Source: Eledone cirrhosa (taxonomy: Eukaryota). Taken from it: DNA of 64,000 nt. The notes beneath the pieces are model-generated. The model had not been told where the DNA came from. It ran no database searches and saw nothing but the letters and a program-made list of their open reading frames with translations. A program made the position numbers and the translations under genes. Shown here one piece after another: positions 1-64,000 of this stretch. The stretch is from assembly GCA_964016885.1 (NCBI GenBank), contig OZ024742.1:40858001-40922000 (forward strand). Direction: 5' to 3'. Position 1 is the stretch's first letter, and each line of letters begins with the position of its first letter.

Positions 1-146
1 CAAAACCGGTAAAGGAACCAAATAAATATATATATTTTTTTAAAAAATAAGACTCCAGTTGCATTTTCGATTTCATCTCTTTTTCTTTATACTTTCACTC
101 GTGTAGGACACCTCGGTTATTTTTCATTTTGTAAAAAAAAACTCAC

Positions 147-153
<7 letters not shown>
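1..153 (+). mobile_element. 3' terminus of a PLE-derived element (same family as 10697-10980), running off the window start
   Basis: Near-identical to 10903-10980 (direct) and 10697-10843 (inverted). Begins with the 3' half of a hammerhead (cAAAAccggTAaagg) and ends in (TA)n. Confidence 0.6.
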
Positions 154-216
<63 letters not shown>

Positions 217-270
217 TTATTTATTTATGAAAATAAAACAAATAAGCCTTCAATACATCAAAAGTCTTTA

Positions 271-313
271 TTAGCTAACAATGTTTCGTCCTATTAAGGA
301 CTCATCATGGCAA
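271..313 (-). ncRNA. Degenerate minimal type-I hammerhead ribozyme in a PLE 3'-end relic (~220-620)
   Basis: Minus strand reads ttgcc-ATGATGA-GTCC-ttaata-GGAC-GAAA-cattg-TT-agctAATAAA. Stem II and GAAA are canonical; the core has C3>A. Confidence 0.6.
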
Positions 314-709
314 TCAAAACTACAAGAAGCACTATCGGCCAATACAAGCCGAAAACTCCGAAGAATATGGAGTGTACATACACTAAAGTATTGGAAGATT
401 ATGGGTAAAAATATATAATAAAAATCACTAAGGAGGTGGATAACATTTTGAACCATATTACAAATATAGTCCAAAGCAAAAAAACTAGAGCTAAACAAAG
501 GTGGTTATATAGAGCGTGAATTATAGTACTATATGTAATACAATATAATATAATATTATATACTTGTAACAATATTAAAATTAAAATTAAAATTAAAAGG
601 CACAATATCCATATGTATATATATACACACACGTACGCACATATACATATACATCAATACACATTTCAACACGCTCCAGTATTTTAATCCTTATATATAT
701 ATATATATA

Positions 710-1515
710 CATATATTTTGCGGTATATACATTATACTTAATTTCATTGTTTTTCCTTTGTATTGGGTATTTCTATATAAGAGTCAGACTAAAATTGTCT
801 GTTGATTAGAAAGATATTTTATGTTCATTATTTGTTAAATTGTTAACCTCCCGCTGAGCTATTTCAGTTATAAAATAGTTCTGTATTGTAACCCCTTGTC
901 TCAAAATATGACGTGTCAAGCCATTTCCAAGATGGCCGAATTTTTTATGAAATTCAAGTTATTTTAGAGCAACCACGATTCAGATGTAGCGAAAAGAATA
1001 TATCTTGAACAACAAACAAACGTTTCATAACAAAGTTTGTGCGCGAGTGTGTGTGTGTGGGGGGGGGTATGTACGTGTGTGTGTATGTACGTTGTATGAG
1101 TGTGTGTATGTGTGTGCGTGTGGGGGGGGGGGTATGTACATGTGTGTGTGTTTGCATGTGTGTGTGTGTTTGCATGTGTGTGTGTTTGCATGAGTGTGTA
1201 TGTACATGTGTGTGTGTTTGCACTCGCGCGAAATTAAACGGAAAACAACGCAGCAAAACGATACCCTACAGTACAATGAATATATTATATATATATATAA
1301 ACGTGAAGGCATGTGGCTGAGTGGTTAGAGAATTGGATTCACAATCTTGAAGTTGTGAGTTCGATTCCTGGACCGGACGATGCGTTATGTCCTTGAGCAA
1401 GACACTTATTTCACGTTGCTCCTTCTACCTGGAGTTGCGACCGATAGATAGTATTAGCAATTGGAAAGACCAATGGAAACATTGTTTCCTCGGTCCGATT
1501 TGACGAAAGTCGATA
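710..1515 (+). repeat. Copy 1 of an ~800-bp local direct duplication (copy 2 at 9028-9845)
   Basis: Near-identical unique sequence, truncated SINE and junction fragment in both copies; differences are mainly in the (GT)n tract. Confidence 0.9.
1303..1422 (+). mobile_element. tRNA-derived SINE family B (CORE/V-like central domain), 3'-truncated
   Basis: A-box-like TGGCTGAGTGG, B-box GAGTTCGATTCC, then tgtccttgagcaagacacttatttcacgttgctcc. Confidence 0.8.
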
Positions 1516-1535
1516 TATATATATATATATATATA

Positions 1536-1718
1536 TAACGAAGGAAATGTGGTAAGGAACCAGGTGGACCATAACGCACCAAAGTACTCAATACTTGAGG
1601 TAGTAGAGTGGGTAATAGGAACCAGTAAGACCCCGACAGCTGAGCTCAAGCCGTTTCGACGGCTAATTCGCCGTCGAAACGGCTTGAGCTCAGCTGTCGG
1701 GGTCTTACTGGTTCCTAT
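1536..1718. mobile_element. Fold-back PLE 3'-terminal element in (TA)n with a perfect 49-bp-arm palindrome centred on a hammerhead stem II
   Basis: Arms 1615-1663 and 1670-1718 are exact reverse complements around loop TAATTC. Each strand reads gacggc..gccgtc-GAAA-cggct..agctg-TC-ggggtc. Confidence 0.75.
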
Positions 1719-1892
1719 ATATATATATATATATATATATTAGTTTAATGCTTGATATAGAACGTTGTGGACGTTGTGGATGTTAGTATTTCAACAGAAT
1801 ATAGAATGAAAAATAAAAGAAGATAAATGAGAAGGATAAGAAATTATGCATATATATACATATATATATCATTTCTCATTCTTTTCATTATC

Positions 1893-2015
<123 letters not shown>

Positions 2016-2123
2016 TAAACGGAAAAGAAAATGCTGACAAATTGTTCACAGTGAAAAATAGTTTAATTAGGAATAAGTGAGAATTAGTAATAGTATTGGT
2101 TAGTATTCAGTTTTGGTTTTAAG

Positions 2124-2159
2124 TTTTACCGGTTGCGCATTTCTAATGCTTTTCAAAAA
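2124..2159 (-). ncRNA. Minimal hammerhead (U3-A8 core, A13>C) at the 3' end of PLE1
   Basis: ttt-TTGAAAA-GCATT-aga-AATGC-GCAA-ccgg-TA-aaa, with palindromic stem III ACCGGT. Confidence 0.6.
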
Positions 2160-2674
2160 TAATTTTGATATAGAGTGTCCGTGATGTTTGCTCTAATCTG
2201 ATTAGTTTTGGAAATTCTACCTGTTTTTATGTTAAAAAAGTGGCTCCAGCGGTATTAAAATAAGTTTTGCGCCAATTCGTGTTGCAAAAATTCTTGTGGT
2301 CAAAACAATTTTGATTGGTCGGTAGAGGTCATGTGAATGTTAAAAATTGATTTTGCGCCAAATGTTGGTTTGTGTCGGCTGATTGAGAAGTCATGAAAAA
2401 TAAGTATTTCAAAACAAATATGTGTGTGTGTGTAGTAGTAGTAGTAAAGAGGTTCGTTGTTGTGATAATGGTCAGCAGGGATGTGTGTGCGAACCGCAGC
2501 CTGTTGACAGTTCAAATGCCTATTAAGACAAGTGTGTATGTGTGTGTGTGGCAGAGTAATTCGTGGTAGAGGGATGGTCAGTAGGAATGTGTCTGTAAGT
2601 GTGTGGGGGATATTTTAACATGTTAAAAGATATTTTTCAGCTCTTGTCTTATACGGAGAAGTGTGTGTGTGTGC

Positions 2675-2745
<71 letters not shown>

Positions 2746-2997
2746 TCTTTGTATGTTAATGTACGCGTGTGTATGTGTGTGTGTATATATGTGCGTGTGT
2801 GCGCATACACGTGTGTGTGTGTGTGTGTGAATGTGTGTGTGTGTGGGTGGACCAGTAATTATTTTTGTGATACTGGTGAAATGGTGTACATTATTCGATA
2901 TTTTCAGTAAAATCGATTCTCTCAATAGAACATCAAAAACCTTAATAATAAAAGGTGTGAAATGATATATAGTATTGGCATAATACCAAGGTGTGTG

Positions 2998-3275
2998 TGA
3001 GTGTGTCCAGATTGTTCGTACTGCAAGGGGAATCCATTAGGCCTTGCCGTATTGGAATACTTGTGTACAAATATGTATCTGGAGTGTGTCCAGAAATTGT
3101 ATACTTGTGTACAAATTGTATACTTGTGTACAAATTGTATATATGTATCTGGAGTGTGTCCAGAAATTGTATACCTGTGTACAAATATGTATCTGGAGTG
3201 TGTCCAGATTGTACGTACTGCAAGGGGAATCCATTGGGCCTTGCCGTATTGGAATACTTGTGTACAAATATGTAT
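2998..3275. repeat. Complex internal tandem duplication in the PLE1 3' UTR
   Basis: Two ~80-bp units (gagtgtgtccagattg..gcaagg..ccttgccgtattgg..) separated by repeats of tacttgtgtacaaattgta. Confidence 0.8.
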
Positions 3276-3485
3276 GTGCTCATCAGTGTGCAATGCATGT
3301 GTGCGTTTATGTATGTGTGTGTGTCGGCACGTTTATATCTATAGACATCAAAAGGTATGCAAATTTGTGTATATTTGTGTTGCACCATAGAACATGTGTT
3401 TACGTATGTCATTGTGTTTATATGTGGGTAGAGATGTATGCTGATGTAGGTATGTATGTTGACGTGTGTATGTTGTGGGTTCGTC

Positions 3486-5986
3486 TTAGGGAGAAGTGTT
3501 TAGACGGGGTCCGTATTTGTTAATAAAGTAAGATTCCTTGCTGATGCGCTGGGTGTGGGTGGCATTATCTTTAAATTTGTAGAGGGGAAAGATTCTGAAG
3601 TTGGGATGATTTTGGGCGGCACAGGTATCAATGTGTTCACTCAGTGGTATTTTCCTGTATTCCCGTATTTTAATTTGGGATCTATGGACAGTCATGCGTT
3701 GGCGGAGGTGTTTTTGGTCTGGCCTATGTATTGTTCTCGACAACCTGAGCAAGTTAATACATATATTAGATTTTCTGATGCGCATGTGAAATTGTGTTTT
3801 ACTATAAAAAGTTGTCCTTCTTTGAAATAGAATTCCGAACCCTCTATTAGGTTGATGCATATGCCACAGTTGGGTCTATCGCATTTTTTTACTGTGGGAT
3901 TCGTTGTTGTGATTGGCAGTACTTTGGCATGTGTTAGGATGTTTTTCATTGACTTAGATTATCTTTTGCTCTTTATAATATCGTGTGTTCGTAGGATTTA
4001 GTTCATTCTATGGTCCTTTTTTCAACACAGGGATGTTCTGGAGGATGGTGTCAAAGGCCTCATTGTTGAGAGGGTTGTGTGTGGAGATGTATGGAAGAGC
4101 TTTTAGTTTCGGTTGATTTACTTTAGGGTGTCTAAGGTCCTGGGTCCTGAGTTTTAGTGCACGTTGGATTCCATTGTCAATTAGTGATGCAGGGTAGTCC
4201 CTGCCTATGAGTGTGTCCTTTAGTTCTTGTAGCCGTAAGTAGCAGGTGTTTTTATTGGAGACTATATTACAGATTCTCTTGGCTAAGTTGTAGGGAATAT
4301 TAATTTTAACGTGTCTAGAGTGGCAAGAGTTGAAAGGAAGATATTGCTTGGAGTCTGTGGGCTTGTAGTATATGTCTGTTTCTATTTTTTTGTTATGGAT
4401 CTTAATGAGGATGTCGAGGAAGGGGAGTTGTTGATGGCTGTATTCCATCGTGAAGTTAATATTCGTGTTGAGCCCATTTATAAGGGTGTGAAATTCTTTA
4501 AGTTTCGGGTGTGAAATTCTTTAAGTTTCTCGATGTTTTCGTGCCAAAGGATGAAGCAGTCATCTAGATATCGCTTCCAGTTCCTTTCTATGTGTAAGTG
4601 GAGAGTGTTTCCAAATTTGTTTAGGACTTTAGTGTAGAGGGTGATTTCCAGGTATCCCATGACTAGGTTGGCATAAGTGGGGGCTGTTTTCGTTCCCATA
4701 GCGGTCCCAGATTTCTGCCTGTAGGGTTTGTTATTGAAAACGAAGTAATTGTTCTCCAAGATAAATTTGAGTCCCTCTATCACGAATTCTTTTTTGATGC
4801 GTTGTGGGAGTTCATTGTGGTAATTATCCAGCCAGAATTGGATAGCTTCTATTCCTAGGTTGTGGGGGATGTTGGAGTATAGGTTGACTACATCGAACGT
4901 CACTAGTAGGGTTTGTTCAGAAAGGGGCATATTAGGGAGGTGATTGAGCATATCTAGGTCGTCCCTTATATAGCTTTTGATGTGTTTGAGAAAAGGCTTG
5001 AGAAGGGTATCAATGAAGTTGCTAAGGCGGTGGGTTTCGCAAGCGGGGCCTGCTATTATAGGTCTTAATTTGAGATCATTGGGTGAGGGGACATTGATGA
5101 CTATGTCTGTGGCTTCCTTGCATGCCTTACTTATTAATTCGCTTTTATGTACTTTAGGGATACCGTAGAAAAGGCTGGATTTACTTGTGAAGTCTGTGAT
5201 GAAGCTGAATTCCTTGTTAGTGAGTCCTTCTTTGTATTGGTTGATCAGAGTTTTTAGGTTTCTCATAATTTTCTGTTGATTGTAGTGTTCAGCCTTTTCG
5301 TAGTATGTTTCGTTTTCCAAAGTGGAGAGCGCTAAGTTGATATTGAATTCTGTCTCCATTAGGACTACTGTACTCCCTTTATCAGCCTCTTTAATTGTTA
5401 TGGTTCTGTCGGTTTTTAATCTATTTAATTCTTCCCATTCTTTCTTGTTGAGGTTTGGCTTGTGTTTTTGTCTGTGCAAGTGTTGGTAAGGGAAGTTTGT
5501 GATGTGTTCACAGAATTCGTCCAGGATTTTATTTCTACCTTTTGATGGGGTGTAATTGCTTCTATTTATGGCTAATGATTCATCCTCATTGTACTGGTCG
5601 AATAGTTCTTCACTGAGTCGTAACTTTCTACAGAAGTCTGTGATATCTTTCTTCATTTCATAGTAGTTAGGACGTAGTGGGGTCGGTGTGAATTTAAGAC
5701 CTTTGGAGAGTAAGTTGATAAGGTTGGGTGTTGGTTCTGCACTAGTTAGATTGATAATTTTTATTACTATCGGTTTCTCCTCCCTGTCTTGTGTTATTTT
5801 GTTTGTCTGTATCTGTGTGCTGTGTCTAAAAAAACGGTTGGGGTAGAGGGGTTGTCTGGTGATGTTAAGTGGTCTCCTGTGTTTGTTATATTCCTTGTTG
5901 TTGTAAAATATGGTTCGGGTTGGTGGTTGTAGATTGAATGGGGTGTTCCTGTACTGCGAGTATGGGTATGTGTTTCTATGTGCCAT
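3486..5986 (-). pseudogene. PLE1 reverse transcriptase + GIY-YIG endonuclease polyprotein, disrupted
   Basis: Motifs ADKG, FYGIPKVHK, LRPII, FDVVNLYSNIP, GTAMGTKTAPTYANL, RYLDD, LPFLD, YYKPT, CxxxxCxxC linker and NLIYVLTCSGCREQYIGQT. A 23-bp duplication at 4484-4529, frameshifts near 4020 and 3710, and two TAA stops near 3960-4000. Confidence 0.92.
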
Positions 5987-6047
5987 GTTGGATTGTGGTG
6001 TTATAGGTGGCCTACGTTGTTGGTTGTACCGTGTGGTGTGGGTTTGT

Positions 6048-6099
<52 letters not shown>

Positions 6100-6103
<4 letters not shown>

Positions 6104-6230
6104 GGTGCATGGCTTAGTGATTAGAGCATTGGGCTTGCAATCAAGGTTGTGAGTTCAATTCTCGGACCGGGTCATGTGTTGTTTCCTTGAGCAAGACACT
6201 TTGTTTCACATTGCTCTAGTTTACTCAGCT
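6100..6230 (+). mobile_element. SINE family B, 3'-truncated
   Basis: gaaggtgcatggcttagtg...gagttcaattc...ccttgagcaagacactttgtttcacattgctc. Confidence 0.75.
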
Positions 6231-6279
6231 AGGACAGAGATGATAGGACTGGGGTCCCTATTATTCCACTGCAAAGTGG

Positions 6280-6545
6280 TCGTGGCGGTGCCACGGCAAA
6301 AGAGCACCCAGCCAACACTGTAAAGTAGACGTGTAGGCGCCACGGAAAAAAAGCACCCAACACTCACTGTAAATGAAGTTGGTGTTAGGAAGGGCATCCA
6401 GCTGTAGAAATCAAGCCAGAATCAGTTTCCGTATGAGCAAGACAAGGTCAGCCGACCGGACACTGCCCCCAACAGGACAACCCGTCTAACCCATGCTAGT
6501 GTGGAAGAACGGACGTAAAACGGTGACGATGATGATGATGATATG
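6280..6545 (+). mobile_element. SINE 3' part with (GAT)n tail
   Basis: gttggtgttaggaagggcatccagctgtagaaa...acccatgctagtgtggaa..cggacgtaaaacggtgacgatgatgatg. Confidence 0.55.
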
Positions 6546-6618
6546 AGTTTGGCAAGAGATGTCAACATGAATGGACCTGTTATTTTTATCTAAACCCACC
6601 CGTCCCCATCCGTACCCT

Positions 6619-6669
<51 letters not shown>

Positions 6670-6671
<2 letters not shown>

Positions 6672-7110
6672 CAGGGAGTATAACTTGGAGTTACTGTAGG
6701 TTCACCCGGGTGACAACTCGATATTTAGGTCCACTTCAATGTCGAGGTGTAGAGCTATACAGAGTGTATTATAGTTAAATAAGAAAACAAGGACGATTGG
6801 TTACTCCTTCATTGCGTTTATTGGTTGGTGACGCGCGTTTCGCCACTGACCAGCTCAAGGTTCGATCTGTATCGATCTGACCTGACTCTGTAATCAGCGG
6901 CTCGTCAGACCCCTTGTAATGTTAATGGAAGAATGAATAGATGCTGTATGATAAAGTCAGAAGTTCCAATGGTGGTCAGTAAAGTTTGTTTTGATTGGTG
7001 GATTAGTTCATAGGGATGTTTTTGCCTGTAGGTAGTGTATGTGGGAGTGGGTGTGTGGAAAGTGTTTGGTGTCGATCGCAGGTTGAAGTGCGTGGTGGTG
7101 TCCATCGTCC
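6670..7110 (-). mobile_element. PLE 3'-terminal relic abutting (TA)n
   Basis: Carries an intact hammerhead followed by AATAAA and a ~150-nt tail ending in (TA)n. Confidence 0.6.
6823..6913 (-). ncRNA. Type-I hammerhead ribozyme, intact core, extended stem II
   Basis: ggt-CTGACGA-GCCGCTGATTA..(~38 nt)..TGGTCAGTGGC-GAAA-cgcgcg-TC-acc, with palindromic stem III ACGCGCGT and a GUC site. Confidence 0.85.
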
Positions 7111-7790
7111 ATATGAGTGGGTTTCTTGGTCGGTGTCCAAGTCTCAGACCCGTACAGTAGCACTACAACAACGAAGAGGCGGATCTTCTGGTCTTTACGA
7201 AGGTCCGACTTCCACACCGATCTCAAGCTGTGGCACGCCGCCCAGGCTTTGCTCTTCCTCTCGACCACATCATTTTCCGTATTCCCAATCTTTGCTCCCA
7301 AATACAGGAAGTCCTCAACCAATTCTAGCGGCTTCCCGCCTACATTAGTAATTTGCTGTGGCTTCTTAATATTCTCTACCAGATATTTTGTCTTAATCTC
7401 ATTCATTCTCAGCCCCACACTCATCGACACAGTCTCCACCTCCTGCATCAAATCCTCTGAGAATGGCTCTGAACATTATTCAGTATACACTGAGGATGAA
7501 GAACTCAGAGCTGTATGGGAGCCTCCCAAAAGTCAGCTCAAAAGTGACACAGAGGAGACTGAGGTTAACTGGACATGCTCACCGACATCCAGAGTTGACA
7601 CTGCAATTAGTGCTCCTGTGGGAGCCTCTGAATGGACACACTGGAAGAGGAAGACTGAAGTTAACATATGTTGATTCCCTCAGGACAGACACTGGTCTGT
7701 TGGGGACGCAAGACATGGCAGCGATAATGAGGGACAGAGACCGCTGGAGAGAGCCCGTCCATGGATCTCGGTAATTTTACCCGCCCTAGA
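7110..7790. mobile_element. RTE-clade LINE 3' fragment with 5' inversion
   Basis: Minus 7120-7455 encodes GLRMNEIKTKY..VEDFLYLG..LLYGSETWT. Plus 7463-7774 encodes MALNI..ELYG..RRLRLTGH..GRGRLKLTY..DRDRWR (RTE C-terminus). Confidence 0.85.
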
Positions 7791-7806
7791 TATATATATA
7801 CACACA

Positions 7807-7854
<48 letters not shown>

Positions 7855-8224
7855 GCACACCAGTCTAGTTTAGGACCGTTGAGCTAGTTACGATTTTTTT
7901 AATATCAAGTTAATTTAGAATTGACGGCTTCAGCGGACGTTTTTTTTTTGGGGGGGGGGGGCGACAATAAGAAAATAGTCTAAGACGTAAGGCATATAGG
8001 GCCCCGTTAATGGTAAAAAGTGTCACCAGTGGAACTCGAACCCAACTGCCAATAACTATGCAGCTGCGCTACTATTATACTAATGTAAAGCTGACCATTT
8101 TTTTCTATTGAGAACTGATAAGCGAGTTACGTAGGTTTGAATTTATAGCTAACATACGTTTTTGACTATGAAATTTCATAAGCTGGCTACTCCGTTTGAA
8201 CCGAGAGTGGTCCATCACACATAG

Positions 8225-8287
<63 letters not shown>

Positions 8288-8544
8288 CTCACAGACACAC
8301 CAAAAGATAGAGAGAAACGTATGTGTATGTAGGATCATACACGACTTTCATAGTGAGTTCTCGTTACTCAGTTGTTTTTGAACTGTAATGTTTATTCGCT
8401 CTTTGGAATAGAGATATAAAATATTCATACAAGCTATACAATCTGTTCAGTCTTAAACTGAATCAGAAAATCAAATATCTAAATTCTATAAATCTTTAAT
8501 TTTTTTTAATTATAGCTTCAGCGCCAGTTTAATAAATTTCTGAA

Positions 8545-9022
<478 letters not shown>

Positions 9023-9027
9023 CACAC

Positions 9028-9879
<852 letters not shown>

Positions 9880-9989
9880 TTAGTATTGAGGGTCACACGG
9901 AGTACATAGCACACTAGAAGTGATATTTTATAAAGCCCAGTCGGAGTATTGTTACACCGACATGCACTCAAGAATGTTGTCTATCTAAC

Positions 9990-10172
9990 ATTGGCAGTAT
10001 CGATAGAGGGTCAGACGCCATGCTTTGCAGCATAGTTACGTCCCTTTACGAACTGAGTTCAAATCCCGCCGAGGTTAACTTTGCCTTTCTTCCTTACGGG
10101 GTCGATAAAATAAAGTACCAGTAATACACTGGGTAATTGCTGGCCTTGTGCCAAAATTAGAAACAATTATAT
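9990..10172 (+). mobile_element. tRNA-derived SINE family A (Nin/Deu-like central domain)
   Basis: ttggcagtatcg..gagttcaaatcccgccgaggttaactttgcctttc.tccttacggggtcgataaaataaagtaccagt..gctggccttgtgcc..agaaacaattatt. Confidence 0.85.
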
Positions 10173-10253
10173 TAAGTACTGAGTACTCATTATCGTGACG
10201 CTGACTACTAAGCTGATGCAAGCCCACAAAGAATATATATATATATATATATA

Positions 10254-10430
10254 TAACGAATGAGTTGTGGTAAGGAACCAGATGGACCATAACGCACTAG
10301 AGTACTCAATACTTAGGGTAGTAGAGTGGGTAATAGGGGTCATACATGTTCCTATATATATAAATATGACAGTTCGGATCTAGCTATCGAAACGGGTGGA
10401 GCTCAGCCGTCGTGGTCCTGAATCTTTATA
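10254..10430. mobile_element. Second copy of the 1536-1718 fold-back family, diverged
   Basis: 10254-10337 matches 1536-1620. 10368-10417 reads gacagtt..agctatc-GAAA-cgggtggagctcagccg-TC-gtggtc. Confidence 0.65.
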
Positions 10431-10455
10431 TATATATAACAGATTATTTTAATTA

Positions 10456-10488
<33 letters not shown>

Positions 10489-10498
10489 TATATATGTA

Positions 10499-10570
<72 letters not shown>

Positions 10571-10696
10571 AGGAACGATCGACTTTCGTCAAATCGGACC
10601 GAGGACACAATGTTTCCGTTGGTCTTTCCAATTGCTAATACTATCTATCGGTCGCAACTCCAGGTAGAAGGAGCAACGTGAAATATATATATATAT

Positions 10697-10977
10697 ATTA
10701 GAAAGTGAGGTTTTTTTTACAAAATGAAAAATAACCGAGGTGTCCTACACGAGTGAAAGTATAAAAAAAAAAAAGATGAAATCGAAAATGCAACTGGAGT
10801 CTTATTTAAAAAAATATATATATATTTATTTAGTTCCTTTACCATGTGAGAAAAACCACATACCCTCCATCTTAACTGTACTTTTGAAAAGCAGAAGAAC
10901 TGCGAAACCGGTAAAGGAACCAAATAAATATATATATTTTTTTTTAAATAAGACTCCAGTTGCATTTTCGATTTCAT

Positions 10978-10980
<3 letters not shown>
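10697..10980. mobile_element. Fold-back PLE 3'-terminal element in (TA)n with a hammerhead
   Basis: ~10773-10843 is the reverse complement of ~10910-10980; the spacer holds the hammerhead 5' half. Confidence 0.75.
10881..10916 (+). ncRNA. Minimal type-I hammerhead, U3-A8 covariant core
   Basis: ctt-TTGAAAA-GCAG-aagaa-CTGC-GAAA-ccgg-TA-aag, followed by AATAAA at ~10923. Confidence 0.75.
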
Positions 10981-11037
<57 letters not shown>

Positions 11038-11246
11038 ATATTTATAGTTATACTTGGGGAGGGTCATATTTTTGTAATATTGCCAGAATTAATAACAGAA
11101 CACACTCACTGTTTGGTTGGTTTTCGCTTCTCGCTGTCTTTTATATCGGTAATCTAACTTACTCAGTCCTCAATGTTACCATTGACTGACCGACGGTCAA
11201 AAATAATACAGATACAATATAGACACAAACACATATATATAGTTTT

Positions 11247-11288
11247 TCATAAATCTTTCGTTGCACATCTGCAACATCGTCAGTGGTG
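11247..11288 (-). ncRNA. Hammerhead-like motif at the 3' end of PLE2
   Basis: cca-CTGACGA-t-GTTGCA-gatg-TGCAAC-GAAA-gatt-TA-tg. Stem II is perfect; stems I and III are weak. Confidence 0.6.
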
Positions 11289-11526
11289 TTATATTTTCCT
11301 CCTGTTGTGTTGTATGTCTACGCCATTTTTATTCAGTCCGTCTATATATTTATTTATTTATTTGATTGTTTGTTTATTTTATTTCGTCTTCTTTGCGCAT
11401 GCGTTTGCGTGTGTGTATAGTGTTATGTTTGCTGTGTGATGGGTGACTAGTGTGTGTTTATGTGCTTGTTGTTATTGTGCTTGTGTATGTATTTATTTAT
11501 TTATTTATCTTATTTTATTTACTTAT

Positions 11527-14246
11527 TTATACTTCTCTTAGGTCAGTGTTGTTTGTTTGGGTGTTGTTGTTATTCCATTCATTCTTTCTGTTTAGCTTTG
11601 GTCTTCTAATTTCTATTTCACTGGCCTCTCTGATTTGCCTATCTGCTGGGTCATTTCTATGTTTAGATATTATTCTAATTTCTATGTTGTCTATGTTACC
11701 GTCATGTTGTTGTCTAGCATGTTCGTATAGTACTGACCCGTTTTTTCGTCCTTTTAGTTCCCCCCAGTGTTGGTCTATCCTTTCACCTATGCTACGAGCT
11801 GTCTCACCTATGTATGTTGTTGTCATGTTTCTGCAAGTACCCTCTGTACATCTTATGCTATAGACTACGTTTCTAGTTTTACAGTTTATCCGGAGGTTCA
11901 CCTTACATATGATACATTTCCTATTGGTACAGTGGGTTTTCTTAAAAGGGTAGGTTTTGCTGATCAGGGATTTTATGGTGGTTCCTGGCTTTTCCACCTT
12001 TATTTCCACCTTTATTTTTAAGTGGGTCTTTCTCAGGGCCTTTCTACACTGGTTAGCTAATTTCCCTCCAGGGGTGGCGTCCATAAACATGACACTCTGG
12101 TATCTCTGGTTGTCGTACCATGAGGTGGCTTTCCCTATCTTATGTCTAGCCCAATCTAAGCTATTCCATGATTTGCTCCTGTATAATGGGCAAATTCCTT
12201 TCATGTCCAGTTCTATGAGGGTCTTATACTTTTCCATGGCTCCTTCGTATACTCTGACTCTGTCTCTTTGGTTGTAGCCAGAGAACTGCATGCGGTTGTT
12301 GAAGTGTTGGATGTGTCTTTCCATTTCTGTTGAGTCGCACATGCGGGATACATTCTTCATCACTCGTACCAAATCTGCGATCAGAATATTAAACTTAGCA
12401 CTACTGGACATTGCTGAGTTTTTGAGTATCAGGTATTTGGAGGCCATGGGTTTAGCATAGTGTGAGTGGAGAATTTGGGCTCTCTCGTCTATAGTGTTAA
12501 TCCAGAGTTCTGTGTCTAATACAGGTAGTCTATTGTTAGGGTGTTTGGAAGGGAAGTCGATAGTTACAGTTATACTCTGGTGTATGGAATTAGCTATCTG
12601 CTGGATGCTTTCCATCGTGCTACGTTCTAAATCAAACTTGTTAGTGCTCTCTACTGGGGGTGTTCTTATAACTATATTGATATCGTCTACATAACGAGAG
12701 TACATGATGAGGTCTATGGAGCTTTCATTAAGGAGATCTTTAAGTCTCCTTTCCCACCATACCATGAAAAGATTGGCAACATCACCAGCTATGCTGACGC
12801 CGATGGCTGCTCCCTCATTTTGGGTGTAGATTTTCTCGTTGAACTTAAATATGTGGCCCCTTAGGGTAGTTTTGATACTAGCCCCTATTTCATGTGCGAC
12901 CATTTTTCTTACCTGATCATTGTTTTGGGGGGTCCGTATAGCTTTGGTCCACCCAATCCACCTTCCCATGGGAGTCTTTTTTGCCATTGAGGTTATGGTG
13001 GGGGGTCTACCTCTTATAGGTCTACTGGGGCAGAAACATCTAAGGTCATGGCTGTCTAGGTAGTCAGTGTCGTAGGTAAGTCTAAGTAGGAGGCCCAGTT
13101 CGTCTGTGTCGACGTCGCAGAACTCCACCTCACTCTCAATGATCATCTCCACACATCTTTTCACAGCAAAATCAATGTTAATGGATGGGTACAGTGACAC
13201 CACATCCATGCTGCCTATTATACAGTTGGATAGGCTCCTGTTTTTGTTGCACTCACTGATTCTGGGGACATCTTGATTATGGGCGTATAACCATTGAGAG
13301 GAAGTAGGAGATCCTGTAGTTGCTAGCTATATTAGCTCCGCATACGGGTCTTGTTGGTGGTCCTGTTGTCGGGTCGTCGACTGTCTTGTGGTCTTTGCGG
13401 AGCCCATACAAGGGTGGTATGCCATTGTTAGACGCCTGGAAGTTGTTGGCAGTGCGTCTGCTTGGCTTTAGGATGTCAGTCCACATCATCATGTGAGCGT
13501 TGAGGATTTTTTCTCTCCCATCGTGTGTTTGTTGTGCAATTTCGCTCGTGTTGGTGATGTGGGGTTGCATAGCCTCGATGTAGTTCGGCATGCTATCTAT
13601 TGACATCCTACCAGACTTATCCGTGGGTAGACACACTACCTCACCATCCCTTGTGCGCTGCTTGAGGCTAACCAAGCCTTCTACAGGTTTCGTCCCAAGT
13701 TGTTGGGCCTCTGGTCTGCTCTGTCTCCTAGTATACCTGTCTACTATTTGTCTAATCTTATTTCTAGCTATGGTGAACTGTGCCTCTGTCTCGTCATCTA
13801 TTTGTTGTGGTATGCAAACTCTTTTATTAAAGGGTAACCTCGTAGGATAGATATTACCCATCTTATATGTTTTGTCAGCTGGGTTGTAAAATAGTTTCTC
13901 TAAGGGGTTGTCATTATATCTATCGTCATAGTTGTATGTGTTGCTATTATTGTTATCAGGGTGGTTGTTGTTGTTTCTATCATTAGCATTATTATTATTG
14001 TTATGATTGCTAGATGTATTGTTGTTTACTTCACCGTTATTGTTGTTGTTGTTACTGTTATTTCTACCATTGTGGTTGTTACTTTTATTATGTTTCTTGT
14101 TTTTGTTGTGTCTATCATTGATGTTGCTACATGTACTATTTCCATTATTACCACTGTGGTTATTGTTGTTGTTGTTCGTATTGTTACTGTGGTCGCTGTT
14201 GCTGTGTCTGTGGTTAATGTTTCTATTATTATTATTATTGTGGTTG
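11527..14246 (-). pseudogene. PLE2 RT + GIY-YIG polyprotein with Asn-rich N-terminal region, one frameshift near 13270
   Basis: TDKSGRMS, LYGLRKDHK, PTRPVC, DVVSLYPSI, GAAIG, RYVDD, LPVLD, HYAKPMAS, CxxxxCxxC, NVVYSIRC..YIGETAR, RQIREA. Confidence 0.92.
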
Positions 14247-14564
14247 TGTTGCAGATGTGCAACGAAAGATTTATGATAAACTATATATATGTGTTTGTGT
14301 CTATATTGTATCTGTATTATTTTTGACCGTCGGTCAGTCAATGGCAACATTGAGGACCGAGTAAGTTAGATTACCGATATAAAAGACACAGAAGCGAAAA
14401 CCAACCAAACAGTGAGTGTGTTCTGTTATTAATTCTGGCAATATTACACAAATATGACCCTCTCCAAGTATAACAATATTTGTTTCGACACACGATTTCA
14501 TATAAAAAACCTCGCAAAACTAATGTATATTTATATATATATATATAACAGATTATTTGAATTA

Positions 14565-14945
<381 letters not shown>

Positions 14946-15281
14946 ACTTATTGGCTATGTAAGTATAATACTTATTCTGTCTCTGTTTTTTAGCCTGATT
15001 ATTTTCTCTGCAAAATATTAGATAAGTGGTTTTTCGCTTCAATTCTCTCATTGAGTGATCATAGAGCCGAATGATCGTTATATATATATCGATCTATTTT
15101 TATGTGTGTATACATATATATATATGTGTGTATAGAAAGCAAAGGCTACTACCACACATATTAACTATAAATCAGTTGGATAAAATCTTCTCAAGGTGTT
15201 TTTTCCACGAACTTATTCAGCTATATTATAGTTAGTGTTCGTTGTATGAATGAGCCTTGGAAAAAGCAAAACCATTCCCTT

Positions 15282-15320
<39 letters not shown>

Positions 15321-15493
15321 TATATATATATATATATACATACATACATACATTCTGTGCACTCTATACTGTTACAATGGTCCGTCTGGTGTCGGGTTGT
15401 ATTCCAGGGTTAAGGGAGTTTTAGTGTGCAGAATGTAAATAAAAGTAATCAGGGTCCATGTCAATGTTGTACCATATATATAAACCTTATTGG

Positions 15494-15577
15494 CATATTA
15501 CAAATGTTTCAATAACGATCAGCTCAGGGTACGTAACGCCCGAGGCCCGGTTTTTCCTCGATATTTCATCAAATATA
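15494..15577 (-). ncRNA. Hammerhead, degenerate core (U3-G8), long stem II
   Basis: tatat-TTGATGA-aatatcga..tcgttatt-GAAA-catttg-TA-atatg. Confidence 0.6.
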
Positions 15578-15611
15578 TGAGTTTGGATGTGTTTATGCAC
15601 ATATGAACTCA

Positions 15612-15698
15612 CATATCTGATGATGTATCGAAGCAAAGTCGGTCCCGGTCATTATAATTGTACCATAAGCTGATCGATATTGAAACGATTGTAATATG
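15612..15698 (+). ncRNA. Type-I hammerhead, intact core, long stem II
   Basis: CATAT-CTGATGA-tgtatcga..tcgatatt-GAAA-cgattg-TA-ATATG, then ccAATAAA. Confidence 0.75.
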
Positions 15699-16048
15699 CC
15701 AATAAAGTTCATATATATGGTACAACATTGACTTCGATTCTACTTACTTTTATATATTTATACACACACACTCATATATATATATATATATATGCGTGCG
15801 TGTGTATAATGTATCATATTGTATTATATATATTATATATATTTATACATACATACATATAAACATACATAAATACATACATACATACATACATATATAT
15901 GTGATTGTGCGTGTGTGTTAGTGTATATATAAATAGATAGATTTCCGTTTCCATTGGTATTGTTTTCTATTTGTTTATCTGTCTATATATATATCTACCA
16001 GTTTATGTGTATATATATGTGTGTGTCTCTGTCTGTGTGTGTGTGTGT

Positions 16049-16103
<55 letters not shown>

Positions 16104-16507
16104 ATGTTCTAGAAGAGCTTTCACCGAAATATTTCTTACAAATTCATCATATCTTCATGCCATAGATAAAACAGATAAGATTCTAATTATATTTAACACC
16201 TGTTCAACACACCATCGGTCACTAGAGCCAACGAAGGAATCAGTACGTGGTCTTTCGACCTGCTACAAATAACAGCCAAATCTCTGTGGATTCATATTCC
16301 ACCTTATTAAAGAAAACAAAACAGGAAATATGAATTTTGGCAAATACATGTGACGTAATACTTGCTGTGACATAAAACCGTGACTGAGGTTCACAAATTT
16401 CCGCTTGAACAATTCTTGTTTCCATTTACTGTACTTTGTAGAAAATAGCTTTGTTTCAACTTATAATGTAAAATTTTGACCTAAATAAATGTCGCTTTTT
16501 TTTAAAT

Positions 16508-16665
16508 AATTGTTTCTACTATAGGCACAAGGCCAGCAATTTGAAGGGGAGGGTCGATTAAATCGACTTCAATACATTACTGGTACTTCATTTTACCGAC
16601 CCCCGTAAGGATGAAAGACAAAGCTAACCTCGGCGAGATTTGAACTCAGAACGAAAAGAGCCGTA
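16508..16665 (-). mobile_element. SINE family A, diverged
   Basis: aattgtttctac..ggcacaaggccagc..cgaccccgtaaggatgaaag..aacctcggcg..tttgaactcag. Confidence 0.75.
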
Positions 16666-17034
16666 CGTAAAGTACGTCGAATGAGCTGAAATATTTATAG
16701 AAATAAAGAAAATCTCGAAAGCTGGAGAATAGCCGTGAAAATAGCTTTAGAAAATCGGGTAAAATACCCCTATAAACGAAATTTAAGAAGTACAGAGTTC
16801 AATTCTCTGTAATGGCTACTAACCACGTTTTCCGATGGCCTTTCTGTTGTAACTCTTCATATCTTCAATCAATCTTCGCACCACTAACACGTGAGCTATT
16901 GTGGAGCGTTCTGGTCCTAAGCCATTTTTATTTGGCCTCAGGAGTTCATCAATTTTTTATTGTATCCTATTAAATATCATCTTATTTACTTTCTTGGCAA
17001 CAATGGACGATAGGCTAAATGTATACTGCACTTG

Positions 17035-17190
17035 TAGGCGGCGAATTGGTAGAGTCGTTAAACGTCGGATAGAATGCTATATAATATTTGTTCCGGCTCT
17101 CTGCTCTCTGAGTTCACATGCCGCCAAGGTCAACTTTGCCTTTCATCCTTTCAAGGTCAATAAAGAAAGTACCAGTCTATTACTGGGGTT
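17035..17190 (+). mobile_element. SINE family A-related, diverged
   Basis: ggcggcgaattggtagag..ctgagttca..gccaaggtcaactttgcctttcatcctttc. Confidence 0.7.
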
Positions 17191-17809
17191 GATTCTTCCT
17201 CTATATCTTTTTCTAATTTCCTCTCTCTCGCTTTCTCTCTTTCTGTGGAAGAAATCTGCTGTACTCAGATCTGGAGAGGGATGGGCTCCAGCAGGATTAA
17301 AATGCCGAAGAAACGCCGCATGTCAATACGGCGCCCCTACCAACTCTATCAGGAGTTGCGGGACCATACTCTACCATACTGCATTGAATTTTATATATTT
17401 CGTGTTTATTTTCTAATACCGTTACGTTACATCCATCTCTTGGCTTTTAGATTCTACTTTCACTATTTTACAGAACGAAATTAGGAATTTGCTATATTAA
17501 TATATTAATATAGAAACGCTTTTAAAACTAAGGAAGAAAACATTTTTTCTATCAGTCTTCACCACACTAAACGATTATAGTTATGGCTTGTCGTATTTTT
17601 GCTTGTGAAATATAAAGAGAGATAATAGAACTATAGATTAGTGTCCTCCACCCAACTTTGTTTTCTCATAATTTTCTTAATACATTTTTTGTAGTGATAC
17701 ATTTTTGGAGATGTTGATTATGATTATCTTTATAAGAATAACATTTGTAATACGCAATTCCAAGTTATTGAAAAGAAATGGTACTCTAAAAAGGTTTGTG
17801 ACATTATCA

Positions 17810-18035
17810 TTCTTCTTCGCCCACTTATTCTTAGTAAGGTCATGGAGACAAAGTCCTGAAGCACGCCTTCTAGCAGGTCCTGTCAGAAACAACCATCCAA
17901 TTGATCCGGCTGGATCCCCAAGCGAAGCCAACCGAGCTTATGGATGTTATCCAACCATATTGCCTGGGGTCGACCCTTGGATCTCCTGCCGTTTGTTTTT
18001 GCCCGTAAAATCTGTCCAGCAATTCTTTCCTTAGA
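17810..18035 (-). mobile_element. RTE-clade LINE 3' end
   Basis: Minus translation ILRAKTNGRRSKGRPQAIWLDNIHKLGWLRLGI.., ending in a (GAA) tail. Confidence 0.65.
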
Positions 18036-18076
18036 CAGTGAAGTATTTTGAGTCTACTGGTACACGTTGTTCTACG

Positions 18077-18510
18077 GAAAACTTTGGTAAGGGTTAAGAT
18101 CTCACATTTTAAGGTTCCGTCAATTATATCTCTCTACTCTACTATAAAATATTGGACTTATGCTCACGGGGTCAAATGAAATCAATATAGACATAGTCAT
18201 CTAATACATGTCAATACAAATATACTGATAGCTATTACAAGAGCCTTAACCAATTATCATTGAAACACAGATAGCATGAAGCACATCTATAACTAATTAA
18301 CAATTAATATGATATAAAAAATATATTTTAAAAAAACAGGAAAGAAGAAATAAATGGTGAAATGAACAACGTAAATATCGTAATAGCGTAAACAAAAAGA
18401 TAAAAATAATTTAGAAACAAAAACGAACATAAATGTAATCATTTAAAAATGAGTTGATTCCCTATGAAATATGGGGAACGTTAATCATATATCGGTGATC
18501 TAAGTTATCG
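18077..18510 (+). repeat. Left arm of a ~430-bp diverged inverted repeat (right arm ~23060-23485)
   Basis: aagggttaagatctcacattttaaggttcc and aatatagacatagtcatctaatacatgtcaatacaaatatactgatagct occur reverse-complemented at 23330-23475. Confidence 0.85.
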
Positions 18511-18663
18511 TTTATCAAATAATATGAAAATACGCCATGGGGATGTTAGGAAATAAATGTATTCTCACCAAATTATAAACTGCATAAATAGTATAGAAAA
18601 AACAGTAGCACCAAAAATTACTCGAAAAGTCTTACATCTACTCAGTGTGAAGACTATTGGTTA

Positions 18664-19235
18664 GGATGTTGGTAACACCATTGTAAAGTCGTGGGTTCGA
18701 TTTGTGGACCAGGCGGGATGTTCGTAACACCATCGTAAAGTCGTGAGTTCGATTCGTGGACCAGGCGGGATGTTGGTAACACCATTGTAAAGTCGTGAGT
18801 TCGATTCGTGGACCAGGCGGGATGTTGGTAACACCATCGTAAAGTCGTGGGTTCGATTTGTGGACCAGGCGGGATGTTGGTAACGCCATCGTAAAGTCGT
18901 GGGTTCGATTTGTGGACCAGGCGGGATGTTGGTAACACCATCGTAAAGTCGTGGGTTCGATTTGTGGACCAGGCGGGATGTTGGTAACGCCATCGTAAAG
19001 TCGTGGGTTCGATTTGTGGACCAGGCGGGATGTTGGTAACACCATCGTAAAGTCGTGGGTTCGATTTGTGGACCAGGCGGGATGTTGGTAACGCCATCGT
19101 AAAGTCGTGGGTTCGATTTGTGGACCAGGCGGGATGTTGGTAACACCATCGTAAAGTCGTGGGTTCGATTTGTGTACCAGGCGGGATGTTGGTAACGCCA
19201 TCGTAAAGTCGTGGGTTCGATTTGTGGACCAGGCG
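18664..19235 (+). repeat. 11 x 52-bp tandem array amplified from the tRNA-like head of a SINE B copy (~18646-19340)
   Basis: Unit ggatgttggtaacaccatcgtaaagtcgtgGGTTCGATTtgtggaccaggcg. The SINE body resumes after the last unit. Confidence 0.9.
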
Positions 19236-19440
19236 GTGGCGTATTGCGTTATTGAGCCAAAAATACTTTATTTCATGTTGCTAATTCTGCTAAGTATTAC
19301 GACTGAGAGAATCAGCAATTGTAAGGCCAATGGAAATGTTTCCTGGACCAGATCTAACAATCAACACTTTTCCTTTCCTTTCCTAATATGAATTTTAGAA
19401 TTAATATTATGTCTAAAATTAATATAGCGTTTATAATTAA

Positions 19441-20229
19441 CTAGCAGAATGGCCCGGCGTTGCTCGGGATTTGCTATAGGGTTCTTATATATTTGATATA
19501 TATTTATCCTTATCGAACCTCGTGAAATAAATACGTTTGTTTATATTTTGTTATTGTGTATGCAAAAATATCTGTCCATAAATATATAATTATATATATA
19601 TATATATATTAAAATAACAGACTAAAGTTTAAGCAAAGAATCACTGCTTTCACCCTTAACGGGATATTCTACCTAAAAGCAGTATGAAGTACATACACTA
19701 AGACTAATTGATGTAATCTTTGGCCTTGTTTGTTTATATTTTGTTTTTGTGTATGCAAAAATATCTGTACACGAATATCTATATTAAAATAACATATTAA
19801 TGTTTAAGCAAAGAATCGCTGCTTTCAACCTTAACGGGATCTTTTTAAACTAAAAAAATCAATCTGGAAAACAGGAAGACGATACTTTGGTTCGTGAAGA
19901 CGTTCCCTGGCATAAGAATATATATACACACACACTGATCGCGTCATAATGACGTAATGCAGACAGTCAGGCATACAGACAGATATTATGAAGGCGCGAC
20001 GTCATATCTATGTATCTATCTAAAAAGAGAAAGACTAAGAGAAAGAGAAAGAGATCGCTAAATCGCCTAATGCGGTCCCTAGAGCATTGAAAATTTGAAA
20101 TTTTTTTTGCTCAAAACACTTCCGGGGTCATACGAGTTACATGTATAAAGTCTGAAAAAAAACCGGTTGGGTACTTCTCGAGTTTTAGGGAAACAGACAC
20201 ACAGACATCCTCTGTTTTATATATATAGA
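19441..20229 (-). mobile_element. Non-autonomous Helitron
   Basis: 5' TC(tatata..aaaacagag), 3' hairpin cccgagcaacgccggg plus CTAG; homologous to 27325-28308. Confidence 0.85.
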
Positions 20230-20266
20230 CTAGCAGAAAACCGCCCACCGGGTGGTTTTCTGCTAG

Positions 20267-20585
20267 TCTATATATCTAAAACAGAGAATGTCTGTCTCTC
20301 TGTCTGACTCCCTAAAACTCGAGAACCGCCCAACCGATTTTTTTCCAACTTTACACATGTAATACTTATGGTCGTGTGAGTGTTTTGAGCAAAAATTATT
20401 TCAAATTTTCAATGCCCTAGGGACCGCATTAGGCGATTTAGCGTTCTCTCTATATAATTCTTAGTCTTTCTTTTTAGATAGATACATAGACATAACGTTG
20501 TGCCCTTATAATATCTGTCTGTATGTCTGGCTGTCTGCATTACGTCATTATGACGCGCTCAGTGTGTGTGTATATATATATATAT
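20267..20585 (+). mobile_element. Non-autonomous Helitron 5' part, head-to-head with the previous copy
   Basis: Starts TCtatatatctaaaacagagaatgtctg and matches 27325-27580. Confidence 0.8.
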
Positions 20586-21112
20586 GTATCGTAATGCAGA
20601 CAGCAAGACATAGCTTTCCTTCCCCTCTTCCAGCGTCTCTCTCTCTCTCCCTCCCGCTATCCCCCTCCTGTAGTCTGTCTCTTTCTTTCACTCTCACTCT
20701 CTCTCTACGCGTCGGACAGACAGACAGAGAAATTGCTGGTTATATATTATAAGGAGATATGAAGTCTGTAATTATCTCCCCTGACAATCGGTAACCCTAT
20801 ACATTTGACATATTTTCAATTGAATTGAACTCTACGTCAATATTAACAATAATTTAATCACGACAACTATGGGGAAAATCCCAGAGGAAAATATCTTCAC
20901 ACCTTGGGTAAATAGATTAATTATTGAAAAGTTTTCCATTTAAAAAGCAATATAATCGAAAGAATTTCTCATGTATTTATTCAAATTATTTTTTGTCTAT
21001 TCTACTGGGATTTCATAACTTTCAGTCGGAGATTTCAGAAAGAAGCTAAGTTTTAAAAATTGCTCTATTCTGTAAAATAACATTTAAATAGATTCAAATA
21101 GGCATATATATT

Positions 21113-21155
<43 letters not shown>

Positions 21156-21275
21156 ACATATATATATATGTGTGTGTGCATACGTACACACATATTCATC
21201 ACACATATATTTGTGTTTTTGTATGTATTATGTATGTGTATTTAGATGGATTTATATATTTCTAGCCTCCCTTTC

Positions 21276-21315
<40 letters not shown>

Positions 21316-21564
21316 CTCTCCATATTTGTCCATATATTTATGTGTTTATATTAGTCTCATAAAAATAGGTTTACGATCCGCGAAGCTTTTCACGTTGTAT
21401 GGCCGATATCAGCAATCAGTCACTCAATTAATCAGTCAAGTTCTCCTGTAACTGATCCAGCCCGTCGTTGGGGTGCCACTCTATTCGTTTTCGTAGTCAA
21501 CACTCGCCACAGATGGATCGTGGTGTTGTGACCTACCCAGTCTTTCATATTATCGAACCGAGTG

Positions 21565-22012
21565 AGGGCGGTCGATTGGCAGTATCAGTAGAGGGTCGGA
21601 CGTCATGCTTTGCAGCAAGAGTTACGGCCCTTTATGATCTGAGTTCAAATCCTACCGAGGTTAACTTTGCTTTTCATCCTTACGGGGTCGATAAAATAAA
21701 GTACCAGTCACGCACTGGGGTCGATTTAATCGACTTGCCACTCCCCCAAAGTTGCTGACCTTGTGCTTATATAAGAAACCAAATTATCGAACCGAGTTAT
21801 TATTATTATTATTATTATTTGCCTACTTGTGGCGGTGGATTGGCAGTATCGGTAGAGGGTTGGACGCCGTGCTTCGAGTTACGGCCCTTTACAGTCTGAG
21901 TTCAATTCCTGCCGAGGTCAACTTTGCTTTTCATCCTTATGGGGTCGATAAAATAAAGTACCACTAATTCACTGGTAATTGCTGGCCTTGTGCCAAATGT
22001 AGAAACAATTAT
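21565..22012 (+). mobile_element. Two consecutive SINE family A copies (21565-21785, 21830-22012)
   Basis: Full head, central domain and tail in both; (ATT)n between them. Confidence 0.85.
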
Positions 22013-22424
22013 TTTTTGCCTGCTTTTTCTTCGCCCTACTTCAACTGCCCCCTGAAGAATGTTTTTGAACAAGGATGTGTGACTTGACCAGGTGAGCTTT
22101 TGTCCTTTACGGGCAAGGAGTGATTTCTAACAACATTTACCCTCAAACAAAATTAAGATTTTAGCTCAAGCCAAAACTGTAATCGGAAATTGATTGCGGG
22201 ATAAAGTGAGAATGAAATTGCTTTTATTAACTTCTGTCGACAATTTGTCCACATTTAATGTAACCGAAATCGTTAGACCTCTTTATGACTCATGCTCGGA
22301 TATCTAATATTTAATTTAAATGACGATTGCAAACTTTACATTTTATGTTGAGTCCAGTTACCGCTAGGTTTAATAACTACTTCAGTTACATAAAACAAAA
22401 TCAAATAATTATGTATCTGTAAAT

Positions 22425-22600
22425 GTGCGTGGTTTAGGTTTAGGGTGTTCGGCTAACGATCATAAGATCGTAAGTTCGAGTCTCTTGAGCAAGATACTAT
22501 ATTTCACGCTGCTCCAGTCTTCCCCAGCTGGCAAAAATGAGTTATACCTGCAATTAAAAAGACAATATTGCCACATACTGTGTCACACTGAGTTTCCCTG
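22425..22600 (+). mobile_element. SINE family B, internally deleted
   Basis: tagggtgttcggctaacgatc..agttcgag..cttgagcaagatac..cagctggcaaaaatgagtt. Confidence 0.7.
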
Positions 22601-23059
22601 GAACATTCATCATCTAAAACGACGGTGGACCAACACATGGTATGTCATTTACTCAATACATTATAACTACTCCAAATAGAATGAAAGTACTAATTCTCTC
22701 TGAATCAATAGTAGTAAAAGACCACAACATCAACATTTTAATAATCGATCTTTGAATCATTATTTTCGCTAAGGGAGCAGTAAAAAATAATAATTGACAA
22801 TATGTATTTTAATTGAATCCTTTAAGCCATTGGATAACAAATGCAGTACTTCGTCTTCAGGTACTATATAGAGAGTAAGTGGAAGTGGCGATACCTCGGT
22901 ACCTCTGAACATATTTGAACCGAAAACTGGAGGTTGACAGGACATAAATCAATTATACAGTGTTACGCAACGCTGTTGAATAGGGATATGACGTAGTATG
23001 ACTGAATTGTTAAGAAATTCGTTTCACAACAATCCCCTTGGTATGCCTTCATATTATTT

Positions 23060-23485
23060 GATAAACGATAACTTAGATCATCGATATATGATTAACATTC
23101 CACATATTTCATAGGTAATCCATTCATTTTTAAATGATTACATTTATGTTCTATTTTTGCTAAATTATTTTTATCTTTTTGTTTTAATTATTACGATATT
23201 TACGTTGTTCATTTCATCATTTATTTCCTCTTTCCTGGATATTTAAATATCATACTGAATGTTAATTAGTTATAGATGTGCTTCATCTTATCTGTGTTGC
23301 GATGATAATTGGTTAAGGCTCCTGTAACAGCTATCAGTATATTTGTATTGACATGTATTAGATGACTATGTCTATATTGATTTAATTTGGCCCGTGAGCC
23401 TAAGTCCAATATTATATAGTAAAGTGGAGAGATATAATCGATGGAACCTTAAAATGTGAGATCTTAACCCTTAGCAAAGTTTTTC
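23060..23485 (-). repeat. Right arm of the inverted repeat with 18077-18510
   Basis: Reverse-complement similarity as described for the left arm. Confidence 0.85.
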
Positions 23486-24054
23486 AGTCTGGTTGCGGGA
23501 GCACTACAGGGTGGATCAGTGTACCACCCCCATCAATCTCTTTTTACGAATCAGCCTTTGGGTTGTCGCAAAGTCTTTACCTCCAGGATTATGAGGGCAT
23601 TGCAGAGTAGAGCAGTGTAGGATCGTGGAGGCACTACAGGGTGGAGTAATGTACCCCTCCCTCCACCCATCTCTATCGCGAGCCAGAACTTGAGATGTGG
23701 CGAAATCTATACTAGTTTATTCTGTGATGTTATTCACCCAACATTTACTCTCAAACAAAAATATTTTAACTAAAGCCAAAACTATAATCGGAAATTGATT
23801 GCGAAATAGTGTGAAAATGAAATTGCTTTTATTACTTGTATCGACAACTGTTGCACACTTTATGTAACAGCAATAATTATGCCTTCTTTTATTCATTATA
23901 TTTCACGACATTCAGTCATTTCTTGGCATTTTATGTTGCTAAATATAATCTTGGCTAAAAGGTTTGCCAAAAACGAAGATATTAAATATTTGTGGCTTTT
24001 ATTCGCATATAAGTGGCAGTTAATCGTTTCTGAAAATTCCAAAGAAGAAAAAAC

Positions 24055-24980
24055 AATAATTGTTTCTACTTTTGGCACAAGGCCAGCAATTACCCAGTGT
24101 ATTACTGGTACTTTATTTTATCGACCCCGTAAGGATGAAAGGCAAAGTTAACCTTGGCGGAATTTGAACTCTGAATGGCAAGGGCCGTAACTCTATGCGT
24201 CAAAGCATGGCGTCCGACCCTCTACCGATACTGCCAATCCACCGCCAATCCACCAAAAAACAATAATGATAATGATTTCTATTATAGACACAAGGCCATA
24301 TATTTAGAGTGATGTTGATTACATTGAATCTAATTGCCTCTTACTTATTTTATTGGCCTTGAACAAATGAAACGCATCGAAGATCTCGGTGATATTTGAA
24401 GGTAGAGATGTAACTAAATGTTTAGACGATTCCATTTCATTTCTTGATTGAAACCATTTCAACATATTTAAATTTCTTCTTCTTTTTAGTTTTCTTCTTC
24501 TTCTTCTTCTTCTTCTTCTTCTCGGGGCGAACACAAACCTCTCGGAGGCTGAAGTCACCAAAGCACTTAAAGCACTCAAATGTGTCAAATCCTCTGGGGA
24601 GGATGAACATCAGTTCGAGATGCTATGTTAAATAATGGTACCTAATTTAGGCACAAGGCCAGCAATTTGGGGGAGAGGAGAAAGTCGATTACTTAGCTGG
24701 TATTTTGTTTTATAGACTTGGAAGGATTCAAAGTTGATTAAATCGACCCCAGTGCAGGACTGGTACTTTATTTTATCGATCCCATAAGGATGAAAGGCAA
24801 AGTTAACCTCGGCGGGATTTGAACTCAGACCGTAAAGAGTCATAACTCTATGCTACAAAGCATGGTGTCTGACCCTCTACCGATACTGCCAATCCACCGC
24901 CCTCTTCCTCTGATAAATAATTGTTTCTACATTTGGCACAAGGCCAGCAATTACCCATTGCATTACTGGTACTTTATTTC
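24055..24980 (-). mobile_element. Cluster of SINE family A copies (24055-24246, 24630-24900, partial 24916-24980)
   Basis: Reverse complement of the family consensus. Confidence 0.8.
24522..24628 (+). mobile_element. Short RTE LINE fragment (same family as 37700-38300)
   Basis: ANTNLSEAEVTKALKALKCVKSSGEDEHQFEML, homologous to 38058-38150. Confidence 0.6.
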
Positions 24981-25046
24981 AATTGATGTAAGCCACTAAT
25001 TTATATTGGAGAAAAGCGCAAAGACAGTAACGCAGTCTCTTTTCTA

Positions 25047-25355
25047 TGGGGTGACCCAAAACTCACAATACCATATCAAAACATTTTAACACGTTTAAAT
25101 TGAAAAAATAATTGTTTCTACTTTAGGCACAAGGCCAGCAATTACCCAGTGCATTGCTGGTACTTTATTTTATCGACCCCGTAAGGATGAAAGGCAAAGT
25201 CAACCTCGGCGGGATTTGAACTCAGATCGTAAAGGGACGTAACTATGCTGGAAAGCATGGCGTCCGACTCTCTACCGATACTGCCAATCCAAAAATAATA
25301 ATTGTAAAAATGTTATTATATTTTTTAATGGTCTAGTGACTTTTGGGCCACCCTA
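25047..25355. mobile_element. Tc1/mariner-type MITE interrupted by a SINE A copy (25107-25290, minus)
   Basis: TIRs tggggtgacccaaaactcac / gtgacttttgggccacccta with TA on both sides; aataattgt occurs at both ends of the SINE (candidate TSD). Confidence 0.7.
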
Positions 25356-26267
25356 TATATCCCATGTTTTCTAAGCTTTTGTAGTTGTATAGAAATTAGT
25401 GTCTTTGTTAAAGTATTCCGTTTTAGGGAATGTTAAAGTATTCCTTTTAAGGGATGTTAAAGTATTCCTTTTGAATCGATTTATTTAGCTTTAAACATTG
25501 CATAAAACAAGTTGGCGTAGGCCTTTTATTTATCTCAAAGAAATGTATGTTATGGTTAATGTATTGATTTTGACTATCACTGTATTTGTAAATTAATTAA
25601 ACACATTGAGAATTCAGCCAGATCAATTGGTAACGGTTGCTTTCGACAGGACCTACTTGAAGGGACACTTTGGGGTGGGTGAGAGATGTTTACACTTGTG
25701 AAAATAGGTATAGCTTTCATTATGTAAAATCTCCCCATTTTGCCTCATTTCTCCCCGTTTTGTGGCACCTTTTTTTCATGGTACTCCCCGTTTCGATTTT
25801 TAGAGGCTGGCAGGTCTGCCATTGTGACAAAATAATTTGAACATCATTCTGAGAAAATTACAATCAGGAAACAAAACTCATAACACTACCAGGAATAAGT
25901 GGGCGAAGAAGAAGAAGAAGGCATTAGACAGTCGTAAAGGATGTCTGTTTATTTGTACAGTTTCACTGTAAACAGTAAAAGAGGCTGGCATATTTTCAAA
26001 CGTTATGTTCTCATCATCCGCAACCGCTTTCACTACTTTTAACTGACCACTGTGAAATAGTATTTAAAAGCAATACTAAGCTCTATATCAAACCAGGTGC
26101 ACCAATTGGATATTTGATGTCTTCATTGTAGTTAGTTCAATTAAATATATTACTGGCGCTAGTCCAATGTCTTTAATTAGTTCTAATTAGGTTACAAATG
26201 TAATGACGGCTAAAAGCTATTGGTTTATCCTATCGTATTACATCAGTGAAGGCACGTGGCTTAGTAA

Positions 26268-26555
26268 TTAGGGTGTTCGGGTCACGAGTTCGTTTCCCGA
26301 TGGTGCATTGTGACCTTCAGCAAGTCATTTTATTTTACATTGTTCCAGACTGCTCAGCTGAAAAACATAGTTGTACCTGCAATTCAAAAGGACAGCTGTA
26401 TCGTACATACTCTGTCACGTTGAATCTCCCTGTGTACTGCATTACACGTATTTATGAAATACTGAGCCATTTACACATAATTTCATAAGCAGGTTGTTCC
26501 GTTGATCAAACAACTGGAACACACATTGACAAAACCGACGGAAGTCTAACATCAT
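26268..26555 (+). mobile_element. SINE family B, near full length
   Basis: gaaggcacgtggcttag...caggttgttccgttgatc..aactggaac..accgacggaagtc. Confidence 0.8.
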
Positions 26556-26733
26556 CTATAGCATAAAAAACAGTGGTAACGCACTAGTAATTTATTTAAA
26601 AGAAATTTATATATATATATCTGATGAAATAAAACCAAAGAATGAATTATTATTATTTCTTTAGTTTAAAACTGTATATATACCAGTCATGGAACAGGTT
26701 TTAACAATCTACGAATGGAAATCCTATCCATTG

Positions 26734-26929
26734 CAAACCTGTCAACTCTCCCCGTCCGACGGGGAGATCTCTCACCCACTTTGTGATGCGTGAGATATGT
26801 CTTCTCTTGTGAAAATGGGTATAGCTTTCATTATGTAAAGTCTCCCCATTTTGCCTCATTTCTCCCCGTTTTATGGCATCTTTTTTTCATGGTACTCCCC
26901 GTTTGGATTTTTAGAGGCTGGCAGGTCTG
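26734..26929. mobile_element. MITE with 6-bp TSD; related copies at ~25645-25820 and ~29672-29850
   Basis: TIRs caaacctgtcaac / gctggcaggtctg; CCATTG at 26728-26733 and 26930-26935; internal ctccccgt repeats. Confidence 0.75.
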
Positions 26930-27324
26930 CCATTGTGACAAAATAATTTGAACATCATTTTGAGAAAATTACAATCAGGAAACAAATTCATAGATGGGGA
27001 TTCTTTTTGAAATTCATACCTGGAGATTATATATTTTGTCAATTCAAGTTCACATTCCACTGTGGGATTTAAACTCAAAATGTAAAATGATGTTACAAAA
27101 TAGTGAAATGTTTGTGTCTGGGTTTTTAGGGCGGTTTTACCTCACAGATGCTGTAAAATACTCTTTGGATATCAAACCACCTGAAACCATCCCGGGTTCT
27201 TAAATACAAAGCTGTTTATTTTAAATTGTTAATATCTATCTTAAAATCTTCCATCATAATTTTATGTAAGAACATTGATTAAGTTATATTCCAAACGCTA
27301 ACTTATTAAAGAGAACGTTAGTTA

Positions 27325-27563
27325 TCTATATATCTAAAACAGAGAATGTCTGTCTGTCTGTCTGACTCCCTAAAACTCTAGAACCACCCAACCGATTTTT
27401 TTCAAACTTTACACATGTAATACCTAGGGTCGTGTGAGTGTTTTGAGTAAAGATTATTTCAAAATTTCAATGCGCTAGGGACCGCATTAGGCGCCGAACG
27501 TCGCGTCCTTATAATATCTGTCTGTTTGTCTGGCTATCTGCATTACGACATTATGACGCTATT

Positions 27564-27632
<69 letters not shown>

Positions 27633-28308
27633 GTGTGTAACGTTTATCGAAATATTTGCTTCTGCATTCACAGATTGATATTTTTTAGGTTCAGAAGATC
27701 CCGTTAAGGGTGAAAGCAGCGATTCTTTGCTTAAACTTTAATCTGTTATTTTAATATATATATAATTATATATTCGTGTACAGATATTTTTGCATACACA
27801 AAAACAAAATATAAACAGCAGCAAAAACAACAACAAAAAAGAGAGGGGAAGCAATTACATGCTTTTGAAAAATCGTAATGGAAAATTATTTAACTATTCA
27901 CCCAAGGCGACTTCACTTTTCATTAGGACTTCTGCATCAATTCGTGAACATACGACGAAACATTGAAAGGAGTAAGACAACACCACTCTCCACCACTGCA
28001 GTCCCACATGCTTACTGCTCTGTAACTATTGCTTTCATTGTACCATAGCACAACAAATACATGTTCGGTTTGTCGAATGCCTTTTTACTTAACCCTATCG
28101 TCTTGGCTTTCGTGGGTTGAACATTTTACTTTCAGGCACCCAATTAAGTTAAACCCTGGTAATCTACGATGTATTTTTTTTATAAGCACAAAATGTAGAC
28201 CATCCCCAGGCCGAGGTATTCCGTACTTTTCTGTACTGTTTCAGAAAGGAGGGATAAATATGCCAATCTATGTTTAGAATCCCGAGCAACGCCGGGCCAT
28301 TCTGCTAG
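27325..28308 (+). mobile_element. Complete non-autonomous Helitron
   Basis: A|TC start, (TCTG)n near the 5' end, subterminal hairpin cccgagcaacgccggg, CTAG|T end, no TSD. Confidence 0.9.
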
Positions 28309-28756
28309 TATTTACTAAATCTATTCAAATTCATGATTTTCAACATGATTTGAAACATATAAACAATGTCTTTCACTATAAATATGGTGTGGAATGGGTT
28401 AAAAAAAGGTAATATTCTAGCTGTAAGACTCGGTGTTTTAGTTGACATTCGTTATTTTCTTTCAATTGATTAGAAAGGAAGTCGGGGCTACGGGCATTTA
28501 ACTCTTAAGATTCTGCAATAATTTAGCATAAAATGCCTGGAAGTGGGTTTGTTAATTCAAATGTTTATAGTATCTTTACTAGTGGACAGATCGTTGTGAA
28601 AATTTGCAGTATTAGAGTAAAGATTTTCATTATGAATGTGGTGCAGTTTTAGGGCTGTTTTGTACTTTTCAAAAAATCTTGCTAATGAGGTTTTATCTTA
28701 TTTGTTAATTCAAATGTTTATAGTATATTAACTGGTTTACAAATCATTGTGAAAAT

Positions 28757-28955
28757 GACACAAGGCCAGCAAATTTGGAGAAAGGACAAAGTTGATTAAA
28801 TCAACTCCAGTACTTAACTGATATTTATTTTATAGACTCTGAAATGGTGAAAGGCAAAGTTAATCTCGGCGGAATTTGAACTCGGAATGTAAAAAGCCAG
28901 AACAAAAACCGCAAAGCATTCTCTCCGACGTTCTAATAAGTCTACCAATTCACCA
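28757..28955 (-). mobile_element. SINE family A-related, diverged
   Basis: cacaaggccagc..gaaaggcaaagttaatctcggcggaatttgaactc. Confidence 0.7.
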
Positions 28956-29169
28956 CCCACAGTAAAGGCATTAGTTAATGTAATGTAGTCAAAGTGCTGT
29001 TTTATACTGTTCAAGAATGTCTTGCTTATGTGGTTCCGTGTGGTACAGGACATTAAGAGTTAAACGGACTGTAATCAATATCCAATAGAGTATCAAATAT
29101 AAAGAAACCTATTAATTCTTCACTATGGAGATATGTGCTGATAATTGCCACTTAAATGGCAAGTTCTAC

Positions 29170-29495
29170 ACGAACACATAGATACATATCTACATTAATA
29201 GATGCATATAAATAATAGATGCACCAACAGACACACATATGCATATATCTACATTCATAGATGCATATAAACAATAGATGCCGACATATATGTACATATC
29301 TACATTGATAGATGCATATAAACATCAATACATGCACCGACACACATACATATGCAGATATAAACATCCATAGATGAATGCAGACTTCTATACGTGCACC
29401 GACACACTACATATGCACATATAAACATTCATAGATGCATATAAACTTTAATACATGCACCGATACATGTTCATATGCACATGTAAACATGGCCA
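29170..29495. repeat. Degenerate ~55-bp minisatellite (~6 units)
   Basis: Recurring tagatgcatataaac..atgcaccgac..catatgcacat. Confidence 0.7.
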
Positions 29496-29499
29496 TGCA

Positions 29500-30118
29500 T
29501 ACGCGTGTAGCTTAGTGTTTAATGTGTTCGCTTCATGATTGTAAGGTTTTGAGTTCGATTCACAGCGATGTGTTGTGTTCCTGAGCAAGAGACTTCACGT
29601 TGCTCCAGTTCAGTCAGTTGGGAAAAAAGCGGTTGTACCAGTAATTCAAAGGATTGACCTTGTCACACACTGCAGATATTTCAACTTTCCCCGTCTGACT
29701 TTGGGGTGAGTGAAAGATGTCTTCTCTTGTGAAAATAAGTATAGCTTTCATTGTGTAAAATCTCCCCATTTTACCTCACTCGTCCTTGTCTTGGAGCACT
29801 TTTTTTCATGATATTCCCCGTTTGGGTTTTTAGAAGTTAGCAAGTCCGGTGTTCGCCTCATAATTATAAAGTGTTTAGTTCGATTCGCAGTGGCGCGTTG
29901 TGTCCTTGGGCAAGAGCCTTCACGTTGCTCCAGTTCACTTAGTTGGGAAAAAAGGAGTTGTACCAGTAATTCAAAGGGTTGACCTTGTCACACACCGTGT
30001 CACGTTGAATCTCTGAGATGCTCAGCCACTTTCACGTGAATTTCAAGAGCAGGCTGTTCAGTTGTTTGAAAAAGTGGAACCCGCTTCATCGAATATGACG
30101 GAAGTCCAACAACAACAG
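29500..30118 (+). mobile_element. Two SINE family B copies separated by a MITE
   Basis: 29500-29670 and 29850-30118 share ttgagttcgattc..gagcaagag..cttcacgttgctccagttca. Confidence 0.7.
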
Positions 30119-30382
30119 CATACGCTTAATATTTAATTTGGTTAATATTTGAAGAATAACTTCATTGTAACGCACAGCAATCAATTCATTTATACTAAGT
30201 TATAGGGTATGCGTGTTTATTTGTTTTTTCTTAATATATTTTGCTGTTTGCAGCTATTTTGTTGTTGTTGTTTATGAGGATGTTGATGTATATAGTATAT
30301 TAGATTAAACTTGGGTAGCCGTCAGCTGCATCTACTCACTGCACTGAACTATACATACATGTATACATACACCCAACCCTGC

Positions 30383-30464
<82 letters not shown>

Positions 30465-30545
30465 TTGTATATATATATATAGGGGGGTATGTGTCTGTGA
30501 GTATGTGTGCGAATGTATGTATGCATATATGCATATATATATATG

Positions 30546-30642
<97 letters not shown>

Positions 30643-30822
30643 ATATATATGTGTGTGTGTGTGTGTATGTATATATATGTGTGTGTGTGTGTGTATGTAT
30701 ATATATGTGTGTGTGTGTGTGTATGTATATATATATGTGTGTGTTTCTGTGTGTGTATGTATATATAGATATATATACACGAATAAATGAATTTGTATGC
30801 AGAGATAGATACGCGTATGAGA

Positions 30823-30907
<85 letters not shown>

Positions 30908-30910
<3 letters not shown>

Positions 30911-31190
30911 TGTGGATTAGTCGTTAATGTATTCGCTTCCCGGTTGTAACGTCATGAGTTCGATTCCGGGGAGAAGATACTTTATTTCACGTTGCCCAAA
31001 TCTACAAGGCACCAGCCTTGTCAGATACTATGCCTCGCTGAATCTTCGTGTGAACTATGTTAAGGGTCCACATGATTGTGGAATGCTTAGTCACTTGCAC
31101 GTTAATTTCACGAACAGGCTGTTCCTTTAGTCGAATAACTGTAGCACTCGTCGTTGGAACCGGCGAAGGTCCAACAACAACAACAACAAC
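30908..31190 (+). mobile_element. SINE family B with (CAA)n tail
   Basis: B-box gagttcgattcc and the family 3' body. Confidence 0.75.
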
Positions 31191-31468
31191 ATTGTGTGTT
31201 TGTTTCCGTATTCTTTACATGTGAGGCAAAGCTTTGGAGGGGTGCGAATATTGATGACTACGATTTATATCAATAAATATTCTCAAAGAATTGGTTCTTC
31301 AATAAGCCTTGGGAATGGTTGAAAATATACTATGAGAGGTGCTTAGTGTTTCCAACAAAGATATTATCTAAGATATGAAGATAGACAGACGAGAATACTT
31401 TTATAGTAAGAGAACACGCGATTTACTGTCGTAGAAAAGAATGTATCTTAAACGGCCTATAAAAGCCC

Positions 31469-31547
<79 letters not shown>

Positions 31548-32979
31548 TCGAAATATATCAAATATGTTTATAATTTTATATTTCTCAATAAGCAAGCTCA
31601 ATAGACTTTATCTAGAGCCGTAATAACCAAATGAAGAGATATATGTATATATACATATATATAGAGAGAAAGACTCATGTATTGCACGAGAAACACGGTA
31701 TATTGTATATATACCAAATACATATTCTATAGAAGAATATGTACACAGATGGAAGCATAAGTGAAACGTTATAGCGCTATTTTATACCTGGAGAGTATGG
31801 TTAAAAATCGATCTTTGTAATCCATCATCGAAAGGGAAAAAATCAATCAATATATTCGATCATCGAAGACAAACTATCGATTATGATTAAACCACATGAG
31901 ACTCAGGTACTCATCAGAGGTTTAACTCACCATTCTAATGGAAATATAGAATGAAGATGGTAAATAAATCAATATACCTGGGAATATCCACAGCTAAGTT
32001 CAACGTGTCCACCATGTTAAGAAGCACATGGTGAAATACGCTAGACCGGAGGCAAATAAATATCCACAAGGTGGACGATAACTCTAGAAATAGGAGTGGT
32101 AATTATAGCCACCGAGCTCAACAAGTTAAGGGGTTTGGAGCCGTTAAATACAAATAATCGTTTCTACTTTTGGCACGAGGCCAGCAATTATCCCAGTACA
32201 TTACTGGTACTTTATTTTATCGACCCCGTAAGGATGAAAGAGAAAGTTAACCTCGGCGGGATTTGATACAAATAATGAATCAAAACATATCAAATATGTT
32301 TAGAATTATGGCCTTCTTAACGTTAAGAAGGCCATAATCAAAAGTGTAGAACAGAGAATCTCTAGACTCTCAGCTAACAGGGAAATGGCAAGACTAGGTA
32401 CTATAATAATGCATTAGCTAGAGCAGGTTACCACGATAAAATTCAGTGCATGCATATAGATAGAAATAATTACACACCTTTTCATAGACACTAACAAATC
32501 ATAGACATAAACAATAACATACACACAATAAATGGTAATGGAAATAATAGGAGTACTCGACCCAAAACTATAGAGACAGGACAAATCCGGTTCATAAACC
32601 GTTGATAAACCCTAAGCGGTATGGAATCTGTACTTTTTATGGCGAAACATTCTCTTATTAGAGTTTGCCTAGGTGTTTATAGATATAAAAGGTTGGTTTG
32701 TGCATTTTGATTTATTCTTTTAATTAATATGTATTTTCCATTCCTTTCGTAGACTTTATGTTTTTCAGTCTAGTGTTTCTCTATCCCCTGTAATTGAAAA
32801 CATACCTCTTTGTGTTTTCTTCTCTATATACTGTACTATAAAGAGACCGGTATCTATTCCTTGAGCTCATTAAATTACAAGGGATTAACGCGAGTTATAT
32901 ATATATGTGTGTATATATATAACAACAGAAGGCCGTACTGGAAGATGTGTTGTAAGTTTTAATTCCGTGAAATCATTAT

Positions 32980-33202
32980 GGTGGTTCTGATAGGCAAATC
33001 CTGATGCAAGCAATTACTAAAGCACTCGACATTAAGGATGTCAGCTATCGTAGATGTGGTATCCAGTGGTTGGCGGAGGAAACAGGCTGGTTCCGGTAGA
33101 CAAATCATGATGCAACCACTGGATACCACATCACAGCTGACGTCCATAATGTCGAGTGCTTTAGTAATTTGTTGCATCATATTTTGACTACCTGAACCAC
33201 CA
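32980..33202. repeat. Fold-back element (~90-bp imperfect arms, ~40-bp spacer)
   Basis: aattactaaagcactcgacatta..gatgtggtatccagtggttg / caaccactggataccacatc..taatgtcgagtgctttagtaatt. Confidence 0.8.
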
Positions 33203-33235
33203 GTTCTAGAATTAGCTGATCAAAATAACTTAAAT

Positions 33236-33273
<38 letters not shown>

Positions 33274-33279
<6 letters not shown>

Positions 33280-34345
33280 CATACATACATACATACATAC
33301 ATACATACATACATACATACATACATACATACATACATACATACATACATACATGGTGGCTGCCAACTCGTTTTCGAGTACGGCCACTACTTTATATCCA
33401 TGTAGGAGAACCCCTACCAATGCGCTGAACGAGTGTGACTTTTTAGTCCAGCCAGCGACTTGAAAACTCTGGTACAAACACTACACTTGTGACAATTATT
33501 GACACATAGTGCTGGGCCCATGGTACCATGTGACGACAAGTGCAGAGAGATCTCCAGATATAAAGCAATGCCTGTGCTGTGAAGCTTTTATAGTGAGCAA
33601 AGGCACTGCACAAAGCCAGTCCCACTCTCTTAACCAAGATGATATTTACCAAAAAGAAGAACAATTCAACATCATTGGATACCATCAGGGTTGCAGGTGT
33701 TATATCAGAGTTTTCCTTCTCCTAGAATTCTGCCTTGACAAAGGCTAAGGGGTCATCTCTCCCGGTGATTTTGGATGGCTATTGACTCTTAAGAGCCCCT
33801 TTGCTCTTTGACAGGTTTTGTTTTTAGTCCTGCAGGATGTCCAAAGCCACCCTCCTCACCAAGAAACCTTGGTGGGGTTGCCAGTTTAGTCGCCAACGAC
33901 CCGACCATGAGACAGGTTGTACTGGGATACATGTTACCAATAGCACCAACTGGTGACCTGACACATACATACATACATACATACATACATACATGATGGC
34001 TGCCCCCTCGTTATCGAGTATGGCCATTGCACGATATACCATTATTAATAATTATTAACTAATTCTATCGTGCAATGCCTGTGCGTGAAGATATTTTGTA
34101 AAGTGAGGAAAGGCTGTGCACTGAGCCAATCCCACTCTCTGAGCGACAGTAGTTATAACCCGAAAAGAAGAAAAGATCAACATCATCGGTAACTACTGAG
34201 CCGCAGGTTTTATATCGGAGTTATCCCAGTTTCCTGAGTTGCTTTCTCCTAGAAGAATGCCCTGACAAGGGCTAAGGGTCCTTCACTCCCAGTGATTTAA
34301 CCAGGCGATCGGGTGTCCAGCCCGACTATTTCTATGTCCCCGCGC
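33274..34345 (-). mobile_element. Two tandem non-autonomous RTE-5'UTR-like elements with (ATGT)n tails (33274-33960, 33962-34345)
   Basis: The copies are similar to each other. The minus strand has ctaggagaaggaaaactctgat, which resembles RTE 5' UTRs as I recall them; both end ..gcagcca.c(ATGT)n. Confidence 0.5.
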
Positions 34346-34452
34346 ATATACATACACATGCACTCATACACATATACACACATATATACATGTGTATACA
34401 TACATACATACATACATACATACATACATACATACATACATACATACATACA

Positions 34453-34484
<32 letters not shown>

Positions 34485-34739
34485 CACACACATATATAGA
34501 TTTTCTCATATGCATTCATTTATAAGCTTTCGAATAGAACTGACACAACTTTGGTCGTTTTCTCACTCAATAACTTAAGTCTGTATTACTAAGACACAAA
34601 CTCAAAAAAATTAGAGTACACACTTATACGTTAGTTAGTGAGAAAAATGATTTCGTGTGACTATGAAATATATATTATAGTCATTTGCATTGAGAAAACA
34701 CATTTCAAATTTTCCTAATGCCTCTTAGGTCAGCCGGTT

Positions 34740-34779
<40 letters not shown>

Positions 34780-34851
34780 CTATCCAAGGAAAACTTCAAA
34801 ACCGTTAAGGTATGTTCCTTGGCTATGTCAAAATTTATAAAACACACTTTG

Positions 34852-34913
34852 TATTTTATCTGATGAAAGCGTACCAAAGTTTTTGATACCCTTGAAATAT
34901 ATATAATAGAATA
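34852..34913 (+). ncRNA. Type-I hammerhead in a ~280-bp solo PLE terminus (34777-35058) inside (TA)n
   Basis: TATTTTAT-CTGATGA-aagcgtaccaaa-gtt-tttgataccctt-GAAA-tatata-TA-ATAGAATA: 8-bp stem I, stem II with 2 mismatches, overlapping AATAAA. Confidence 0.75.
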
Positions 34914-35054
34914 AATATGGTTTTATAAATATAGTTTCCATTTGTTTAATATCATTGAATATTATACTCCAGAAAACTTGTCGAGTGCTCTGAATCAGTT
35001 ATAAACATTTATATTTGTTGAATTACCAACAAATTGAATATCCCGTCTGCTCTG

Positions 35055-35227
<173 letters not shown>

Positions 35228-35233
35228 ATATAT

Positions 35234-35298
<65 letters not shown>

Positions 35299-35299
35299 C

Positions 35300-35332
<33 letters not shown>

Positions 35333-35356
35333 CCTGTATATATATATATACGTGTG

Positions 35357-35393
<37 letters not shown>

Positions 35394-35826
35394 GTGTGTA
35401 TATGTGTGCATGTTTATGTATGCGTTTAGGTGCATCTATCAAGGCATATCGTTCTAAATAACAAAACAATTGGAGTGGCGAGGAAGATGAATCCAAGGGA
35501 GGTTATAGGTATTTGAATATATCAAAATATCTATTTGTAGCTACAGCAATAGTCCTAGGTTTCTCATAGTTAAAACCCTGACAACCAAAATCAAATTTAT
35601 TGTTCCCTGTCTTACATTATTACTGACCTGTGAGTGGCTGAAAGCCGTTTATCAGTATTCTTATGTGTAAGTACGTGTATATATATATGTTTGTGTGTGT
35701 GTGTGTGTGTATATAGATAAATATATATATACATATACATATATATATATATAAACGTACATATACACATATATATATATGTACACATATATATATATAT
35801 ACAGATATATATATATATATATATAT

Positions 35827-35871
<45 letters not shown>

Positions 35872-36019
35872 CAACGAGAGAGAAAGTGGGGAGAGAGGGG
35901 AAGAGAGAAATGGGTCTTTGAATAATAATTGTAGCTCTGGCTAAGGCAATTTGTCGGCTGTTATATAAACCTGTTTTATAAAACCAAATATATCATAAAT
36001 ATTTATGCATAAACGCTGA

Positions 36020-36020
36020 A

Positions 36021-36052
<32 letters not shown>

Positions 36053-36187
36053 ACTACTACTACCACTACTACTACTACTGATGCAGCTGCAACTGTTGCT
36101 GTTACTGCTGCTGCCGCTGCTACTACTACTACTACTACTACTGCTATTGCTGCTGCTGCTGTTGCTACTACTACTACTACTACTACA
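36020..36187. repeat. (CTA/CTG)n compound microsatellite
   Basis: Direct reading. Confidence 0.9.
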
Positions 36188-36499
36188 ATTTACACCATTG
36201 CTATCATCACTGTATATATACAGTTAGAGAGATAGAAACTAATTACTGGTATTGTGAGCAAATACAATTTGACATGTTTTTGTTTCACAAGCACTTTTCT
36301 TCCTTTGATTTTGTTATTGGACAAGGTAGGATATTCTTTATATTTTCCATAATTGGTACTTTGACTTCACAATTTTACGACCCATTCTATAATCTGAATA
36401 GGATTTTTTAAACATCGAATGGCTATCAGTATCCACCAAAGTAAAATAGGAATCAAAGGTGTCCATAGGTAAAAAAGAAACGCTAAGAAACTCTGTTCT

Positions 36500-36666
36500 C
36501 AGAGGTTCCCAAAGTGGGTTTCGCAAAGGAGTTTCTGGGGTTCCATGAAAAAAGGTAGAGGAGTATATTTATAGTACGACCATCTAACAGTATTAGACTT
36601 TGGGGTTCCCCCAAATGTTTCTGAACTAGAAAGGGTTCCGCGTTTGAAAAAGTTTGGTAAACCCTG
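36500..36666. mobile_element. hAT-like MITE, degenerate
   Basis: TIR-like cagaggttcccaaa / tttggtaaaccctg; TSD not preserved. Confidence 0.45.
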
Positions 36667-37699
36667 TTCTAGAGGAAGACTGTTAGAAAGAAAGAGAGAG
36701 GGGGGAATCAGCCCTAGTACTTCACTAGCAATTTATTCATCGACCTCGAAAGGATAAAAGGCAAAGTTGGTCTTGGTGGGATTGGAACTCAGAGATCAGA
36801 GACCCATAACGAATTCTACAAAGCATTCTATCCGACCTTCTAACGAATCTGTCACTTTGCCGCCTAATTCACAAATAGCAATGTAATGTCAAAATATCAT
36901 GAAAGATAAAAACTAAATCATAATTGACTACCGAATGATTAATAGAGTCGACTCCTTTCCATTTATTTCAATTGTTTGTTTATGTGTTTGTTTTTTGTTG
37001 CTTTGTTTTGTTTATTTCTACTCAAGATTTCCATTAATCGCAAGTTTAAAATTGTATTTCATGTTCTATTTTATAATTTTTATTTTGAATATATTTCATA
37101 TTAATCAGTTTTCTGGTGACAAGTTTAAGTTAAACTATCACCTTTGTTTATTATTTAATTTTATATCTCAATATTTGTGAACAACTTTTTAGTTTTTTTT
37201 TATTATTTCGTCTGTTGCTTTATGGTTTGATTTTATCTTGTTTTCAATTTTGATATGCAATCACAAATGACTAAATTAAAATACAATCAAAGTTAAGTTA
37301 GTACTAACAAATTTAATATAGTGAACATCAAAATATTATTTATAAATAATTATGCGGTTAGAAAAGTTCAATGACTGGTGCTATATTAATCCTTCCTACA
37401 AATACGGCAGACAATTCCAGGCCTATTTTGGCATGGTTAAAAGTAACACTATCCAAGTCCAGGTCATGCAGGGTTTAAAATACTATTAAGTATTAGCAGA
37501 ATATTTTAAATAGTCCTGTCTTGATCCTATGCGGATACTATTATATCCAAATTCAGATAACTCCCTGAACAAACTAAGGACGTTGAAACGGAGTGGAGCA
37601 GCTCAGCAGCTTCTGCTTCAGCTGTTAAAGGCTGCAGACGAAAGCAGCTCGGTGTGGCGCTGGGTAGCAGGAGGACACCCTGGTTTAATCAGGGGGGTA

Positions 37700-38300
37700 A
37701 AGATGCCATCCGAACAATGAAGGAGGCTTACAAAGTTTGGTTTGGAAATAAGTCATCCTTCTTTTACTCGAGATAGAAGCAGATGAGAAACGTTGCAACA
37801 GAGACAGTAATGGCATCCAAGGTTAAGTCATGGGAGAACTTTGGATGAAGCAGGAATCCGACTTCAGATCAGCAAATAAAGTATTCTGGCACACCATTCG
37901 CTGGCTTCGTAATAAAACGTCAACCTCTACGCCTGCCATCAGGAACTCGTCTGGAGCTCTTCTCCCTGAAGAGAGGTGTTCCTCGCGAAGTGGAGAGAAT
38001 ACTTTGCTGATCTGTTGTATTTGGTTACAACATCTGATGTACATGAGGTGCATCTAGTGGCGAATACTAACCTCTCAGAGATTGAATTTACCAGAGTAAT
38101 TAAAGCATTTGTGTCAAACCTTCAGGGTGAAGTTCGGTTCAAGATGTTAACAGCCTTAAATAGAGAAGGTATATTCTGGCTGACTCTTGTGCGCCAAGTA
38201 GCCTGGATCTCTGAAAAGCACCAAAATAATTCAGGAGTAATAATCCCAATTTTCAAAAATGAAGACGAGAGAGATTGCTCCAATTATAAAAGAATTTATA
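37700..38300 (+). pseudogene. RTE-clade LINE fragment (region preceding and entering RT)
   Basis: ESDFRSANKVFWHTIRWLR..WREYFADLL..LNREGIFWLT..GVIIPIFK..DCSNY, with frameshifts. Confidence 0.8.
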
Positions 38301-38539
38301 ATTTCGAGTCTATTTTCACCAGCCACCTTAACGATATCAAGGTTGTAAAGAAAAGGAAATTTTCATCGTCCTTTGCACAGTTGTTCATCCTCTGAATCTT
38401 AAGAATGTTTTACAGACTTTGAAGGTTCCCGATATCGTAACCATTTGTAGCTTATGAATTAAAGAGCTACATTATTTCTCCAAAAATCCAAATTCAAGCT
38501 TACTTTTACCTAAGCGGGCTGGTATATATCATGTAGTTC

Positions 38540-38922
38540 CAATAATAGTTTTTACTTTTGGCACAAGGCCAGCAATTACCCCAGTGCATTACTGGTACTT
38601 TATTTTATCGACCCCGTAAGGATGAAAGGCAAAGTTAACTTCGGCTGAATTTGAACTCAGACCGTAAAGGGGTATAACTCTATGCTTCAAAGCATGGCGT
38701 CCGACCCTCTACCGATACTACCAATCCACCAATAATAATTGTTTCTACTTTTGCCACAAGGCCAGCAATTATTCCAGTACATTACTGGTACTTTATTTTA
38801 TCGACCCCGTAAAGATGAAAGGCAAAGTTAACCTCGGCAGGATTTGAACTCAGATCATAAAGGGACGTAACTCTAAGCTGCAAAGCATGGTGTCCGACCC
38901 GCTACCGATACTACCAATCCAC
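38540..38922 (-). mobile_element. Tandem pair of SINE family A copies
   Basis: Two head-to-tail ~190-bp copies. Other diverged or partial copies at 32153-32266, 36710-36865, 39965-40130 and 41575-41725. Confidence 0.85.
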
Positions 38923-39489
38923 CAATAATAATGTACTATTGGTAGTGAATCGGTAAACTCCTCGTCAATGGTTCCGTAGATGTCTTCCTTCTCTTGTATC
39001 TTGCGTACTACATTGACATATATGTATGTATATATATATATATATGTGTATGTATACATGTATGTATGTATGTATTTATGTATGTATATATGTATGTATG
39101 TATGTATGTATATATGTATGTATGTCTGTATATGTATGTATCTATGTGTGTGTATGTATGTATTTATGTATGTGTGTGTATGTATGTATGTATATATGTA
39201 TGTATGTGTATGTATGTATGTATATATGTATGTATGTGTGTATGTATGTATGTGTATGTATATATGTATGTATATATGCATGTATGCATACATACTTGAA
39301 TTTATGTATACATGTATATATAAATAGATATATGTATGTATACAGATGTGTGTGTGTGTACATGCATGTATATAGATCTGTGTATATATGTATTCATGTA
39401 TGTATATCTGAATACATGAGTGTATTTAGACCAGAAGCAAACCAAACAAGTAAACATCAATAAGTGTTTGTCTTGTTTGTTTATCAATT

Positions 39490-39620
39490 GCTGTTGTTGT
39501 TGTTGTGTTGGTGGTGGTGGTGGTGGTGGTGGCGGTGGTGGTGGTGGCGGTGGTGGTGGTGGTGGTGGTGGTGGCGCTGGCGGCGGCGACGGCGACAGCG
39601 GCGATGGTGGTGGTGGTGTT
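39490..39620. repeat. (GGT/GGC)n microsatellite
   Basis: Direct reading. Confidence 0.9.
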
Positions 39621-40161
39621 TGCTTCGGGTGGAGGGTTTTTCTGTCTTTTCCCTTTGTGCTTCGAACATTTCATAATTAAGCTTTGAATGTAATCAATTT
39701 TTGAACAAAAGCGATTTCAATATTTTAAAGCTAGTCTCTGGAAACGATGCAGGTTGGCCAATAATTAATCTTTTCATTTCATTGCTGGAACACAACGGCT
39801 TTTGTTCCTCTAGAATACCAAAACCCACTTAATAGTTACCTACGGACTTTAATACTACTTTAAGTAGCTTTTTGAGAAAGCTGTTTGAGGCGACTGTTGA
39901 ATAATAATGATCATTTTATTTCGTGATTCTCTAATGAATTTTATAAATGCTCAACACTTAACAACAGTGAATTGGCACAGTAGTAAGAACGCCGGATAAA
40001 ACGCTTTGCGATATTTGCATCGGCTCGTTGCACTTAGAATTCAAAACCTACCGAGGGCAACTTTGCTTTAGCTTTACATCCTTTCGAAGTGGATTAATAA
40101 AGTATAAAGTACCAGTTCAATACTGATGTCGATTCTTCCTCTTTCTCTCTTTCTCTCTCAC

Positions 40162-40244
<83 letters not shown>

Positions 40245-40252
<8 letters not shown>

Positions 40253-40433
40253 AGGCTTCTACAGGACTAGAACTGTTTCATTCGGACTCAATCATCAGAG
40301 GCTTCCTGATGATTTCTACCGAATGAAACAGTTCTAGTCCTGTAGAAGCCTTTCTATATTAAATATTTATACTCTGCTTTGTATTGAGTACCTTACTTAC
40401 TATGGTTACCCCCGATTGAACCCGGGATAAACT

Positions 40434-40440
<7 letters not shown>
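40245..40440. mobile_element. Fold-back PLE terminus in (TA)n with two opposed hammerhead cores
   Basis: ~40245-40286 and ~40319-40359 are reverse complements; the centre is TCATCAG-aggcttc-CTGATGA. Confidence 0.75.
40299..40351 (+). ncRNA. Type-I hammerhead ribozyme
   Basis: AGGCTTC-CTGATGA-tttctaccgaat-GAAA-CAG-ttctagtc-CTG-TA-GAAGCCT: 7-bp stem I, 4-bp stem III, weak stem II. Confidence 0.75.
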
Positions 40441-40469
<29 letters not shown>

Positions 40470-40572
40470 AGTATGCGTGTGTGTGTATTATGTGTGTGTG
40501 TCTGTGAGTGTATGTGTGTGTGTGTGCGCGTATGTGCCTGTGTGTGTGTGTGTGTGTGTGTGTGCGTATGTG

Positions 40573-40666
<94 letters not shown>

Positions 40667-40934
40667 GAAAAATCGGCTGTGTTCTGATCTGAGGAGGGAT
40701 GGGCCACGTCAAGACTAAATGCCCAAGACACGCTATGTATTATAACGGGGACTCTGACTCTATCAGAAATTAATACATGCAAAGTTTAACACTAAATGGC
40801 TGCAAGCATATTTGTGTGGTTAAGAAGTTCGCTTAGCAACTACGTAGTTTCCGGTTAAACGCCACTGCGCAATATCTTCAACAAGTGATGTTTACGATGG
40901 TCTCGTGTCGGTATACATTTATGCATTTCTTCTC

Positions 40935-41100
40935 TGCTTTAATTCCTTTTTCCCTCTGTGGAGCATTGAGTGACGAGAGATCTCCATCACGCTCGCAAAC
41001 TCTGCCTCGTGCTTCTCCCCAGGTCAAGCCAGGCCTATATCTGGCAGGTTTCCTCCACAGACTTCAGCCAGATATTGATAGATCTGCATTGCATCCTTCC
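40935..41100 (-). mobile_element. Decayed RTE-like LINE 3' end
   Basis: Minus translation fragments IWLKSVEET.., GLTWGEA.. and WRSLV..CSTEG resemble RTE C-termini. Confidence 0.45.
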
Positions 41101-41863
41101 CCCATTTTTGGAAAATAACAAAAGCTCTTACATAAAATTATGACGGAAACATAAACAATTGAAAATAAAAGTATTTTGTATAGTAGAATCGTGAGCGGTT
41201 TCAGGCGGTTTGGTATCAAAAGTGTTAATAGATGGAACCAACTCTGTAAAGGCTCAAAGCAAACCTTTATTATTCTTGGGTGATATAATTTATCCATCGC
41301 CCGGTTTAATACCATCTTCTGGTCCTTGGTGTGCCTTTAGCAGATTACACTCTGTTGGAAGTATCACGGACAGCTCTCTGGATGGAAATAGATTTCACCC
41401 TTATAGCACCTGTATAAATAAAAAAAAAAGTCGAGGATCATTAACCCTTGATGGAGTCGTAGGAGAGTCGTTGTGATGCATAGCGTGCCTTGCTCATTTT
41501 GAACTTGGCAGTGCACTTCCCTCTCCAGGTCGGAACTTCCATTAAAAAAAAGTCATAAATAGTGACAGAGGAAGAATCGATCAAATTAATGAACTAGTAT
41601 TTTATTTATGGACCTTGAAGGATGAAAGGCAAACTTGATCTCGGCGGAATTTGAACGCGGTGAGTTGGAATAAGTACCAAAGTACTATCAATCAGACGCC
41701 CTAACAATTCTGCTAACCTGGCTACCTTAATTAACGCTCAATATTTTTAGTTGTTTTATATTCAGGCAGCGAATTGGCAATCTTTAAAATGTTGGATACA
41801 ACACTTCCCGATATTCGTTCTGGCTGACTGCACTCTCATAAGTACCTGCCCAGTACTGGAATT

Positions 41864-41955
<92 letters not shown>

Positions 41956-42974
41956 CTCTCTTACTCTATTTCACTCAGCTGGAAAAGTTTGAGGACTCTG
42001 TCTCCTCTCAGGAAGAAGGAGACGAAGAAGAAGAAGAAGAAGAAGAAGAAGAAGAAGAAGAAGAAGAAGAACTATTAAAATAGAAACAGGAATCAATACA
42101 AAACACACTATACTGCAAATAAGTAAATACAAAATAAAAATAATATTGCTTTTGATCGACTTTTTCTTGCAGAAATAGAAAAAAACAACACGGGTTAAAC
42201 AGTCTAAATTTAGGTCTGAAACTCAAGGAAAGATTAAATTTTATAAGAAAACAATTCTTCTAAAGAATTGGTCTGAGCTAGTCATGAGTGCACTAGTAAA
42301 TATACACAATAATTTTGGTTTGTTCATTTCTATCGTTCATTGTTCGCTGATAATATTTCTAGCGCAAATATATAAAGTTTACTTTTTATTACTTGTTTAT
42401 TACTTTTTATAGCAATTGTGTTATTCAATTAAAGAAATAAAAAATAAATATAAACATTATTTCATTCTTTTTTGTCTGTGCTTTCAACAAATGAAGCATC
42501 GACGCCCTAAAAAAAAGTTAAAACTATTAATAAACTCAGAAACTGGCTGAATTATCTTAGGGGTTATACCTTATTTTAGGCTGGTAAAAAAAAAAGGGTG
42601 GAAATAAAATGGGGAAAAATTAAACAAGAAAATCTGCAGTAAACGAAGGTAAAATAAGTAAAACAAATGAAATTAAGGTGCAATGCATATTATTACAAAC
42701 TAGTGGACCGTGCCTTCAATAATGGCGGCAAAACCCTTTGAGCGTATTCAATTTGAGGAGTTCAGGATTGGTATGCCATATATACCAGGATTACTGAAAA
42801 ATCATACAAACATGTATATTTTCCTATAAGCAAATAATCAAATTTTATTCGTGGAAATGAAAATACATAATATACAACAACAACAAAAAATGAAATAGAA
42901 ATAGAAAAGAAAAAATGAAATAGTGAAGGAAAGGGAAAGAGAGAGGAAGCAGCAGACTTTACACTCGAGTCAGG

Positions 42975-43410
42975 CAGTATATTCAGCTGCACCCCGCGGA
43001 CAAAATGGTGTAGGTGTTGCTGTGGAGAACAGTCAGCGAAACCCACTGCATCAACCACTGTACCTCACGAGGCCCCTTCCAAGACGTGCTGAGGAAAACG
43101 ATAGTTCGGGAACCGAGAACGCCCCAGGTTTCGACGACGACCGACAGGAAAAAGGAAGTGGTCGGTCAGGTAGCGGTAGTTAGCTGTTTTCCTCCCTTCT
43201 ATGTTGCAGGCGACATTGTCTAAATCTGTGACCGAAATGACAAGGTCAGCGAAGAACATGGTGTCCCAAATTAGAGATTTACCTCCATCGAACTGGAAGA
43301 GGGTTATATCGTCTGGGCGCTTACCATTACCTCAGTCAAGGCCGGCAGGCTCCAGTTGTGATGAAAAACCAGCTTCATCTGATGAGGTTGTTCAAGGAGG
43401 AATATTAGCT
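42975..43410 (-). pseudogene. Restriction-like (PD-D/ExK) endonuclease domain of a CRE/R2-superfamily non-LTR retrotransposon, decayed
   Basis: Stitched minus translation LNNLIR..AGFSSQLEPAGLD*GNGKRPDDITLFQFDGGKSLIWDT..NIEGRKTANYRYL..F..VETWGVLG..FL..GPREVQWLMQWVS. Confidence 0.75.
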
Positions 43411-43569
43411 TAGTGTAAATTGTGTATGTGTCCATACATATGTACACACATTCAAATGCGCTATATAATTAAATCAGTCGCGCGCACACATGTACACCAG
43501 GTCCGAACACAGAGGAACCAAACTCCCACTGTCATCGCCTCCGTCTCTCCCACTCTTTCATTATTATGA

Positions 43570-43752
43570 GCAGTATCGGTAGAGGGTCGGACGCCATGAT
43601 TTGCAGCGTGTAGTTACGGCCCTTTACTGTCTGAGTTCAAATCCCGCCGAGGTTAACTTTGCCTTTCATCCTTACGGGGTCGATAAAATATAGTACCAGT
43701 AATGCACTGGAATAATTGCTGGCCTTGTGCTAAAAGTAGAAACAATTATTAT
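43570..43752 (+). mobile_element. SINE family A
   Basis: Matches the family consensus. Confidence 0.85.
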
Positions 43753-44130
43753 AAGCAAATGGGAGACCACGTGCTGGCCGCCCCGTGGCCCCGGCGGACA
43801 GTTAAACCCAATTTCGTGTACATAACAGTCGAATAACTGGGACTTATGAGTTACCATTTTTTTACCATACTTTTTGCTAATTGTGTGTAAACGTATAACT
43901 CGTGGGCATTTGTATAAAGGTATAATGTGTGTGTAAAGGTATAATATGTGTACTTGAATATATGTATACATGTTCCAAAATAATGCATATGTATGACTGT
44001 GTATGGGCGTGTGTGCGAGATATTAACCGTAATTCAATATTCAGTAATGTTTTGATAAAACCACAGAGTAACAGCAATACCAAACTGAGTATCGATAAAT
44101 TACGTGGAAATATGATTACATTTAAGATTT

Positions 44131-47100
44131 TCACTTTTGCTTTCTTCAGAACACTTACATTCCTATCCCACCGTCTCTCTCTTTATCTATCTATCTATCA
44201 CTTTTGCTTTCTTCAGAACACTTACATTCCCATCCCCACCGTCTCTCTCTTTATCTATCTATCTATCACTTTTGCTTTCTTCAGAACACTTACATTCCCA
44301 TCCCCACCGTCTCTCTCTTTATCTATCTATCTATCACTTTTGCTTTCTTCAGAACACTTACATAACCATCCCCAGCGTCTCTCTCTTTATCTATCTGTCA
44401 CTTTTGCTTTCTTCAGAACACTTACATTCCCATCCCCACCGTCTCTCTCTTTATCTATCTATCACTTTTGCTTTCTTCAGAACACTTACATTCCCATCCC
44501 CACCGACTCTCTCTTTATCTATCTATCTATCACTTTTGCTTTCTTCAGAACACTTACATTCCCATCCCCACCGTCTCTCTCTTTATCTCTCTGTCACTTT
44601 TGCTTTCTTCAGAACACTTATATTCCCATCCCCACCGTCTCTCTCCTTATCTATCTATCACTTTTGCTTTCTTCAGAACACTTACATTCCCATCCCCACC
44701 GTCTCTTTCTTTATCTATCTATCTATCACTTTTGCTTTCTTCAGAACACTTACATTCCCATCCCCACCGTCTCTCTCTTTATCTATCTGTCACTTTTGCT
44801 TTCTTCAGAACACTTACATTCCCATCCCCACCGTCTCTCTCTTTATCTATCTGTCACTTTTGCTTTCTTCAGAACACTTACATTCCCATCCCCACCGTCT
44901 CTCTCTTTATCTATCTATCACTTTTGCTTTCTTCAGAACACTTACATTCCCATCCCCACCGTCTCTTTCTTTATCTATCTATCTATCACTTTTGCTTTCT
45001 TCAGAACACTTACATTCCCATCCCCAGCGTCTGTCTCTTTATCTATCTATCACTTTTGCTTTCTTCAGAACACTTACATTCCCATCCCCGCCGTCTCTCT
45101 CTTTATCTATCTGTCACTTTTGCTTTCTTCAGAACACTTACATTCCCATCCCCACCGTCTCTCTCTTTATCTATCTATCTATCACTTTTGCTTTCTTCAG
45201 AACACTTACATTCCCATCCCCGGCGTCTCTCTCTTTATCTATCTGTCACTTTTGCTTTCTTCAGAACACTTACATTCCCATCCCTACCGTCTCTCTCTTT
45301 ATCTATCTATCACTTTTGCTTTCTTCAGAACACTTACATTCCCAACCCCACCGTCTCTCTCTTTATCTATCTATCACTTTTGCTTTCTTCAGAACACTTA
45401 CATTCCCATCCCTACCGTCTCTCTCTTTATCTATCTATCACTTTTGCTTTCTTCAGAACACTTACATTCCCATCCCCAGCGTCTCTCTCTTTATCTATCT
45501 ATCACTTTTGCTTTCTTCAGAACACTTACATTCCCATCCCCACCGTCTCTCTCTTTATCTATCTATCTATCACTTTTGCTTTCTTCAGAACACTTACATT
45601 CCCATCCCCACCGTCTCTCTCTTTATCTCTCTGTCACTTTTGCTTTCTTCAGAACACTTATATTCCCATCCCCACCGTCTCTCTCCTTATCTATCTATCA
45701 CTTTTGCTTTCTTCAGAACACTTACATTCCCATCCCCACCGTCTCTTTCTTTATCTATCTATCTATCACTTTTGCTTTCTTCAGAACACTTACATTCCCA
45801 TCCCCACCGTCTCTCTCTTTATCTATCTGTCACTTTTGCTTTCTTCAGAACACTTACATTCCCATCCCCACCGTCTCTCTCTTTATCTATCTGTCACTTT
45901 TGCTTTCTTCAGAACACTTACATTCCCATCCCCACCGTCTCTCTCTTTATCTATCTATCACTTTTGCTTTCTTCAGAACACTTACATTCCCATCCCCACC
46001 GTCTCTTTCTTTATCTATCTATCTATCACTTTTGCTTTCTTCAGAACACTTACATTCCCATCCCCAGCGTCTGTCTCTTTATCTATCTATCACTTTTGCT
46101 TTCTTCAGAACACTTACATTCCCATCCCCGCCGTCTCTCTCTTTATCTATCTGTCACTTTTGCTTTCTTCAGAACACTTACATTCCCATCCCCACCGTCT
46201 CTCTCTTTATCTATCTATCTATCACTTTTGCTTTCTTCAGAACACTTACATTCCCATCCCCGGCGTCTCTCTCTTTATCTATCTGTCACTTTTGCTTTCT
46301 TCAGAACACTTACATTCCCATCCCTACCGTCTCTCTCTTTATCTATCTATCACTTTTGCTTTCTTCAGAACACTTACATTCCCAACCCCACCGTCTCTCT
46401 CTTTATCTATCTATCACTTTTGCTTTCTTCAGAACACTTACATTCCCATCCCTACCGTCTCTCTCTTTATCTATCTATCACTTTTGCTTTCTTCAGAACA
46501 CTTACATTCCCATCCCCAGCGTCTCTCTCTTTATCTATCTATCACTTTTGCTTTCTTCAGAACACTTACATTCCCATCCCCACCGTCTCTCTCTTTATCT
46601 ATCACTTTTGCTTTCTTCAGAACACTTACTTCCCCATCCCCACCGTCTCTCTCTTTATCTATCTATCACTTTTGCTTTCTTCAGAACACTTACATTCCCA
46701 TCCCCACCGTCTCTCTCTTTATCTATCTGTCACTTTTGCTTTCTTCAGAACACTTACATACCCATCCCCACCGTCTCTCTCTTTATCTATCTATCTATCA
46801 CTTTTGCTTTCTTCAGAACACTTACATTCCCATCCCCAGCGTCTCTCTCTTTACCTATCTATCTATCACTTTTGCTTTCTTCAGAACACTTACATTCCCA
46901 TCCCCACCGTCTCTCTCTTTATCTATCTATCACTTTTGCTTTCTTCAGAACACTTACTTTCCCATCCCCACCGTCTCTCTCCTTATCTATCTATCTATCA
47001 CTTTTGCTTTCTTCAGAACACTTACATTCCCATGGCCACCGTCTCTCTCTTTATCTATCTATCACTTTTGCTTTCTTCAGAACACTTACATTCCCATCCC

Positions 47101-50100
47101 CACCGTCTCTCTCTTTATCTATCACTTTTGCTTTCTTCAGAACACTTACTTTCCCATCCCCACCGTCTCTCTCCTTATCTATCTATCTATCACTTTTGCT
47201 TTCTTCAGAACACTTACATTCCCATCCCCACCGTCTCTCTCTTTATCTATCTATCTATCTATCACTTTTGCTTTCTTCAGAACACTTACATTCCCATCCC
47301 CAGCGTCTCTCTCTTTATCTATCACTTTTGCTTTCTTCGGAACACTTACATTCCCATCACCACCGTCTCTCTCTTTATCTATCTATCACTTTTGCTTTCT
47401 TCAGAACACTTACATTCCCATCCCCACCGTCTCTCTCTTTATCTATCTATCACTTTTGCTTTCTTCAGAACACTTACATTCCCATCCCCACCGTCTCTCT
47501 CTTTATCTATCTATCACTTTTGCTTTCTTCAGAACACTTACATTCCCATCCCCACCGTCTCTCTCTTTATCTATGTATCACTTTTGCTTTCTTCAGAACA
47601 CTTACATTCCCATCCCCACCGTCTCTCTCTTTATCTATCTATCACTTTTGCTTTCTTCAGAACACTTACATTCCCATCCCCAGCGTCTCTCTCTTTATCT
47701 ATCTATCACTTTTGCTTTCTTCAGAACACTTACATTCCCATCCCCACCGTCTCTCTCTTGATCTATCTATCACTTTTGCTTTCTTCAGAACACTTACATT
47801 CCCATCCCCACCGTCTCTCTCTTTATCTATATATCTATCACTTTTGCTTTCTTCAGAACACTTACATTGCCATCCCCACCGTCTCTCTCTTTATCTATCT
47901 ATCTATCACTTTTGCTTTCTTCAGAACACTTACATTCCCATCCCCAGGGTCTCTCTCTTTATCTATCTATCACTTTTGCTTTCTTCAGAACACTTACATT
48001 CCCATCCCCACCGTCTCTCTCTTTATCTATCTATCACTTTTGCTTTCTTCAGAACACTTACATTCGCATCCCCACCGTCTCTCTCTTTATCTATCTATCT
48101 ATCAATTTTGCTTTCTTCAGAACACTTACATTCCCATCCCCACCGTCTCTCTCTTTATCTATCTATCACTTTTGCTTTCTTCAGAACAAGTTACATTCCC
48201 ATCCCCACCGTCTCCCTCTTTATCTGTCTATCACTTTTGCTTTCTTCAGAACACTTACATTCCCATCCCCACCGTCTCTCTCTTTATCTATCTATCACTT
48301 TTGCTTTCTTCAGAACACTTACATTCCCATCCCCACCGTCTCTCTCTTTATCTATCTGTCACTTTTGCTTTCTTCAGAACACTTACATTCCCATCCCCAC
48401 CGTCTCTCTCCTCATCTATCTATCACTTTTGCTTTCTTCAGAACACTTACATTCGCATCCCCACCGTCTCTCTCTTTATCTATATATCTATCACTTTTGC
48501 TTTCTTCAGAACACTTACATTCCCATCCCCACCGTCTCTCTCTTTATCTATCTATCACTTTTGCTTTCTTCAGAACACTGACATTCCCAACCCACCGTCT
48601 CTCTCTTTATCTATCTATCACATTTGCTTTCTTCAGAACACTTACATTCCTATCCCCACCGTCTCTCTCCTTATCTATCTATCACTTTTGCTTTCTTCAG
48701 AACACTTACATTCCCATCCCCACCGTCTCTCCCTTTATCTATCTGTCTATCACCTTTGCTTTCTTCAGAACACTTACATTCCCATCCCCAGCGTCTCTCT
48801 CCTTATCTATCTATCACTTTTGCTTTCTTCAGAAGACTTACATTCCCATCCCCAACGTCTCTCTCTTTATCTATCTATCACTTTTGATTTTTTCAGAACA
48901 CTTACATTCCCATCCCCACCGTCTCTCTCTTTATCTATCTATCTATCACTTTTGCTTTCTTCAGAACACTTACATTCCCATACCCACCGTCTCTCTCTTT
49001 ATCTATCTATCACTTTTGCTTTCTTCAGAACACTTACATTCCCATCCCCAGCGTCTCTTTCTTTATCTATCTATCTATCACTTTTGCTTTCTTCAGAACA
49101 CTTACATTCCCATCCCCAGCGTCTCTCTCTTTATCTATCTATCTATCACTTTTGCTTTCTTCAGAACACTTACATTCCCATCCCCACCGTCTCTCTCTTT
49201 ATCTATCTATCACTTTTGCTTTCTTCAGAACACTTACATTCCCATCCCCACCGTCTCTCTCTTTATCTATCACTTTTGCTTTCTTCAGAACACTTACTTT
49301 CCCATCCCCACCGTCTCTCTCCTTATCTATCTATCACTTTTGCTTTCTTCAGAACACTTACATTCCCATCCCCACCGTCTCTCTCTTTATCTATCTATCT
49401 ATCACTTCTGCTTTCTTCCGAACACTTACATTCCCATCCCCAGCGTCTCTCTCCTTATCTATCTATCACTTTTGCTTTCTTCAGAACACTTACATTCCCA
49501 TCCCCAACGTCTCTCTCTTTATCTATCTATCACTTTTGCTTTCTTCAGAACACTTACATTCCCATCCCCACCGTCTCTTTCTTTATCTATCTATGTATCA
49601 CTTTTGCTTTCTTCAGAACACTTGCATTCTCATCCCCACCGTCTCTCTCCTTATCTATCTATAAATTTTGATTTTTTTCAGAACACTTACATTCCCACCC
49701 CCACCGTCTCTCTCTTTATCTATCTATCTATCACTTTTGCTTTCTTCAGAACACTTACATTGCCATACCCACCGTCTCTCTCATTATCTATCTATCACTT
49801 TTGCTTTCTTCAGAACACTTACATTCGCATCCCCACCGTCTCTCTCTTTATCTATCTATCTATCAATTTTGCTTTCTTCAGAACACTGACATTCCCATCC
49901 CCACCGTCTCTCTCTTTATCTATCTATCACTTTTGCTTTCTTCAGAACACTTACATTCCCATACCCACCGTCTCTCTCTTTATCTATCTATCACTTTTGC
50001 TTTCTTCAGAACACTTACATTCCCATCCCCACCGTCTCTCTCCTTATCTATCTATCACTTTTGCTTTCTTCAGAACACTTACATTCCCATCCCCACCGTC

Positions 50101-53100
50101 TCTTTCTTTATCTATCTATCTATCACTTTTGCTTTCTTCAGAAGACTTACATTCCCATCCCCACCGTCTCTCTCTTTATCTATCTGTCACTTTTGCTTTC
50201 TTCAAAACACTTACATTCCCATCCCCACTGTCTCTCTCTTTATCTATCTATCACTTTTGCTTTATACAGAACACTTACATTCCCATCCCCACCGTCTCTT
50301 TCTTTATCTATCTATCTATCACTTTTGCTTTCTTCAGAACACTTACATTCCCATCCCCAGCGTCTGTCTCTTTATCTATCTATCACTTTTGCTTTCTTCA
50401 GAACACTTACATTCCCATCCCCACCGTCTCTCTCTTTATCTATCTATCTATCACTTTTGCTTTCTTCAGAACACTTACATTCCCATCCCCGGCGTCTCTC
50501 TCTTTATCTATCTGTCACTTTTGCTTTCTTCAGAACACTTACATTCCCATCCCCACCGTCTCTCTCTTTATCTATCTATCACTTTTGCTTTCTTCAGAAC
50601 ACTTACATTCTCATCCCCACCGTCTCTCTCCTTATCTATCTATCACTTTTGATTTCTTCAGAACACTTACATTCCCATCCCCACCGTCTCTCTCCTTATC
50701 TAACTATCACTTTTGCTTTCTTCAGAACACTTACATTCCCATCCCCACCGTCTCTCTCTTTATCTATCTATCACTTTTGCTTTCTTCAGAACACTTACAA
50801 TCCCATCCCCACCGTCTCTCTCTTTATCTATCTGTCACTTTTGCTTTCTTCAGAACACTTACATTCCCATCCCCACCGTCTCTTTCTTTATCTATCTATC
50901 TATCACTTTTGCTTTCTTCAGAACACTTACATTCTCATCCCCACCGTCTCTCTCCTTATCTATCTATCACTTTTGATTTTTTCAGAACACTTACATTCCC
51001 ATCCCCACCGTCTCTCTCTTTATCTATCTATCTATCACTTTTGCTTTCTTCAGAACACTTACATTGCCATACCCACCGTCTCTCTCTTTATCTATCTGTC
51101 ACTTTTGCTTTCTTCAGAATACTTACATTCCCATCCCCACCGTCTCTCTCTTTATCTATCTATCTATCACTTTTGCTTTCTTCAGAACACTTACATTCCC
51201 ATCCCCACCGTCTCTCTCTTTATCTATCTATCACTTTTGCTTTCTTCAGAACACTTACATTCCCATCCCCACCGTCTCTCTCAATAATCTATCTATCACT
51301 TTTGCTTTCTTGAGAACACTTACATTCGCATCCCCACCGTCTCTCTCTTTATCTATCTATCTATCAATTTTGCTTTCTTCAGAACACTTACATTCCCATC
51401 CCCACCGTCTCTCTCTTTATCTATCTATCACTTTTGCTTTCTTCAGAACACTGACATTCCCAACCCACCGTCTCTCTCTTTATCTATCTATCACATTTGC
51501 TTTCTTCAGAACACTTACATTCCTATCCCCACCGTCTCTCTCCTTATCTATCTATCACTTTTGCTTTCTTCAGAACACTTACATTCCCATCCCCACCGTC
51601 TCTCCCTTTATCTATCTGTCTATCACCTTTGCTTTCTTCAGAACACTTACATTCCCATCCCCAGCGTCTCTCTCCTTATCTATCTATCACTTTTGCTTTC
51701 TTCAGAAGACTTACATTCCCATCCCCAACGTCTCTCTCTTTATCTATCTATCACTTTTGCTTTCTTCAGAACACTTTCATTCCCATCCCCACCGTCTCTC
51801 TCTTTATCTATCTGTCACTTTTGCTTTCTTCAGAACACTTACATTCCCATCCCCACCGTCTCTTTCTTTATCTATCTATCTATCACTTTTGCTTTCTTCA
51901 GAACACTTACATGCTCATCCCCACCGTCTCTCTCCTTATCTATCTATCACTTTTGATTTTTTCAGAACACTTACATTCCCATCCCCACCGTCTCTCTCTT
52001 TATCTATCTATCTATCACTTTTGCTTTCTTCAGAACACTTACATTGCCATACCCACCGTCTCTCTCATTATCTATCTATCACTTTTGCTTTCTTGAGAAC
52101 ACTTACATTCGCATCCCCACTGTCTCTCTCTTTATCTATCTATCTATCACTTTTGCTTTCTTCAGAACACTTACATTCGCATCCCCACTGTCTCTCTCTT
52201 TATCTATCTATCTATCACTTTTGCTTTCTTCAGAACACTTACATTCGCATCCCCACCGTCTCTCTCTTTATCTATCTATCACTTTTGCTTTCTTCAGAAC
52301 ACTTACATTCCCATCCGCACAGTCTCTCTCTTTATCTATCTATCACTTTTGCTTTCTTCAGAACACTTACATTCCCATCCCCACCGTCTCTCTCTTTATC
52401 TATCTATCACTTTTGCTTTCTTCAGAACACTTACATTCCCATCCCCACCGTCTCTCTCCTTATCTATCTATCACTTTTGCTTTCTTCAGAACACTTACAT
52501 TCGCATCCCCACCGTCTCTCTATTTATCTATCTATCACTTTTGCTTTCTTCAGAACACTTACATTCCCATCCCCAGCGTCTCTCTCTTTATCTATCTATC
52601 ACTTTTGCTTTCTTCAGAACACTTACATTCCCATCCCCACCGTCTCTCTCGTTATCTATCTATCACTTTTGCTTTCTTCAGAACACTTACATTCCCATCC
52701 CCACCGTCTCTCTCTTTATCTATCTATCACTTTTGCTTTCTTCAGAACACTTACATTCCCAACCCACCGTCTCTCTCTTTATCTATCTATCACATTTGCT
52801 TTCTTCAGAACACTTACATTCCCATCCCCACCGTCTCTCTCCTTATCTATCTATCACTTTTGCTTTCTTCAGAACACTTACATTCCCATCCCCAGCGTCT
52901 CTCTCCTTATCTATCCATCACTTTTGCTTTCTTCAGAACACTTACATTCCCATCCCCACCGTCTCTCTCTTTATCTATCTATCACTTTTGCTTTCTTCAG
53001 AACACTTACATTCCCATCCCCACCGTCTCTCTCTTTATCTATCTGTCACTTTTGCTTTCTTCAGAACACTTACATTCCCATCCCCACCGTCTCTTTCTTT

Positions 53101-56100
53101 ATCTATCTATCTATCACTTTTGCTTTCTTCAGAACACTTACATTCTCATCCCCACCGTCTCTCTCCTTATCTATCTATCACTTTTGATTTTTTCAGAACA
53201 CTTACATCCCATCCCCACCGTCTCTCTCTTTATCTATCTATCTATCACTATTGCTTTCTTCAGAACACTTACATTGCCATACCCACCGTCTCTCTCTTTA
53301 TCTATCTGTCACTTTTGCTTTCTTCAGAATACTTACATTCCCATCCCCACCGTCTCTCTCTTTATCTATCTATCTATCTATCACTTTTGCTTTCTTCAGA
53401 ACACTTACATTCCCATCCCCACCGTCTCTCTCTCTATCTATGTATCACTTTTGCTTTCTTCAGAACACTTACATTCCCATCCCCACCGTCTCTCTCAATA
53501 ATCTATCTATCACTTTTGCTTTCTTGAGAACACTTACATTCGCATCCCCACCGTCTCTCTCTTTATCTATCTATCTATCAATTTTGCTTTCTTCAGAACA
53601 CTTACATTCCCATCCCCACCGTCTCTCTCTTTATCTATCTATCACTTTTGCTTTCTTCAGAAGACTTACATTCGCATCCCCACTGTCTCTCTCTTTATCT
53701 ATCTATCTATCACTTTTGCTTTCTTCAGAACACTTACATTCGCATCCCCACCGTCTCTCTCTTTATCTATCTATCACTTTTGCTTTCTTCAGAACACTTA
53801 ATTTCCCATCCCCACAGTCTCTCTCTTTATCTATCTATCACTTTTGCTTTCTTCAGAATACTTACATTCCCATCCCCACCGTCTCTCTCTTTATCTATCT
53901 ATCACTTTTGCTTTCTTCAGAACACTTACATTCCCATCCCCACCGTCTCTCTCCTTATCTATCTATCACTTTTGCTTTCTTCAGAACACTTACATTCGCA
54001 TCCCCACCGTCTCTCTCTTTATTTATCTATCTATCACTTTTGCTTTCTTCAGAACACTTACATTCCCATCCCCAGCGTCTCTCTCTTTATCTATCTATCA
54101 CTTTTGCTTTCTTCAGAACACTTACATTCCCATCCCCACCGTCTCTCTCTTTATCTATCTATCACTTTTGCTTTCTTCAGAACACTTACATTCCCATCCC
54201 CACCGTCTCTCTCTTTATCTATCTATCACTTTTGCTTTCTTCAGAACACTTACATTCCCATCCCCACCGTCTCTCTCTTTATCTATCTATCACTTTTGCT
54301 TTCTTCAGAACACTTACATTCCCAACCCACCGTCTCTCTCTTTATGTATCTATCACATTTGCTTTCTTCAGAACACTTACATTCCAATCCCCACCGTCTC
54401 TCTCCTTATCTATCTATCACTTTTGCTTTCTTCAGAACACTTACATTCCCATCCCCACCGTCTCTCTCTTTATCTATCTGTCTGTCACCTTTGCTTTCTT
54501 CAGAACACTTACATTCCCATCCCCAGCGTCTCTCTCCTTATCTATCCATCACTTTTGCTTTCTTCAGAACACTTACATTCCCATCACCACCGTCTCTCTC
54601 TTTATCTATCTATCACTTTTGCTTTCTTCAGAACACTTACATTCCCATCCCCACCGTCTCTCTCTTTATCTATCTGTCACTTTTGCTTTCTCCAGAACAC
54701 TTACATTCCCATCCCCACCGTCTCTTTCTTTATCTATCTATGTATCACTTTTGCTTTCTTCAGAACACTTACATTCTTATCCCCACCGTCTCTCTCCTTA
54801 TCTATCTATCACTTTTGATTTCTTCAGAACACTTACATTCCCATCCCCACCGTCTCTCTCTTTATCTATCTATCTATCACTTTTGCTTTCTTCAGAACAC
54901 TTACATTCCGATCCCCACCGTCTCTCTCTTTATCTATCTATCACTTTTGCTTTCTTCGGAACACTTACATTCCCATCCCCACCGTGTCTCCCTTTATCTA
55001 TCTATCTATCACTTTTGCTTTCTTCAGAACACTTACATTCCCATCCCCACCTCTCTCTCTTTATCTATCTGTCACTTTTGCTTTCTTCAGAACACTTACA
55101 TTCCCATCCCCACCGTCTCTTTCTTTATCTATCTATCTATCACTTTTGCTTTCTTCAGAACACTTACATTCTCATCCCCACCGTCTCTCTCCTTATCTAT
55201 CTATCACTTTTGATTTCTTCAGAACACTTACATTCCCATCCCCACCGTCTCTCTCTTTATCTATCTATCTATCACTTTTGCTTTCTTCAGAACACTTACA
55301 TTGCCATACCCACCGTCTCTCTCTTTATCTATCTATCACTTTTGATTTCTTCAGAACACTTACGTTCCCATCCCCACCGTCTCTCTCTTTATCTATCTAT
55401 CTATCACTTTTGCTTTCTTCAGAACACTTACATTCCCATCCCCACCGTCTCTCTCTTTATCTATCTATCTATCTATCACTTTTGCTTTCTTCAGAACACT
55501 TACATTCGCATCCCCACCGTCTCTCTATTTATCTATCTATCACTTTTGCTTTCTTCAGAACACTTACATTCCCATCCCCAGCGTCTCTCTCTTTATCTAT
55601 CTATCACTTTTGCTTTCTTCAGAACACTTACATTCCCATCCCCACCGTCTCTCTCGTTATCTATCTATCACTTTTGCTTTCTTCAGAACACTTACATTCC
55701 CATCCCCACCGTCTCTCTCTTTATCTATCTATCACTTTTGCTTTCTTCAGAACACTTACATTCCCAACCCACCGTCTCTCTCTTTATCTATCTATCACAT
55801 TTGCTTTCTTCAGAACACTTACATTCCCATCCCCACCGTCTCTCTCCTTATCTATCTATCACTTTTGCTTTCTTCAGAACACTTACATTCCCATCCCCAG
55901 CGTCTCTCTCCTTATCTATCCATCACTTTTGCTTTCTTCAGAACACTTACATTCCCATCCCCACCGTCTCTCTCTTTATCTATCTATCACTTTTGCTTTC
56001 TTCAGAACACTTACATTCCCATCCCCACCGTCTCTCTCTTTATCTATCTGTCACTTTTGCTTTCTTCAGAACACTTACATTCCCATCCCCACCGTCTCTT

Positions 56101-59100
56101 TCTTTATCTATCTATCTATCACTTTTGCTTTCTTCAGAACACTTACATTCTCATCCCCACCGTCTCTCTCCTTATCTATCTATCACTTTTGATTTTTTCA
56201 GAACACTTACATCCCATCCCCACCGTCTCTCTCTTTATCTATCTATCTATCACTATTGCTTTCTTCAGAACACTTACATTGCCATACCCACCGTCTCTCT
56301 CTTTATCTATCTGTCACTTTTGCTTTCTTCAGAATACTTACATTCCCATCCCCACCGTCTCTCTCTTTATCTATCTATCTATCTATCACTTTTGCTTTCT
56401 TCAGAACACTTACATTCCCATCCCCACCGTCTCTCTCTCTATCTATGTATCACTTTTGCTTTCTTCAGAACACTTACATTCCCATCCCCACCGTCTCTCT
56501 CAATAATCTATCTATCACTTTTGCTTTCTTGAGAACACTTACATTCGCATCCCCACCGTCTCTCTCTTTATCTATCTATCTATCAATTTTGCTTTCTTCA
56601 GAACACTTACATTCCCATCCCCACCGTCTCTCTCTTTATCTATCTATCACTTTTGCTTTCTTCAGAAGACTTACATTCGCATCCCCACTGTCTCTCTCTT
56701 TATCTATCTATCTATCACTTTTGCTTTCTTCAGAACACTTACATTCGCATCCCCACCGTCTCTCTCTTTATCTATCTATCACTTTTGCTTTCTTCAGAAC
56801 ACTTAATTTCCCATCCCCACAGTCTCTCTCTTTATCTATCTATCACTTTTGCTTTCTTCAGAATACTTACATTCCCATCCCCACCGTCTCTCTCTTTATC
56901 TATCTATCACTTTTGCTTTCTTCAGAACACTTACATTCCCATCCCCACCGTCTCTCTCCTTATCTATCTATCACTTTTGCTTTCTTCAGAACACTTACAT
57001 TCGCATCCCCACCGTCTCTCTCTTTATTTATCTATCTATCACTTTTGCTTTCTTCAGAACACTTACATTCCCATCCCCAGCGTCTCTCTCTTTATCTATC
57101 TATCACTTTTGCTTTCTTCAGAACACTTACATTCCCATCCCCACCGTCTCTCTCTTTATCTATCTATCACTTTTGCTTTCTTCAGAACACTTACATTCCC
57201 ATCCCCACCGTCTCTCTCTTTATCTATCTATCACTTTTGCTTTCTTCAGAACACTTACATTCCCATCCCCACCGTCTCTCTCTTTATCTATCTATCACTT
57301 TTGCTTTCTTCAGAACACTTACATTCCCAACCCACCGTCTCTCTCTTTATGTATCTATCACATTTGCTTTCTTCAGAACACTTACATTCCAATCCCCACC
57401 GTCTCTCTCCTTATCTATCTATCACTTTTGCTTTCTTCAGAACACTTACATTCCCATCCCCACCGTCTCTCTCTTTATCTATCTGTCTGTCACCTTTGCT
57501 TTCTTCAGAACACTTACATTCCCATCCCCAGCGTCTCTCTCCTTATCTATCCATCACTTTTGCTTTCTTCAGAACACTTACATTCCCATCACCACCGTCT
57601 CTCTCTTTATCTATCTATCACTTTTGCTTTCTTCAGAACACTTACATTCCCATCCCCACCGTCTCTCTCTTTATCTATCTGTCACTTTTGCTTTCTCCAG
57701 AACACTTACATTCCCATCCCCACCGTCTCTTTCTTTATCTATCTATGTATCACTTTTGCTTTCTTCAGAACACTTACATTCTTATCCCCACCGTCTCTCT
57801 CCTTATCTATCTATCACTTTTGATTTCTTCAGAACACTTACATTCCCATCCCCACCGTCTCTCTCTTTATCTATCTATCTATCACTTTTGCTTTCTTCAG
57901 AACACTTACATTCCGATCCCCACCGTCTCTCTCTTTATCTATCTATCACTTTTGCTTTCTTCGGAACACTTACATTCCCATCCCCACCGTGTCTCCCTTT
58001 ATCTATCTATCTATCACTTTTGCTTTCTTCAGAACACTTACATTCCCATCCCCACCTCTCTCTCTTTATCTATCTGTCACTTTTGCTTTCTTCAGAACAC
58101 TTACATTCCCATCCCCACCGTCTCTTTCTTTATCTATCTATCTATCACTTTTGCTTTCTTCAGAACACTTACATTCTCATCCCCACCGTCTCTCTCCTTA
58201 TCTATCTATCACTTTTGATTTCTTCAGAACACTTACATTCCCATCCCCACCGTCTCTCTCTTTATCTATCTATCTATCACTTTTGCTTTCTTCAGAACAC
58301 TTACATTGCCATACCCACCGTCTCTCTCTTTATCTATCTATCACTTTTGATTTCTTCAGAACACTTACGTTCCCATCCCCACCGTCTCTCTCTTTATCTA
58401 TCTATCTATCACTTTTGCTTTCTTCAGAACACTTACATTCCCATCCCCACCGTCTCTCTCTTTATCTATCTATCTATCTATCACTTTTGCTTTCTTCAGA
58501 ACACTTACATTCCCATCCCCACCGTCTCTCTCATTATCTATCTATCACTTTTGCTTTCTTGAGAACACTTACGTTCCCATTCCCACCGTCTCACTCTTTA
58601 TCTATCTATCACTTTTGCTTTCTTCAGAACACTTACATTCCCATCCCCAGCGTCTCTCCCTTTATCTATCTATCTATCACTATTGCTTTCTTCAGAACAC
58701 TTACATTCCCATCCCCAGCGTCTCTCTCTTTATCTATCTATCACTTTTGCTTTCTTTAGAACACTTACATTCCCATCCCCACCGTCTCTCTCCTTAACTA
58801 TCTATCACTTTTGCTTTCTTCAGAACACTTACATTCCCATCCCCAACGTCTCTCTCTTTATCTATCTATCACTTTTGCTTTCTTCAGAACACTTACATTC
58901 CCATCCCCACCGTCTCTCTCTTTATCTATGTATCACTTTTGCTTTCTTCAGAACACTTACTTTCCCATCCCCACCGTATCTCTCCTTATCTATCTATCTA
59001 TCACTTTTGGTTTCTTCAGAACACTTACATTCCCATCCCCACCGTCTCTCTCTTTATCTATCTATCTATCACTTTTGCTTTCTTCAGAACACTTACATTC

Positions 59101-62100
59101 CCATCCCCAGCGTCTCTCTCTTTATCTATCACTTTTGCTTTCTTCAGAACACTTACATTCCCATCCCCACCGTCTCTCTCTTTATCTATCTATCACTTTT
59201 GCTTTCTTCAGAACACTTACATTCCCATCCCCACCGTCTCTCTCTTTATCTATCTATCACTTTTGCTTTCTTCAGAACACTTACATTCCCATCCCCACCG
59301 TCTCTCTCTTTATCTATGTATCACTTTTGCTTTCTTCAGAACACTTACATTCCCATCCCCACCGTCTCTCTCTTTATCTATGTATCACTTTTGCTTTCTT
59401 CAGAACACTTACATTCCCATCCCCACCGTCTCTCTCTTTATCTATCTATCACTTTTGCTTTCTTCAGAACACTTACATTCCCATCCCCAGCGTCTCTCTC
59501 TTTATCTATCTATCACTTTTGCTTTCTTCAGAACACTTACATTCCCATCCCCACCGTCTCTCTCTTTATCTATCTATCACTTTTGCTTTCTTCAGAACAC
59601 TTACATTCCCATCCCCACCGTCTCTCTCTTTATCTATCTATCTATCACTTTTGCTTTCTTCAGAATACTTACATTCCCATCCCCACCGTCTCTCTTTTTA
59701 TCTATCTATCTATCACTTTTGCTTTCTTCAGAACACTTCCATTCCCATCCCCAGCGTCTCTCTCTTTATCTATCTATCACTTTTGCTTTCTTCAGAACAC
59801 TTACATTCCCATCCCCACCGTCTCTCTCTTTATCTATCTATCACTTTTGCTTTCTTCAGAACACTTACATTCGCATCCCCACCGTCTCTCTCTTTATCTA
59901 TCTATCTATCACTTTTGCTTTCTTCAGAACACTTACATTCGCATCCCCACCGTCTCTCTCTTTATCTATCTATCTATCACTTTTGCTTTCTTCAGAACAA
60001 TTACATTCCCATCCCCAGCGTCTCTCTCTTTATCTATCTATCTATCACTTTTGCTTTCTTCAGAACACTTACATTCCCATCCCCACCGTCTCTCTCTTTA
60101 TCTATCTATCTATCACTTTTGCTTTCTTCAGAATACTTACATTCCCATCCCCACCGTCTCTCTTTTTATCTATCTATCTATCACTTTTGCTTTCTTCAGA
60201 ACACTTACATTCCCATCCCCAGCGTCTCTCTCTTTATCTATCTATCACTTTTGCTTTCTTCAGAACACTTACATTCCCATCCCCAGCGTCTCTCTCTTTA
60301 TCTATCTATCACTTTTGCTTTCTTCAGAACACTTACATTCCCATCCCCACCGTCTCTCTCTTTATCTATCTTTCACTTTTGCTTTCTTCAGAACACTTAC
60401 ATTCCCATCCCCACCGTCTCTCTCTTTATCTATCTATCACTTTTGCTTTCTTCAGAACACTTACATTCGCATCCCCACCGTCTCTCTCTTTATCTATCTA
60501 TCTATCACTTTTGCTTTCTTCAGAACACTTACATTCCCATCCCCACCGTCTCTCTCTTTATCTATCTATCTATCACTTTTGCTTTCTTCAGAATACTTAC
60601 ATTCCCATCCCCACCGTCTCTCTTTTTATCTATCTATCTATCACTTTTGCTTTCTTCAGAACACTTACATTCCCATCCCCAGCGTCTCTCTCTTTATCTA
60701 TCTATCACTTTTGCTTTCTTCAGAACACTTACATTCCCATCCCCAGCGTCTCTCTCTTTATCTATCTATCACTTTTGCTTTCTTCAGAACACTTACATTC
60801 CCATCCCCACCGTCTCTCTCTTTATCTATCTTTCACTTTTGCTTTCTTCAGAACACTTACATTCCCATCCCCACCGTCTCTCTCTTTATCTATCTATCAC
60901 TTTTGCTTTCTTCAGAACACTTACATTCCCATCCCCACCATCTCTCTCTTTATCTATCTATCACTTTTGCTTTCTTCAGAACACTTACATTCCCATCCCC
61001 ACCGTCTCTCTCTTTATCTATCTATCACTTTTGCTTTCTTCAGAACACTTACATTCCCATCCCCACCGTCTCTCTCCTTATCTATCTATCACTTTTGCTT
61101 TCTTCAGAACACTTACATTCCCATCTCCACCGTCTCTCTCTTTATCTATCTATCACTTTTGCTTTCTTCAGAACACTTACATTCCCATCTCCACCGTCTC
61201 TCTCTTTATCTATCTATCTATCACTTTTGCTTTCTTCAGAACACTTACATTCGCATCCCCACCGTCTCTCTCTTTATCTATCTATCACTTTTGCTTTCTT
61301 CAGAACACTTACATTCCCATCCCCACCGTCTCTCTCTTTATCTATCTATCACTTTTGCTTTCTTCAGAACACTTACATTCCCATCCCCACCGTCTCTCTC
61401 TTTATCTATCTATCACTTTTGCTTTCTTCAGAACACTTACATTCCGATCCCCACAGTCTCTCTCCTTATCTATCTATCACTTTTGCTTTCTTCAGAACAC
61501 TTACATTCCCATCCCCACCGTCTCTCTCTCTTTATCTATCTATCACTTTTGCTTTCTTCAGAACACTTACATTCCCATCCCCACCGTCTCTCTCTCTCTT
61601 TATCTATCTATCACATTTGCTTTCATCAGAACACTTACATTCCCATCCCCACCGTCTCTCTCCTTATCTATCTATCACTTTTGCTTTCTTCAGAACACTT
61701 ACATTCGCATCCCCACCGTCTCTCTCTTTATTTATCTATCTATCACTTTTGCTTTCTTCAGAACACTTACATTCCCATCCCCAGCGTCTCTCTCTTTATC
61801 TATCTATCACTTTTGCTTTCTTCAGAACACTTACATTCCAATCCCCACCGTCTCTCTCTTTATCTATCTATCACTTTTGCTTTCTTCAGAACACTTACAT
61901 TCCCATCCCCACCGTCTCTCTCTTTATCTATCTATCACTTTTGCTTTCTTCAGAACACTTACATTCCCATCCCCACCGTCTCTCTCTTTATCTATCTATC
62001 ACTTTTGCTTTCTTCAGAACACTTACATTCCCAACCCACCGTCTCTCTCTTTATCTATCTATCACATTTGCTTTCTTCAGAACACTTACATTCCAATCCC

Positions 62101-64000
62101 CACCGTCTCTCTCCTTATCTATCTATCACTTTTGCTTTCTTCAGAACACTTACATTCCCATCCCCACTTTCTCTCTCTTTATCTATCTGTCTGTCACCTT
62201 TGCTTTCTTCAGAACACTTACATTCCCATCCCCAGCGTCTCTCTCCTTATCTATCCATCACTTTTTCTTTCTTCAGAACACTTACATTCCCATCCCCACC
62301 GTCTCTCTCTTTATCTATCTGTCACTTTTGCTTTCTCCAGAACACTTACATTCCCATCCCCACCGTCTCTTTCTTTATCTATCTATCTATCACTTTTGCT
62401 TTCTTCAGAACACTTACATTCCCATCTCCACCGTCTCTCTCTTTATCTATCTATCACTTTTGCTTTCTTCAGAACACTTACATTCCCATCCCCACCGTCT
62501 CTCTCTTTATCTATCTATCACTTTTGCTTTCTTCAGAACACTTACATTCCCATCCCCACCGTCTCACTCTTTATCTATCTATCTATCACTTTTGCTTTCT
62601 TCAGAACACTTACATTCCCATCCCCACCGTCTCTCTCTTTATCTATCACTTTTGCTTTCTTCAGAACACTTACATTCCCATCCCCACCGTCTCTATCTTT
62701 ATCTATCTATCTATCACTTTTGCTTTCTTCAGAACACTTACATTCCCATCCCCACCGTCTCTCTCTTTATCTATCTATCACTTTTGCTTTCTTCAGAACA
62801 ATTACATTCCCATCCCCACCGTCTCTCTCCTTATCTATCTATCACTTTTGCTTTCTTCAGAACACTTACATTCCCATCCCCACCGTCTCTCTCTTTATCT
62901 ATCTATCACTTTTGCTTTCTTCAGAACACTTACATTCCCATCCCCACCGTCTCTCTCCTTATCTATCTATCACTTTTGCTTTCTTCAGAACACTTACATT
63001 CCCATCTCCACCGTCTCTCTCTTTATCTATCTATCACTTTTGCTTTCTTCAGAACACTTACATTCCCATCCCCACCGTCTCTGTCTTTATCTATCTATCA
63101 CTTTTGCTTTCTTCAGAACACTTACATTCCCATCCCCACCGTCTCTCTCTTTATCTATCTATCTATCACTTTTGCTTTCTTCAGAACACTTACATTCCCA
63201 TCCCCACCGTCTCTCTCCTTATCTATCTATCACTTTTGCTTTCTTCAGAACACTTACATTCCCATCCCCAGCGTCTCTCTCTTTATCTATCTATCTATTA
63301 CTTTTGCTTTCTTCAGAACACTTACATTCCCATCTCCACCGTCTCTCTCTTTATCTATCTATCACTTTTGCTTTCTTCAGAACACTTACATTCCCATCCC
63401 CACCGTCTCTCTCTTTATCTATCTATCACTTTTGCTTTCTTCAGAACACTTACATTCCCATCCCCACCGTCTCTCTCCTTATCTATCTATCACTTTTGCT
63501 TTCTTCAGAACACTTACATTCCCATCCCCACCGTCTCTCTCTTTATCTATCTATCTATCACTTTTGCTTTCTTCAGAACACTTACATTCGCATCCCCAGC
63601 GTCTCTCTCTTTATCTATCTATCTATCACTTTTGCTTTCTTCAGAACACTTACATTCCCATCTCCACCGTCTCTCTCTTTATCTATCTATCACTTTTGCT
63701 TTCTTCAGAACACTTACATTCCCATCCCCACCGTCTCTCTCTCTTTATCTATCTATCACTTCTGCTTTCTTCAGAACACTTACATTCCCATCCCCACCGT
63801 CTCTCTCCTTATCTATCTATCACTTTTGCTTTCTTCAGAACACTTACATTCCCATCCCCACCGTCTCTCTCCTTATCTATCTATCACTTTTGCTTTCTTC
63901 AGAACACTTACATTCCCATCCCCACCGTCTCTCTCCTTATCTAACTATCACTTTTGCTTTCTTCAGAACACTTACATTCCCATCCCCAGCGTCTCTCTCT
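44131..64000. repeat. ~64-bp satellite array (~300 units, continues beyond the window)
   Basis: Unit cacttttgctttcttcagaacacttacattcccatccccaccgtctctctcttta(tcta)nt, with 60/64/68/72-bp length variants. Confidence 0.98.

What the first reader, a model, noticed from the sequence alone, without database searches (positions are those of the whole stretch)
11047..14525. PLE2 inverted pseudo-LTR starts exactly at the ribozyme stem II
Seen: the inverted arm at 14247 begins tGTTGCAgatgTGCAAC-GAAA, i.e. at stem II and without CTGACGA, while the 3' copy has the full core. The arms differ at several positions and the inverted arm has ~50 nt more tail. With 1615-1718 (stem II), 10843 (stem III) and 40299 (stem I), four inversion junctions fall in hammerhead helices. 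Inference: ribozyme structure sets PLE template-switch points.
Basis: partly seen in the sequence, partly recalled or inferred. Interest (0 to 1): 0.72.

Follow-up and report, generated by a model that had tools for sequence, protein, structure and literature searches.

The report
Penelope inversions turn at RNA ends
This is an ordinary back-to-back insertion of a Penelope-type jumping gene, and its turning point inside the ribozyme helix is not a favoured site; across four such families in this genome the most favoured turning point is the predicted start of the RNA, and in one family a small class turns, on both arms, at the ribozyme's predicted cut, which likely records that ribozyme cutting RNA in the living animal.

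Summary
The local observation is right: the inverted arm starts at 14247, one base before hammerhead stem II, without the core, and has about 45 nt more tail. A 12-bp target duplication shows one insertion. The inference fails. In this family (A), arm ends are no denser in the hammerhead than downstream (10 of 96 arms, p=0.54), and no stem II fold-back exists genome-wide (0 matches; 5,781 stem II copies). The window's other three junctions belong to families B, C and D. There, arms stop about 30 nt behind a TATA-like box, which falls inside (B), at the edge of (C) or 35 nt before (D) the ribozyme. In B, roughly 170 hairpins have both arms starting at the predicted cut, often with untemplated bases between them; cut-plus-start hybrids are far fewer. 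56 of 58 family A pairs join one short-tail and one long-tail arm. Best reading: two cDNAs, likely primed at two start sites, run to the RNA's 5' end or stop early and are joined head to head. The layout is known; I found the RNA-end rule in no paper searched, but this scan's unreviewed notes report it for other DNA.

The parts
11035..11046 (+). left copy of the 12-bp target-site duplication, in a (TA)n tract
11047..14247 (-). family A main arm: 5'-truncated element, -3057 to +239 relative to stem II, short-tail end at 11047
   Evidence: against a natural tandem copy (L061)
11256..11283 (-). hammerhead core, bulged base, 6-bp stem II (11260-11275) and GAAA of the 3' pLTR; helices I and III only weakly predicted
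11321..11341 (-). YY1-like motif (11321-11329) and, about 10 nt before it, the place where a cluster of family A arms begins (predicted RNA start, about 11338-11341)
   Evidence: the motif name is recalled, its position in human L1 is from PMC4908685
11527..13326 (-). RT core, Cx4CxxC linker and GIY-YIG-like C-terminus (599 aa frame)
   Evidence: RVT_1 E=1.5e-4, below the curated cut-off; endonuclease read from motifs only
13277..14246 (-). upstream part of the ORF in another frame (frameshift near 13277-13326), with an Asn-rich segment in which the arm is cut off
14247..14524 (+). inverted arm, -1 to +285: starts at the bulged T before stem II (14248-14263), long tail; 1 nt of overlap with the main arm
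14524..14535 (+). right copy of the target-site duplication
1537..1718 (.). family B hairpin: long-tail arm (+5 to +140) and short-tail arm (+6 to +60), both starting just behind the predicted RNA start
10683..10981 (.). family D pair: long-tail arm 10683-10843 (-) starts in stem III (+68); short-tail arm from 10844 (+) starts at +2 behind the predicted RNA start; U3-A8 core at 10884-10890
40232..40371 (.). family C hairpin core: + arm starts at 40300 (first base of stem I, 30 nt behind the family's TATA box); - arm starts at the core (+7)

Best explanation
The locus is one insertion of an endonuclease-bearing Penelope-like element made of two arms joined head to head, and the joint likely forms where two separately primed cDNAs ended, not where a ribozyme helix redirected the enzyme. 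Shown: one arm ends at a short-tail site and the other at a long-tail site; either arm can be the longer; arm 5' ends pile up about 30 nt behind a TATA-like box in families B, C and D and just before a YY1-like motif in A; a small family B class starts on both arms at the predicted cut. Inferred: both strands of a nicked (TA)n target prime reverse transcription at the two internal start sites; each cDNA runs off the RNA's 5' end (transcription start, or ribozyme-cut end) or falls off early; the two 3' ends are joined through 0-5 nt of homology or a few filler bases; both cDNAs usually come from one RNA molecule or one RNA dimer. The focal stem II junction is an early stop of this kind, perhaps helped by the shared TGTTG between the AAC-rich segment and the base of stem II.
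For: Tail rule: 56 of 58 distinct family A pairs are short plus long; the short-tail arm reaches further 5' in 32, the long-tail arm in 24 (pairs drawn from all fetched loci, not only the systematic set). No hammerhead excess in A: 10 ends per 4,984 nt at risk against 17 per 10,786 downstream, p=0.54. RNA-start clusters, with 0 = first T of the TATA-like box + 30: D 51 of 100 arms within -5..+5; B 21 of 30 and 16 of 30 with another anchor; C 16 of 23 distinct arms within -6..+10 (7 copies of one duplicated locus dropped). For C the box was predicted first and then found: 74 of the 100 listed matches have its first T exactly 30 nt before stem I. A: 8 ends in a 21-nt window at the motif, p=0.004, window chosen after seeing the data. 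Cut class in B: 19 of 30 stored loci have both arms at +39..+44; 61 of 100 listed by eye; in an unfiltered hairpin search, 22 of 50 centres have the length of a double cut +-1 nt, 0 of 50 are centred on the 6-bp CAGCTG palindrome. About 170 double-cut hairpins (29 of 50 by eye, times 299) against about 25 cut-plus-start hybrids among all 100 matches (by eye). Arms of one insertion nearly always share a subfamily. In vitro, a PLE protein nicks and extends both strands and starts at two sites that match the tail ends (PMC11167929).
Against: No RNA data: RNA starts and cleavage are inferred from DNA. No cut class was seen in family C (0 of 48 matches, but my filter could not show the exact double cut), and only 1 of 70 family D arms starts at the cut. 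Family A's cut site could not be assigned. All hammerhead folds have unremarkable z-scores (0.37 to -1.04). PMC11167929 found no RNA reads ending at the cut, no need for cleavage, and no start-site difference between strands. Fold-back with later asymmetric deletion would give the same sequences. A small pile of family A ends at -7 (about 21 of 95 rows, by eye) is unexplained. The same junction pair recurs (L206 like the focal copy; L210 and L211), so local sequence matters. Junction overlaps come from BLAST ends and allow mismatches. Samples are the first matches on contig C1, and the two arms of one insertion are not independent.
Confidence: 0.68

Rival explanations
1. Hammerhead helices stall the reverse transcriptase or let the cDNA snap back, and so fix the inversion points.
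For: The focal arm starts at the base of stem II; 3 systematic inverted arms start at -3, -2 and +3; a pile at -7; 4 of 100 family D arms at +68..+76; loop III palindrome hairpins in B and a related family.
Against: No excess over neighbouring sequence in A (p=0.54; stem II p=0.44); 0 stem II fold-backs; in D the main cluster lies outside the ribozyme; loop III junctions are explained by 6-8 nt of self-homology without folding.
Confidence: 0.07
2. One cDNA runs to the RNA's 5' end, folds back and copies itself up to the short-tail site; unequal arms such as the focal pair come from later deletion of the palindrome's centre.
For: Explains why both arms share the same 5' end type and subfamily, and the microhomology and filler at joints. 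Self-priming was proposed in PMC3846280.
Against: Needs a second step in the 32 of 56 pairs where the short-tail arm is the longer, here deletion of 3 kb from one arm only; many solo copies end at the short site, so it is a primary end; L208 has arms from two subfamilies; RT starts at both sites in vitro (PMC11167929).
Confidence: 0.17
3. The short hairpins are a non-autonomous element that spreads as a ready-made palindrome, so the clusters reflect a few master copies.
For: Tens of thousands of near-identical arms (40,391 and 22,446 matches).
Against: Centres differ from copy to copy; full-length copies with the same pLTR exist for B (L241, L242); tails are always one short and one long.
Confidence: 0.05
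4. Self-priming on an antisense transcript produces the head-to-head layout (model of PMC3846280).
For: Published reading of palindromes at inverted junctions.
Against: Does not predict that arms stop at the sense-strand TATA+30 position or at a sense-strand ribozyme cut.
Confidence: 0.03

Closest known systems
Insertion units of C-terminal EN+ Penelope-like elements (PMC8557442 Fig. 2 text; PMC3846280)
   Same: pLTR, partial tandems, adjacent inverted 5'-truncated copy, 30-40 bp tail at one end only, target duplication, (TA)n targets, TATA and Inr-like motifs in the pLTR, Asn-rich ORF segments, palindromes at junctions.
   Different: The passages read do not place junctions at the transcription start or at the ribozyme cut, and PMC3846280 favours self-priming on an antisense template. 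Tails here are 45-60 nt (A) and 80 nt (B).
Poseidon_Ac in vitro system (PMC11167929)
   Same: Both target strands nicked and extended; two internal RT start sites that match the tail ends; AT-rich targets.
   Different: No start-site difference between strands and no sign of cut RNA ends there; here nearly every pair is one short plus one long, and a cut-site class exists in family B.
Hammerheads of metazoan PLEs (PMC4209133)
   Same: Type I motifs in pLTRs, bulged base before stem II (A), U3-A8 core variant (B, D), palindromic helix III.
   Different: Family B has a 38-nt loop II that holds the TATA-like box and the predicted RNA start; the paper states that in vivo evidence of cleavage is absent.
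L1 twin priming (recalled, not read)
   Same: Second target nick primes a second cDNA; inversion joined by microhomology.
   Different: In L1 the second primer lands upstream, so the arms do not overlap; here both arms carry the element's 3' end.

Membership tests
EN+ Penelope-like element | PLE-type RT in a single ORF | tested here: met
   RVT_1 E=1.5e-4, below cut-off; DKS variant of the DKG motif and YVDD read; one ORF of about 1,200 aa with one frameshift in the L061 copy
EN+ Penelope-like element | C-terminal GIY-YIG endonuclease with CCHH | tested here: inconclusive
   Motifs read by eye (VVY..C....C...YIG, two His, R/E/N); no Pfam match
EN+ Penelope-like element | pLTRs, partial tandems, inverted 5'-truncated copy, one-sided tail | tested here: met
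Neptune or Nematis clade | CX2-5CxxC linker between RT and EN | tested here: met
   Cx4CxxC in P0001; definition from PMC8557442
Neptune or Nematis clade | RT phylogeny | not tested
   no reference sequences fetched
Type I hammerhead, family A | core boxes and stem II with G10.1-C11.1 | tested here: met
   30 of 30 loci L031-L060 keep the core
Type I hammerhead, family A | helices I and III around an NUH triplet | tested here: inconclusive
   weak fold, z=0.37; no Rfam match
Type I hammerhead, family B | three helices around the core (U3-A8) and a GUC triplet | tested here: met
   minimum-energy fold gives the three-way junction, z=-0.35; no covariation data, the 4 copies printed with the upstream part are identical there
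Type I hammerhead, all families | self-cleavage | not testable with these tools
   indirect only: family B arms starting at the predicted cut

The most novel reading that the evidence does not exclude
Inverted Penelope insertions are a fossil 5'-end map of germ-line RNA: most arms run off the transcription start, and about 2% of family B arms run off a ribozyme-cut end. Family B's promoter starts the RNA inside loop II, so the front copy of the ribozyme is born halved and only the read-through 3' copy can cut. Both arms then copy the same cut fragment, which shows cleavage in vivo and twin priming on one RNA or one RNA dimer.
Probability: 0.5. Interest if true: 0.75.

Novelty: new member of a known kind. 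Interest (0 to 1): 0.55.

Why it matters
How Penelope-like elements make their inverted ends, and whether their hammerheads cut in vivo, are stated as open in the papers read (PMC8557442, PMC4209133, PMC11167929). The focal junction says nothing special. The family-wide counts turn both questions into simple tests: named transcription starts, one named cleavage site, and a rule that the two arms start at different tail sites yet share a 5' end type.

Tried and rejected
Rfam scan of the window: no match. Canonical CTGANGA near family B's GAAA: 19 matches, all look like chance joins; the core turned out to be the U3-A8 variant. An intron in family B's loop II: no GT donor in the loop; dropped. 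Inr-like TCATTT as family B's start: the ends fit TATA+30 (4-5 nt further 3') better. One search's filter was out of register, so it lists point mutants too and could not show stem II fold-backs; one search tested those directly. One search's filter was also out of register. A scripted tally's listing was not obtained; its counts are by eye. Two source RNAs for the focal arms: the arms differ at a recurrent indel but other differences look private; undecided. tblastn of the ORF against phages: no match, uninformative. Paper searches found no paper that places PLE junctions at transcription starts or cut sites; subscription papers and supplements were not seen, and supplements of PMC11167929 and PMC8557442 could bear on this. 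No earlier notes near this window.

Full report
Observation. The window lies at G000:C3:40858001-40922000 in a 3.0-Gb genome. The element runs on the minus strand from 14247 to 11047 and encodes an Asn-rich segment, an RT, a Cx4CxxC linker and a GIY-YIG-like end. Its 3' pLTR has the hammerhead core and a 6-bp stem II. The inverted arm starts at 14247, the bulged base before stem II, and ends about 45 nt further into the tail than the main arm. A 12-bp duplication flanks the whole unit, so both arms arrived in one event.

Family A test. The stem II motif has 5,781 exact copies and an anchor near the tail 14,512. I fetched the surroundings of the first 100 anchor matches on contig C1 and mapped arm ends on a natural tandem copy. 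Of 104 arms called, 8 were dropped as edge-cut, internal tandem units or local duplicates; one match (L157) gave no alignment. Among the 96 left, 10 end in the hammerhead (-18..+48) per 4,984 nt at risk, against 17 per 10,786 nt just downstream (p=0.54); stem II holds 3 (p=0.44). Ends are denser near the tail everywhere (0.13-0.20 per 100 nt, falling to 0.06-0.08 beyond -150), so a ribozyme near the tail collects junctions by position alone. A perfect fold-back on stem II has 0 matches genome-wide. One window is enriched: -72..-52, 8 ends, p=0.004, chosen after looking; these arms begin up to about 10 nt before a YY1-like motif. In human L1 the proposed YY1 site lies at 13-21 (PMC4908685, passages). 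The focal joint has 1 nt of overlap; L206 joins the same two places with 5 nt of overlap. By BLAST ends, 29 of 58 junctions overlap by 2 nt or more, against 14% for random exact joins; BLAST ends allow mismatches, so this is a rough comparison.

Tail rule. 56 of 58 distinct inverted pairs join a short-tail arm (about +240) to a long-tail arm (+262..+299); the short-tail arm reaches further 5' in 32 and the long-tail arm in 24. In the focal pair neither arm contains the other, so one cannot be a plain copy of the other. Arms of one insertion nearly always belong to one subfamily; L208 is an exception.

The other three junctions. They belong to families B (40,391 matches with up to one mismatch), C (22,446) and D (12,239). 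In D, long copies show a TATAAAA box, and 51 of 100 arms end within 5 nt of the position 30 nt behind its first T; 30 align further upstream, 4 end at +6..+34, 6 at +35..+76 (the ribozyme; one more at +79) and the rest beyond. For C no upstream sequence was in hand, so I predicted a box 30 nt before the cluster and searched: 181 matches, and 74 of the 100 listed have exactly that spacing. There the start coincides with the first base of stem I; 16 of 23 distinct arms end at -6..+10. In B the native pLTR folds into a type I hammerhead with a U3-A8 core (a variant described in PMC4209133, passages) and a long loop II that holds a TATTTAAA box; 21 of 30 arms end within 5 nt of its +30 position, 16 of 30 with a second anchor. 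So the four junctions share a promoter, not a helix.

A cut-site class. A filtered search for family B long-tail arms that break within 12 nt before the predicted GUC cut gave 204 matches among 7,461 anchored arms. In 19 of the 30 stored loci both arms start at the cut; by eye 61 of the 100 listed do, 6 more have one arm there, and 33 start at the 12 positions before it or are internal deletions. Many have one extra A or T between the arms. An unfiltered search for short hairpins gave 299 events; of 50 listed, 22 have the centre length of a double cut +-1 nt, about 29 by eye with fillers, 8 are centred on the 8-bp palindrome of loop III and none on the 6-bp palindrome next to it. Microhomology alone therefore does not explain the class. 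Hybrids of a cut arm and a start-site arm number about 25 of the 100 matches (by eye), far below the roughly 170 double cuts, although start-site arms are the common type. The two arms are thus not drawn independently. The window has its own example at 10336. Against generality: none was seen in C (imperfect filter), 1 of 70 in D, and in a related family only about 5 of 38 short hairpins have a double-cut length while 21 are centred on loop III.

Mechanism. Shown: the positions above. From the literature: a PLE protein nicks and extends both strands and starts at two internal sites matching the tail ends (PMC11167929, parts 1 and 2 of 4 read). Inferred: each target strand primes one cDNA, one at each start site; the cDNAs stop at the RNA's 5' end or earlier and are joined. 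A transcript from a pLTR promoter carries start sites 60-350 nt from its front, which gives the short hairpins; in B it begins inside the ribozyme, so only a read-through copy could cut, and the freed 3' piece gives the smallest hairpins (20 plus 100 nt). One RNA, an RNA dimer, or fold-back with later deletion cannot be told apart from sequence.

Comparison. The layout is that of known EN+ PLEs (PMC8557442, passages; PMC3846280, passages); the linker points to Neptune or Nematis, untested by tree. The bioRxiv retrozyme paper (10.64898/2026.07.22.740005, passages) did not address junctions. Searches found no paper placing junctions at transcription starts or cut sites; supplements and subscription papers were not seen. 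This scan's unreviewed notes report the same readings on other genomes and on other pieces of this one. I had set down the start-site reading before and found the cut class; the pointer to PMC3846280 came from those notes. They are not independent support.

Verdict. Observation partly confirmed; the helix rule is not supported; the locus is an ordinary member of a known kind. The family-wide pattern is the result of interest: junctions mark predicted RNA 5' ends. Interest 0.55.

Noticed in passing
window 3500-6060 (-): A second, unrelated RT-bearing element (RVT_1 E=3.8e-7) with a GIY-YIG-like end, bounded by (TA)n; likely another truncated PLE.
   Followed up: no
window 44100-63950: Tandem array of about 290 units of 64 or 68 nt.
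   Followed up: no
   Followed up: partly
window 10430-10500 and 14536-14610: A similar stretch of about 70 nt lies on both sides of the 4-kb nest of insertions.
   Followed up: no
window 694-1534 and 9011-9863: 855-bp direct duplication, 93% identical.
   Followed up: no
window 9990-10175, 21567-22026, 24041-25305, 38540-38932, 43570-43755: Many copies of a short dispersed repeat, SINE-like.
   Followed up: no
L206 (G000:C4:197.71 Mb); L210 and L211: L206 joins the same two places as the focal copy (-3054 and -1) with a 5-nt overlap but has other variants and tail end; L210 and L211 share one junction with the tails swapped. Junctions recur independently.
   Followed up: partly
L370: An otherwise intact family B pLTR with 9 extra bases exactly at the predicted cut, as if RT had jumped between the two cleavage products.
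   Followed up: partly
L164, L208, L211: Junction fillers made of short tandem copies of the adjoining sequence.
   Followed up: no
listing; L111, L118, L130, L131, L216-L219: Family A arms that start at -7 (second base of the core), many joined straight to (TA)n; unexplained.
   Followed up: partly
L061-L062 (G000:C1:14.38-14.40 Mb): Tandem family A units of about 4,146 bp, 99.7-100% identical, with an inverted arm.
   Followed up: partly
families B and C, long tails: Both carry a similar short motif in the long tail although their ribozymes differ.
   Followed up: no
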